The notes under the pieces: generated by a model
Database searches by the model: none
What the model was told of the DNA's origin: nothing
The model's input: only the letters and a program-made list of their open reading frames with translations
Made by a program: the position numbers and the translations under genes
Assembly: GCF_037042905.1 (NCBI RefSeq)
Contig: NC_087245.1
Coordinates: 14,634,001-14,698,000 of the forward strand
DNA from: Lytechinus pictus
Taxonomy: Eukaryota
Direction: 5' to 3'
DNA: 64,000 nt
Part shown: piece by piece, positions 1 to 64,000 of the stretch
Layout of the letters: each line of letters starts with the position of its first letter
How positions within the stretch are numbered: the stretch's first letter is position 1

Positions 1-536
1 AAGATATAACACACTCTGCTCTCTTAAATTTAGGCAATCCAATATTTTCACTTAGGTTTTTACATTTTTTTAAATTTACAACCATGGGGATTTTTTAGGT
101 TTTTTTTTTTTTTAGGGGGGGGGGGGTAAGTGTTGGATATAGATTACCACCCCTAACACCTTGACTTGGCGCTTACATAAAGCTGATTTATACTGACTTT
201 AGTAGGGAATCCATTGCTTTTAGCTCTATAAATCGAGTACCTAACCTTCTCTTGTCATGTCTGTGAATTCAAGTGTCAGAAATGCTAATTATTAAAAGAA
301 TTCCAACATAGATGTAAACCATTACGGGTTTAAAATGCCGATCTTCATGGCATACTTATGACGACGACGGAAATAATGACGAAGCACGAGTGAAATCCAT
401 TCGTTTGATCTCGTGATTCGTCACCACCAGTGACCGAAGACGAGAGAGTAATTGGGAGTGATCATGTTATAAACGCTTTCATAAAATGCACTTTTACAAC
501 TATTCAGTTTGTATAATTAACTGATATATTTGTGTT

Positions 537-783
537 CAGGGGCGGATCCAGGATTTTTCGAAAGGGCCTCATTTTCCCGAGGAAAATTTGACAAGCAAAA
601 AAAAAAAGGTTTTTAACCAAAAATTAAGGGGATTTCGGCAAGCAAAAAAAAAAGGTCTTCTTTTTCGAAGGGGGGAGGGGGGCACACTTCTGTTTTAACG
701 GTATTTTTACATTACAAATTTAATTGTGCCTTTCAGGGGGACGGGCCGGCTGTGTTCCCCCCCCCCCCCTTGATCCGCCAGTG
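537..783. mobile_element. hAT-like MITE
   Basis: TIRs CAGGGGCGGATC / GATCCGCCAGTG; 8-bp flanks TTTGTGTT / TTTTTGTT (7/8 match, TSD-like); no ORF. Confidence 0.7.
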
Positions 784-1547
784 TTTTTGTTGAATTTACT
801 TTCAATTTTCACCTACTTCCCATCTTGGTTTTTCTTTTCTTTCGCCGTTTTTCCTTGCCTTCTTTATATTTGCTCTTGCTTGAGTTTTATCAGTCTTCTG
901 TTTCTTCTTCATCTACCGTCTGTGTGATTTTAACCCCCCCCCCTAAAAAACGAGGAAAATGATGGTTATGAGTTTATTTTTTTTCACTTGCTCATTCGCA
1001 TCATTATTACAGAAAATATTTGAACAAAGTTGAAATACGACTAGCGACATATTTGCTCATTGTTGATTACTGTTTTGCGGGCTGTTTTGTCGAAGAAATT
1101 TGCGGATTTTACCACTCGACATGCTCGATAACCAAATTAACGTCGTGGAATGACTCCAGGCTCATTTTCTTATTCAATTTATTACTGATTTTTCGTTTTT
1201 TCTCAACCTAGCCTACATATGTTAAAAAACTACAGAAATAAATCAGAACAGTATGAAACCAACCGTTGAACTGGTCATGAACCGTTAATTCATTTTGCAG
1301 TTGACGACAATTTAGATTTTCACCGGGGTCTCGATACACCGTTCTACCGTAATTACAATATCATCCAATTCTTTAGTGTCATGTCCAGGCCATCGGGTGC
1401 TAATTGAAACGAATTCTGAATGTCAACTGCAGTTTGTAAATGAGTACTCTAGCCCTATTTGGAAATCAAACATAATTAGTGTGCTGTATTCGTTGCTGTG
1501 TTTCGAATTAGTTGATGGGGGTGATATATATCTCGTGGGCAGAACTG

Positions 1548-1632
1548 TGATGATGATGATGATGATGATGACGATGATGACGATGATTACGATGATGATG
1601 ATGATGATGATGATAATAGATAGATAGATAGA
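1548..1632. repeat. (GAT)n followed by (GATA)n microsatellite
   Basis: Read directly from sequence. Confidence 0.95.
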
Positions 1633-2580
1633 AGGAATAGAAGAAAAGATAATTAAATAATTATTGTTGATGGGAATGGTGGCTTAGGATGGATGACGGG
1701 ATAGAGACAATGGTGTTGCTGACGTATACAGATTGGTTCTAAAAAAATCATATACATGTATCTCTGATCGTTTTGCTAAAGTATTGAAGATATAAGTCTA
1801 CCTGCATAGACCTAAGTATAACTCAACGATTTTCTAGTTGAAAACATTCTTCTTCCTCATCGTAACCATCATTAATGAGATCTAAAGATGGTCAACTCAC
1901 CATTACATCAACAAAATCAACAACAACAATTCGATTCTATGCACTGGTATGTGTCAATCATCATTGTACATACCATCACAGCTACAGTGATATGATATGA
2001 AAGTACATTTAACCAGTGGTGTTTCACAGATGTCATCTGAGGTGAAGGAGTGGACACCTGCTTTTGACATAATGTATATAGTTCAAGGTCCTATTGCTAC
2101 CAAGAAGGGATGTCTCATTGGGTCCTTTATTACCTTTTCATGTAGTTACCATCCCTCCCTTTGGTTTTATGTCAATTTTCATATTTCCGCCCCGGCCCTT
2201 CTTCAAGTTTGGGGTCGCCATACGACTATGCGAGGTATCTGCACGTAGCATTCATTTAGTGCAAGCAACAGGACATACATTGTGTCACTGGTTGGATTCT
2301 CCTAAAACCACATTCATTCATAGTGGCCGGATAGGATATACGCTTACTTGGTTTGATACGATCTCTATTCAATACAATTCATGATACATAATATATATTT
2401 TTTTAATCACTGCACCATTTAAAATATGTACATGTATTCTATTCGTTTCAATATGGCGAGTTTGTTTGTACTAACTAGGGTACACAAAGAAGGACCAGGT
2501 ATTTCATTAGACCCTCTGATTAATGGAATTCTTGAAAATATAGAAGTGATACCCCACGCCACCCCCCCCCCCTCCCCCCC

Positions 2581-2612
<32 letters not shown>

Positions 2613-2922
2613 AGCAATGGATTATATTAACATTTAAGTCAGAAATTACTTGGTACTTAAATTGTAAAAAAAATGTCAATTGTCAAAATTGGATCTGTAG
2701 CAATCACGTTTCCTAAGTGCTGTATTATTTCGGATTTAACCTTGGAGCTTATCTTGAATATTTTAAAAGTTGTAGGATTACCTTTTTTTGTCGAAGTTAA
2801 CACTATATATATATTTTTTACTTTAGAGATACCTTTTTTTTAGACAAGTCCACACATTTTTTTTAGACAAGTCCACACATAATGTATATAGCATTTTTAT
2901 TTATTTGATATACGATAAAACA

Positions 2923-3034
2923 TCAGTGTGGATAAAATATCTTGCTCAATGGCATAAGTGCCGTGCCGGGAATCGAACCCCCGATCCTCAGATCTCCAAT
3001 CAAGCGCATTAGACCACTCGACCACGGCACCTCT
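2923..3034 (-). mobile_element. tRNA-derived SINE, 5' portion
   Basis: Minus strand GGTGCCGTGGTCGAGTGGTCTAA (A box)...GGTTCGATTCCC (B box), continuing into ATTGAGCAAGATATTTTATCCACACTG, which resembles the post-tRNA body of the SINE at 50593-50882. Confidence 0.8.
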
Positions 3035-4665
3035 ATGACGTATATAATGATGCAGGGCGCCACCACCTATAGTTTCGTTATGGTGCTGACCGTGCGCAGA
3101 TAATGTCACCCTATATTATTTTCCTTAATTGAGAATCCGTTTAGTTACATTTCGTAGACTTAGAATGAGGCCAAAAATACATTTGGAGCATATCTTAGGA
3201 GCATTTTGTATTGTCTTCTTTTTTTATGACGATTTGATAGGTTTTGATACTGACTTCGTCGTGACAAACATTTTATACAAAATATTCGTGTTAAAAAAAA
3301 ATCCAAGATATTTGTCAGTTGACATCGTTGCCTATTAACCGGACATAAACCATTTAGCACCCACGCTCAGTATGCGCTCTAGTGAAGACATGGGAAAATT
3401 ATGAAATTATCGAATTTATTGTAAAATGTTTTGAATAGCCATACTAATAGCAATTACGGTCTAAAACATTTACAAAGACTCGATTTCGAAGACCACAAAT
3501 ACGAAAGTTCAAAGGGGTCACGTAATGAGTTGGATGAGAGATTTTAAATGCGAAGTATTGCACGCTCTTTAGGTTTATTGTTATTTTGTTTATCCTTAAA
3601 AGAATGCAAAACTTCAGGTGAAAAAAGTAGTGTGCCTTGTACCTCTGCAAAATTGCAAAATTTGTTTACAGTTATCATGGTTATGTTGTATGGAAAAAAA
3701 AACGATTTGTAAAAGGGCAACTCCCTATAAACTCTTGCACTTGTATTTGAAACAAGAATCCACCTGTTGCATTGTTTTCACCAATATAACCCGTCCTCCT
3801 TGTAGTAGACTCAGGGATCATAATTGAACTATAATAATCATGAATGGATTATACCATTGTTTGTAATAAGATATTGGGTTATTTCTGCATTCTTGTAAGA
3901 GATTTTGTGATTTGTTGAATACTTCTGTCCAGCTTGTTATTAGAGGTCTGTACTGCATTGGATGTATATTTGGACACTGAAATTAAAACGTTTGAACACT
4001 GAAATTAAACCACATTAATCATAATTCAGTGACCACATTCCCTCTTAATATGAAAGATAAATCGCGAAAATTCTGTCAAAAAAGAATAACAGATTTTTCA
4101 TTTTTTGTGACGTCACATGCAAACAGCTCTCCATGTAAACAACTCTCTTTGAGATGTATACTGAATATAAATATCTGTCCTATAATGAGCGTTCATGAAA
4201 TTGATTATAAGTGATTATGTTGATTATAATTATGCAAGGGTAAAATAATTTTCCGGGAAAATGAAATTTATGAAATGGATGGTCGCGTTGAAGTAAAACA
4301 GTATAAATATCCATAACTATATTATTACGTGATGGATTTTCGTCTAAGTTTCTCCATTGACTAATTATTTATCTATTTTTTTTAAATAAAAAGACTTTCG
4401 TTAAGACCAACTGGTGGACTTCCCCTTTAAGATATTTAACAGGTACGTCGTCAACTGGATGGATGTACGCAGTTCCGACCCTCTTTCATCACCTCACATG
4501 ATTTCGGAAAGGATCCAAATTAGACGATTGCCAGAGAGGTAGCATGGTGTATAGGCGAGCACTTATGCGACTTGCATCTCGCGGGGAGCAACCTATACCG
4601 TCCGAAAACCGTCTTCATAAACTATTTTAGTCTTTAACCCCACGGTCACACTGGCGAAAGAACTC

Positions 4666-4919
4666 CAGGGACCCGTCTTACAAAGACATGCGATTGATCC
4701 GATCAATCGCACTTATGGAAAGCCAGCAACGTCAACATCTAAGATACATGTTTGTTCAAAATATTTTCCAGAAATGAGGTTTATTCATACATTCATTGTT
4801 TTCTTGACAATTCGGTATGCTTCTTTTTGTTTCCTGTAGAAAAAAATATGACGCTGATGGATTTCCATAGAGTTACGATTGATTGGATCAATCGTAATTC
4901 TTTGTAAGACGGGGCCCTG
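4666..4919. mobile_element. MITE with ~60-bp TIRs
   Basis: CAGGGACCCGTCTTACAAAGA...CGATTGATCCGATCAATCG matches inverted CGATTGATTGGATCAATCG...TCTTTGTAAGACGGGGCCCTG. Confidence 0.7.
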
Positions 4920-5030
4920 ATCGAGAAGATCTTTTATGTTATGACCAATGACAGACAGCTATCGGCTTGGTTTAGTTGGTGTGACTGTGCATAAAGAACA
5001 ACCATCGACCGATCAAAAATATTAAAGCTA

Positions 5031-5262
5031 CACTGTAAAAAATATTGGGTAACATTTTTAACCACCACGAGGGTAATTATGTGTCCAACCAATATTGGGC
5101 AGTATTTTACCCAATGCGGGAAGCATAAGCAGCAATTACTTTAGAAAGGGCAAATTTTCATCACACTGGATAAATAAAAATGCCCAAAAGAAATAACCAA
5201 TGTTGGTTGGACACGTCATTATTACTCTCATGGAGCACTTTTACCCAATATTTTTTAGAGTG
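5031..5262. mobile_element. CAC...GTG-ended MITE (CACTA/EnSpm-like ends)
   Basis: CACTGTAAAAAATATTGGGTAA / TTACCCAATATTTTTTAGAGTG TIRs flanked by TA/TA. Confidence 0.75.
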
Positions 5263-5338
5263 TACTTCGGATAGCATCCCATCGTCCGGTTTGGAGCCGG
5301 TTTCGTTGACTGCGATATTTGTACCGGTCTTAATTGCA

Positions 5339-5776
5339 CACTCTAAAAAAGATTGAGTAAAATTGACCACATATTGTGTAAAAAGGGAACATGCATGTTT
5401 GTTGAGTAAGATTTTGCCCCATATTATGCAAAATGCATGTTTAATGGGTAAATTTCAACGAAACATTGGGTAAATTTTATACAATATTTAGTTTCATTTT
5501 GCCCAACAATCATACATGTTCCTTGTTTACCCAATATTAGGTAATAATAATAATAATAATAATACAGGTATATTTACCCAGGGAAGCCGCTTCGGTTCCA
5601 GAAACTGTTCTCCCAGCGGGCCCTGCTATTATTATTACCCCGGCTTTAGCTGGGCTGCCTAGGCGCTCAAAGCATTCAAGGAATTTCTTCCTACCGGGTA
5701 CCCATTCATCTCACCTGGGTTGAGTGCAGCACAGTGTGGATAAATTTCTTGCTGAAGGTAAACTGTTTTTAGAGTG
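5339..5776. mobile_element. CACTCTAAAAA-type MITE interrupted by a SINE
   Basis: Ends CACTCTAAAAA / TTTTTAGAGTG; SINE fragment lies inside at 5543-5760. Confidence 0.55.
5543..5760 (-). mobile_element. 5'-truncated SINE copy (same family as 50593-50882)
   Basis: Colinear high similarity to 50593-50805 including (TAT)n tail and CAGGGCCCGCTGGGAGAACAG 3' region; tRNA head missing. Confidence 0.85.
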
Positions 5777-6174
5777 AATGTCCTTGCCTTGATGCTCGAT
5801 ATGTTACTTTGCATTCACAAAACTGCAACGTTCTCTTTTAGTAAGATATAGCAGGTTTATGACAAATATTCCGCTTGACATTATAAGCATGATAAAAATC
5901 ATCTACCAAATGAAGCAATTATTGTATTCGGAGTTAAACATCTTGAAGGGGTAATACAGTACATTGAAAACTGTAAGACTAAGTAGAAATAGAAAAATTA
6001 TGAAAGTTCATAATATTTTTGATGCAATAACCAGAACTAGAGTAAAATATTCGACATATTACGTCATGAGAAGACATAAGATAATTTTGATTTATGATGT
6101 TTGGCCACTATATTATGATTACTGTGTATAACCTGGCGCGCGTTTTTGTTTTACATAACTTTGATAATACTATA

Positions 6175-6370
6175 CACTCTTAAAAATGTTGGGCAACATA
6201 CGGTCCACACAACAATTGGTTAAAACTTTATCCAATTCTGGGTAGTTTTACACCAATAATGTGTGCTTTGGGTGAAAACTACACAGTATTGGTTGAAAAC
6301 TACCCAGAATTGGATAAAGTTTTAACCGATTGTTGTGTGGACCGTATGTTGCCCAACATTTTTAAGAGTG
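6175..6370. mobile_element. Hairpin MITE with ~75-bp near-perfect TIRs
   Basis: CACTCTTAAAAATGTTGGGCAACATACGGTCCACAC... and its inverse; TA/TA flanks. Confidence 0.85.
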
Positions 6371-7293
6371 TAGCCAACTCCCCCACATTGAAACAACAGT
6401 CCAAACATGACAAATGTTCGGTCGTATTCTAATTCATTTAAATGCCATTCATTACTTGGCCTTCGTGTTATCTATGACGTTACGAAGGCAATAAATCGAT
6501 GAATATATTGTTACTAAAATATAATTTATTACAACCCCATTCAGTGATTAATATCATTTAAGCTTGAAAGAGGTTGTCTTAACAACCCTATACTAAGATC
6601 ATCTTTCAAATCCAGATTAAAAAGTTTTCTTTATTTTTCGTTATTTTGTCATAAAAGCTCGTTTATTAAAAATGTCACGTACCCGGCACAAAACGTCCCG
6701 GGATGGTGATTGATGTTGATGGTGATTCTTAACATACCCCACCTGAAGGCCGAAACCAGTTGAGAATGTTCTTAAGATTAAAGCATTAAAAAATGATTTA
6801 GAATTTAGAAGCTTATTTTATAAGCTGCAGGGTGAAAATATGATCTTGTCTTCATTGTAGAATGAATGATTTGAAATGATTTGTATGGAAGGAGAAATTA
6901 AGTAGGGTTCGAGTCCCTCCACGAAACTAGGATATTGTTGCAAGACGATACCTAAGCCGCTCTCCGTCAATGTTTTTTAAAACAGGTAAGAAGACGTGGT
7001 TTGGTCAACGTTGTGAGCGCCGTGACATCGACATGAGTAGAAAAATGTGCATTCCTTGCAAATAGGGAAGCCTAAATCCGATGGCAGGAGTGATTACAGA
7101 TCTGGCGAACCTTTGTTTTAATGTTTTCGATGTTTTTACATGTTTTATCTTTTTTTAAGAAAGTGTACGAGCTGCGTTAACTAAAATGTGCAGGTTCCGT
7201 AATATTTGCAAATAGGTGTCACTTACAATCAAACGCACAGTACAGGCAGCTGTCATTTTTATGATATTACAGTGAAAAAAAATGTTTTAGACA

Positions 7294-7415
7294 TGACTCA
7301 TTCATCCTGGTCATTGCCAATCACATGATGAATGATGGGTAGAATATGACCCTCACGTGACCTTCATATCACATGACATCGTCTTCCAATCCCTGTGCGT
7401 TCTATAGAGTATAAA
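7294..7415 (+). promoter_or_regulatory. Candidate promoter/enhancer motif cluster upstream of the FAM167-like gene
   Basis: TGACTCA (7294), CCAAT (7317, 7386), TCACATGA (7321, 7369), TCACGTGA (7353) and TATAAA (7410) within about 120 bp. Confidence 0.3.
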
Positions 7416-7560
7416 TTCAAGTCCTTTGACAATCTGTAGTGTTCTGGTGGTGAGAAATATTTAAAAAGTCGTCACTTCACAATTTTTTTATTGATTAATA
7501 CAGTAATTGTTGAACATGCAGAACATTACATGTGTACATTTTTTATTGGTTATCGATTTA

Positions 7561-8043
7561 CTTTGCATTTGAATATTGAGATCACTAATGCCATGTAGAT
7601 CCTCCTATTGGCAATGCGACCAAGATCTGTGATGTCACACACGTACAACTCCCTTACTACTTTAGTACTTATTTCACTTATGTTCTCACTTTTATAGAGT
7701 CTATCACAAGGTGAGGTGTTCTCTTTATGAGAGGACAAGTACAGAGGTTTCAAAACATTATATCATTGATAAATCGTTTGTCATATGATTAGAATGAGCA
7801 AAAAGAGATGTTTTGGGGTATATTTTCAGTGCCCAAAAGGGGAGAGTTGTTCATCTGTGACACCATAGATCTTGGTCGCATTGCCAATTGGAGGATCTCC
7901 ATAGCATTAGTGATCTGGACATTCAAATGCTCATAACTCTTGTATTGCTAGTCCTATTTTACTCAAACTTTTGTTGATCTTATTCTTTTATTTTTCTGCT
8001 TTCACAAAAGCTAACTTGCTCCAAGAGTTTCATTCTCCTTTAA
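7561..8043. mobile_element. Kolobok/T2-like MITE remnant with internal inverted repeat
   Basis: 7564-7640 is inverted at 7856-7930; right end TCTCCTTTAA; left terminus not found. Confidence 0.5.
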
Positions 8044-10902
8044 CTACGTGATTCGTTATTTGTGTATATTCATCAAACACGTTCCTGTAAGGTTTGGAAA
8101 CTTTGGACGATCAAACATCCCGTAATGTTTGCAAGAATCAAACATTTTCCTGTAATATATTTGCACTCTCAAACATTTACCTATTGCTGCGTAGACTATA
8201 TGTATCTCATGTTTAGGGACATAATAATTATCTAATTTTGCAAAGTCTACATATTATATTTGTAATTCAGTTGAAGATGTGAACAGCGACAGATCCAGGA
8301 TTTCATGAACGAGAGTGGGGGAGGGGGGCTTCGAGGAGACGTAACAAAACTTAATCGGTATATAGATTGATTATTAAAGTTTGTGTTTATCCATCCAGTT
8401 AACCTGGATACCTCCAATAATACTTACCAAGAAAACAAAGTTTAGAACTATGGGTCTAAACGCCACCCATCCCCATCGATACCCACACCCCCCCCCCCTT
8501 GACTGGGAGCTCTGCTCTAATCCTCGACGTCTCGCCCAATCGCAGTAATGAAATATTCGATTTCGACGTTGATGAGAAGAAAAGCTTTCGTTTTAAAATG
8601 CCGTGGCAGCCAATTTACCCTGTCAATATGCTTTTACATCGAAATGGCGCGAAAGGTTGACGGTTGAATTGCTTGAACAGACAATCGGCTGCTTGTTATA
8701 ACGTTATAATTGAAAGTTTCCAGTGACATGTCACGTAGCAATTGGTAAAAAATTCAACAAGTTGGATAGGGTTAATTTGCAACAAACTTCGAAGACATAG
8801 CCTGCGCTATTGCTCAATACTTAAATTAAAGGAACATCTCCTTATTTTTTAGTCATAAAATTGCCATTGAGATTTGGTACTAAAATGGCGATTCTCAGCT
8901 GGAAATTAAGATGTCGATAGATAATTCCTCATTGTGATATTCTTCTTACCCTTCTTTTCTTTTCTCAGTGCGGGGGATGGAAAATATGAGAATAAAATAA
9001 CAAGAGTCCATTTCCCAACGATATGGGGTAGAATCGTTAACAATATTATTTCTTCTCTTCAAGTGTTTTCTTCGATTAAATTGCTAGGGGTAGACCGGCA
9101 TCTCTGCGGGATTCGGGTTTGAAAGGGTGACTCTCAACATAAGATGTCTCCAAAACACTTCTCATTGCAATACATTTCCAATCTTCCTCCTTTTAAAAAG
9201 TAAGGTTAGGAAAAAGATGATGATAAATTGGACAATGATATTGGTTTGAAAGAATGTAGCTCTACTCTGACACATGTGAATAAAGGAAATGTTTGTGCCA
9301 AACCCAACTATTCTTGATGAAGTGTTTGGAATGTTTCTTTATGTGAATCTTACGTTAGACCCAATGGAACAGTCAACATTGTCGAGTGTCTCACGTTCTC
9401 GTCATGTTTAGGCAACGGTTTAAATTGTTGCTTTAGCGAGTCTTTAATCCATGTAAGAGTGGGTAATCCTGTAGATTCATGTAAAGAAAGGATTGGGGCA
9501 GGTTTTTCATATGTTTACATAATAAACATGGACCGAATTATGGTTCCCGTCGAAAGTTTACTTTCTGTTACTTTTCTAAATTTTAATCAGACCTGTATGT
9601 TGATTCTTTTCGACGTTTCCAGTTCTAATGTAAAAGAGTAATTTCCATCACCAGAACAATGACCTCCTTAAACACCGTTTGTAGCCCCCAAATTATTGAG
9701 TTCTGTTTAAAAAGATTGGCATTCATGTATACATTGGAGGAAGACAAATAATATATATTTAAGAGCTCTCCGAGTGTAAGAATGCAATCAAAACACATTT
9801 TATGACACTTGTTATTTTGATCTCATTTCAGATATGGTGTTCTCAAGGGTGTTGTCGATGACCACTTTTAGAAGAGACTGATCTATTTTTGAAGGCATGC
9901 TTGTTACCCTTCTTCGAGCTCAGGAACACACTACAAATAGTGGTTGAAATTAATGAAATGAATGAAATTAATTTCTATCGGAATGCTGATAACATCCGGA
10001 GCTGCATCTCGACGTCACGCAATTCAGAGACCCTGAACAACTTGGAAGGTCTCACTGCAAATACGCGGAAATCTATCTAGCCTCGCTGCGGACTTTACAC
10101 GGATCATTCGTTCATGGTTAGCATACATAGTGGTAGCATGCCTTCGATTGTTCCTGATGATCATTAATCAAACCGATTCACCTGAGATCAACAACAACTA
10201 TAACATTGGAATCTCTCCAAGTGTCTAGCAGATAGTTGCGAGGATGCGGTATAAGGAGATAGGACGACTTAACATGACGAGTTCATCTGAGCCTCCTAAT
10301 AAGTGCAGCGACTGTAGTGAGGTGTGATTATCTTGTAGGGATTTCCAGAAAAATTTGTCGCCGACTGCCTTCTGGGGAATTACATATTTGTAAGGATTAT
10401 GTTATTTGGTCTTAATACCTGTATTAACAGGAGCTCTGAGTCATTGAAAATTATGTTTTTACATCGAAACAACCGAAGTGTGACAAGCTGCGTTTGGGAC
10501 ACACATCTGCAAGGAACCAATACAATTTGGATGTCATAAATTTTTCAATTAACTCAGCATTTCTATCACCTCAAGAGTGGTACTTAGGTAATCATAAACT
10601 GGAACCTTCTTCTCGTTAACCTTTTGTTGGAACCTTAAAAAGAAATACGGATCCCAACTATGCCGACTGTCACTTTCATGTAAGGTGCCGAAAACAGCGA
10701 ATAGCACAACTACAGCCTTCTTATTTTTCGAAATACAAAGTAATTTGGCCATCGTCTTGAAGGCGCTCTGCGACTTCATTCTACCCTTTGGATTTATAAG
10801 TGGTATCCCATCAAACCTTACTGATGATTGTGAAACAGAACGCACAAGATCGTTATTCTTGACTTGAAATCGTCTTCCATTCGGGCCAGCAAATTTTCCA
10901 CC

Positions 10903-11277
10903 ATGAGTGCTCCACAGATCCTAATCAACGGGTCCCTAGCCCAGCCCGAGACCATGCACCCGAAACTCTTAATAACCCGGGACCTCGGCACGATCGAAGA
11001 GGACGAGGAGGTCGCTGGCCTGAGCGAACTCAAGAAGATGACGACGCGATTACGTCTGTCGACCAGGAGACCGTCGATTATGCAATGGAGGGAGAATCTA
11101 TCGAACTTTCAACAGAACATGGCCTTGGTTAGGCACTCTGGACTTGATAGCGATGAAAGCGATGAGGGATGCGACGACGACGTCGATGGGAAATCGGACG
11201 ACAGTGAGATTCTGACAGACGATCAGGAGAGGAGAAAAAAGGTCGATGATGCCATTGCCTGGATAAGGCAGGAATTG
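10903..11277 (+). CDS. FAM167A: FAM167-family protein, coding exon 1 (125 codons)
   Basis: ATG in CCACCATG context; LKKMTTRLRLSTRRPSIMQW and DDAIAWIRQEL motifs resemble FAM167A/B; ends at TTG|GTGAGT donor, phase 0. Confidence 0.88.
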
Positions 11278-13026
11278 GTGAGTATATTTTCTGACCATGC
11301 TGTTGTCACAGTCACACAAACGAAATCGCCACCAATCCGACCGATGTCATGTCAGTGAAAATAACGTAATAGTTTTGATCGATCTGGAGTCGGTTTCGTT
11401 GATGTGACGGCGACATGATGGTGGTGGAAGTAGGATGACGTTATATTGCCTAAATACGAACAACATATTCAGTACTGTTAAAATTTAGAGATTGAGAAGT
11501 GGAATATGCAAGTATTCGAAGCTAAGTACAATATTAAAGGTTTTAAAGGTTCCAAAATCTCAATGAAAATCGCATTCTTCTACAAAGTTTTTTCCCGTCA
11601 TCTTAGACTTTTGAATGGTTGAATTTTCGGATGGTCCGATGGGGAGGTAAAACCATCGGGTAGACAATCTTGCATTAAGACGTTCAGAGTATCTCTCTAT
11701 CAATAAAGGTATATGTACAACTTTTTTTTCGATGACTATTGGTTAATGAAATGACTCGTAGTTTAGTGTGTTAGTCTGTGAAATATTTAGAAAAATAATG
11801 ATAGAAATCACTGATGGCATTTAGATTTGTCACAACTCACAAGGTATATCTTTACCACCCAACGTAATATTAATAAATGCACGGAACAAGGAATCTTGTA
11901 TGATTGTTGCTTCCTTATCTTCGTTTCTTAATCTAATTCTCTAAACATTCTCTAAAACTACAACAAATATTGTCGTCTTTCCTCTCTGAGGAGTAAAAGA
12001 AATGCATTTCTACATTCAGATGTTTGATTGATTTCCGTCTTGATGACCAAAAAAAAAACCACCGAAGCTTAAAAATGGCTATTAATACCGCACCATACCT
12101 TTACTGCAACTCACTCTCACTCTCGCAATCCTCGGAGCAGATTTCACGACACGACTCCTAAATAATAAAAAGTCATCAGTGCGATGCCGAGATATTTCGA
12201 GCTGATGAGCAAAATTGAGAAAACACCCGCCTCATTTTCTCTTCAAAGACACCATACATCATCACGGTGTCTGCATCATTATGTTGACACGTTACGGCTA
12301 ATTGATTCCTGGCGAAATAAAAATCACTCACCGGTCGTCTGTCTTCCTCGTGCATGGTCGTTTAATGTCAGGAGGAAAATGGAAGATGAGCCGGAAGATA
12401 GGGAATTGGAAGGAGTCTGTGTACATGCTGTAGGCATGGTAGGGGAGGGTGTCTTCGAATATTATTTTCCCTTTTTAACGATATATCTTTGTAAATTCGT
12501 AGAAAAATCAATTCACTTTAATCGATTCATGATTAATCAATCAATTTCAGTTTCTCGATCTAGTGTTTAATCACATGGGATGTTTGTTTTGCTCGCATAA
12601 TGAATCACATAATTATACATTTAAATAATCATAAATAGGCTATAAAAGCGCATTTTTGAGAAAACTATATGATTAAACATGAAAAAATACACTTTATTAT
12701 AGCCGCATGACTATATTGCTAATATCCTCTTTTACATCACAATGCATCGAATTTGATGTAACTCACCCTTCCCTGGCTGAGCGGGCTGGTTGAACGCCCT
12801 GCTCTTTTCTACTTTGTATTAATCTACTTATATATATACACAATTTCTGCTAAGTGTAGCCTTTATGCGTATAGCTCTTTTACTCCATTTAAATAAAAAG
12901 AAACTATCATGACCATGCAAGTTATCATTCATTCTTCATTGCATATGGCATCGGAGTCTTTTTGAACTTGTAAACCACCTTAAGGAATTTTAAGGGAACG
13001 ACTGACAGGCAGGGCACGAGATGTTT

Positions 13027-13040
13027 GTTACCATGGCAAC
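13027..13040. promoter_or_regulatory. RFX X-box consensus site in FAM167 intron
   Basis: GTTACCATGGCAAC matches GTTNCCATGGNAAC; a second CCATGGCAAC lies near 13349. Confidence 0.35.
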
Positions 13041-15146
13041 CACTAAGAGGAGGGTATCCCGTCACTTACATGAGCTCTAGCCTGAGGAGCTATACGGGAG
13101 AGGAACGGGGAGGCTTCTGATGGGTATACCAACTAACGGGGAGAGATTAGAAGAATCATTCTTAGATCATTTGAATTATGTTTTTAAATTTGATTAAACT
13201 CATTCTTATACTTAAATTGTAAATGATATAAACATGACAAATTATAATTCAAAATCTGGAAGCCACATATCCATGGGATGTGCTGTTGATTAGACAAACT
13301 CTTAAGCTGCAAAAGAAGTCATTGTATAATTAACTTTCATTTTTATATCCATGGCAACGGCCGTTTTAATTTTCTCGACAGAATGAAAACGATAGCAATT
13401 CGATTTTATTTCTGAAAAAGTAGTGTTAACATAATAACCTATAAGTATAGTTTTAAAAGACCAACTTCAGCAGCTGAATTTGTGAAATATCCATTCGAAG
13501 TATAGTTTTAATTAATGAATCTGTATACGATGATTGATTACAATTTTTGTTAAAATTTGTTAAAAGGTATAGGCCTCGTGGACAAGAAGATTTGGTAAAT
13601 TTCCGGGATGGGCAAGGGCCTCCTCCCCTCCCTACCTATACCGTATACGGCCATGGGGAGGGGGTAGGCATCTGGCGCTAAGTTAAATCTGAACATGTTT
13701 ATGGAAGCATACTGGCATTTTCAGGTAGCCACGCTTGAACATGATTTATAGTCGGTGATGTATGGCAAGATAGCTGGGATGAATTCTTAATAGCAAATGA
13801 ATGCCATGAAGAGATCTTTGTTCATTATCATAATTCACTGAAATCATCTGACTTGCTCCATGTGTTTAACCTTTCCCTCTTGACATTTTTTTATGAGTTG
13901 GTTGAACAAGATAGGTGAGTGAATAGAAGATAACTAGATTTGTGCATTTCTACTTATAAAAAGATAAAGATTTTTTTTCATATTTTGGTCATACTAACAA
14001 GAGTTTAAAATCCAGACTGTGCAAAGATAAGCTTATCCTTATACAGCCATTTTAAACTTCTTTTACTATCTGAACCACTGTTTTTATCCATTTTATGACC
14101 TACGCCAACATCGCTTACATGTCACAATGTTTTTGATGATGTGCTTATAGTTTAGGCCGAAAATGCACTTTTGGTGCATCAAGCCAGCGTAATTATATAT
14201 TACCGTGATGTGCGTATTGTATTTGAATAATTTCGAATAACATTATGTAGTATTTGAATTATAATAATGTATATATCAATAATATGCCCCCACCACTACA
14301 CACACACACACACACACACCCTCTCACACACACTTGTTTTAGGGACCCCCCCCCCCTTCTCCCTTCAGCTTCCGGTGCCTATTCTTGAACCTGTAACCTT
14401 CGAAGGTTATGCAAAGAAGAAGATATTCATTTAGTTCTCCTTCATGGTCATTCAGATCCCGAATCCTTACTAAAATTATTCCTCAACATTTCTCCCAGCC
14501 AAACCCGAGGATATAAGTACGACCACCCACTCCTAAAACGAACTTGAACATCATCATGTGGAGAGTCAGTCAGTCACGTCTTCGTCGCTTCATTACTCTT
14601 CTCATGCTCTCAGTGTTCTTAACGTGGACCCATGCATGAAAGTGATTGCAAAAACAAAATCATTCTCCATCGCTTTCTGCTCGTTTTCACTCGATGATTA
14701 ATATCGATCGAGCGATGAGGAATATCGATCAAGCGATGATATCCGAGCGTGGAAGAAAATTTGAAGATTCGAGACATGATAATTAAAATGGGATGTAAAA
14801 TCTTGATACTGTCTGAGCCTGTGAATCGTAGAGCAGTTTTTGTTCAGTCATTCTTGGAATATGAAACTGAAAAAAAAATATCCGTAATTGGGAAAATTGA
14901 TAATGATTGTATGATCAATACTAGAGCCGCATACATGTGGAGCGCTATAAAGGGGGCAGTGGGCACCCAGCCCCTATAATTTCAAGTATATATAATGGAG
15001 GAAATAGGCAAAGACATTAGGGGAAGGAGTGGAAATACAAAAAATGAGCATGAAAAATGAATAATTGAGATAAAAATGTTACATGGACGGGTCGACTCAA
15101 AATAATATTCGAGACAAGATTCAACTTGTACCAGATTTGAATAGAG

Positions 15147-15226
15147 ATTTATTTATTTATTTATTATTTCAATATATCTAATCAGGGTAGCCCACTCAGC
15201 AATAAACTGGTCTCCCATTGGGCCCT
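15147..15226 (-). mobile_element. L2/SINE-type 3' tail fragment
   Basis: CAGGGTAGCCCACTCAG...TCTCCCATTGGGCCCTG next to (TTTA)n, similar to the tail of the SINEs at 5543 and 50593. Confidence 0.5.
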
Positions 15227-16243
15227 GGAATACATGATAAAAAGTCTAAAAACATTTAGATACATATGAAATATATAAAGAAATAGTCTAAATAAATTAA
15301 CTCATATTATAACAGAAAACAGAGTAGCAAGCATACGGCATCGTTAAAAACATGATTACACATAAAGCACTACATATAAATAAAATAAAGTAGATAGACA
15401 TAAAAAAGTTTATTTCAATTTAAAAGGCAATAATAAAACTTAAAATTTAAAAAGATGCACTTTCAGTTTCTGTTTAAAAATTGATAGAGATTTTGACTGG
15501 AGATCTGGAATATCATGATCGAGTCATCATAACGACATTACCTTATTATTCAGGTGAAATTGAAAAAAAACGACATCACATTTAGACCGTCTTGTATGTA
15601 GTTTTCAAATACCCCGGCGCCGTCCTCGATCGAATATAAATTCAAGAGTAGTTTCTAGCACTATTGTAATTAATGCAAAACTGTTATATTCATAGATTGA
15701 ATATTCTGAAAGTAAACGACATTATGTTAACATCAGAAATGATTATTGAACTATAGAAGTTTGACTTCTTTCAATACTTAGAAATTAGAGATAGTATTGT
15801 TCCTCAATAAGTGCAGTTATGTGAATATACATGTATTCAGATTCACAAAATAATTTTAAAGACTGTCCAGTGCACATTTGGTGGTTGACGGGTCTATGTC
15901 ATATACTGTATAGTGCTGTCAACCATATCTTAATATCACAGAAGACTCTTCCCCTTTCCCCACCCACTAAATTGGTAAATATCGTTCCTTCCAAGGTGGC
16001 TCACTTGTAACGCTCTGACAACGCATTACATTAATAACTTAAGTCATGCCTTTGGAAGCATTCACATGAAAAAAATTATGTCAAATATCATGCTCTGTTT
16101 CTGCTAGGCCTAATCGCCCATTGTTCCTGACCTATTATGTGGATCACAATCGTAATAATTAGATGATAATAAAGGATTGGAATAGTGCTTAGTTCGTTTA
16201 TATTTATTTCGATTTTGTTTCTAACATGCAGTATTATGAATGC

Positions 16244-16391
16244 CTCCTCATCCTCCTCCTCGTCCTTCTTTTTCTTCTTCTTCCCCTTCCCCTTCTTCTT
16301 CTTCTTCCCCTTCTCCTTCTTTTTCTTCTTCTTCTTCATCTTCTTCTTCTTAATTCTTCTTAATTCCTCTTCTTAATTCTTCTTCTTCCTC
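16244..16391. repeat. (TTC)n/(TCC)n low-complexity tract
   Basis: Read directly from sequence. Confidence 0.9.
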
Positions 16392-18958
16392 TAAGTATTA
16401 GTTATAGCGCTTTGTAATGAATCAATATTTTTTATTGATAAAGTTAAAAGCTCAAATGTGCACTGTTAAATTTCCTTCCCATAATAGTTGAAGACATTTG
16501 TCCCGAATTATGTTTCACAAAGCCCATGCATACATAATGTTTCTTTATTTATTCTATACTATAAACTGAATTCGAAAGTCCCATGCACGCGAGTTATACG
16601 CGTTGATCTCAACGAAAAGTGAAAGAGGAGCTAAGATTCTATACTACGCTAAACAATCCAATGTGCGTTCTACCCACTGGGAAACGGAATATGAACCCCC
16701 CGTGTAGGGGGGCAAGGCAGGTCAAATGGGAGGGGTCCCGGGGGTCAAATACATTTTGGGTGCATTTTCACTATCTACCGTTGGGCTGTTGTTTTTTAGC
16801 ATGAATGTGAGACGTGTTGAATGACACGTATTGCGGAACTTATTGTACAGTTTTAAAGGGCTCCTACCAGAATCTGAGGCAGTTTTGTTTTCTAGTTGTA
16901 CAGAGCTGTGTGTAATTGGTGATTTATTACTTAACATTGGGGTTCCTATGGAGTTGGGGAATGGCGACCCCTTAAAAATTTATCTTTTAGATAAGTGATT
17001 AGGCCTATATCTTATTTTCTAACACCATAACTGCCATGGGAATTCTGGTCAATTTGACTGATTTGGGCCTGCATGCAGAGGACACAGTATTCATAATTAT
17101 ATTTTTTCTCTCTTGCTCTGCTCGCTCACAAATTATCAGAAATACTGTCCTAACTCCATCCCGATCTTCAGAAACTTTGCTTCATCACATCAATCATCTG
17201 CATATGTTATACTTTTTAAGATTTTATTTGGTATTTTTTTTTTTTTTTTTGCTGTTATATTTTGTTATTTGCATACATCTTTTTTACCTGAACGCAAGCT
17301 CTTTGAATTCAACGCAAGATTTTTGTGCACAAATGCCATTAAAAGCGAATCAATGTTTGTGGTCTTTATACTGCAGGTGCATCATTGAAGCAAAATAGAA
17401 TAATCCTTCTGAATATTTTGATTAGGTCTGCAAGCTCACACACCCACATCTATGCTTGTATGATCATTATTTCGCTTTGATCAAGAATATTGCCATTTTA
17501 TTCTTTGTCACTCCGATTGTGAATGCTATGCAGTTTTGACGTCTTCTTTCTTCTTTGATATATTAATTTGTGAACAATATTTTCTGCAGTTTTGGGTGAC
17601 GATGGTTCTACTTCATTTAATTGTTAAAATGGGGCTGTCAACCAATGAAAGTGGTGTCCTGCTATGCATGCGCTTGTTTTATAGTTTTGATATATACACA
17701 CACCCTCTCAAATATGATAACCAATCAATCGTGATTATTTTTTGGTTTAAACAAAAAATATGTTTATTTAATCTTTATCGAAAACGATGAATTATTAGTT
17801 ATGAAGCAAATTATTTCGTTTCTTAAAGAATGGTGGGAAGAAAATCCTTTGTTATCATTATCGTAGAACTAGATGGTAAAGATATTGCATTGTATATATA
17901 TTATTAACCCGAGTTATAGGTTTTTAGCTGATTATTCGGTACCTTGACTGTATAGTCCTTTATTTACTGTGATTTGCATTTTCAACTAGTATTCTTTTCA
18001 CAAACCCTAACCCCAAAAATCATGCCAGTATACGTCTACATGATTTCAAATATTGATTAGGATGTGTTAAAATGGACTATTCAAATACATATCACAGTGT
18101 ATAGAACTAAAATTGACGCTTACGCTTTTGTCTTTTAGTTCATCTGGTACTCACGTCATAACGAATTACGTATGTGCAACCTACATTATTTACAAGAGAT
18201 ACACCCGTCCTCGCACGATGCTAAGAAATCCAGGTTTTACAACAAAATAAACAATATCTGACAAGCTTGATCTGAAAAATAATCTTCTATCAGTCACGGA
18301 TTATTATTCTCATTTCTTTGCCAAACAAACACAGTTCATAGGGTTAAACCGCTTAGGGGCTAAGACTAACAATGCTCAAAATACATTCATCATTTTGGTA
18401 TCGTTAAGTCAACATACATACCAGACTTCTAGGGATTGCCAACATTTATGTTTTGTAAGAAATCATGATTACTATGAATGCCTAAAGAATGTTTAAGAAT
18501 TTTTTCTAAAAGTAGGCCGGATAAAATGGGTGAACTGTATAGTGATGTTGATACCCCCCCCCCCCCCCCATAAGAAGAAGACGGGGCCATACCGAAGCGA
18601 GGATTTTTCCGGGGATTTCAACAGTTTGAAAAAAAGTTGACCTTGTCCTTCTTTGAGAGAGCGAAGCGCCTAACTAGTCTCTCTCTAAAAAAAAAATCGA
18701 ATGAATAATTCACTCATCGGAGAAATGAATGGAATCCACTCGATTGATAAGAGTGACTTTCACTTGTTGCCAAAATGAGAGTTGTGTGAACTGAGAAATG
18801 TTCGTTGTTGTAATTATGTTCACTCTAAATTTACTCAAATTTTAGTGATAATTGATGTCACTACCCTCGGTATAGCCTAAAGCTGCGCGCAAAAATTATC
18901 AATATATCGTTTAATTACTGTTGTCAATGTTGTTTCTTTTTTTTTCTTCAAATCTCAG

Positions 18959-19237
18959 ATGGCAATGAAGTCCCAAGATCACCAACTCGCCATGCAACTC
19001 ATGAAGCTCCGCGGAGAGATCCAGGCGCTCAAACTCGAGAAAACCAATGACGAGCACCGAGAATTAATAGAGGGCGCCCGCTACAGCATAGTGGAGGAGA
19101 GTGCCGAGCTAAAGAGTGCGCTATTTGATTTGCCAATGAACAATAACTTCTATCCAATCGCGGCTGGGGAGGATCCATTGAAAGGCATGGGGGTGACGAG
19201 GATGAATTTGAACAGTCGGAGATTCTCGTTACGATAG
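18959..19237 (+). CDS. FAM167A: FAM167-family protein, coding exon 2 (C-terminal conserved domain)
   Basis: Polypyrimidine tract + CAG acceptor at 18956-18958, phase 0; MKSQDHQLAMQLMKLRGEIQALKLE...PLKGMGVTRMNLNSRRFSLR* matches the FAM167 C-terminal signature. Confidence 0.9.
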   Translation: MAMKSQDHQLAMQLMKLRGEIQALKLEKTNDEHRELIEGARYSIVEESAELKSALFDLPMNNNFYPIAAGEDPLKGMGVTRMNLNSRRFSLR

Positions 19238-22178
19238 CCGAGTTTGTGATTGGCTAATCCGGAGGTGTGCTTGGTCATATGACTTTAAGTAATTGCAATA
19301 ATATTGACCAAGCTGCACCGACTGCTTGCCTGCCGTGAATGATATTCAGATATCAGAACCTTGTGAAAATGAAACAATGACGAAACATGATGGTTGAATA
19401 AAGTCTTCTCAATGCGATTGATTGTGAAATAGGCCTACTTGCTTTCCATTGAATTGGATATTTTCAAATAAAAAAGAAGGAACGAGGAAATGATCATTAT
19501 GTCATGTATGTGAACTTTTTTTCAAGATCAATGTTTTACCAACGGAAGTGATTTTTTCTAAAGATATTAACGGTAAAAAGAACGGTAATTAATATTCATC
19601 TATGGGGCAAATTCCATTTGTATAATTTTGCTTCTCGAAGGCTACTTTCCCAGCCTGTCCTTCATAATAAATATTTTGTTATAGTGAACCATATTTCATC
19701 TTTCTTTTAGTTTTTAGATAAAGTAAGCAGTCCTGAAAGTAAGAATACAATAACGAGGCTCTACTTGCTACTACTATCCACTAACAGGGAGTAAATTCAT
19801 TATTTTTGGAATGATAGACTTAGTGCATGACCAAAAACACATTGAAACGAGAAAGCGAAGTGATCGAGATGTTTTCATTTTTTATGTATTTGAAATCGAA
19901 ATGAAATGATCTGGTATATACATTTACGTCAACATTTACGAAGAAAATGAGGGGTGGAAATAATTATTGATTGTGTAGGGGAAATTACCACCAACACTCC
20001 CTCTCTCCCCCTCCCCCCCCCCCTGCGTAGGGTCATGACTTGTTTATTATTAGATGAACCTGATTCAATCGAGCATAATATGAATGTAATTGCGAATACA
20101 AGATGATCTTTAATATCAGTTACATAAAATGTTGAATTAGCATCTGTGTAAGATTTCATGTTTTAAAGTTACGATTGGGCTTCCGAATACAATGGACAAA
20201 GTTGAATTCAGTTTTTGTTTATCAAAAAAAATCATGAAAGTTTAAATTGGGTTATCGCATATTAATTAACGTAGTTTACAAATTGATAAAACCGATATTG
20301 TTGTATGATTGCAATAGGCAAACATTTTTATTATTTGGGATCTACCTCTTTGTAATATTTTATCGTCTGTAGGGGGTTTTCCCCAGATAATTATGTGTAT
20401 GGAGTGGTGTAGAACCAATACGGTTTTAAAGTATTTATCACTGTCTTTGTGGACATAAAATTTATAGACCTAAGTCCATTTATATCAAAGTGGATTACTG
20501 AATTTAACTCACAAGACATTACGATTGATATTTTCTTTGTATGTAAATAAAAATAACAAGAAGATTTCGTTTTTATGTCTGGTACATGAATTAAGTTATT
20601 TTTGTATTTTATTATACTAATAGGTCTCAGAGTGTTTCACGGTAACTTTCAATTTCACTTCTTCAAAACTATGAAAAGTGACGTATAAATTGTATATCAA
20701 TTTAATCAACTCTGCCAATGGTGCATCTCTTTCTCAAACATTTTTGTTTTACTATATGTACGTTCCTAATATTGCATTTACATGTCCCAAACTGTAATAA
20801 CGTCACAACTTTAATTGGCAGTTTTGGATATGTTTGTTTGCAATCCCTTTTCTAACCCGGTAAACGTACCAACAAGTAAGACATCGACATGATAGATTAT
20901 GACTTACAAGCATGATTTTATTTTATTATTTTTTTTTTTTTGGTCTGGGGAAAATGATATTGACAACACAATGAAGAAAAAATACCTTAATAACATATTT
21001 CTATTCTTACAAAAAGTATATATTTGTATTGAATATGATTTCTTTTTCATTATTTCTTATTTGTCTTGATGAGGATTATGACATTTTATGGTTTACAAGC
21101 TTGATTCTCTATATGAAATAAAACATGCCATTACAAAGGTGATATGAATCTTGTCTGTTCGTTATTATTTTTGTAATGAACAGAAGAAATGAACATTATT
21201 TTATCATTGCATCTCATACTTGTAGATTAGTTCCTCTTCTGTTTATTTCACATCATGTTTTGTTGTTTGTTGACGTTGTTGCTAAGAGAACCAACGATAA
21301 TATAAGCCAATCAGAATAATTAATCTATTTGTGGATCAATTATTTTCCTCACTTAATCACATTTCAGGGTTTTAAAGAAATCAACAGTAAGTTGTTGATT
21401 ACCGATCTCTAGATCAACGTGTAAAGAGTAGTACACCATTTCTGCATTTGATAATTAGTATGATTAGAGATTTATGATTAATGACAAACCCTTTTAATTT
21501 CTCCACGTCAAAAGAGCAGGCATTCTTTTGTATGTGCCAAATTATCGAGCTGAAGTCATTTCAGTACGCTTGAATTGGTGAGGGAAATGAAAGCCCATAG
21601 GATGAAAGTATTTATTCCATTGCGTTTCAAGGGATCCATTGAAACTGCACATTGCTAATCAAGTTTTTAATTCATTTGTGGCTCATTCAGTATGTTATGT
21701 TAGTTATTCATTTTACTTTAGGCAACATCGAGAGTTGACGCTTTGGCCCCTCATAGGAGGTCCATATAAGTTCATTTGCTCGATACAATGTCATCTACAC
21801 TTTTCATACTAAAGGGCCTACATGTTGCAGAAATTGAATGAATAATGTAGTATTATCGCGACAAAATACCTTTTTCTATCGGAAATCAAAATTATTTCGC
21901 AGCGTATTATACTCTCACCCATAGCTCTTTCCATTTCATTCATTGACAACATATCTATGACTATGACTTTGATTCTGTGAAGAATACTATAGTAAAGTTG
22001 TTACAGATCTAGTATAGGATTACACTTTACCACTACACGGTCAAAATGATGCACTGTTAGTCAGGAATCGAAGAGAATTTAAGCAGTTCAGGACCGAAGC
22101 TGACGTTCTTTGGGACATATTGCCTTTAAAGTGTGTCCTTCATTGTCTCTTGCTGCATGGATCCTAAATGATGACTCC

Positions 22179-22193
22179 ATGATGACTCTGAAT
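22179..22193 (+). CDS. Possible upstream exon end of the lectin gene (optional MMTLN extension)
   Basis: AAT|GTAAGT donor at 22194; ATG ATG ACT CTG AAT is in frame (phase 0) with the exon at 23124, which has its own acceptor. Confidence 0.3.
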
Positions 22194-23123
22194 GTAAGTA
22201 TTATATTTCCAATTCCACATGCTTTCTGTTGAATACTACAATTTATTTTCTTATTTTGTATCATTCCTTAAAAATATCGTAATTGAACTTTTTATTAATA
22301 AAAATTCCTCAGTATCTATATAATTCAAAGCTGAAAAAGAAATCGAGAATACCAGATTGAAATAAAGATTTATGAATACGTTTTTCCGAGCGTGGAAAGA
22401 AGAAATTTGATATCATTTCGGTTCATGATTTTCCCCTTTACAAAGACCACATTGAAAATAGCAAGTCCCTATTTATCTGAATAGAGTAAGATTTAAGTGA
22501 GCAAATCGATAAACATTTCCTCAAAATCTGATAAAGTAACGAAATTGTTGAATTTGTAAGAAATTTTATAGCAAAACTTTTTGAAAACAGTTACACACTG
22601 TCACGAACATGCAATACGTTTGGCTGATTGTTATTATGATGGAATGCTCAAATTTTCCCTTAATATCTTATTAATACATTAAATCGTCAATATTTCTTTT
22701 TTTATAAACATATTTTCTCTTTTGTATAAAAAACAAGTTACCACAATGATTATCAAACACATTAAATCAGCAGTGAAACATATCTTCATATTCTTGTAGA
22801 ACGACATCTTAATAAAATGTCATTAATAATATAATAACATTAAAAGAAAACGAATGAGATGGGATACGACACCATCATCTTACTGATAATCATTGTGTAT
22901 TCATGAAGATATGCTTCGAATTCGTTCACCGAAATAACAAAATAAAAAAACCTTTAAACATCATAAGTCTGTTTTTTTCTTATCCGATTTTAATGAATCT
23001 TCCAGTGTTTTGTTTGTCTGATTTCATTTGATCTATTCAAATCATTCATTAGGCTGAAGTACCACTTTCATCTGAAGGATATATCTCAAAGTTCAATTTT
23101 TTGCTTGTTCTCTGTTTATCCAG

Positions 23124-23190
23124 ATGTGGTATTTAGTAATCATCTTTATAGTCTTACAGCAAGTGAATGTTAGCGTCCAAAAATGTCAAA
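23124..23190 (+). CDS. Signal-peptide exon of C-type lectin/mucin/PAN protein
   Basis: Polypyrimidine CAG acceptor, MWYLVIIFIVLQQVNVSVQKCQ, A|GTAAGT donor; its phase 1 fits the CTLD exon at 42455. Confidence 0.65.
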
Positions 23191-23599
23191 GTAAGTTACA
23201 ATAGAAATAGTCTGCTTCGCCATATACATGTAATATGTGTAAAGAATAGATGAATCAAAATTGGTAGTAAACTGCCGTAGAAACAAAATAAAAGATTTTA
23301 GAAGCGCATTTCTCAAAAATTAAAGGTAAGTCACGCTCTTCGTCGTCAGTGGCGGATCCAGGGGGGGGGGCACAGGGGGCACGTGCGCCCCCCTCCCTAA
23401 TATTTGAAATAAAATAAGTAAAAGAAAGAAAAGGCGCTGCTTGAAAAAATAAAAAAATAAAGGAAAGAAAAGAAAAGGCGACGCTTAAAAAAAGTAAACA
23501 GTGATATAATATTAGCAACATGAAGACTATCCCCCAGCAAAGCACAATCATATCATCTTCCTTATCTTTTCTTTTGACTACCCTTTTCCCAACAACTTC

Positions 23600-24530
23600 G
23601 CCGGTTAAAAATAATCAGCAGCGCGCTGCCTGCATATAACTGGCGCCAATCAAGAATAATCAGCACCACCTAAATCTAAATCGGCGCCGGACAAGAATAA
23701 TCAGCGCCATCTGGTTATAAATTGGCGCCGGTAAAAAAAATCGGCGCTGCCTGAGTTCTTAACCAGCGCCGATCAAGGATAATCAGCGCCACCTATATCT
23801 AAATCGGGGCTGGTCAAGAATAATCAGCGCCATCTGGTTATAAATCGGCGCTGCCTGAGTCTTAACCGGCGCCGATCAAGAATAATCAGCTCCACCTAAA
23901 TCTAAATCGGCGCCGGACAAGAATAATCAGCGCCACCTATATCTAAATCGGGGCTGGTCAAGAATAATCAGCGCCATCTGGTTATAATCGGCGCTGCCAG
24001 GGTCTTAACCGGCGCCGATCAAGAATAATCAGCTCCACCTAAATCTAAATCGGCGCCGGGCAAGAATAATTGGCGCCATCTGGTTATAAATCGGCGCCGG
24101 TAAAGAAAAAGCGGCGCTGCCTGAGTTCTTAACCGGCGCCGATCAAGGATAATCAGCGCCACCTATATCTAAATCGGGGCTGGTCAAGAATAATCAGCAC
24201 CACCTGGTTAAAAATCGGCGCCAGTCAAGAATAATCGGCGCCTCCTGGTTCTAAATCGGCGGCAGTCGATTATAAATTACCGCTGCCGGAATCTTACGTG
24301 ACGTCGGTAAAAAGTAATCAGCACTATTTGTTCTAAATCGGCGCCGGTCAAGACAAATCGGTGCTGCCTTTGTCTTAACCGGCGCCACCTAAATTCAAAT
24401 CGGCGCCGGTCAAGAATAATCAGCGTCCCCTGGTTCCAATAAATAGGCGCCGGTAGAATAATGAAGAAGGACCTATTGCCAAGCAAATCTAGATCGGCGC
24501 CGGTCAAGAATGATCAGCGGCACCTGGTTA
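23600..24530. repeat. GC-rich minisatellite, ~21/42-bp modules with higher-order blocks
   Basis: Recurrent AAATCGGCGCCGGTCAAGAATAATCAGCGCCACCTGGTT variants. Confidence 0.85.
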
Positions 24531-25335
24531 TACATTTTATTGTTGAATGGTCATAACAAAGCTTATCGCATGCCCTAACAGAGTGGACTGGGGCGGGGCA
24601 GTTGCCCGCAGATGTCATGAAATCTTTAATTTGTTATTAAAAAAATCCGAGAATCATACAAAAGCGTAGAGCAAATTCTTTAATTTTGATCTTATTTTCC
24701 AATGCTTTAATAAAAAAAAGGTCAGTCACTTTTCTTCTTTACACATTCCACATTGTGCCACCTCTATGGCCTTTAGTGTAAGACAGCTACTATAGTGTTT
24801 TATGAAGATGATTCGATATTTTAGTCCAAAAATTTGCTAAAACCCGTTGCTAATACCGGGAGTGTATAATTACGCAACCAGAGTCGTATATTCGTAGACC
24901 TTAAACCACTAAATATCATTTTCAATGTATAAATACACTTTGTCAATACCTTTGTTTTAACGTTTATATGTTTACGCAACAAAATTTGATTTATTTTCAT
25001 CTTCCATGGAGTTAAATATTATTCATCTGATCACTCAGGAAGAAGTTAAAAACAAAGATAACGATACCTGTAAAACTGGAGAACTATTTCCAAAGCTCTG
25101 TCTTGAAGGATCTCTTTCTGAATTCAGGTCATAAGCATCATATCCAGTTTCATCAAAGTAATTAGATAAAAATTTCTTATTACAAATTGCATTAGATTTA
25201 GTGAAAAGCATTACGATATATACCAAATTCTGCATATAGGCCTATACATCATGTACATGAAAATTGAATGATAATATATAAACCTGGATTGGTGATGTAT
25301 TCCGAATGATTCATGATGTAGTATCATTGTATAAA

Positions 25336-26084
25336 CAATGGCGTCGATCCTGGGGGGGGCAGGGGGGTTGCAATCGCCCCACCAATGAAAATATTGGGGG
25401 GCAAACATTTTTTTTTTGCCCCCCCCCCCAATAATTCCGCATGTGCAAAAATAAAATAAGATGGTAATGTTACAGAGAAATCAGCAAGCGAGATTGAGCT
25501 ACACAACTCGTTCTTTATTTAAAATCGTGCTCAAATTGTCCGCTTTTCAGATTGGAATATAAAAATTTTCAGCTCGCGCTTCGCGCTCGCATCATTTCTG
25601 TAGCAAAACCCCATACTTTTCATTATTAAATAGGTGAATAGAATGTTCCGTTTTCAGTTCTAAACCTCAAAAGAACTCCCGCTTCGATTTGCAATAATCT
25701 TTTGTTGGATATAATCTTGTTCTTTATTAAAAACGTCCATTAAACTCTCATTTTTTCAGATCGAAATATCAAAATTTTAAGCTCGCGCTTCGCGCTCGCA
25801 TCTATTGTTTTTTTAGATACCCATCTTAATCATTGGTACCAAAAATGCTTAGAATATCAAGCATTTTGGTCAGAATATAAAGAAATTTCAGCTCGCCCTC
25901 GGCACTCGCATTATCTGTGTAGGGAGATATGTATCCTCCTCATGAGTTACTACAAACAGTCCTAAACAGGCACCTTTTTCCTGTTTTCAGGTCAGTATAA
26001 TACTAAAAAATTTCAACTCGCGCTTCGCGCTCGCATTAATTTGTTGGTGAGATATGTGTCTCTATCTCATGAGTCATATAAATG

Positions 26085-26120
<36 letters not shown>

Positions 26121-26130
26121 CATATAAATG

Positions 26131-26168
<38 letters not shown>

Positions 26169-26275
26169 TATGTTTGTGTGTGTGAGTTTGTTTGTTTTGT
26201 GTGATCGAGCGCCTTTGGAAAGTTGATTCATGATTTCCCCCCCCCCCCCATCTTAAAAAAGGATCGACGCCCCTG
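25336..26275. mobile_element. Non-autonomous hAT-like element
   Basis: TIRs CAATGGCGTCGATCC / GGATCGACGCCCCTG; 8-bp flanks TGTATAAA / TGTATATA; internal GCTCGCGCTTCGCGCTCGCA motifs and (TA)n. Confidence 0.8.
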
Positions 26276-27311
26276 TGTATATATATATATATATTAAAAG
26301 AAAAACTTGTATCTCAATTAATATACAAAAGTATTGGCCTCATCGCAATAAAAGGGTTAGTACACGAGATTTTGAAATCGCACATAACATGCATAATTTG
26401 TGTTACTTTTTGCTTGTTTCTTTCTTTAATAAGTTTTTCAATCTCTCTCTATATATGTTTTAGAAAGATTATAATTATGTTTAAATTGATGTATATTTTC
26501 TGTCATAATGAGATATGTTTGAGTGGACTTCAGGGAATGGTCGTACGCAGCAAGGGGGAAGGGGGGGGGGGGGGCAAATTCCCGATCAGCTGTTGTTAAA
26601 ACACATTTGTTTCCTTAACATTTCATGAAAACTATGAAAAATGTGCAAATGTGACATGTGCACCAAATACTTTTATTACACTTGTAAAAAAAAAAAATCG
26701 CCCCATTGAGCAGCTCGGTCCGTTTACTCTATCGTTTTTATTTTTTTTTTCAAAAGTATGTTCGAGTCTTGCCCCCCCCCCCCCCCGGAAATATTATCTG
26801 CGTGTGGTCATGCAAAATGGCATGACTGGAAATCCTACATTTTGAAAAGAGCATTTGACAGGGTCAGACTTTACCCCTTTTTCAACATTTTCTTTTATGG
26901 CGCCGGTGAAGTGCAAAAATATGTGCGCCGCTCGGCAGTGCGCCCCCCCCCCCCCTTTCGCCAAAAGCTGGATCCGCCTATGGTCGTTGCCCATGATGTG
27001 ACAGAAAAGAATTCGACATCCGTTTCTAAAACGGATTGTGAAACTCACCTTTGAAAGAAATCAATGCGCTATGATAGCGCGAAAAAGCATCGCGCCATCT
27101 CCATCTTCAACACATTGATATATTTTTTTAAAAGGTGAGTTTTACCATTCGTCTTTTAGCGCTTGTGTACAGATTGAGAGCTAGGGAGAGTAATAAAACA
27201 AGGGGAATATGAGGGAAAGTGACAAGAAAAAGAGTGAAATATGATATTATAAATTGAATACTACGTCAAACCTAGAACAAAATTAGATTTTCATTTCATA
27301 AACATGATAAA

Positions 27312-30300
27312 TATGAGGCGCCGAATGTACCAATATTATATAGAACAATTATTTGTTATATAATCATTATTTATTAAATAATAACTATTATTTATATATA
27401 ATTTACATTTTATTTGTAAATAACTACTATTATATAAAATATCATTTCTAATTATTTATATATAATTCCAAGTAATACTTCATTATTTGTAAATAATAAT
27501 AGTTCGACATTCCATTATTTATAAATAATGATTATTTGTTTTTCATTATTTATAAATAATGATTATTTGTTTTTCATTATTTATAAATAATGATTATTTG
27601 TTTTTCATTATTTACAAATAATGATTATTTGTTTTTCATTATTTACAAATAATGATTATTTGTTTTTCATTATTTATAAATAATGATTATTTGTTTTTCA
27701 TTATTTATAAATAATGATTATTTGTTTTTCATTATTTATAAATAATGACACTACATACTTCATTATTTATATATAATGATTATTTGTTTTTCATTATTTA
27801 TAAATAATGATTATTTGTTTTTCATTATTTATAAATAATGATTATTTGTTTTTCATTATTTATAAATAATGATTATTTGTTAAATAATGAAAACGTCTAC
27901 TTCATTATTTATAAATAATTTTTTCGAGTGCACCATTATTCTCATTATTTATAAATAATCATTATTTAATGTTCGAGTTTTCCATTATTTATAAATAAAG
28001 ATTATTTGTTAAATAATGAAATATCTACTTCATTATTTATAAATAATAATTTAGTTTCAATATCCCATTATTTATAAATAATCATTATTTATAAACAATT
28101 TTTACAGTTTGCCATTATATACAAATAATCATTATTTATATACAAATAACCATTATTTATTAAATAATGCCATTATTTATTAAATAATGCCATTATTTAT
28201 TAAATAATGGAAAACTCGCTATAACATGCAAATGTGGGACCGCCCATGTTATGAATATTCATGATGCGATTTCCTTTTTCGTGATTTTTCTTCACAAATT
28301 TTTGTCCATTTCCTCTTCATAATGACATTTCTTGAAGCAATTTTCTAGGGATATGGTCTGATTGTCATATTCTTCATTTTCTATATAACTTCGTCTTCGT
28401 AGAAATATCAAAAAGTGTAATTTTATACGATTTTTCCTACAGTTCACAATCCCCATAGGCGCGCGTGTATCGTAGGGACAATCGGTGAATCGACGGAGTG
28501 CTCTTCATCGAAATACTACGTTGGTTGGTCCCCGGAAGTGGCGGGCGGAATTTAGCCCGAATCCTCGATGGAAGTAGATCAAGTGCATATGAGCTGAGAG
28601 AGTGAAATATCAGTGCACAGGCCCTTCTACTTTTTATAAATATTTCTTGTTGCTTTTTTTGTTAAGTTAATTTTTCCTGGTGTAGAGATAAGTTTCAGTT
28701 CTAATAATGCACTTCAAATACATTTTGGAGTGTCTGTTTGAGGCGTTTGGGGCGATTTCACCCTGGCCCCAAAATGCTCGCAACGACAATACGGGGGCAT
28801 GATGACCCCTAAATTTTAAAAAACTTATTTTTCTATTGAAAATTATCACAAAATTCACCAAAAGTGTGCACGAAAGCCTTCGTATTTCACTTTTAAAACT
28901 CCAAAAAGTGCCCAAATGACAAGCTTGGTCGCTTCGCTGTGTCGCTTTCAACTTGAGAAAGTTTACGCGTCTGCTTCCCCCCCCCCCCCCCTCCTCCGAA
29001 AGAAATTCTGTATACGGCCATGCTCTAAAGAGCCTGGCACATTGATTTATGTATACTTTCATTTTCATTATTTTTATCTCATTATCATCATGGCCTTACG
29101 CAGAATTTTTTCCAGGGGGGCCGGGGCCGGAGCATGACGCGCGTAAACTTTCTCAAAAAAATCTTGAAAGCGAGACAGCCACGGGACCAAGCCCAAATGA
29201 CAAGCTTCGTCGCTTCGCTGTCTCGCTTTCAACTTGAGAACGTTTACACGCGTCTGCCCCCACCCCCCGAAAGAAATTCTGTGAACGGCCATGCTCAAAA
29301 GAGCATATGGCACATTGATTTATATGTACTTTTCATTTTCATAATTTTTATCACATTATCATCATGGCCTTACACAGAATTTTTACCGGGGGGGGGGGGA
29401 GCAGCTAGGACGCGCGTAAAGTTTCTCCAAAAAATCTTGAAAGCGAGACAGCGACGCGACCAAGCTCAAATGACAAGCTTGGTCGCTTCGCTTTTTCAAG
29501 ATTTTTATGAGAAAGTTTATGCGCGTCCTGCTACCCCCCGGAAAAAATTATGCGTAAGGCCATGATAATGAGATAAAAATAATGAAAATGAAGTACACAT
29601 AAATCAATGTGCCAGGCTCTTTAGAGCATGGCCGTATACAGAATTTCTTTCGGAGGAGGGGGGGGGGGGGGGAAGCAGACGCGTAAACTTTCTCAAGTTG
29701 AAAGCGACACAGCGAAGCGACCAAGCCCCCCAAGCTTGTCATTTGGGCACTTTTTGGAGTTTTAAAAGTGAAATACGAAGGCTTTCGTGCACACTTTTGG
29801 TGAATTTTGTGATAATTTTCAATAGAAAAATAGGTTTTTAAAAATTTAGGGGTCATCATGCCCCCGTATTGTCGTTGCGAGCATTTTGGGGCCAGCTAGG
29901 TGAAATCGCCCCAAACGCCTCAAACAGACACTCCAAAATGTATTTGAAGTGCATTATTAGAACTGAAACTTATCTCTACACCAGGAAAAATTAACTTAAC
30001 AAAAAAAGCAACAAGAAATATTTATAAAAAGTAGAAGGGCCTGTACACTGATATTTCACTCTCTCAGCTCATATGCACTTGATCTACTTCCATCGAGGAT
30101 TCGGGCTAAATTCCGCCCGCCACTTCCGGGGACCAACCAACGTAGTATTTCGATGAAGAGCACTCCGTCGATTCACCGGTTGTCCCTACGATACACGCGC
30201 GCCTATGGGGATTGTGAACTGTAGGAAAAATCGTATAAAATTACACGTTTTGATATTTCTACGAAGACGGAGTTATATAGAAAATGAAGAATATTACAAT

Positions 30301-31402
30301 CAGACCATATCCCTAGAAAATTGCTTCAAGAAATGTCATTATGAAGAGGAAATGGACAGAAATTTGTGAAGAAAAATCACGAAAAAGGAAATCGCATCAT
30401 GAATATTCATATCATGGGCGGTCCCACATTTGCATGTTATAGCGAGTTTTCCATTATTTAATAAATAATGGTTATTTGTATATAAATAATAATTATTTGT
30501 ATATAATGGCAAACTGTAAAAATTGTTTATAAATAATGATTATTTATAAATAATGGGATATTGAAACTAAATTATTATTTATAAATAATGAAGTAGATAT
30601 TTCATTATTTAACAAATAATCTTTATTTATAAATAATGGAAAACTCGAACATTAAATAATGATTATTTATAAATAATGAGAATAATGGTGCACTCGAAAA
30701 AATTATTTATAAATAATGAAGTAGACGTTTTCATTATTTAACAAATAATCATTATTTATAAATAATGAAAAACAAATAATCATTATTTATAAATAATGAA
30801 AAACAAATAATCATTATTTATAAATAATGAAAAACAAATAATCATTATATATAAATAATGAAGTATGTAGTGTCATTATTTATAAATAATGAAAAACAAA
30901 TAATCATTATTTATAAATAATGAAAAACAAATAATCATTATTTATAAATAATGAAAAACAAATAATCATTATTTATAAATAATGAAAAACAAATAATCAT
31001 TATTTATAAATAATGAAAAACAAATAATCATTATTTGTAAATAATGAAAAACAAATAATCATTATTTATAAATAATGAAAAACAAATAATCATTATTTGT
31101 AAATAATGAAAAACAAATAATCATTATTTATAAATAATGAAAAACAAATAATCATTATTTATAAATAATGAAAAACAAATAATCATTATTTATAAATAAT
31201 GGAATGTCGAACTATTATTATTTACAAATAATGAAGTATTACTTGGAATTATATATAAATAATTAGAAATGATATTTTATATAATAGTAGTTATTTACAA
31301 ATAAAATGTAAATTATATATAAATAATAGTTATTATTTAATAAATAATGATTATATAACAAATAATTGTTCTATATAATATTGGTACATTCGGCGCCTCA
31401 TA
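27312..31402. mobile_element. 4.1-kb foldback (palindromic) non-autonomous DNA transposon, IS3EU-like ends
   Basis: Arms of about 1.85 kb are near-identical inverted copies; ends TATGAGGCGCCG / CGGCGCCTCATA; exact 6-bp TSD GATAAA (27306-27311, 31403-31408); 31-bp tandem arrays in each arm; no transposase ORF. Confidence 0.9.
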
Positions 31403-33052
31403 GATAAAGGCCAAAAAAAAAGAAATATTCCGACTAACGCCATGTTTGCCCCCCAAAAATTGCTCATTAGGGCAGTAACTCATAAGCCCCCTTACAAAAA
31501 TGTCCTGTGGTAATACCATATAATTACCATAGGACTGTACCACACGATTACCACATATATTGTTGTGTGGTAATGCTATGTCTTTATGTCCTGTGGTATT
31601 GTGTGGTAATGTGTGGTAATGTCGTGTGGTATTGTCCTGTGGTAAATTGGAACATTTACCACACAACATTACCACAGGAATACCACATGAATGGATTAAT
31701 ATATGGTAACATTTACCACACAAGGGATTAATTTATGGTAACAATTTTTACCACATACCATTTACCACACGACATTTACCACACCATTTACCACACACCA
31801 GTTACGACATGCATTACCACACACCATTTACCACACAAATTACCTCACATTTTACCACACACCAGTTACCACACGCGTTACCACACATCATTTACCACAC
31901 GAATTACCTCATATTTTACCACACGCCTTACCACACAAATTACCTCACATTTTACCACACACCGGTTACCACACGCGTTACCACACATAATTTACCACAC
32001 AAATTACCTCATATTTTACCACATGCCTTACCACACAAATTACGTCACATTTTACCACACACCGGTTACCACATGCATTACTACACACGATTTACCACAC
32101 ACGTTACCACATACACTACCACACACCAGTTACGTAACTGGTGTGTGGTAATGCATGTGGTAACTGGTGTGTGGTAAAATATGAGGTAATTCGTGTGGTA
32201 AATGGTGTGTGGTAAACACTAACCAGTTACCACACATATTGTACATAATACACATAATACCATGCATCAGAGTCATTACCCAAAATGTGTGTGGTAACTA
32301 GATGTGTGATAACTGATGCATGATAATGTATGTTGCAACTGGTGTGTTGCAATGTGTGTGGTAACTGGTTAGATACATCACAGATCATGGGTATGATTTT
32401 GGTAGCAGTAGAATGTGTTCATGACCCTATGTACTTTTATAAGATTAAGAAAATACAACACCTTCAATGAACAGACAACAAATGATTTTACAAGTGATAT
32501 AGAAAGTACTGGTATTTAGCTCATAGAGTCATCAATTTACAATACTGGTTTAGATTTGCTATTGACAAAAATTGTGTAACAGCTGCTTTACTGTACAAAC
32601 AGTGTAACATAATAGTAACTATCAAAGAAATTAGTTACAGTGCATATAAATACTTTTAAAAAAGATACATTTCTTCTAAATACTTTAAAAAGTTACCTCA
32701 AAGGTTATCTGGCTTTTCAGCAAACCAAATTAACGACCATTGTAGTTTTTTTGCAGGTCACACATACAGAATGGACTGATTTACTCTTTGTTTTATGCTT
32801 AAAGACAAAAATGATTAAACTCTTAATCGTTTTTAAGAAAATGAACAAAACATAAGGATGTGTCTACAATAGGTAATATATAAGTAGCTGCGGCAAAGTG
32901 CACTGTACTCAAAATTGCGTATAACAAAATGCATAATTATCCCAAGTTTACTTCAAGGCTGAAGGGCAAGTAGAAATAGACGAGAGATGATAATATGTAT
33001 TTGGAGAAAATGAAAACTAGGACAATACCCTGGCATGTAATATCTGAATTAA

Positions 33053-33774
33053 AGGAAAATAACACCCAAAACATAATACCACATGATATTATTGATAAAT
33101 ACAGGACAATCAACATGAATCCACTCATACCCTAATCCAATTACGGAGTACCACCTTTTCAAAGTTGGCCTCTTACAGTATGGTTCGAAGTTTCTGGATG
33201 GAGGTCGCCATTTTCGCGGGGTTAGTTAGGAAATTATTACATCAGCGACGAACTACATCTCTAAACGTTCAGGCATTATATATTCTATTTTATTAATAAC
33301 AAATCAAATGTACAGATAAAACTCATAAAAATATTAGTTAAAATTTGTTTAATATATGGTAGGTTCAAAATACAATTTGATGAGTTTTAATGATAAGATT
33401 TACACCCCAATTTCCGCTGCCAATTTGTAAATCGTAGATTAGGGTGTAATTTTTATCATTAAAACTCATCAAGTCGTAATTTGAACCTATCATATAATAT
33501 TAAACAAATTTTAATTAATATTTTATGAGTTTTATCTGTACATTTGATTTATTATCGATGAAATAGAATATATAATGCCCAAACGTTTAGAGATGTAGTT
33601 CATCGCTGACGGAATAATCCCCATCCATAGACTTTGTACCAGAAGATGCCAACTTTGAAAAGGTGGTACTCCATACTGGGACATCGGATTGGGGGTATAT
33701 GAGTGGATTCGTTTTCATTGTCCTGTATTTATCAATGGTATCATGTGGTATTATATTTTGGGTTTTATTTTCCT
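33053..33774. mobile_element. Kolobok/T2-like palindromic MITE
   Basis: TTAA|AGGAAAATAA...TTATTTTCCT|TTAA; inverted similarity runs nearly to the centre (~33415). Confidence 0.8.
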
Positions 33775-33854
33775 TTAAGATATTGTACTGGTTTATATCA
33801 TGGCATTACAAAGTTCATCTGTAGTGCACACTGTGTCAAGTGCACAAACCTATT

Positions 33855-34145
33855 CATGGTTCCCACAGAAATTTGAAAACAGAATTCCATGACCTCTCCA
33901 TGACTAAATTGCTGCTTTCCATGACTTAATTCCTTTCTGGCACAGTTTACAAAATCAGACATGTTATGATCATGAACACCAATTATAATAGTAGAGTACA
34001 ATCACAGAGTATGAGAGTTGTGAGACATAAAAAACTAGAAAGCTGTCATAGCCAAGAGGTAAATGCAATTCCATGACTTTTCACATATCCCTGACTTTCC
34101 ATGACCAATTTTTTTCCAGGATTTTCCATGACTGTGGGAACCCTG
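33855..34145. mobile_element. hAT-like MITE
   Basis: CATGGTTCCCACAG / CTGTGGGAACCCTG ends; internal TTCCATGAC repeats. Confidence 0.6.
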
Positions 34146-35629
34146 TAATAATACTGCATTGACAGAGCTCTATCATTTTAAAAGTTAATTTCAATTTCCT
34201 TCAAACATTTTATTCATCTCTTTTTGGTTGGACCTTGAATATAATACAATACAATGTTTTGGCAGGTCGTCTATAAAAGCATGTACATCGTTAAAAAAGG
34301 CTTTTGGCAGGAACTTTTGGCAAGTAGTCAACAGTATCAATGCATGTAAATTTGGGTGAAAGAATCATACATGTACATTAATTCTTAAGAAAAGTTTGTG
34401 GTTGTATTACACTATCACTTAAACGTATTAAAAAGACAGCAGTTGCAGCAAACAATTATTTCATGAGAAATTGTCAAAATATTGTACATAATCTCTAGAT
34501 CTGGTACATTAATGTAAGCTTGTATTTTTGTAAAATCACTAATTTTGAACTTAAAATTAATTATTTTGATGATCACTAACACAGAAAAGAACATGTGGGA
34601 CAGGACAGTGTATTATGATTGATTTGAAAAATACCTGACATTGGATAGAATTACATGCTTATTTTGCTCATTTCTCAGCAATTACACATTTTCTTCCCGA
34701 GCTATAATTAATTATGGCACATGTCTTTTATACTTTGCTGGTAATTCTATTGGATTCTGTTCGAACTCATTTTAAGATTGTTACTACAACTGGTAATTTA
34801 TCTTTAAAGTTGTACTTGTATATGATACGGGCTCAACATAATCTAAAATAAAGTAATTTTTACCATGCAAAATAGTGAAAATTTTATCAAAATCAGATAA
34901 AATTAAAAAAAAAATAATTACAAAAATATTGGTCATCAACACATGCAAGTAGATACATGTAAGTTTATGATATCATGCCCACATTTTTATTGTTCTCATG
35001 TTACCAGATAAAATAATAATTTACTTCATGTGTGTAATAAGTATGTCTTCCAATCCCATGTAGCGAAAGAACTTCCAGCAATAATCAATACAGGTAAGTC
35101 ACATCAATACAGTTTACAATCCGATTTGTTTCATTCTTGGTAAACAAAATTAAATGCACAATTTTATATACAAAATAATAAGTTGGGGATACGTGTACAT
35201 GTACAATGTACGTCAGTATGACATCATCAGCTTGCTACTTGCATATATGCTTAGAGCTCTTTCACCAAAATAATGCAGAGGTTAGAATGTCATACATTAC
35301 TTTATCATCCCTTGTCTAATTTGGATGAATTGAGACGCCATCCTACTGTAGTCAGCACATGAGATTTTAAAAAATTCAAATTACCAGGCAGTGACAGTAT
35401 TGTTGTAGGTACAGAGCAAAGATCAGGAATATAGTAGGTCTTCTCAAATTGTATTTGGATTGATCCAAGGTTGTTGACAACTGGAGGAGAGGAAGGAGCT
35501 AATTCCATGGCCTTGGAGCAGTAGTGGAGAAAGTTGCATCACCAGTAGCTAATTTGTAGGTGCGTAATGATCACAAAAATAAAAAGGCAAGTGCGCCTAG
35601 AATAAAAATGACGCACAAGGGATTCCTTA

Positions 35630-35868
35630 TAATACATGTAATCTGGATCTCTGTCATTGACTTTGAAAATCAGGAGACGGACACTGATGTTCATGTATAT
35701 CCTTTCCTTGACTTGCAGCCAGCGAAGTTGGCGTATGGCAAATGGCACAATAGATGCAGCATTCTGTACTATCTGCAGTCAGTCCAGATCGCCCTAATTC
35801 AAGCACGAAGAGCATTACAATAGTCCAGTTTAGATTGCGCTAAACCATGGACTGCTTTGTGGCAAGTA
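35630..35868 (-). pseudogene. Decayed L2-clade LINE ORF2 C-terminal fragment
   Basis: Minus-strand translation with frameshifts: VHGLAQSKLDYCNAL...LQIVQNAA...IRQLRWLQVKERI...LLIFK, resembling L2 SRLDYCN / LQxVQNAAAR / LHWLPV. Confidence 0.7.
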
Positions 35869-37400
35869 GAAATATAAAAGGCACTTCCCATTGGCCTTTA
35901 TTCTTCCAATCTGTTTGATGTTATACTGGTAGGGAGCAGGTTCCAATAGCACTATGAAAGGAGTTACGAAACCAGATAAAAGGGTGCAGATTCAGGACAC
36001 CTTCCATTTCAACTTAAGGCATCTGCAATAAATAACAGAAGAAGATAAACATAAAAGCCTTTCCTGCATTAACTATTTAATATTCATTAAAAACTACATG
36101 GTTTCAATATCAATTTCCAAACTTTTTAAAAAATGATTAAAAAACAATGTGGGGTTTGTTCCATATTTATACTTCAAATATTAACATGTAAAGTCAGGTC
36201 GGGGGAGGGGGGCTTGATGCCCTCAAGATCTGCTGCACCTCCAAACCATCTCTGTATAGGGAAGGACATTTTAAAGTTTAAAAAAAAAATATTTATTTTA
36301 ATTAAACATGATTTTAATTCATGCTTTTTTTAAATGTGTTTTAAATGGTTATGGGATAATTCCATCAGTTTGAATAAGAAATTACAAGTTGCCAATTTCA
36401 CATAACGAAGATCAATTCTGATGTGATAATAAATGCATGTCAGATGTTGATGTTTCACTTATGCCTATCTAATACGTTTGAATTGACAACAGCATGAACC
36501 TTGTAAGGGCATTAATTATTAGACAAGCTTTGTATCAGAGTGGTTACAAAATCAAAATTATTTAACTGCATCTCATGTTCATGCACATGTAAATAATCAA
36601 AATAACACAATAATTATAAAAAATACCTTCCACAAAGGATAAATTTGTACACACCATTATATCTGCATGAATATTGTTCTTTTAGTCCACCTATAATGAT
36701 ACAGCTGATGAGAGTTTGAATGATGGTATCAAGATGGTGCTTCTACCAGGGCTGCAAAAGAGAGAAAAAAAAAAAATGTTAACCTCAATCATGCCAAGAA
36801 ATCATGCCAACCGTTGTGAAACTCTATTAGCGCCAAATTACACTCTAAACTTGTCATTAGAACGTCCAAACCGATACACGTCAGCCAGGAATCTAGTACT
36901 AGCACAATCAGCTATGCATTTGCACCAATTCCCTCTGTATTTTCTTGCATATGGACGTCTCTCGACTTAAAGGTCATGTCATTGTGTTATATAGCTTGGG
37001 AATTGCAAGCAAGTGATCCTTCGAAATGTTTACCTGCTTAAAAGTAACATTTCTTAAGCCTTAATTTTGTATATTTAGATAACAAAAGGCTTACAAATTG
37101 GAAAAATCAAATGTTTGCCCAAAATTATTGTGGGAAAGGTGGATTTTTTAAGGGAAATCCATCTTTGTGTACCAAGTTCTACAGGCAACAGAGACTTGTC
37201 TAGCTCCGTGAATGAAAATACCCCTTGTACAATGTAAAAATGATAAAAATATCATCACAGAGTCCTCTAAGTACAGTTAGGACCATTGACAGATAAGGTG
37301 CCCTAAGATTGCGCACATCCGAATCTGCGCGATTCTGATAATGGAAGATACGCAACGACTCCAAACAAAAAATAAACTTTACACCTGAAAGAGCCTACTG

Positions 37401-37592
37401 TACTTAGTCTTACCTACTGCCCGATGCCTCCTGACATGTAGAGCAACAACAAAGGACCTCCACTCCTGGCGGCCAGTGGTTCTGGGCCGTCTTCTGGAAA
37501 CTCCCCCGGGCTAGGTCATATTCACCGACTCCATCTCCTCCTCAAATGTGATGCCAGGACAAGTAGTTTTGGGTCTCCCTCTCTTTCTCCTG
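37401..37592 (-). pseudogene. RTE-clade LINE 3' end fragment
   Basis: Minus strand RRKRGRPKTT...FEEEMESVNMT...QKTAQN...QEWRSFVVAL with frameshifts, then a TAAG-like tail. Confidence 0.7.
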
Positions 37593-39413
37593 GAATGTCA
37601 TAAACAGATCTATTCATAAAAAATCTGACTTAAAATGGTTGGAAAATAATGAATTTAGGGCATTGGCAAGAGTTCCATATGCAACCCCACTAAAATTGAA
37701 AATAAAAACATGAAGAAGGTTCAGAATAATATATCTAGCACAATATAGAACATATATGATGGGGTAGTGGATAGTACTAGGAGTGGAAATACATACTAAA
37801 ATATGGCTTTATTCAGTCAAATTTCGAGCATGTATGGATGTATCTAGTGTGTGTAATTGTCCATAGACATTGGTTTATTTACTCAAGGGTCTGTGAGTCA
37901 AGTCTAGGCGAACTATTGGCTGATAATCGTTAAAATACCCCTTCCGGCATCAGCACTTCTTGCTAGCATAGCAGGAACAGGTCTTGACTGCAAATAAAAC
38001 GAGGTGATCTCAAGTCCCAACTAAGGTGCCAAAACAAGGGTAAAAAAATTATAGAAAAATCTGAAGTGAACGAACTGGAATGGAATTAAGTCTCAACAAT
38101 CTTATTTTTTATCATGTTGGTGGGGGGTACATTGGAATTGCATATGGAATTCTTTCCATGTGACGTCCTCAAAATGCAGCCTCTGTGACTGTGCTTTCTT
38201 ATCGAAATCTTCGCATCATGTGAATAAGTGCGCAGACATCGGCCACTATTAGTATTACCCAGTTGTTGTGTGTCCAGACAGGTTGTGTGTCTGGACGATC
38301 AATTTTAGAAAGTCTATATGCGTCACGGGCAAAAAAAAATCATAAAAAGTGGGGAAAAGTCATCGGAAATAATTGTTGCATCATTCATCATCAATCCTCA
38401 AAAGTAAAGGATGTTTCAGAATCATTTCGGCAACAAACAAACTACGATCTTCTTATTGATGACCGGAAAAATATCCATGCATAGAAACTGGCGCATTTCC
38501 ACTTCCAGCCGGCTAGCCAGCCAGCCAAGCCTGAGCTGAGCAGCCACACTAGCCCGCGTTGCCAGCGCGCCTAGCTGAGCTGGACATGCATGCTATACGC
38601 TACAATGCATGTTAAACTGAATTGTCCGCGGTGCGACCCGGGTCCGACGTAGCCTTTCATTTTTACATGATACCGTTTCCCGATAGTTATCAAGAAATTT
38701 TTATCATAAAATGAATTGTTCCACATAATTGTCCCGCTAATTTCTAAGTAATATTCTTAACGTTCATTCTCAATTTCTCATGTCATTCTGATCTGCTGTC
38801 GGGCTACCGTACCAGTACCACTAACTTAATAATTTTGTTCAATCAAAATGCAAGTAAATGACCATGACTGGCCGAGATATTTTCCCAAGAAAATCAATTA
38901 TTTCTCTTAATTTTTAATGAGACTTTTTGCACACTTACTCATAAGAATACAAGGAACATCATCAATTGAAAGATTTTGTAAAATAACAGGAAATTCACGT
39001 TAAATCTAAACTCAAATCGTTTAGGTGTGCTGTGACTGTGTGCAGACTTGAGACCACCAGCCAGTGGTCCACATCACAGCAGCGAGCAGGCGCTCGGGGC
39101 CGGGCGAGCGCCCGGTTAGACAGGATGGGATTGCCAGTGTCATGTCATTTTCATTGACGAAATCTTTAGCTAGTTGCAAGCCGGGGCATTCAACAAACTA
39201 CGAAAAGAAAATCATAGAAAATGGTTATCTAACTTACTGTTTAGCCTACTGCAAATGTCTTCGAAGTCGTCCACATCTAACCCGCATTCTTTAAGTAGTT
39301 GAATTATTAACGGCCTTCTTCGTCCCAGGCCCACTTCTCGATCGAGCTCAATAAACTGCAACGCAACGGTTGCGGCATCGCAAACGGTATTCTTTTCAAA
39401 TGTTGGCGGTAAG

Positions 39414-39425
39414 TGCGCATGCGCA
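39414..39425. promoter_or_regulatory. NRF1/P3A2/EWG-type palindrome TGCGCATGCGCA
   Basis: Perfect 12-bp consensus at the edge of a CpG-richer zone (38480-39440) inside the 10.6-kb element. Confidence 0.45.
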
Positions 39426-39452
39426 AGCCTGTCGCCGCCCCCCCCCCCCCCC

Positions 39453-41013
39453 CAGGGTGACCAGATTTCACAAAATGAAATAAGGGACAATCAAAAAAAG
39501 ATCAACAAAGAAGGCTACACCGTGTTACACCTGTAAAAAACTTTAAAAAATTGGAAGGGAGGGTGAACGAAAGAATGAAGGAAAGAAAGAAAAGGCGAAA
39601 GAAAAGAGATGAAAATTAAGAGAAGAAAAAAAATTAAGGGGAAAATGAAGGAAAAAATAAAAAAAGAATAAAAGAAAGTTAGAATAAAAAAGAGAAAAAA
39701 AGTTTCCGCCATTCTTTGAATTGAATACAGAAAGAGAGAAAAAGAAAGAAATGGAAGAAGAATACATGTGTGAAAGACAAAATAAAGGAGAGAAAGAAAA
39801 AAAGTAAGAAAAAGGAGGAGGAAAGAAAGAATGAAGGAAAGAAAAATGTTTTCTTCATTCTTTGAAAGAAAGAAACAAAGAAAGAAGGAAACAGTAAGGG
39901 AGGAGGGAAGGAAGGAATTAAGGGAGGGAGAGAAATAATAAGGGAAAGAATTATAAGGAAAAATAAAATAAAGAATGAAAGAAAGAGAGGGAGGAAGAAT
40001 GAAGTGAGGAAGGAGTGAAAACATAATGGAAGAAGAGAAAGAATTAAAATAAAAAGGAGAGGAAGGGAGGGGAAGAAAAAAGTTGAAAGAAAGAATGGAG
40101 GAAATAAAATAAAAAGGAGAGGAAGGGAGGGGAAGAAAAAAGTTGAAAGAAAGAATGGAGGAAATAAAATAAAAAGGAGAGGAAGGGAGGGGAAGAAAAA
40201 AGTTGAAAGAAAGAATGGAGGAAATAAAAAAAGGAAATTTGATAAAGAAGACGGGTAAGAAAAAGGAAGGGAAAAAAATGAACACAGAGAGAGAGAAAGG
40301 ATCAGGAAAGGCAAATAGGAAATAGAGATAGATGGAACAAAAACGGGCAAGCAGGAAGGATAGAAGGATGAAGAAAGAAGGATAGAAAAGTTCAAACTTC
40401 AAGCAAAAAATTCCAATCATCTAACAAAAATCATAATGATATTTGGTGTTTTTAAAATATATTTTAAAAAAATGTTTTAGAAATAAATAAAATTTCAAAG
40501 TGATTCTTTTTTTACTTAAAAATTAGATGAAACATCGCGGCATTATATAGAACAAGACTCAAAACGAAAGTTGAAACAACTAGATCTAGTTATGAAAACT
40601 CAATAACTTGTTCCTCCGATTACATCCCAAAATCAGTAATCTGAGAACCCATAATATAATTATACAAATTTCCCGCCGATTTTGTGATTATTTTGGCATG
40701 TTTCATTGTGTTTGGTGTAGAGAATCTGCTCCGATCCTACATGCCTTGCTAGTACTAGCCTGTCACACAAAGGCAGGAGGCCAGTTCGATTGGGTTAGCA
40801 AGAAAATCACCTTGCAAAAGTTTATTTATCGATTTTATTGTTGTCTCTGCTTCGTCATCTGTTGGTTATTTTAATGAAAATTCGTCACTTTTAAATATAT
40901 TTTGTTCAATATTCTGAAATACGGGACAAATAGGCGTCCCGGGAAGGGTTTGCCGGGACAAAGAAGCAAAATACGGGACAATCCCGGGAAATACGGGACG
41001 TCTGGTCACCCTG
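39453..41013. mobile_element. Non-autonomous hAT (Blackjack-like TIR) element nested in the 10.6-kb element
   Basis: TIRs CAGGGTGACCAGA / TCTGGTCACCCTG, subterminal CGGGAC motifs, poly-C on both sides (compatible with an 8-bp TSD); purine-rich interior. Confidence 0.8.
40045..40228. repeat. 60-bp tandem repeat x3 (purine-rich)
   Basis: Consecutive 60-nt lines 40081 and 40141 are identical. Confidence 0.9.
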
Positions 41014-42168
41014 CCCCCCCCCCTCCGGCGAATCAATTTTTAATTTTGATAGGGGGTGAGCTGAGGGGGGTCTAAGTTATGGGTGTGAAAACTTTTTTTG
41101 TGTGGTATTTCTGATTTTCAACAGAAGGGCAATAACACACAAATACCACATATTTGAATTGACAGTACTACACAATGGGCTATGACGTAACATGCTTTCA
41201 TGTGGTAATTTTGATTTACCACAGCAGTATAATTCCACACAAATACCACATATTTGAATTGACACACAATGGCATCATGTGGTATTGCATTCATGCGGTA
41301 AGTTTGATTTACCGCAGAGCATAACACCACAAAAATACCACATATTTGAATTTACATTACCACACAATGGGCTAATGTGGAAACATGCTTTCATATGTGG
41401 TAATTTTGATTTACCACAGCAGTATAAAAATACCACACAAATACCACACGTTACCACACAATGGCATCATGAGGTAAAGCATTCATGTGGTAATTTTGTT
41501 TTACCACAGAAGTATACAATACACAAATACCACATATTTGAATTTACATTACCACACAATGGCATCATGAGGTAACATGCATTCCTGTGGTAATTTTGAT
41601 TTACCACAGAAATATAACAATACCACACATACCACATATTTGAATTTACATTACCACACAATGGCATCATGAGGTAACATGCATTCATGTGGTAATTTTG
41701 ATTTACCACAGAAATATAACAATACCACACAAATACCACATATTTGAATTTACATTACCACACAATGGCATCATGAGGTAACATGCATTCATGTGGTAAT
41801 TTTGATTTACCACAGAAATATAACAATACCACACAAATACCACATATTTGAATTTACATTACCACACAATGGCATATGAGGTAACATGCATTCATGTGGT
41901 AATTTTGATTTACCACAGAAGTACCACATAGACAACAAATTACCACAGCCACCAGCTGACGTTACCACACAAGGATATGGAAAATTACCACAGATGTTCA
42001 TGTGGTAACCTACATTCATGTGGTAATTCGTGTGGTAAAGCCGGGTACCACACAGATATACCACACGACATTTTCGTAAGGGCCACTTCGAATATGTAAA
42101 AAATATGTAATAAGTCAAACATTATGGACGACACGTAACTATAATGAAAACGCGGCTTCGGTGTACCA

Positions 42169-42320
42169 CAGGGGAGCGTTTCATCAACATTTTTGTCTGA
42201 CAAGTTGTCAGATCGGACAACTTTCCTTGGTTCTGATTGGCTGAGAGGTACTGTTACCCTGGTAATTGTCAGATAAAACAGGACTTGTCGGATAAAATCC
42301 TTTCATGAAATGCTCCCCTG
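42169..42320. mobile_element. Short MITE
   Basis: CAGGGGAGCGTTTCAT / ATGAAATGCTCCCCTG TIRs. Confidence 0.7.
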
Positions 42321-42454
42321 GAGTGTATACTCGGTTCCCTTTTAATTGTTCTTTCTAATTGATTGATTAATTTTAGTATGTGGAAACAAATATTATTACT
42401 CGGAATATGCTGTATATTTCAATTCAAATACTGAATTAATTTTTACATTTTCAG

Positions 42455-42829
42455 CAAGTGAATATGAGTCAGAGCAACATGGGGATTCGTGCTATTTCTT
42501 TAGGTCACTTGAAAGGTCCTTTCATGATGCGGAAACAGAATGTTCCAACTATGACTTTCATCTGGTCTACATACAGAGTGAGGACGAACAGAATTACATT
42601 GAGCGCCTAATGAATGACCACGATGCCCTGTACTGCTGGATCGGGCTAACCCTCGACGATAATGGAACAGCGGTTTGGATGGATGGGTCCAGTCTCACCT
42701 ACCAAAACACAGATCACAACAGCCACGATCAAGGACTGGAATGTCTCCGCATAAGCAAATATGAAGAGTATACATGGCAGGACACTGATTGTTCTATAAG
42801 ATATCAATATACTTGCGAAAAAGAAATTG
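42455..42829 (+). CDS. C-type lectin domain exon
   Basis: TTTTCAG acceptor, G|GTAATT donor (phase 1-1); SCYFF...FHDAETEC...HLVYIQSEDEQNYI...WIGL...WMDGS...EC...WQDTDC...YTCEK. Confidence 0.92.
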
Positions 42830-43261
42830 GTAATTTTCTTTCAGTAGCTCATAATACATTAATTTTTATGAATAATTTTGTTTTTCAAAAATATTTATGC
42901 GGGTAGATGTTCCATGTATTAGTTTGGAAAAATCATTTGGTGATGTTAGTGGCCCGGTTAGTGCATGATAACCAATACTGTTATGCCTCACGGCCAAAAC
43001 CAGCAACCTACAATAGGCTCAATGGTCATTTTCGGTGTCAAAGCATTCAATGCCATATGACAGAAGATTAGGAACCGATTTTCAGATTTGGTCATTCTAG
43101 CGGATTGTTAGATTCAGTAATGTCTGTCAACCAATCATGTCATTTCGGATTTATGAAAATGCCGACAAATTATACTTTGAAAAGTGCAATTAAGAAAGCT
43201 TTTATGTTAATGATTATGCATTCACAAGTCACGTAAATCACTTTGTTTAAATACGGATATA

Positions 43262-43974
43262 AGACCCCTGTTACACATACGTTTGCAAGTGGACTGAGGC
43301 CGGCCCCGGAGGCGGCTCGACGTATGTGTAACATCAACTTTTTTTGAAAAGCCGGACTGAGGCCAGGTGGACTCAGTCCACCTCTGGATGTGGTTTGAGG
43401 CCGGCCCGAGTCCGGACTCAGTCCCGCAATCGGTAGGTGTAACACCAAAGTGGACTCGGCGCCGGCTTATAAGCGGAAGTGACGCGACCTGTCATCATCA
43501 ACAATGCATCGGCCGGGCGCGCTTTTGCCATTTGGACCAGGCATGCAGTATATATTATAGGTAAGCCTCGCCCCGAGCTTCAAACTCCCGGAATCGCCTT
43601 TTTTGAGCACGTCGAAATTCCCTCCTTCGATCAGAAATAATAGTTACGATATTCTTAACCTTCATAATGCAATTATATAAACAAAATATGGAGGTAAGAT
43701 ATGTGTACGGATCGGTCGCGATGTCGATGAGATCCAATGCAATTAAAAAGACCTGCAAACCGCGCGAAAATATTAAGCGTTTGTTTACATGAAGTGCGCC
43801 CCAACGTCAGCTCGTGAAAAGGCGACGTGAGGCCGGCCTATGTGTAGACGCAAAATTGCGGGCCCGAGACTATGTGTAACAGGGGTTTGATGATTTTGAG
43901 GCGGCTTCAAATTGCAGGCGTGAGGCCGCCTCCGGGGCCGGCTTTGAAAGCCGACGCATGTGTAACAGGGGTCT
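43262..43974. mobile_element. Non-autonomous DNA transposon (PIF/Harbinger-like or TA-TSD type)
   Basis: TIRs AGACCCCTGTTACACAT / ATGTGTAACAGGGGTCT flanked by TA/TA (or TAA/TTA if ends are one base shorter); GC-rich subterminal repeats. Confidence 0.8.
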
Positions 43975-44482
43975 TAGGCTTTGCATGGTGTCAAGTTGGT
44001 ACGAAAAAAAATGAATCAAGTTTTAACGAAAATCCATCACAAACAGAGTCCCCCTTTTTTTAATGTAGAGTTATGACGACGTAAAATGAATAACTGACCA
44101 TGTAATTATCGGGATCATTATGTAATGTAGTAAATAAATTCAAAGAATGTCAGTTCGTTATTTTTCATGATCATTGAAATTATTTTCCTCATATCATCTG
44201 TGAAAAATATCATTAGATTAAAGGAATATAAATTTCCGAGATAATCTTTTAATGGAATTTTTATCGAAAGACATAATATGCGGCTGATCGCATGTGACGT
44301 AACAAAATTAATTTCTAGTATTTAAAATGTCATAAGTCTTATTGTTTGTTGGATTTTCATGAAACCTTGTTGTGTTTTGTTTTGGTTCTTTTTATACATT
44401 TTTTAATGTTTATTGAGACTAACTTTTTGGTGTCATGGTTAATTGCCCTTTGTGTCCACTTTGGATGTTATATGAATAACAG

Positions 44483-44626
44483 AATGCTCAACAACAGCCG
44501 GATCAACTGAGCCAGTGACGACAGCATCTACAACTCAGCTACCTAATACACAGACTTCAATCAGGCCGTCGACAACTACACTGGCAGCAACAATCACCGC
44601 AGCTACCACGTCGGCAACACGTAGAG
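44483..44626 (+). CDS. Thr/Ser-rich mucin-like exon, copy 1
   Basis: CAG acceptor, G|GTAAT donor, 144 nt, phase 1-1; CSTTAGSTEPVTTASTTQLPNTQTSIRPSTTTLAATITAATTSATRR. Confidence 0.8.
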
Positions 44627-44809
44627 GTAATAGCGATTTGCTCCGGGGGTTGTCCTTATTTATATTCTTCCAAGATCTCATACATTACTTATAAGTTGAT
44701 ATATTTGGACAAAAATGCCCTTATTGATTGGTAATCTACACGATGCGGCATCCAGATTTCTCTTCACAAGAACAAGGCAACGAGTACACTTTATTTTTTT
44801 TTAATTTAA

Positions 44810-44982
44810 GCACGTTGTTTAAGCCCGTCACTCTAACAACCATACTGGTTAAACTTTTGAACAACTGTTTAAAACTTTTTAAACAAGTTGTTTAAAAAGT
44901 TTAAACAGGTTGTTTAAAAAGTTAAAACAATTACAATAAAGTTTAAACAATTTTTTTAGAGTGACAGGCTTAAACAACTTGC
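44810..44982. mobile_element. Short hairpin MITE
   Basis: GTTGTTTAAGCCCGTCACTCTA / TAGAGTGACAGGCTTAAACAAC inverted pair. Confidence 0.65.
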
Positions 44983-45271
44983 TATTCCTTTAACAGTGTA
45001 ATAATCCTGCACGCTGAACCAAATAGAACTAGTAGTAGTAGTAGTAGTAGTATAGTAGTAGTAGTAGTTGTAAATGTACTATATTCAACATAACGACTAA
45101 TTTCAAACGCTGCGTATACCCCGGCTTTAGCACGGCTAACCTTATCCATGTTATCGTGTGCTCGAGCATTCAAGAAATAATTCTTAGATTGAGTAATTCA
45201 ATTTCCGAGAATTTTTTTTTCATGGAATTTCTATTGCCCTTTGTGTCTACTTTGGATTTTATTTCAAACAG

Positions 45272-45415
45272 AGAGTTCAACAGCAACTGGATCAACTGAG
45301 CCGGTGACGGCAGCATCTACAAGTCAGCCACTTGATACACAGACTTCATTAAGGCCGACGACGACAACACTGGCAGCAACAATCACTGCAACTACCACGT
45401 CGGTAACACGTAGAG
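45272..45415 (+). CDS. Thr/Ser-rich mucin-like exon, copy 2
   Basis: 144 nt, phase 1-1; SSTATGSTEPVTAASTSQPLDTQTSLRPTTTTLAATITATTTSVTRR; paralogous to 44483-44626. Confidence 0.8.
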
Positions 45416-45615
45416 GTAATGGCGATTTGCTCCGGGGTTTGTTCTTATATTCTTCCTGCTATACAAGAGCATATACATGAAGTATAAATTATGATATTTG
45501 GATAAAAATTGCCTTTATTGAGTAGTAGCCTACACGATGTGGCATTTAGATTTCCCTTGCACAAGAACAAGTTACTACCTTCTCGCGAAACTAAATAGAA
45601 TTAGTAATAGTACAT

Positions 45616-45651
45616 GTAGTAGTAGTAGTAGTAGTCATGGTAGTAGTAGTA

Positions 45652-45709
<58 letters not shown>

Positions 45710-45758
45710 AAGTAGTAATAGTAGTAGTAGTAGTAGTAGTCGTTGTAGTATGTAGTAG
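45616..45758. repeat. (TAG)n microsatellite
   Basis: Read directly; abuts the retrotransposon 3' end. Confidence 0.95.
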
Positions 45759-45759
45759 T

Positions 45760-48258
45760 TGTTATATATCACTTTATTTGCAAATCTGCACATTAAAGGA
45801 ATACAATATACGCCCAGGACATTTCTCTATAATGAGAAAATGCAGGGCAATAAAATTCACTATACAGAAAAAAAAACTTAGAATATAATACAACAATCAA
45901 TATGGAGAAAAATACTGGGAAGTGCAACGAGGTTAGCATTTCTCTATAATGAGAAAATGCAGGGTAATAAAATTCAATATACAGAAAAAAAACTTAGAAT
46001 ATAATACAACAATCGATATGGAGAAAAGTACTGGGAAGTGCAACGAGGTTAGCCAAGGGAAGGAAAATGGAGTCCGTCTATGTACTTGAAACACGGAGAG
46101 GGAGTTTGTTTTCCCACATATTCAGTTTTTTTGAGTAATAAATGACAAAAGATGACACGATGGCCAATTTTGATATATTCTTTCGGAATTGTTTGAGATG
46201 GACGGGACTCCCAGTTTCCTTCAGCAGCCGCTTTAGCCTCGTTGCATTGTCCGGTGAGATGTGGCCTCGAGAGCCGATTTCCAAAGGAAGGAATAACACT
46301 GAATATCGATTGTTTTCTATATCTGTGACTAGGGGGGCGTACTTGTTTGATTTGAACTCATGTGCATTGGATATATTCATTTCAAAAGGGACTGATAATT
46401 CGAGTATGAGAAGTTTCTTTGTGTTCCTCCAAAAAATGCAGATATCTGGTATGAGATTTGTTTGAGTGCATTCTAGTGGTATGGTATATATTCCTTCCTT
46501 TGTCCATCGCCCTTCCTTAAGATCTGTGTACATAATAATTTCCACGAATGACTTTATGCCTTCTTGAATAGATTCGGCCAAATACAATAAGATGTTGTCA
46601 TGACGCCAAGTGTAGCGCCCTTCGTCAAGTAATATAGGGCATGCATTTAGCACATGATGTACTGTTTCTCTATTTTGACATCTATTATAATTTGCTGAAG
46701 ACATTTCCCCCCAGCGAGATAGATTTGCATTTGTATTGAGTGTATCCGAAAGGGAATTCATGAGAAACTTAGCAACTTAATTGGTAGATTATAAATCAAA
46801 CTTTTCCAATCCGCAGATTTTGATTCCATGCTTGCCAATTCAAAAAACTTGCCTTGTACTGAAAGTGATTGGACATGAAGAAGCCAATCTTGTGATCTTT
46901 TTTTGTAGTTGAGAATCTTTAACCTGCTTTTTCAATTTTGGGAGTGTGACATTCGTATCTGGAAGCGATTTAAAGACATTATTACTGTTCACAACTGTTG
47001 ACTTTTTTCTTGTCCACTGAGATTCTCTTTCAAGGGCAACATCTAAGCAATGGTTAACTTTAGCATCCCACGTTGCTCTTATTCTAGTATAATTCTGAGT
47101 TTGAGCTTCGTAATAGAGATCTGAAATGTTGGGTATATTTAGACATTCTGACATATGAAGGAAAGCCAAAGTGGCTGGTCTCGCAAGGCCAGACCACTTT
47201 TTTAGATATCGATTACACAATGCATCTAGTGACTTTAAGTGGGTTTCGGTAAGTTCATTGACTGTAAGGTGGAATCTCAGTGATGGCAGAAAATAGTCAG
47301 CAAATACCTTCAGCTTGTATTCATCACGAATTAAAGCCTTTTCAATGTTTTGGATACCTCTTTCAATAATTGATTTTACATATTGAAATATATCATCTGA
47401 TGAGTTGTCATATGTCACAAACGAGCCTAGGAATTTAAACTCTTCCGTTTTCAGGGTTTCGAGCTCAATATTATCCAATTGAAATTTCAAATCAGTTGGG
47501 GAACCTCCTGATATTGAAAGGGTTCTACATTTTTTCTGTTTTAATTTCAACCCGAGTGACAAAATACGAGAAGAGATTGTAATCATGAGCCGTTGATGGG
47601 TTTTTTTATTTCCTGTTATTAAACAAAAGTCATCTGCAAATGGTGCAGTGATGAACTTTTGACCATCTACTCATATCCGAATCGGCTATTCTCTGAGAGA
47701 GTTTCAATTAATGGATTAAAACAAAGGAGAAAATTATTGGTGATAAAGGATCTCCCTGAAATATACCATTTCTAAAATGAAACTGCTGGGAATTCCAATC
47801 CTTGGTTGAAACAAAGCCGTCAAGGGAAGAGTACAGATTCGTGACATAGTCAGTGATAGGTTTAGGAATCTTATTACGATCAAGACTAAATTTGATAAGG
47901 TCATGTGGTACTGAACCAAAAGCATCTTCCAGATCAAACCAAGTGAAATGTGCAGTTTTACGGGATTTTTTTGTATGTTTGATAATTTCATGTACCACTG
48001 TATTGTGATCAAGACAGCCAGATATACCATGCAAAAATCCCTTCTGAATAGTACGGTCTATATATTCATTCTCTGTTACAAAACATTCAATTCTATAGCA
48101 AGTATTTGATGAAATATTTTGCCAGTCGTGTTTGATAGTGCTATCATTCTAAAATTCTCTGGGAGATTTGTATCGCCCCTCTTATGTATCAATGATACTC
48201 TACTACGAGACCAAGATTGTGGGGGGACTGGGTTTCTTAGTATTTTACTATAGAGGGT
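45760..48258 (-). mobile_element. 5'-truncated, frameshifted RLE-type non-LTR retrotransposon (HERO-like)
   Basis: RT motifs ENFRMIAL, WFDLEDAFGSVPH, GIFQGDPLSP, FADD; degenerate CCHC knuckle ETVHHVLNAC; RYTWRHDNIL; PD...ELSVPFE...K..KY; LEIGSRG; AATAAA near the 3' end. Confidence 0.9.
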
Positions 48259-48328
48259 AGTAGTAGTAGTAGTAGTAGTAGTAATAGTAATAGTAAAAGT
48301 AGTAGAAGAAGTAGTAGTAGTAGTAGTA

Positions 48329-48400
<72 letters not shown>

Positions 48401-48424
48401 ATAGTAGTAGTAGTAGTAGTAGTA
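48258..48424. repeat. (TAG)n microsatellite
   Basis: Read directly; abuts the retrotransposon 5' truncation point. Confidence 0.95.
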
Positions 48425-48772
48425 GAGTGGGTTAATTCTGGGACAGGTGCAACTGCCCCACGGAAATAAAAGGACGGGTATAAGCCTTCCCCTTTCTTTT
48501 ATTTCCGTGGACCGCCCGGGCGCGCCCCTGTGAATTTTCAAAACATTACATCCAATTATCCTCTCGCCAACCTATGTATTAGTTTATGACTATAAATTAC
48601 TTTAAATTCTGGAACTTAGCATAGGTCCTATAGTTTGAAAATATGTTGGTGATAATGACAAAAAGGGGGATGATATCGACGATGGTAAAACTTATGATAC
48701 CTAACTTATGTCAGAATAATACGAGATGACCCATGAATCGAATTGTTTTAGTTATCACAATGTCGTTTTCAG

Positions 48773-49014
48773 GTGATCTGACGTCGTCTTGGTATGAACT
48801 CATCGCTCAGAACGAAAGAATCAAAGAATGGAACATCATCGAGCGACACACGGCGTCGACGGTGATACGGTGTGCGGACCTGTGTTCGACCACGGAGTCG
48901 TGCTCGTGCTTTACATTCATCGCCGACGATGTTGATTGTCTCCTTGGGGAATATGATCCCAGAGACGGCTATATGAACAATCATCCTGGAGCCACCACAT
49001 TTGTGACAATTTAG
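48773..49014 (+). CDS. Terminal exon, PAN/apple-like domain
   Basis: TTTTCAG acceptor, phase 1; STVIRCADLCSTTESCSCFTF...DCLLG shows the C-x3-C-x5-C-x2-F-x-F...C-x-L PAN pattern; TAG stop. Confidence 0.8.
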
Positions 49015-50592
49015 GATATTGAAGGTTCATCCATGGAGCTATTAAACACAGTAATAGCTCTATGGTTCACCTATATTGTAGTATACACCATACCAGGATC
49101 CACATGCCCCTCCTATCTATGCCCCAGTTGGATAATGTTATTTATCCCGCCCCCTTCTTAAACAGATTTGCTGCCCCCTATTTGATTTATTCTTTTTTTG
49201 CGCCCAAATTCTAGAAAAAAAACAAATTCGGACCTTCCTCCTTCACTGTGAGATTCTGCATCTGTGACAAAACTTTTCATTTCATATATTTTCATATTTC
49301 TAGTTTGACATTCAGTGCTTCACATAATTATATAAATGAAATAAACAGCAACAATATTGCATGATATAAACTTACAGACAAATAAAAATTAGTAACACAA
49401 TGATAATAACCATTAAATTTATGAAGCTAAAGTCAGAAAAATGTGATGGGACCTCCATGAAAGCAAGCTTGTAGAACTGTGGGCCCCGATGAAATAAGTT
49501 GTATAAAGTAATGACTGATAGAATACGGATACAAATTTATGAAGGTTTGAATTTCATTTAAATAGAGAAAATACCTCAAAATCATATCTATTATGTTGAA
49601 GGCTGTTTTAACATTAAAATTGTATCAAAACTTATCCTGAATAAGAATCATTACTTTCTCCAATTAGTTCGTTCATCTAGAAATGGTTGAACTAAGTATG
49701 GATCTAGGGCCTAGGGCCTCTTTTTTTTTTTAAATAAAAAATGCATTGTTGTCAAACCATGTTTTCCATCACAATGGAGGAGAAAAAATAAAATTATCAT
49801 TATTATGAATTTTGATGAACAAAAATTATATATAAATAGTGATTGCAGATGTCATGAACTGTCTCATTAATTTGCGTATCACCCGTGTTTTGTACTTAAA
49901 ATTTTCTTATTTTGCATCCGATTTTGATGAAATTTATTTTCAGTTTAATGCTTGTACAATTTTTCTCATGCTGTTAGAATTAAAATTATATAATCTTATT
50001 TGTATCATTTAGCCTAATTGAAATAGCAGTTGGTTTTCAACTGACTTCATAAGTTTGTTTATTCATTTTTAAATAAATGGCTGTACATTATATTTGTGTT
50101 CCTTGAGATCTATTATACATTATATCCATTTAGAGTGTCTGCTTACTGATTCATAATGTGCATAGTACGTGACTTTGTAATGTTTGTTTGTATTTTGTTG
50201 ACGGAAAATAAATGAATAAATATCTGAAAATATCTAAATATCTTTTATGTGCATCGATGAGAATAATTTGTTGATATACTCATTTAAATTTCCATTTTCT
50301 TCATTGAAACTTTACACATTTTTTTTTTATTAAAAACTTGAAATCGTTTATACCAGTGGCGTAATTCCGGTTCGAGCAGCGAGGGGGTGGGGGGGGTGTT
50401 GAAAGAAATATATTGAGCTGAGATCTGTGACTCTCCGTGCTGTCTGCTTTCATGTTCTGCAGAGGCTGTATAAAATTTAGATGTCTATGAGAGTGGGTGT
50501 GTGTGAGGGTGTGTTGACGTGAGGAGGTGTGTGTGTGGGTATGTTCGTAGGTGGTGTGAGCATATGTCTGTGTTTGGGTGTGTGTATGAGGG

Positions 50593-50882
50593 TAATAATA
50601 ATAATAGAGGTATATTTGCCCAGGGTAGCCACTTCAGTTCCGAAAACTGTTCTCCCAGCGGGCCCTGCTATTATTACCCGCGGCTAAGCTAGGCTACCTA
50701 TTCGGTGCACACAGCTTTTTTGAGGAATTACTTCCTGCCGGTACCCATTTACCTCACCTGGGTCGAGTTCAGCACACTGTGGATGAATTCCTTGCTGAAG
50801 GAAATTACGCCATGGCTGGGATTTGAACCCACGATCCTCTGTTTCAAAGACCGGAGACTAATCCACTGGGCCACGACGCTCC
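50593..50882 (-). mobile_element. Full-length tRNA-derived SINE with L2-like tail
   Basis: GGAGCGTCGTGGCCCAGTGGATTAG (A box), GGTTCAAATCCC (B box), body shared with 5543-5760, (TAT)n tail. Confidence 0.9.
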
Positions 50883-51010
50883 AGCATGGGTATGGGTGAG
50901 CGTGGCTGTGTGTGTGTGATGCGTAGGTAATTGCCACCAACCGCGGACGTACATTCTGACAGAACACAATCAAATTGGGCATAGTTGGTAAAAATCGGAC
51001 TGCCCTCGTT

Positions 51011-51437
51011 TTTAGGGGGAAGTTCACGCAGACGAAAAAAAAATTGTTGTAAAATAATAATAAACAATATTGAGGAAATTTTGAGGGAAGTCCATCAAAG
51101 ATTAAGAAAGTTATTACTGAGAATTTTAATATTTTTGTGACGTCATATAATAAAATGCGTTAATTTCATTTTAACGCCTCATGATGACTATTTGTTTTCT
51201 TCAGGAGCAGATGTTGATATACTGCAGGTACAATAAAAATCACTTTCAATTTTTAAAATGTCAATGATTTTTTTACTTCACGACACATGGGAAATACTCG
51301 CTTGTGACGTCACAAATAAACAAATAGATTTATACTTTTAATCGATGATGATTTTCCTCAAACATTCACCAATATTTTTAAATCATTTTTCTGCTATTTT
51401 TACAATAAAGTTTATGTTGGGTGAACTTTCCCTTTTA
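51011..51437. mobile_element. Degenerate Kolobok/T2-like MITE
   Basis: AGGGGGAAGTTCAC / GTGAACTTTCCCTT ends; resembles a remnant at ~4030-4430. Confidence 0.5.
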
Positions 51438-51851
51438 GTCTTAACTGGCAGCAAATGATCCACAAGTTTTTAAAGTTTCATACCTTTGTTTCATAAACAC
51501 GACTGATCGCCATAAATAATATTCCCCCAAAACCATCGAAATCAACTACATTACTGGTAAACTTTCATTAGCACATCCAATAAACGTCATCAGATGCATC
51601 AAGCGGTACGCATGAGTGTGTTTCCGTCACTTTCATGTGTTTGTACCGTCCTCGTTTGACATCATTAATTTACATATATTGTATGTTTCGACTATGCACA
51701 CGATACTACTATTTTTACTTGTGGTAAATCCTTACAAGAGCTGAGGTATCGAGCCAGGTCAAAACGAAGACTCTTACTGGATTCTTGACGATAAATCAAT
51801 AAAATCAACTCTCACAGGACGAAAACGGTACTACTTGGATTAAAGCAAAAG

Positions 51852-52285
51852 TACGGAGCATTTAAAGTGCCATCGACTTGACGACTTTGCGAGATACTCT
51901 ATCTTGCCATGTCGACAATAACTATATTATGTCGACATGGCGAGATACGTTATCTCGCCAAGTCGACTTATGAAAAGTTATATGTCAACTTGGCGAGATA
52001 TTTGGACTCTCGCTGGGCCTTGGACACTTCTTGCCATGTCGACATATAATGTTTTATAAATCGACTTGGCAAGATAAAATATCTCGCTATGTTGACATAT
52101 AACGTTTTATAAGTCAACTTGGTAGTGACCGTATCCGCCATGTTGACATATAACTTTTTATAAGTCGAATTGGCGAGATAACGTATCTCGCCATGTCGAC
52201 ATAATAAGGTTATTATGTCGACATGGCAAGATAAAGTATCTCGCCAAGTCGTCAAGACAGGTAGATGGCCTTCAAAGGCTCCGTA
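51852..52285. mobile_element. IS3EU-like MITE
   Basis: Ends TACGGAGC / GCTCCGTA with exact 6-bp TSD CAAAAG; internal GTCGACATGGCGAGATA repeats in both orientations. Confidence 0.8.
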
Positions 52286-53239
52286 CAAAAGCGTTAGATC
52301 ATAGACCACAATAAATTGATTAGAAGTTTGGGATTATGATTCGCCGTTGTAAACAATATTTTGATAAAATACCATAAGTGACTAAGCTGGAAATTTGGAA
52401 TAAACTAAACCAAACTAAACTAATTAGCTTAGAAAGGATGGGACTTGGTGCGACGTGGGGCAGCTTATAGATAGATTATTACATTTGGGGTGGTCCTCAG
52501 CTCCACCTCTACATGGGTGGCCAGCAACCTAATACATGTATAAAATGCTTCTGAGCGTACTTCCAGGTACCTAATGAAATTTGAACTAATTTCATGCATA
52601 TACTATAGCCTACTAACAATGCATGATTTATTTATTTTTATTTATTCATTCATTTATTTGTTTGTTTATTTATTTCTTTTAATTTTACCATTTATTATTT
52701 AGTTATTCATTTGTTATAATTTCAATATCAATTATGATTTTTTTTTTGCACCTTTCACTCTTTTGACTTAGGCCCCAAATCCAGTTAAATATTCTTTCTT
52801 GTAGCCAAAAGAAAATTACAGAAAATATTTTTAAAGGAAAAAAAAAGGCAAAATAAGAGGACGAAAAAAGAAAGGAGGAGAGAGAGAGAGAGGAAAAAGA
52901 ATAGAGACAAGAAAAGAAGAAAAGAATAGAAAAGGATGTCAAAGAAAAGAAACTGTAAATGAGAAAACAAATGGGGAGCAAAGAAAAGAAAAAAAAGAAG
53001 AAAATAAAATAAAATAAGAAACCTAAAAGGAAAACAGAATAAAAAGAATGAAAAGAAAAATGTAGGAGAAAGAAAGAATACAAATATCATAGCTATTAAT
53101 TCTTTCAGAAAATAAAGCTCCAAAGAGCAAAAAAAGTGGCAAAATAATAATTTCTGACTTGTTGTCAGCCAAACCAAACAAAGAAGAAGAATTAAAGTTG
53201 TCAGAAGTACCCAGTTTGCTGACTCCCGTAAAGCCACTA

Positions 53240-55350
53240 ATGATTTTTGTTTTGACGATTAACGAAAACACAAGTCTCAAAAGTATAGAATGTTTTAGAG
53301 AATGTTTAGCACAAGCCGACTGGTCCCAGGTGTACATAAATTTCGACCCTAATGAGGCATATAATATTTTTGTTAACAGGTTTCTAATTTGTATAATGCC
53401 AATATTCCATTAAAGTCTTCATCCCGGAACTACAAAAAAAACTCCGAGATCTCACTGGATCAATGTCTCTTCTTCGTTGTATTAATCGGAAAAATCGTCT
53501 CTTTTATAAGCACAAAAAATTAAATCAGATCAAAGTAAACGTCGATACTCTTTATATCGTAATACCCTTACTACTTTACTTCGGACCGCTAAAAAGAATT
53601 ATTTATCTAGACAATTTGAAGAAAACAAATATGATGTCTCAAGTACGTGGATGATGATAAACAATGTTCTAAATAAAAAAACAAAATCACCATCTATTTC
53701 TACAATTATGATAAACAGCTCCGAAAAAAGAAATCCAATGTTGATTGCTGAAACATTTAATGATTATTTCATAAATATTGGCCCAAATCTTGCCCGCGAC
53801 ATTCCATATTCTGATGTTGATTTTTTTTTTACTCCCATTACTTCTCGTGAAATTATGATCATTGTTAAAGATTTGAAAACTAAAAAAAGCTCTGGCTATT
53901 ATAATATTACGAATTTTCTTTTGAAGAAGACTGTAAATGAAATAGTACAACCGCTAACTTATTTATTCAACTTATCTTGAACAACTGGGGTAGTACCAGA
54001 AAAATGAAAATATCAAGGTCATACCGATACATAGAAAAAGGAAATAAACATGATATTGGAAATTATCGTCCCATTTCGCTCTTAAGCTCTTTTTCCAAAA
54101 TTCTTGAAAAACTAATATACTCCCGCACTGTTAATTTTCTAAATAAATATAATATTTTATCGAAGGTTCAATTTGGTTTTATAAAGAAACATTCAACTAC
54201 CCATGCATTACTAATGTTTATAGATAAAAAAGCTACATCAATAGACGCTTTTTCTCATACTGTTGGTTTATTTCTGGACTTCTCCAAGGCCTTCGATATA
54301 CAATTAATCATAACATTCTTATTTTCAAATTATCACATTATGGAATACGTGGAAAGGCCTTGGAGTGGTTCAGAAGTTATCTATCTAACCGTCAGCAGTT
54401 TGTATGTATTAACAATCAAGAATATCATAAAAAAAAATTATTACATGCGGAGTGCCCCATGGGTCTTTATTAGGCCCTTTATCATTTCTCATTTACATTA
54501 ATGACTTTCAAAATTGTTCTAATATTCTTTCATTCCTTCTGTTTGAAGATGACTCTAATATATTTATCTCTCACAAATATCCCCAAACTCTCTTACATAC
54601 ACTAAATCATGAACTGATTTTTGTTCTTAATTGGATACATTCCAATAAATTGTCTCTTAATATCAATAAATCAAATTATATCTTATTCAGTAATAAGATC
54701 GCTAATTTACCCGGACCTGTATTTTTAAACAACACACCTCTTGTAAAGGTTGACACGACAAAATTTCTTGGAGTATATATCGACAGTAAATCAACTTGGA
54801 AAGCCCACATTAATCACATTAGTAAAATCATATCCAGAAATACTGGTCTCATCTGCAAACTTAAGTCATCTTTTCCCACCCGTGTCTTGTTATGTTTATA
54901 CTCCACTCTAATGCCGTATTTAAATTACGATATCCTTTCTTGGGGGAACAGTTCAAAACTTCATATCAATAAAATTTTACTTATCCACAAAAGACTAATA
55001 AGAATTATTAATAATACAAGTTACCGGGCTCATTCTATGCCACTCTTTTATTCATGTAATGTTCTACAAATCCATGATCTTTATGCATTTATTTAACCTT
55101 GGAATATTTATGTTTCAACTCTCAAGAAAAGAATTACCCACTACCGTATCTTCTCTATTTAGAAGGAATGACGAGATTCACAGCTATCCTACTCTTCCAC
55201 GTATACTCGTACAGCTTTTTCACATAAAACAATTATTGTCACAGGTCCATTATTTTGGAATGATCTACTAACCTACTTTAAAGATTGCGATTTTATATAT
55301 ACTTTTAAACGTCAATTGAAAACTGACATTTTAAACAAATATCTGAATGA
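53240..55350 (+). pseudogene. Decayed CR1/L2-group LINE ORF2 (reverse transcriptase), 5'-truncated
   Basis: GNYRPISLLSSFSKILEKLI, FLDFSKAFD, GSLLGPLSFLIYIND, LFEDD (mutated FADD), KFLGVYID; several frameshifts; probable 3' UTR to AATAAA/A-run near 55826-55852. Confidence 0.92.
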
Positions 55351-57769
55351 CAATTCATCGGCTCCCTGGTGTTCCTCTTAACTATTGTCAGTCCACCTCC
55401 CATTGTTTTTGGTTTTTTCCTTCTTTCTCTCGTTTTTTTAAGGAAATATTTTTTTCTCTTTCTCTTTCTTTTCTTGTAACAGTTTAATATTAAAACAAGT
55501 TGACAATTACTTGTGATTTCAATAGTTTGCCATTCATATCCTCATCTTATTGATATATCTGTCTCCAATCTGAACGTTCAATTGTATAATATTTGTCTTA
55601 TTTATTATGAATAATTGTGATGTAATAATTTTTTTTTTACCTTGATTTACCTTGATGTTGGGCATAAAGTATAGAAGACTTATTTGCCCCTCTGCATCTT
55701 CTTAGAACTTGTCCTCAGTAATAAACCTAACAATTTCACATGCATGTATTGTATTTTTTTATTATCAATGATTTACTGTCTTTCGATGGACGTTACATTG
55801 TATTTGATATTTTATGAGATATGAAAATAAACTTACCCTAACCAAAAAAAATAATGAAATAACCCAAGGAGCAATTTGTGGACTTCGCCCTCTGCTTTTT
55901 ATCACGACGACACTGCGCATGAGCAAATTTCATTAATTTTCGCTGCACTACGTGTACATACCGTATTTACCGAACCGCCTGAACGCAACGCTGAAGTACT
56001 ACGATCATGACGGAAAAATAAAAACTTTACACCAGCGAAAATTCATACCCAACAGTTTCTCAGCTAACGGCGAATAATATTTTTTGAGGAATAGGACATG
56101 TTTCATCGTATATTTGGTATTAAGGTAGGTATCAAATATTTGAAATATTAGTATATGGTATAGATAGTGTCTATAAAGTAATCTGTTTGAGAAACATGTT
56201 ATGAAATCAATAAGAACGTAATTTTTACAGTAAGTTTACTAATCGATTTCAGAAATGGGATGCAGCGCAGTCCGTAGACCAAAAGCTTCAGTCTCTGTAT
56301 TTTGGTTGTTCCGCTGAACTGCGTTGGCTCCACTCACCATACATAGACTGAAGAGGAGGGGGGCTGTGGAGCCGTGATATGTGCAAACGCCGGGATATGT
56401 GCAAACAACGGTATATGTGCAACATTTCGCCGGGATTTGTGCAAACAACGGAATTTGTGCAAACGCCACGCCGGGAAATGTGCAAATCTGTCAAAATATA
56501 TCAACGGCATCTGTTCAAACGTGACGACGTGATATGTGCAAATGAACAATTTTCACGGGAAAAGTGCAAACCTCCGGGATATGTGCAAATTACTGTTTTT
56601 ATCCATATTAAGGATATTTCTCATGAAATGTTTCATAACATTACTGTTAAAATGAGAAACATGCCTGCATAAGGAAGAAGCTACAGCTAGTTTCATCGGC
56701 AATGAAACGCTTTTCAGAGAGGCAGTGGGGGGGGGGGTACCAGGCTTAGTGGACATTTGCTCTGGCGACGATGGAAATTCTAAACATTAAGCGAAACATA
56801 AAAGCTAACCTCCAAAACTAAATACACCCTAATCGTAATCATGACAATATTCTGAACCATAAACTCTATCACAATCCTAACACTAATCCTATGCCTTCTG
56901 AGATATTAATTGTCGCAATTTTCGCGGGAGTATATGTCGTGTCACCTTAAAGGGAGATTTAGTACTGTTTCGAACACTGCATGGGGCAATTATTAAAGCG
57001 GGTGGGAGAGGCAAGCATGATTTCCACTGATACACACATTGAACTTGATCTGTTGATTTCATTTCCAGATTTCATCAGAAGTTGTCGAATTTCTTTAAAA
57101 TTTAATTATAAACCCAAAATGTCTTGATTACTATGCCATTTGATATTATTTTTTTATGAATCTATGAACATTCAAACAAGACATTGTTTCCAATCTCTTT
57201 TAACACACCCAAAGTGACGCCAGCTTGTGTAATATCAGCCACATGTGTAAAAACACTGTACCCACTAACGTATATACAAATATTTCCCACACAATCATGT
57301 CATACTAGCGCACTTTACCAACAAGAGGCATTAATTTTGAACTATATACCCACAAATGCAATGCACTTTACTCTCTAAATAAAATATTTTTAGGTTGCAA
57401 TTCATACACCTCGATTTTACAACGAATGTTCCATATGATATGAATGCAGGGGCTGCGATCCGGGGGGGGGGGGGGGGCAGGGGGTTCACAGTGCCCCCAA
57501 TTTTTGAAGCACTAAACAGTTTTCCCTTTTAACCCAAGAACTTTGCCCCTTTCATCTTAGAAGAACCTGTTTTATGTGTTAAAGTGTGCCCCTTTACCTT
57601 TTTATAAATATAAGTGCCCATTCTCGTATCAGATAAGTTTCCATTCCTTAAAACCGCTCTTTTCATGCCCTGTCATTGCCCGTTTTCCTTATTTCGCGTT
57701 CTTATCCCTTCTAAAAGTGCATATTTAAATAATAAAAATCCTTTTAAAATGTTCCTCTCGCCCCTTTAA

Positions 57770-58553
57770 CCCTATCTAGACCGGGGGGGGGGGGGCGTCG
57801 GAGGCCCCCCTCCCCCCTCAACGAGTCGCGCGATATTTTCGTCGCGCAATTTTTTTTGACCGCGCTGCTCGCGGACTTTTTACTTTCAAGTCTTCCGCAC
57901 CTTTTGAGACCAATTTTGCGTCACCCGGGTACGCGGTTCCGAAGTTATGCAATGTTACGTAAGTGCATGTCAGACCAAAAATTGCTCAAAAACGTGATTT
58001 CGTGTACAAAGTCAATGTAAATTGTGTTTTCAACCAAAAATCATAAATGTATGATTATTTTTAGTTTTGCACGCCTAAATGTATGTATTTTATGCTGTTT
58101 ATGATCTTAGAAGAGTCCCCAACGAATTTCATTGAAAAAAACAATGAAAAAACAAAAGGTCCAAAAAACAAAGAAATACATACAAGAAATTGCAAAAAAA
58201 CAATATCATACATAAGAAATTGATCTGATATCACAATTTTTTCATGTACACTTGCTAAGAACATCACAAAGGGTTTCAATGCCAAATATTAGAACATTTG
58301 GAGCTTTATTTACGGAGTTAGAGGAAAAAGTATGATTTTGCATACTAATTACGCATAAATAAGCATAATTACGTAATAACGATTTGCATGAAATAAATTA
58401 CTATACAATTTTGTAGATTATATCCCAGACAACATGCGTGCCAATTTTCGGTGCGATCGCGCGGTCGACGGCCGAGATCTCAAGGGGGGGGGGCCTGGGA
58501 GGCCCCCCTCCCCCGGCCATATGAATTCCAAAAATACCCCGACCTAGATAGGG
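57770..58553. mobile_element. piggyBac-like MITE nested in the 4.6-kb element
   Basis: TTAA|CCCTATCTAG...CTAGATAGGG|TTAA. Confidence 0.85.
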
Positions 58554-59124
58554 TTAAGTTGCCCCTTTTCAGAGTGAAATTCTTCTTCTGTAGTGTGTAC
58601 ATTTTCATCTTTGATCAAGTGCCCCATATGAATATTCTGATAAATGCCCCTTCTCTTCTGGTTTGTTCAAATGTCCAATTTGCTAATATAAGGTATATGT
58701 ATTTGCAATTAGCGTCCTTTCTTTTATGCAGGGGCATCTGAGCAGAGGGAGAGGGGGGGGGGCACTTGCCCCCTTAAGAAATGTACCTCGTTCCATGGAC
58801 CCCAAAAGTTTTCAATACCAATAAAAAGAAAAGAAGAAAAGGAAAGAAAAGTGGTGAAATATGATAGTGTTCTCTATGTCAAAATATATATCAATTTTTT
58901 TTTTTTTCATTAAAAGTTTCAAAATTTTGCTCGCTCGCTCGCAGCTTTAAAGAAGTTTTGCCCCACACGCCATTTTTGCCCCACTCAATCATTTTGCTTA
59001 TTACCCTACTAGGGTACATTATGCTATTTTGTTTTTAAAAAAGTTTTTTGTTTCAAAAGAGGAAGTGCCCTTTTTCGCTGTGCCCTCCCCTCCCCTATCA
59101 ATTTTGCTCTGCCGACCCATGCTG

Positions 59125-60580
59125 GTAGTCTCCTTTTCCAGACCCAATGCGACTTTACCCTACAAGATGAAGGTTATTAGTCTACTTTTTAATACTCAAT
59201 CTTGGCCATATATTCTTCCAAACAACAGGAATAACGCTATACCTAGACTAGCTAAGCCTAGTCTTTACTCAAAACCCGGTGGTTAAAAAGAGAAATAAAC
59301 TTTACAATTTAAACCTCACCATCTTCTAAACCATTGCTATGTCATCAAGCATATGGATATAGAGTTATTATTTTCTCCAGACCCAGTCATTTGAAGAAAA
59401 AAATCAAGAATCTTCGAAACTTCAATCCCGTCATCTTCAATACTAAGAACCTGTAATGTAGCACATGGGTATACAGCGTAATTATACAGTGTACAGTGTA
59501 GTTTTTTTAATAAATGGATATGGAGTAAAGGCTATGCTATAGGTACCCGTGCTTTGTTACATGTATACTTATAGACTATTAGTTTGGAAGATGATGGGGT
59601 CTTACTATTTAAGTTTTTTTTAATCACCAGGTTTGGAGTAAAGACTATACTCTATATCCATTTTTGCCCACAGATATGAGACGGTGGGGTCGTCAAATTG
59701 AAGATCTGCTAATTTTTTTAATAACAGCGTCTGGGGTAAAGACTGTGCTCTTATATCCATGCTTTCTTACAGGGTCTTATTTTTGAAGATTATAACATAA
59801 TTTTTTTTAACGGGTCTGGAGTAAAGACTACGATATGTACCCTTGCTTTATAACGGAGTCTTAGTCTTGGGTCTTAATTTTGAAGGTTTTTTAATCAAGG
59901 GTCTGGAGAAAAGACAACGCTTTATATCCATCTTTTTCACAGGAATGAGACTGTGGGGTCTTGAAAATTTGTTTAAATAAACGGGTCTGGAGAATTGAGA
60001 ATACGTTATATACACGTTCTTTATAACAGAGTCTTAGTAGTGAAAGATGGCGGGGCTTAAATAGTTTTGAATTTGTTTAATCACCCGGTCTGGAGCAAAA
60101 ACTAGACTTTAAACCCAGTACTAGTAACCACCGATATCTCAGTTGGTAGAGCGGAGGACTGTAGATGATTGATGATTAACCTTATGTCGCTGGTTCGAAT
60201 CCGGCTCGGTGGATGTGGGTTTTTTTTGGCGCAAATATTCACTACTGAATGACACGCGCCGTATAAGCTAAAACAACAACAACAACAACTTATTCGATAG
60301 GAATTAGACGGTGAGGTATTAAATTTGATTTTTTTTTTTATTGATACAACAAGGTCTAGGGTAAAGATTACATTCTATATTCATTTCTACAAGGTCTTAA
60401 TTTGGTAGATGGTGAGGTGTTGCATTTTTTTTAATTATTTTTGAATGGCTATGCTCCTTATGTATGCTTTAGTACAGGATCTTAGTTCAGAAGGATCTTC
60501 AAATGATTAAATGACCGGGTCTGGAGCATTAAAAGACTACACTCTACATCCATGTTATTCCAAAAGATAGTGGGTCTTCA
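59125..60580. repeat. Degenerate ~70-100-bp repeat array with orientation switch near 59490
   Basis: GGGTCTGGAGTAAAGACT...TATATCCAT motif recurs on + from 59515 to 60560 and on - from 59125 to 59480. Confidence 0.7.
60128..60213 (+). tRNA. tRNA-Tyr(GTA) with 13-nt intron (60165-60177), probably a pseudogene
   Basis: Acceptor CCACCGA/TCGGTGG + A73; CTCAGTTGGTAGAGCGGAGGACTGTAG; GCTGGTTCGAATCCGGC; T8 terminator at 60220; mismatches at pairs 10:25 and 31:39. Confidence 0.85.
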
Positions 60581-62624
60581 ATTTAAGGTTGGTGCCCCCC
60601 CCCCCCCCCCCTCCCCGCCACCTCTCTGAAAAGCGTTTCATTGCCGATGTCATTGTAGCTTCTCCCTTATGCAGACATGTTTCTCATTTTTAACAGTAAT
60701 TTTATGACTGAAACATTTCATGAGAAATAGCCTTTATATGGATAAATGCAGTGATTTGCACATATCCCGGAGGTTTGCACTTTTCCCGTGAAAATTGTTC
60801 ATTTGCACATATCCCGTCGTCACGTTTGCACAGATGCCGTTGATAAATTTTGACAGATTTGCACATTTCCCGGCGTGGCGTTTGCACAAATTCCGTTGTT
60901 TGTACAAATCCCGGCGAAATTTTGCACATATACCGTTGTTTGCACATATCCCGGCGTTTGCACATATCACGGCTCCACAGGGGCCCCTACCTACATATGC
61001 AAGGGTGTACGAAAAATGTTTGAGGGTGTGAAGTGTGGGGGTTTGTGGAGGGAAGGGGGGGGGGGGGGCAAGGAGGGGGCAGGTGCAACGCATATACTTT
61101 TATAAGTTTTTTCTCTGATATTTGTTTGTTAAACTCATCTGGTAGTGGTACGATGCAGTCTTAGAATATTATTTCATGATGTGCATAATGTATACTAGTT
61201 TAAGAAATTTATTTGAATTATTATTTACAATTGTTACTTTGTTAACTGCATTGTATGAAATTTGATTTGAGAGAAAAACAATAAAACATCTTTAAAAAAA
61301 AGTATATTGCCATGTAGGTGTGCTGATTGCTGGTGGTAATTTTATTTGATTCATTAATTCATTTTAGTAATTATGTCTGACTACTGGTGTTGTAATTGTG
61401 ACCGTAATTTGACTAATCATCCTAATAAAAGAAGAACTTTGAATGCAAAAATGGATCACCGTGATTACACCACTGCTGACGCTGTCGAATCATTAGGAAT
61501 TAAAGTGACACCCGATCAAAAATAAAAAAAATTCATTTGCGACAGATGCAAAATAATTTTGAAATTATCTGAAAGTAATTCAAATGTAATTGAAAATAAA
61601 TCCAAATTAAAGAAAATTAGTAGAATCAATGTTTACTTGGGGAGGAAGGTGAAGGTGACCAGCTATGCTTCGCCATTTCTTCGAAAGAAACGAAGACGAC
61701 TGACAAGCCCACAAGCACAGACACCCCTTCAAAAAAAGATGTGACGACACAAACACAGCCAGAAAAACGGCGGGTAAGTTTCTCTTTAAATCACACATTT
61801 CGAGACTTGATTGTCCATAGACACATTAAACTACATTTTACCGAGCCCAAAATGAAGAGATAAGACAATAATCTGTCAAATGATAAAAATAGAAAATCAA
61901 ATTAACCACAAGAAAAAAAAATCAACTTGACCAGTTGGACCAGTAACTCTGGAAATTGGAGTATTGGTTTATCGGTCTGGTAATACTGTTCTAGTTACAA
62001 ATAATACTGCTCCAGTCATTGGTATTGAATAGGCCTATAGTAACTGGGATTTTAAACTGGTCTTAATTATACTGGAGTCTGTTACTGATGTTTTGGCTTA
62101 GTGGTTGGTATCCAACTGAGTGAACTCAATTGGTCTTACTGGTAGTCCCTATTGGTCTTATCGGCTGTTCATTTGGTCTTCCTGGCGTAACAGGCGCCGG
62201 GGGGGGGGGGGGGAGCTGCCCCGGCACTGGCGGATTTCACCGAGAAAAGGGCGAAAAGAGAAAAAGGTAAAATGAAGAAAAGAAAACGAGGAAAGAGGCC
62301 GGGGTGGGAGGAATGGGAAAGGTGAAAAAGCAAAGGAAAATGACAACAATAAAGAAAGAAAGAATTAGAACATGCGAGAAAGTATAGGCCTTAACATGTC
62401 TTTAGCAGGAGACTCAGTGGCATATGGACAAGAATGGTGGACAATGAGAGAAATCGACAAAAAGAGATACGAAATGAAGGTATATAGAGACAAAGGTTGA
62501 ATTTGAAAATCAGAATATGAAGAAAAGGAACAAGAAAAAAGTCAATAACACGACAAAGCTGCCGCGGATTGAAAAAAACGAAGGGAAAGAAAGTGTATGA
62601 AAGTGAGGTAAAACACGTGCTCAA

Positions 62625-63507
62625 CAGTGGCGTAACTACGGGGGGGCATGGGGGGCACGTGCCCCCCCCCCCATCGGCTGGCCAAAAAAAAAGAAGGGGG
62701 AAAAGTAGAAAAAGAAGGAGAAAAAAAGGAGAGGCGTAGTAGAGGAAGAAGAAACTAGTGCATATTCTATTATATTAAGTTATATATATATATATATATA
62801 TATTATATTATAATATATTATATTACATAAATATTTTTTTCATAACTCTAATTATGAAACATATTTTGCTAAGGGCCTATGACATTGTGTTCATCATTCC
62901 TGTTGCTCGTAATTTTGTTTGATGAAATATATGTTGTACTAAAAAATTCAGTTTTCAAGTCAATATACACCATATACATGTATTTCCTTGCACTTCGAGT
63001 TATTGTTTTATGTAGTGACATGCTTCTCACTCATGACTACTTAAAAGAAACTGCCCCTTTTTTAAAGTCTGAATATAAAATATTCCCAGTTAGTGCTTAC
63101 GTTCGCATCAATGGACTGGTGAGATATGTCTGCTCTTCATGAATTCCTGAAAACAGTCCTTAAAATTTTCCCTTTACTGGTCTGAAAACTCTATCAGAAA
63201 TTTTCAGCTCGCGCTTCGCGCTCGCATAATTTAGTAAGTGAAATACGTATGGCCTTAGTGAATTTTTACAATCAAGCCTAAGAATGCCCCTCTTCAGGTC
63301 TGAATTTCAAAAATTTCAGCTCGCGCTTTGCGCTCGCATTATTTAATCAGTGAGATACATATCTGTTTAATGAAACAGTCCTTAAAATGCTTCTATTACG
63401 TCAGTACCTGGCAATTGAGCGCGCTTCGCCAGCCCAGTAAATGACTCAAAATTTTTGCTGGTGCCCCCCCCCCCCCCCCCAATGCCGTGACCCACGGTAC
63501 GCCACTG
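62625..63507. mobile_element. Non-autonomous hAT-like element
   Basis: TIRs CAGTGGCGTA / TACGCCACTG; flanks GTGCTCAA / GTACTCAA; same GCTCGCGCTTCGCGCTCGCA motifs as 25336-26275. Confidence 0.8.
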
Positions 63508-63654
63508 GTACTCAACATCATCAGAGAATGACTGGAACTGGTCATGACCAATTGGGAATTCAATTTCAAACAAGAAATTTTATTAACCCGACCAGTTTAC
63601 TATAACATTTATCTGAAAAATATTATTCTTTTATCTCTTAACCATAGTGATAAT

Positions 63655-63840
63655 ATATATAATGAAAATAATGACAATGATGATGATGATGATAATAATG
63701 AAATAATAATAATCATAATAACGATGATAATGAAATATTACTACTACAAATATTAATACTTACAACTATAATATTTAAAAACCACAATGATTTTAGCGAT
63801 AATGATAATAATAATAGTAAATAATAGTGATGATAATTTT
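63655..63840. repeat. (AAT/GAT)n low-complexity tract
   Basis: Read directly from sequence. Confidence 0.7.
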
Positions 63841-64000
63841 ATCTTTAAAAACCAGCAAGCGCTATATGATTACCGAGGTAGAGTGTACGTATCCTTTTCA
63901 TGAATTCAAATAAGGAGCAGATCGTATAATATCGAAAGCAATATCGATATCACATTCGTGATTGTTGACGCCCTCCCCGTTCGTTTGTAAATATTTCATA

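What the first reader, a model, noticed from the sequence alone, without database searches (positions are those of the whole stretch)
27312..31402. 4.1-kb foldback element with TAY..RTA ends and 6-bp TSD
Seen: two ~1.85-kb inverted arms around a ~0.3-kb spacer, exact GATAAA duplication, an outer tandem-repeat domain plus inner unique domain, and few arm differences. Known: this modular layout recalls Drosophila FB and sea-urchin TU foldback elements; TAY..RTA ends with a 6-bp TSD are the described signature of the little-studied IS3EU superfamily. Inference: a young IS3EU-mobilised foldback family. In an intron it could form a ~1.8-kb dsRNA stem in the lectin pre-mRNA (ADAR or endo-siRNA substrate).
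Basis: partly seen in the sequence, partly recalled or inferred. Interest (0 to 1): 0.72.

Follow-up and report, generated by a model that had tools for sequence, protein, structure and literature searches.

The report
Edited foldback transposon in sea urchin
This is a real 4.1-kb gene-less jumping element made of two mirror-image arms, probably sitting in an intron of a sea-urchin lectin gene; its ends point to the little-studied IS3EU transposon group and RNA of its family carries the marks of A-to-I editing, so it is an instructive variant of a known kind of element, not a new kind.

Summary
Observation confirmed. Window 27312-31402 has TAT..ATA ends, an exact GATAAA duplication (chance 3-6e-4) and about 1.8-kb arms differing by 12 substitutions and 6 indels, around a core of palindromic MITE-like units. 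It has no transposase. An assembly artefact is very unlikely, though no spanning read was tested.

The ends and 6-bp TSD fit IS3EU/GingerRoot as published. Membership is not proven: one copy, no genome, no partner; hAT6 also makes 6-bp TSDs.

New here: in two stranded RNA runs laid on the inner arm, A>G occurs only in one read orientation and T>C only in the other (10 of 11 sites without DNA support). This is the A-to-I editing signature. It rests on few molecules from other individuals and is family-level, not locus-level.

A signal-peptide-like exon at 23124-23190 fits in phase with the lectin exon at 42455, which would place the element in a 19-kb intron (inferred). A gene exon match names Lytechinus pictus. 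The insertion is young, but the family is diverse and also held by another organism label.

The scan already noted several IS3EU-ended foldbacks elsewhere in this genome (unchecked notes). Verdict: new variant of a known kind.

The parts
27306..27311 (+). left target-site duplication GATAAA
   Evidence: chance 3-6e-4
27312..31402 (.). whole non-autonomous foldback element, 4091 bp, TAT..ATA ends
   Evidence: two ORFs of the element tested against Pfam gave no hit above a family cut-off; no Rfam hit inside it
27312..27478 (+). left terminal domain, 167 bp, identical to the right one
   Evidence: 167 of 167 identical
27479..28209 (+). left outer domain: AT-rich array of a 31-bp unit with the 18-bp palindrome CATTATTTATAAATAATG; 7 units in the first block, then degenerate 129-bp and 20-bp repeats; candidate transposase-binding sites (inference)
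28210..28911 (+). left inner non-tandem domain; contiguous in DNA contigs of run X1; RNA of the family shows strand-locked A>G/T>C changes here
28912..29088 (+). half of a palindromic MITE-like unit (M0) plus 66-bp spacer S1; innermost part of the 99% arm
29089..29564 (.). centre: unit M1 (29089-29293), spacer S2, unit M2 (29363-29564) whose right half is an inverted left-type half; symmetry switch point near 29465-29495
   Evidence: M1-specific letters in RNA loose ends
29565..29746 (-). mirror of S1 and M0 half
   Evidence: 61 of 62 and 110 of 110 aligned letters identical
29747..30451 (-). right inner domain
30452..31235 (-). right outer domain: 10 units in the first block, one 20-bp unit instead of three
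31236..31402 (-). right terminal domain
31403..31408 (+). right target-site duplication GATAAA
23124..23190 (+). candidate upstream exon of the host lectin gene: 22 hydrophobic-rich residues ending in a Cys-Gln, consensus acceptor, GTAAGT donor in phase 1 (inferred, not annotated)
42455..49011 (+). host gene exons: C-type lectin domain exon 42455-42829 (phase 1 start), two Ser/Thr-rich exons, last coding exon; coding part from 42610 identical to P0001

Best explanation
A non-autonomous foldback DNA transposon, most likely moved in trans by an IS3EU/GingerRoot DDE transposase. Step 1 (inferred): one end of a parent element (terminus, palindrome array, inner sequence, short array of palindromic MITE-like units) was duplicated head-to-head, with the switch inside a palindromic unit (M2). 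Step 2 (TSD shown, enzyme inferred): the symmetrical element was inserted with a 6-nt staggered cut, giving GATAAA on both sides. The 18-bp palindromes probably serve as extra transposase-binding sites (inferred by analogy with Galileo). Step 3 (shown): the arms have since drifted by about 1% inside, and by gain or loss of tandem units. Step 4 (shown for the family, inferred for this locus): passenger transcription through both arms, here probably in a 19-kb intron of a secreted C-type-lectin gene, makes a long hairpin that ADAR edits. It is selfish DNA; no host function is shown.
For: Exact termini and TSD. IS3EU families 'always' have TA..TA ends and usually 6-bp TSDs; GingerRoot is the same lineage (PMC10045372 section 3.3; PMC6839031 passages). 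Fungal IS3EU end TAYGG..CCRTA (PMC12730594 passages); ours matches 4 of those 5 letters. The arm is contiguous in independent DNA contigs from 28190 to 28938, and those contigs carry the right-arm letter at four left-arm-private sites, so the arms differ as real copies do. RNA: 81 and 42 reads in about 6% of two runs, in both orientations. Changes by kind: X23 A>G 9, T>C 9, each other kind 0-2; X24 A>G 6, T>C 7, each other kind 0-2. At shown sites without DNA support, T>C stands in 25 of 41 first-mate-plus reads and 0 of 19 first-mate-minus reads; A>G in 26 of 35 minus and 0 of 21 plus reads. Two loose-end consensus strings of 30 letters differ from the window only by 4 A>G and by 6 T>C (one search compared by eye). 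The inner 1.3 kb folds into one long stem. Exon phases fit.
Against: Single copy; no genome was held, so TSD length and ends of other copies and any autonomous partner are untested. hAT6 also makes 6-bp TSDs. The fifth terminal letter differs from the fungal IS3EU motif. No read or contig spans the element or its junctions; only 28190-29100 was laid. RNA and DNA runs come from different samples and organism labels. Each site rests on 2-4 read starts per run and mates are counted twice, so the read-level P values (2e-6, 2e-8) are inflated; site-level 10 of 11 gives P=0.012. 13 rows of the difference table were not shown. Many reads come from other copies: 5 of 10 and 2 of 3 reads carry an insertion at 28615 that neither arm has, no read shows the left-arm letter at 28249, and reads with the repeated 20-bp unit run outward although this copy's right arm lacks the repeat. 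The upstream lectin exon is not in the public protein model; 5 such exon patterns occur in the window, 2 of them plus-strand phase 1.
Confidence: 0.62

Rival explanations
1. Same foldback, but mobilised by a hAT6-type (6-bp TSD) or another DDE transposase.
For: hAT6 families with 6-bp TSDs exist and sit among animal hAT families (PMC12730594 passage). Arrays of subterminal binding motifs are typical of hAT elements (recalled).
Against: hAT ends usually read (C/T)A(A/G) (recalled, no call); here the third letter is T, as in TAY. Unchecked scan notes report IS3EU elements, one with a transposase, in this genome.
Confidence: 0.12
2. An ordinary asymmetric IS3EU copy inserted first and was turned into a palindrome in place (template switch or conversion that replaced one end and the genes by a copy of the other end). 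The foldback form never jumped.
For: The switch point lies in a palindromic unit and the innermost 100 bp pair at only about 90%. Both arms share two differences from the main contigs of run X1: a missing 6 bp at 28615-28616 and A at 28576. The outer arm is more alike than the inner (2 of 838 against 10 of 895 substitutions, P=0.04), which hints at arm-to-arm copying.
Against: Shared differences also fit a subfamily. M1-type centre letters occur in RNA of other individuals, which fits more copies with this centre but could be alleles of this locus. Unchecked notes report about thirty copies of another IS3EU-ended palindrome family in this genome.
Confidence: 0.15
3. A TA-targeting element (Tc1/mariner or Harbinger/ISL2EU type) spanning 27314-31400, inserted at a TA that happened to lie between two GATAAA words.
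For: The parse TA|TGAGG..CCTCA|TA is formally possible.
Against: It needs a 3-6e-4 coincidence. TGAGG is not the usual CAG start of Tc1/mariner (recalled). The flank comparison found no second copy of the target in the window to decide it.
Confidence: 0.04
4. The RNA differences are alleles or paralogous copies, not editing.
For: No DNA of the same animals; many paralogues exist (278 contigs laid from run X14). Two of the A>G/T>C rows occur in both orientations (28369, 28470), and 28741 has a disfavoured 5' G.
Against: Paralogous variation should give G>A and C>T as often and should not follow read orientation. G>A and C>T are 0-1 per run against 6-9 for A>G and T>C, and 10 sites are orientation-locked in the direction ADAR predicts. 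8 of these 10 have U or A 5' of the edited A, counting the consensus letter at 28366; that fits the preference in PMC9989829 but is weak in AT-rich DNA.
Confidence: 0.06
5. Assembly artefact (fold-back chimera of one arm).
For: No record spans the structure in the data I could lay (one search covered one arm only).
Against: The arms differ at 18 places, with private letters on both arms relative to independent contigs. The centre is asymmetric. The sequence returns to different flanks with an exact 6-bp duplication.
Confidence: 0.02

Closest known systems
[quoted passage not shown]
   Same: TA..TA (here TAT..ATA) termini, 6-bp TSD, terminal inverted repeats.
   Different: Described members have TIRs of 100-150 bp (GingerRoot) or over 30 bp (fungal IS3EU) around internal sequence. 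Here nearly the whole element is TIR (about 1.8 kb per arm), with a palindrome array and no gene. The TSD is AT-rich, whereas GingerRoot TSDs lean GC-rich.
Foldback elements: Tetris of Drosophila virilis (PMC4079207, passages), Tm1 of Meloidogyne (PMC3169594, passages); Drosophila FB, Galileo and sea-urchin TU (named in those passages; details recalled, primary papers not seen)
   Same: Long modular TIRs (flanking domain, tandem outer domain with variable unit number, inner domain), small non-coding middle, no ORF. Tetris TIRs reach 1735 bp.
   Different: These have 8-10-bp TSDs and are mostly assigned to Mutator (exceptions noted). This one has a 6-bp TSD and TAY..RTA ends. No sequence comparison with TU elements was possible.
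ADAR hyper-editing of young inverted repeats in metazoans (PMC9989829, PMC5625713; passages)
   Same: Clustered A>G in weakly expressed RNA from a young repeat; 86% of editing sites in Strongylocentrotus purpuratus lie in repeats; palindromic DNA transposons need no second copy.
   Different: Nothing in kind; only the substrate family is new.

Membership tests
IS3EU/GingerRoot | TA..TA termini | tested here: met
   TAT..ATA against PMC10045372 section 3.3
IS3EU/GingerRoot | 6-bp TSD | tested here: met
   GATAAA on both sides of this one copy
IS3EU/GingerRoot | 6-bp TSD of varying sequence across several copies | not testable with these tools
   no genome held; no second copy in the window; viral scan 0 hits, metagenome scan 2 chance hits
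IS3EU/GingerRoot | TAYGG..CCRTA end motif of rust-fungal members | tested here: inconclusive
   TATGA: 4 of 5 letters; the motif is stated only for fungal families
IS3EU/GingerRoot | integrase-like DDE transposase of this lineage, in the element or in a partner with the same ends | not testable with these tools
   the element has three stop-free frames of 100 aa or more on repeat-derived sequence plus their mirror; the two tested gave no Pfam hit above cut-off; partner search needs the genome
Foldback (structural class) | long modular TIRs with tandem outer domain and non-tandem inner domain | tested here: met
   against the description in PMC4079207
Foldback (structural class) | tandem unit number varies between arms; small non-coding middle | tested here: met
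   7 against 10 units of 31 bp, 3 against 1 unit of 20 bp; core about 270 bp
Mutator/FB-type foldbacks (Tetris, Tm1) | 8-10-bp TSD | tested here: not met
   the duplication is 6 bp and cannot be extended
Polinton/Maverick | 6-bp TSD with AG-starting termini | tested here: not met
   ends start TA; PMC6839031 passage
hAT6 | 6-bp TSD | tested here: met
hAT6 | hAT-type termini and hAT transposase partner | tested here: inconclusive
   hAT end consensus only recalled; hAT6 termini not seen in any paper read; no partner search possible
ADAR-edited repeat | excess, strand-consistent A-to-G in RNA, absent from DNA | tested here: met
   family level, DNA from other samples
ADAR-edited repeat | matched DNA of the same individual; reads assignable to this locus | not testable with these tools
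   runs are from different samples; several reads carry non-local variants

The most novel reading that the evidence does not exclude
In this sea urchin, IS3EU/GingerRoot transposons repeatedly spawn foldback families by head-to-head doubling of one end at internal palindromic repeats. The 18-bp palindrome array marks the still undescribed DNA-binding site of an IS3EU transposase. The resulting kilobase hairpins are regular ADAR substrates, and this copy is a polymorphic intronic insertion that changes processing of an immune-type lectin pre-mRNA.
Probability: 0.22. Interest if true: 0.62.

Novelty: new variant of a known kind. Interest (0 to 1): 0.4.

Why it matters
Foldback architecture in print is tied mostly to Mutator and P-type elements (PMC4079207 passages). 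A search for 'foldback' with 'IS3EU' found 1 paper, which does not link them; the library lacks most subscription journals and Repbase reports. An IS3EU-ended foldback supports the idea that the foldback form arises independently in many superfamilies, and it offers a concrete candidate binding motif for a transposase group with little biochemistry. It also gives a tractable sea-urchin model a defined, edited 1.8-kb dsRNA substrate for work on self-dsRNA control. Each part has a precedent, and no host function is shown, so the interest is moderate.

Tried and rejected
Whole-genome search: no genome held. Terminal 19-mer in viral contigs: 0 hits. In metagenome contigs: 2 hits, both limited to 19-20 bp in unrelated, apparently prokaryotic DNA without inverted ends, so chance. 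Look-ups of earlier findings by sequence and by relatives: nothing. Run search: 20 of 24 listed rows hold the inner domain in part, 11 with half the words or more; no RNA holder listed on record, which is no evidence either way. Promoter idea: the inner domain is CpG-rich and has CCGGAAGT and GGGCGG words near 28532-28548 (motif names ETS and Sp1 recalled), but no start or end pile-up and no splice joint appeared in RNA, at depth too low to exclude a weak promoter; not supported. Coding potential: six-frame translation of the inner arm is closed. Rfam: only a tRNA at 60128, nothing in the element. Searches for a full-length lectin relative to confirm the upstream exon found only P0001 and a distant fish protein. 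Comparing each flank with the window to reconstruct the target gave no useful second copy. Contig depth was not used as copy number. Rows left out of the editing count: 28470 (paired with a C>G change, both orientations; also reported included), 28369, 28482 and 28576 (seen in DNA contigs), and rows with changes in X14 only. Sea-urchin TU primary papers were not in the library. No supplements were read; Repbase entries and the GingerRoot supplement may hold animal IS3EU ends that bear on membership.

Full report
Observation. The element is at 27312-31402 (4091 bp), between two copies of GATAAA, and its inverted repeat ends exactly at these positions. The chance of such a flanking match is 3.4e-4 to 5.7e-4. 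The arms pair at about 99% over 27312-29088 and 29565-31402, with 12 substitutions and 6 indels; about 100 bp more pair at about 90% around a non-mirrored core of about 270 bp.

Anatomy. From each end inward there are four parts. First, 167 bp that are identical in both arms. Second, an AT-rich array of a 31-bp unit built on the palindrome CATTATTTATAAATAATG; all 21 exact copies in the window are in the element, and the first block has 7 units on the left and 10 on the right. Third, a 700-bp non-tandem domain without an open frame of note. Fourth, an array of palindromic units of about 205 bp (CATGGCC..GGCCATG) with 66-69-bp spacers. The last unit, M2, ends in an inverted left-type half, so the symmetry switches inside a palindrome. 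The two element ORFs I tested gave no Pfam hit above cut-off, and Rfam has nothing here.

Is it real? I could not lay reads across the element; only 28190-29100 was laid. There, contigs of DNA run X1 cover 28190-28938 in three overlapping pieces. They carry the right-arm letter at four sites where the left arm differs (28249, 28366, 28482, 28818) and show no change at the right-arm-private sites among the rows listed. Each arm thus has its own few private changes against an independent consensus. With the TSD and the asymmetric core, this makes an assembly fold-back very unlikely. Both arms also share two differences from the main X1 contigs (6 bp missing at 28615-28616; A at 28576), so they descend from one arm or were copied onto each other. 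The outer part is more alike than the inner (2 of 838 against 10 of 895; P=0.04), a weak hint of arm conversion. In run X14, under another organism label, 278 contigs lie on the stretch (51 at 99% or more, 82 at 95-99%, 145 at 90-95%; many sit on a very high-copy repeat near 28840-28900). The insertion is young, but the family is older and diverse.

Which transposase? IS3EU families in Repbase always have TA..TA ends and usually 6-bp TSDs, and form one lineage with GingerRoot (PMC10045372, section 3.3 read; PMC6839031, passages). Rust-fungal members end TAYGG..CCRTA (PMC12730594, passages); this element reads TATGA. Polinton (AG ends) and Mutator-type foldbacks (8-10-bp TSD; PMC4079207 and PMC3169594, passages) do not fit. 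hAT6 also makes 6-bp TSDs and is not excluded; that hAT ends usually differ at the third letter is recalled. No genome was held, and scans of viral and metagenome contigs gave 0 hits and 2 chance hits, so other copies and a partner are untested. Unchecked notes of this scan describe an IS3EU element with a transposase and four IS3EU-ended gene-poor or palindromic elements elsewhere in this genome; none shares words with this element in the look-ups. I put IS3EU mobilisation at about 0.7. 'Works like IS3EU' is better supported than 'is a proven member'.

Host context. The lectin exon at 42455-42829 (Pfam Lectin_C) and three later exons match P0001, labelled LOC135153564 of Lytechinus pictus, letter for letter. 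That model begins at an internal Met and has no signal peptide, although the exon starts at a splice acceptor in phase 1. At 23124-23190 there is a 67-bp stretch with a consensus acceptor, an ATG, a hydrophobic run and a GTAAGT donor in phase 1. Five such patterns occur in the window, two of them plus-strand phase 1; this one has the highest hydrophobicity of the two and lies outside the neighbouring transposon. If it is the first coding exon, the element lies in a 19.3-kb intron. This is inference (about 0.65). A FAM167-family gene ends at 19237, upstream.

RNA. Two stranded, rRNA-depleted runs of organism C, about 6% read, gave 81 and 42 reads (roughly 10 and 6 per kb per million), in both orientations, with no start or end pile-ups. 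Read-through of both arms would give this pattern. A>G and T>C dominate the differences (9 and 9; 6 and 7; other kinds 0-2 each). At the shown sites with no DNA support, T>C occurs only in first-mate-plus reads (25 of 41 against 0 of 19) and A>G only in first-mate-minus reads (26 of 35 against 0 of 21). One further site, 28470, breaks the rule and looks allelic, giving 10 of 11 sites, P=0.012. Both classes are A-to-G on the RNA under the usual library convention. Two loose ends are hyper-edited versions of window sequence (4 A>G and 6 T>C in 30 letters, by eye). Limits: 2-4 read starts per site and run, mates counted twice, 13 rows hidden, no matched DNA, and clear signs that many reads come from other copies or alleles. 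Reads from the non-mirrored M1 unit are biased to plus-strand RNA (depth about 15 against 4 in X23, 9 against 3-5 in X24), the lectin's direction, which fits but does not prove this locus. Editing of young repeats is the rule in metazoans, including a sea urchin (PMC9989829 and PMC5625713, passages).

Mechanism. Inferred: head-to-head doubling of one end at a palindromic unit; trans-mobilisation by an IS3EU transposase that binds the termini and probably the palindrome array, as tandem TIR repeats of Galileo bind its transposase (PMC4079207 passage). Shown: 6-bp duplication, arm drift, unit-number change, edited RNA of the family. Not shown: mobility of the foldback form itself, polymorphism, small RNAs, any effect on the lectin.

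Novelty. Foldbacks, IS3EU and repeat editing are each known. Their combination was not found in the library: 'foldback' with 'IS3EU' gave 1 paper without a link, and sea-urchin foldback searches gave only the Tetris paper and an unrelated one. The scan itself has noted the same combination several times in this genome. I rate it a new variant of a known kind, interest 0.40.

Noticed in passing
window 31489-42082: A 10.6-kb element with CCCTTAC..GTAAGGG ends, a 2-bp CC duplication and TTACCAC-rich subterminal arrays starts 80 bp right of the foldback; EnSpm/CACTA-like by recalled end signature. It holds a promoter-like stretch near 39200-39430 on the minus strand, LINE-like remnants near 35350-36020 (recognised by eye) and a palindromic MITE near 33100-33740.
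   Followed up: partly
window 56365-60979: A 4.6-kb element with TGT..ACA ends, arms of at least 270 bp with 18-bp subrepeats and a 5-bp GGGGC duplication; this fits Ginger2/TDD (4-5-bp TSD in PMC10045372). It contains a tRNA-like match at 60128-60213.
   Followed up: partly
window 29727-29741 (right arm): A 9-bp insertion in the right arm reads as a 6-bp duplication around GGG; it could be an excision footprint or a slippage product.
   Followed up: no
window 23124-23190 and about 22040-22196: Probable unannotated 5' exons of the lectin gene LOC135153564; the public protein model lacks a signal peptide and the first 51 residues of the lectin-domain exon.
   Followed up: partly
window 10834-11358 and 18960-19237: Two plus-strand coding stretches of a probable FAM167-family gene; only the second has the Pfam hit.
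   Followed up: partly
window 23642-24353: A GC-rich array of a 41-bp unit full of GGCGCC words, 80 bp after the candidate lectin exon's intron starts its first MITE; boundaries not studied.
   Followed up: no
window 46078-48498 and 53093-55096: Broken reverse-transcriptase frames of two non-LTR retrotransposons; the first lies in a lectin intron (identified by eye).
   Followed up: no
window 28841-28902: In run X14 this 60-bp stretch attracts contigs of very high depth, so part of the 'unique' inner domain is a high-copy repeat in that organism.
   Followed up: no

Follow-up and report, generated by a model that had tools for sequence, protein, structure and literature searches.

A tRNA-Tyr-derived unit carried by a multicopy TIR transposon family of Lytechinus pictus

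The capture of genes by transposons with terminal inverted repeats (TIRs) and the inflation of tRNA counts by SINEs are both already known. In multicopy Pack-TIRs, for example Ssk-FB4 of Drosophila and Pack-hAT-N8_XT, host DNA within a TIR element has been multiplied by repeated transposition to sites that have distinct duplications and lie at a distance from the parent gene (PMC8277862); host DNA inside a TIR element is also the mark of transduplication (PMC3538342). The element described here shares these properties, together with a short microhomology at the junction and, as in FB4, repetitive TIRs. It differs from the cases described in PMC8277862 in carrying a Pol III gene unit with transcript-like bounds, and in its copy number of about 40; multicopy cases are few in that description. 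The main text of that paper does not contain the term tRNA, and literature searches directed at such a case turned up no DNA transposon that has amplified a tRNA gene unit; the family itself may still be in Repbase or Dfam. The tRNA-headed SINEs are comparable in that a mobile element multiplies tRNA-like sequences, which become decaying pseudogenes and muddle tRNA annotation, but they move by an RNA route with the tRNA at the 5' end, whereas here an internal tRNA with intron and terminator follows a DNA route (PMC8044555). The Dada elements, including Dada-tY, are likewise DNA transposons tied to tRNA-Tyr genes, but they insert into the tRNA gene with 6–7-bp duplications (PMC8869645); here the tRNA is inside the element.

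The window, a 64-kb stretch of genomic DNA, contains a single tRNA detectable with ARAGORN, a tRNA-Tyr(GTA). The element around it is young and belongs to a non-autonomous cut-and-paste family; its parts are as follows.

56360–56364, left 5-bp target site duplication, GGGGC
56365–60979, whole non-autonomous DNA transposon of the youngest subfamily, 4,615 bp, with four sister copies on other chromosomes that differ from it by 11–17 substitutions
56365–56737, plus strand, left TIR, 373 bp; outer domain 56380–56589 with ten subrepeats (putative transposase-binding sites)
57142–57358, 217-bp segment missing from the tRNA-less relative L038 (blastn gap)
57770–58553, nested 784-bp MITE with CCC..GGG ends between TTAA copies at 57766–57769 and 58554–58557, carried by the family
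59259–60559, family-native degenerate repeat units spaced about 85–110 bp, both orientations
60123–60227, plus strand, host-derived piece (about 5 nt of leader, tRNA gene with intron, short trailer and T-run); identity to the host gene L034 falls to background past −5 and past the T-run
60128–60213, plus strand, tRNA-Tyr(GTA)-derived gene (ARAGORN), differing from L034 at position 10 (private) and at 39 and 45 (family-wide)
60165–60177, plus strand, 13-nt intron derived from a 16-nt form; position −3 is A, not G
60220–60227, plus strand, T8 run resembling a Pol III terminator; 29 of 33 element copies, and L034 too, have a T-run
60228–60330, plus strand, family-native segment 3' of the T-run, also in the tRNA-less sister family (L036, L037)
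60606–60979, minus strand, right TIR, 374 bp
60980–60984, right 5-bp target site duplication, GGGGC

The two TIRs are 92% identical over 379 columns, and each carries ten TGTGCAAA-type subrepeats at the same offsets (16–218). The element begins with TGTGG and ends with CCACA. It has no coding capacity: only four stop-to-stop frames of at least 100 aa (106–121 aa) overlap the element; a Pfam scan of three of these gave no match at E ≤ 0.1 and the fourth is within the right TIR. These measurements agree with the first-pass annotation, which had reported modular TIRs of about 370 bp with TGT..ACA ends, an exact GGGGC flanking duplication, no transposase and a tRNA-Tyr(GTA) with a 13-nt intron and a T-run. 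Its description of a complete Pol III unit was overstated: tRNA, intron and T-run are present, but tRNA position 10 (60137), in the A box and D stem, is altered in the window copy alone, in addition to the family-wide changes at 39 and 45. The left flank of the element is a G run, and at this single site the GGGGC match could be fortuitous.

In the 812-Mb genome 13 of the 37 scored candidates, the window included, match end to end in one piece, and five such copies are only 5–17 substitutions apart. The exact end motif occurs 78 times. A comparison of TIR pairs, of the kind proposed earlier as a check, found exact 5-bp duplications in 21 of the 24 two-ended copies, with 17 different sequences. 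These are G/C-rich (79% G+C; 83 of 105 bases) and their middle base is always C or G. The few duplication matches of 4 bp (four cases) or 6 bp (one case) among the same 24 copies are homopolymers. Given this number of end-to-end matches and the variety of sequences among the 5-bp duplications, the structure with its ends, tRNA and duplication is not the product of chance. Matches to the tRNA-Tyr(GTA) unit number 61, comprising 37 that are element-borne and 24 host genes. The sister family without the tRNA has spread as well (47 exact ends). A looser end pattern gave no new family among the best 100 of 158 genomic matches, a pairing of the subrepeat with a different terminus gave three matches and no new ends, and the end motif had no match in metagenome contigs. 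The proposal of a Pack-type DNA transposon is upheld by the features that define a Pack-TIR: TIR ends flank the cargo on both sides, a parental copy (L034) exists in the host, and several copies with distinct target duplications carry the same tRNA.

The capture of the tRNA-Tyr unit happened once. All aligned element copies have identical junctions, and A39 and T45 are found in all 29 scorable copies, against T39 and G45 in all 18 host rows. The free-standing host gene L034 is the only one of 24 host rows to combine the T arm, intron ends and trailer of the element, and it differs from the family form at 2 of 73 mature positions. The relative L038 has neither the tRNA piece nor the nested MITE, which we take to be piggyBac-like from its end signature. 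The repeat unit that the tRNA piece interrupts, one of those at 59259–60559, is intact in L038, and a single TTAA occupies the same position as the MITE. The sister family also has no tRNA. From this one relative we infer that the ancestor resembled L038, with capture rather than loss of the unit. A deletion between repeat units could produce the same state in L038.

The host-derived DNA starts at about −5 and stops where the T-run ends; to either side the DNA is family-native. Capture in Pack-TIRs goes by DNA gap-filling or template switching. Here the left junction shows 1–3 nt of microhomology, but both boundaries coincide with transcript ends, so that the piece has the predicted span of an unspliced transcript. 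The retained intron and terminator had been taken to argue for a DNA-level copy; this argument fails because the host piece spans just such a transcript, and an unspliced pre-tRNA template would give the same result. We lean towards an unspliced pre-tRNA as the template, with copying of DNA by template switching nearly as likely.

An assignment to Ginger-type transposons had been suggested. The TGT..ACA ends are compatible with it, but the length and target of the duplication fit neither Ginger1 nor the Ginger2 of animals as they are described in PMC2836005. Ginger1 has TGTNR termini, like the TGTGG at both ends of our element, and a G/C-rich target, but its duplications are 4-bp CCGG/CCGT instead of 5 bp. 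Animal Ginger2 makes 4-bp duplications in AT-rich targets (RTATAY), in contrast to the G+C-dominated duplications here, and the 5-bp length is matched only by the Dictyostelium members Tdd-4/5 (PMC2836005). The TIRs tabulated there for Ginger1 and Ginger2 are 44–297 bp long, compared with 373 bp here, and no integrase is linked to the tRNA family. IS3EU/GingerRoot elements have TA..TA (rarely TG..CA) ends and a 6-bp duplication, a length seen in only one of 24 copies here. In Foldback elements (FB and Tetris of Drosophila, TU of sea urchins) the TIRs are likewise long and divided into an outer domain of subrepeats and an inner unique one, and the DNA between them is heterogeneous and non-coding, but FB and TU duplications are 8–9 bp, whereas the tRNA family has 5-bp duplications and TGT ends.

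Ginger membership of the family is unproven because no transposase partner was found. An autonomous integrase-coding partner with the same ends, sought as the earlier annotation had advised, was absent from four long copies read whole or nearly so and from five sampled ones. Of 932 candidate matches to PF00665 (rve), 150 were scored; they were mostly long polyprotein frames, and none of the 150 was seen, by eye, inside a listed end pair. The long copies L031–L033 hold reverse-transcriptase-like LINE frames, recognized by eye, and L038 and L039 have no long frame. Five long sister-family pairs (L053–L057) were sampled in the middle: L053 has a DUF3504 fragment, L054 a LINE, and L056 and L057 no informative frame. 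L055 has an intact 861-aa frame, but this is part of another element nested there, which has GGG..CCC ends, a 4-bp duplication and seven near-identical copies, none of them beside the listed family ends; it was therefore rejected as the partner. The search covered neither all end pairs (C4:23.87 Mb, C13:24.92 Mb and C13:14.17 Mb are among the several left aside) nor the 52–67 pattern matches beyond those listed.

We consider a multicopy Pack-TIR with a passenger tRNA pseudogene to be the best explanation, and a probable one. On this model a transposase supplied in trans would move the element by cut-and-paste; we can only infer this mobilization because no autonomous partner was found. Insertion is into G/C-rich sites with a 5-bp stagger, as the duplications show. 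An L038-like ancestor would have gained some 105 bp from a single host tRNA-Tyr gene, nearest to L034, inside an internal repeat unit; the founder either had the changes at 39 and 45 already or would have gained them quickly. Successive subfamilies have since carried the unit to the approximately 40 places where it is seen. The cargo would be a passenger. Most copies retain Pol III promoter and terminator, with A box, B box and T-run all intact in 24 of 33, and may be transcribed, but from its structure the RNA is unlikely to mature to a working tRNA. Single copies decay at the rate of the flanking DNA.

A resident tRNA gene between two independent insertions, with a coincidental G-rich duplication, gains something from the G run at the left flank, but the same tRNA-bearing 4.6-kb unit recurs at many unlinked places, every one flanked by a duplication of its own; this reading is refuted and retains virtually no probability. 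On another reading the element copies are working tRNA-Tyr genes that add to the host supply; the first-pass annotation had spoken of the possible dispersal of a tRNA gene. That the unit was dispersed is established by its 37 element-borne matches with distinct duplications and by the free-standing, donor-like L034; that a working gene was dispersed is very improbable. ARAGORN does recognize 19 of 23 segments as tRNA (14 as Tyr), the family form and L034 have similar cloverleaf energies (−26.8 and −27.7), and introns of the older, 16-nt form keep G at −3 in eight of nine cases. Nevertheless, an A31·A39 mismatch in the anticodon stem occurs in 29 of 29 scorable element copies and in none of the 18 host rows. 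In young subfamilies intron position −3 is A in all 15 scorable 13-nt introns, the window copy included, against G in all 17 host introns; here the anticodon–intron pair (position 32 with intron −3), which is kept in eight of nine 16-nt introns, is lost, and this pair is described as required for 3' cleavage (PMC8479045). Decay proceeds at a neutral rate, with 0.19 singleton changes per column in the mature tRNA and 0.17 in the flanks, and the hits include anticodon changes and deletions; part or most of the tRNA is gone from L023, L031 and L033. Moreover, the host has about 24 tRNA-Tyr genes of its own.

Alternatively, the captured unit may have been kept as an aid to the element, its A and B boxes recruiting TFIIIC and Pol III to hold the element open or insulated, so that copies with intact promoters found subfamilies and the tRNA product is irrelevant. 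Transfer RNA genes and TFIIIC can have a barrier role. The changes that have become fixed, whether family-wide or in a subfamily (positions 39, 45, 46 and the intron), all lie outside the two boxes, and both boxes are intact in the other four youngest copies. About one subfamily-shared change is found in the mature tRNA where 6.7 are expected from branch lengths (Fisher p = 0.017); on internal branches the 72 mature columns show about one change and the 795 flank columns 74, while terminal changes are equal (18 mature, 162 flank). The mature tRNA is the lowest of 12 windows, all 11 flank windows having 3–20. This weak signal (p = 0.01–0.10) suggests that the tRNA body is conserved in lineages that transpose. 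Such a scarcity of shared changes is not expected of a pure passenger and counts against the passenger reading. However, the test was picked after the data had been seen, concerns some seven expected changes, has an expectation inflated by one flank window (19.9) and gives p = 0.06–0.10 by column tally; an earlier column tally (p = 0.005 for shared changes) was discarded because L032/L052 inserts and unmasked indels inflate the flanks. The sister family has also spread without a tRNA. We regard retention as an aid as rather unlikely. A fuller version, in which the transposon took its cargo from an unspliced Pol III transcript and retained it as a cis-acting aid, its boxes bringing TFIIIC and Pol III, shielding it from silencing and favouring founder copies, and in which the mover is a TGT-ended, 5-bp, G/C-targeting transposase outside both described Ginger groups, is distinctly unlikely as a whole. 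If the cis-aid reading were true, portable Pol III promoters or insulators, about 40 in number, would be scattered through the genome.

Returning to the passenger pseudogene, the history of the family is unusually legible. With a gene resembling the donor, a relative in a pre-capture-like state and nested subfamilies all available, two questions become testable: whether RNA can be the template for TIR cargo, and whether a DNA transposon gains from carrying a Pol III promoter. The damaged element-borne copies outnumber the tRNA-Tyr genes of the host, making up about 60% of tRNA-Tyr(GTA)-like loci, and most of them pass ARAGORN, a source of bias in gene-count and codon-usage work.

The element at 56365-60979 is a real and recently active Pack-type DNA transposon. 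Its two TIR arms are 92% identical, both start with TGTGG, and GGGGC is present on either side. ARAGORN places a tRNA-Tyr(GTA) within; six trailer bases and then T8 come after it. Together these features confirm the observation in the first-pass annotation of a TIR unit enclosing such a gene. Each arm holds ten subrepeats, at offsets 16-218 that are identical in both, with a unique inner part beyond. Four frames of at least 100 aa overlap the element, with no Pfam match in the three that were scanned. The features of the element and its neighbourhood are as follows.

10834-11358 and 18881-19237, plus strand: likely host exons of what we take to be a FAM167-like gene
42367-42906, plus strand: likely host exon, presumably encoding a C-type lectin domain
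46078-48498, minus strand: broken non-LTR retrotransposon frames of one kind
53510-55096, plus strand: broken non-LTR retrotransposon frames of another kind
56365-60979: whole element, 4,615 bp
56365-56737: left TIR arm
57770-58553: nested MITE, 784 bp, carried by the family
60128-60213: tRNA-Tyr(GTA)
60606-60979: right TIR arm

The genome searched comprises 811.7 Mb in 368 contigs, with the window at C1:14,634,001-14,698,000. End-to-end, one-piece matches to the element were found in 13 of 37 scored candidates. The youngest five copies (L001-L005) occupy four chromosomes and lie 5-17 substitutions apart over about 4.6 kb; older subfamilies stand at about 100 and about 190 substitutions. A 24-base end motif gave 78 exact and 152 near matches, its reversed control none. 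Target duplications were compared in 24 copies with both ends, 21 from the tRNA-carrying family and three from relatives. An exact 5-bp duplication is present in 21, in 17 different sequences, and one with a single mismatch in two; that of the long copy L033 is exact once a short duplication of its end is taken into account. G+C makes up 79% of the duplicated bases and 27-43% of the window. The middle base of the duplications is C or G without exception, and the site is rich in purines in its left part and in pyrimidines in its right part. The proposed check on TIR pairs with differing duplications thus came out positive, and the recurring duplications and 13 end-to-end copies refute a coincidental duplication or chance pairing of arms. 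A 27-base tRNA motif has 61 genome matches at up to three mismatches, 37 of them inside element copies by their coordinates and 24 in host genes. Together with the copies and their distinct duplications, this upholds the suggestion that a Pack-type DNA transposon captured and dispersed a tRNA unit.

The element fits the structural definition of a multicopy Pack-TIR in the main text of PMC8277862, a text (supplements apart) from which the word 'tRNA' is absent. The TE-multiplied tRNA-like loci described in the sources at hand are SINEs (PMC8044555, PMC3538342), whereas here the vehicle is a TIR DNA transposon. Dada is the reverse case, inserting into tRNA genes (PMC8869645). Passages on tRNA counts in one review tie them to TEs without a transposon-carried-tRNA mechanism (PMC13578239). 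No TIR element with a tRNA gene was found in the literature searched, a scope outside most subscription papers, Repbase and Dfam.

By its ends, the element likely works like integrase-type cut-and-paste. Its ends had been likened to those of Ginger-type transposons. TGTGG fits the Ginger termini TGTNR (PMC2836005), but the duplication fits neither Ginger1 nor animal Ginger2. Ginger1 makes 4-bp CCGG/CCGT duplications and animal Ginger2 4-bp duplications at AT-rich sites, unlike the G+C-rich 5 bp here; among the groups covered in that source only Tdd-4/5 share the 5-bp length, and the tabulated Ginger TIRs are below 300 bp against 373/374 bp (PMC2836005). We consider the chances of a Ginger relationship to be even. 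IS3EU/GingerRoot, described with 6-bp duplications and mostly TA ends, does not fit the 5-bp, TGT-ended family. A transposase with the family's ends was not found in the long copies and sister-family pairs sampled, by end-pattern searches or among the 150 of 932 integrase-domain candidates that were scored.

At L055:845-3475, with L058:1418 and L061:1072 (C2:8.327-8.335 Mb), an intact 861-aa frame has no Pfam match over the cut-off and occurs in eight near-identical copies and several subfamilies. The element that contains it ends in GGG..CCC, has a 4-bp duplication and is nested within a sister-family copy; from this end signature only, we take it to be Sola2-like. At L053:2286-3434 (C3:66.739 Mb), within a long sister-family pair, broken frames with a DUF3504 match (E 7e-8) are presumably Crypton-like.

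The tRNA-less sister family (L036, L037, L038; 47 exact matches to its end variant) has the same TIR type and 5-bp duplication, and interiors assembled from repeat units common to the tRNA-carrying family. Exchange between families may explain a 620-bp palindromic insert common to L037 and L038 (87%). The inserted sequence at L038:4170-9921 and L039:1-3450, about 9 kb in all, contains no long frames.

Damaged element-borne tRNA-Tyr units outnumber host genes. The 24 host genes comprise one on C7, two on C12 and 21 on C17, the last a tandem cluster (L040-L042, C17:10.399-10.420 Mb) of about 21 intron-bearing genes at about 175-bp spacing, with a T-arm pair unlike that of the genes on C7 and C12. 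The single gene on C7, L034, is free-standing; no other of the 24 host rows shares T arm, intron ends and trailer with the element all at once. Of the 73 positions of the mature tRNA, two (39 and 45) distinguish L034 from the family form. When it is compared with three older copies, 4-5 of the 5 bases at -1 to -5 agree; farther upstream and past the T-run, similarity is at background level. A 528-bp near-perfect palindrome (96%; L034:1528-2055) lies about 360 bp upstream of this gene.

Family DNA borders the host-derived piece on both sides: upstream an internal repeat unit, which continues intact in L038, and downstream a segment also present in L036/L037. Since L038 has a single TTAA at the site of the nested MITE, it branched before the MITE insertion and, on the basis of this one relative, probably before tRNA capture. 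Alternatively, L038 may have lost the tRNA piece by deletion between repeat units.

The host piece consists of leader, intron-bearing gene, trailer and T-run, the stretch that a primary Pol III transcript covers. The intron and terminator therefore do not separate a DNA from an RNA template, and the earlier argument from them for a DNA-level copy is not borne out, since an RNA template would give them too. We lean slightly towards RNA: both boundaries coincide with transcript ends, and a SINE-like insert in L036 lies directly upstream of the family segment that follows the T-run in tRNA-carrying copies. This 189-bp insert (L036:2691-2879, C3:73.343 Mb), absent from L037, has no target duplication, an SRP/7SL-like head (Rfam E 6.9e-5, 31.6 bits, below the gathering value of 70) and a CA tail; there are 1,713 candidates genome-wide, and the 40 scored are mostly 99% identical. 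Retroposition of this kind thus occurs in the genome. A DNA template is the alternative, favoured by microhomology of 1-3 bases at the left junction, also seen in Pack-TIRs (PMC8277862), by a T-run of full length (T10 in L034, T7-T13 in three older copies that were measured) and by a junction less simple than a clean insertion would leave, since about 60-100 bases past the T-run are missing from L038 as well.

The Pack-type reading is partly supported, the cargo being a damaged tRNA-Tyr unit. Among 33 scored copies, A39 and T45 occur in all 29 readable at these positions; T39 and G45 occur in 18 of 18 host rows recovered by the same scoring and likewise in all 24 aligned. With A31 opposite A39, the anticodon stem is opened. 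Introns of the old subfamily still have the donor's length of 16 nt, and eight of nine carry G at -3; young subfamilies have a 13-nt intron and A at -3 in 15/15, against G in 17/17 host introns. The human enzyme needs position 32 paired with intron position -3 to make the 3' cut (PMC8479045), and by analogy this pair would be required in L. pictus. The unit had been described as complete, which overstates the window copy: it has a private change at position 10 besides the family-wide changes at 39 and 45. Across the family the promoter is mostly retained, with the A box intact in 28 of 33 copies, the B box in 31, the T-run in 29 and all three in 24. Single cargo copies decay freely, with 0.19 singleton changes per column in mature tRNA versus 0.17 in flanks, anticodons mutated in L007, L011 and L032, and deletions in the tRNA of L023, L031 and L033.

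Inner branches give a hint against a pure passenger. The right 1.3 kb of 31 copies was aligned with indels masked, excluding L032 and L052 (large indels), L031 and L033 (tRNA deleted) and seven loci short of the region. About one inner-branch change fell in 72 mature columns versus 74 in 795 flank columns (Fisher p 0.017, Poisson p 0.01), with 3.0-19.9 in each of 11 flank windows of 72 columns; tip branches gave 18 versus 162. Column tallies of the same deficit reach only p 0.06-0.10. The test was devised after the data were in hand and rests on few changes, and its TIR control failed; we treat the deficit as a lead only. We think it unlikely that a selected promoter is at work, but if the deficit is real, the promoter is more likely to be conserved than the product, since the stem mismatch is fixed and the intron pair lost.
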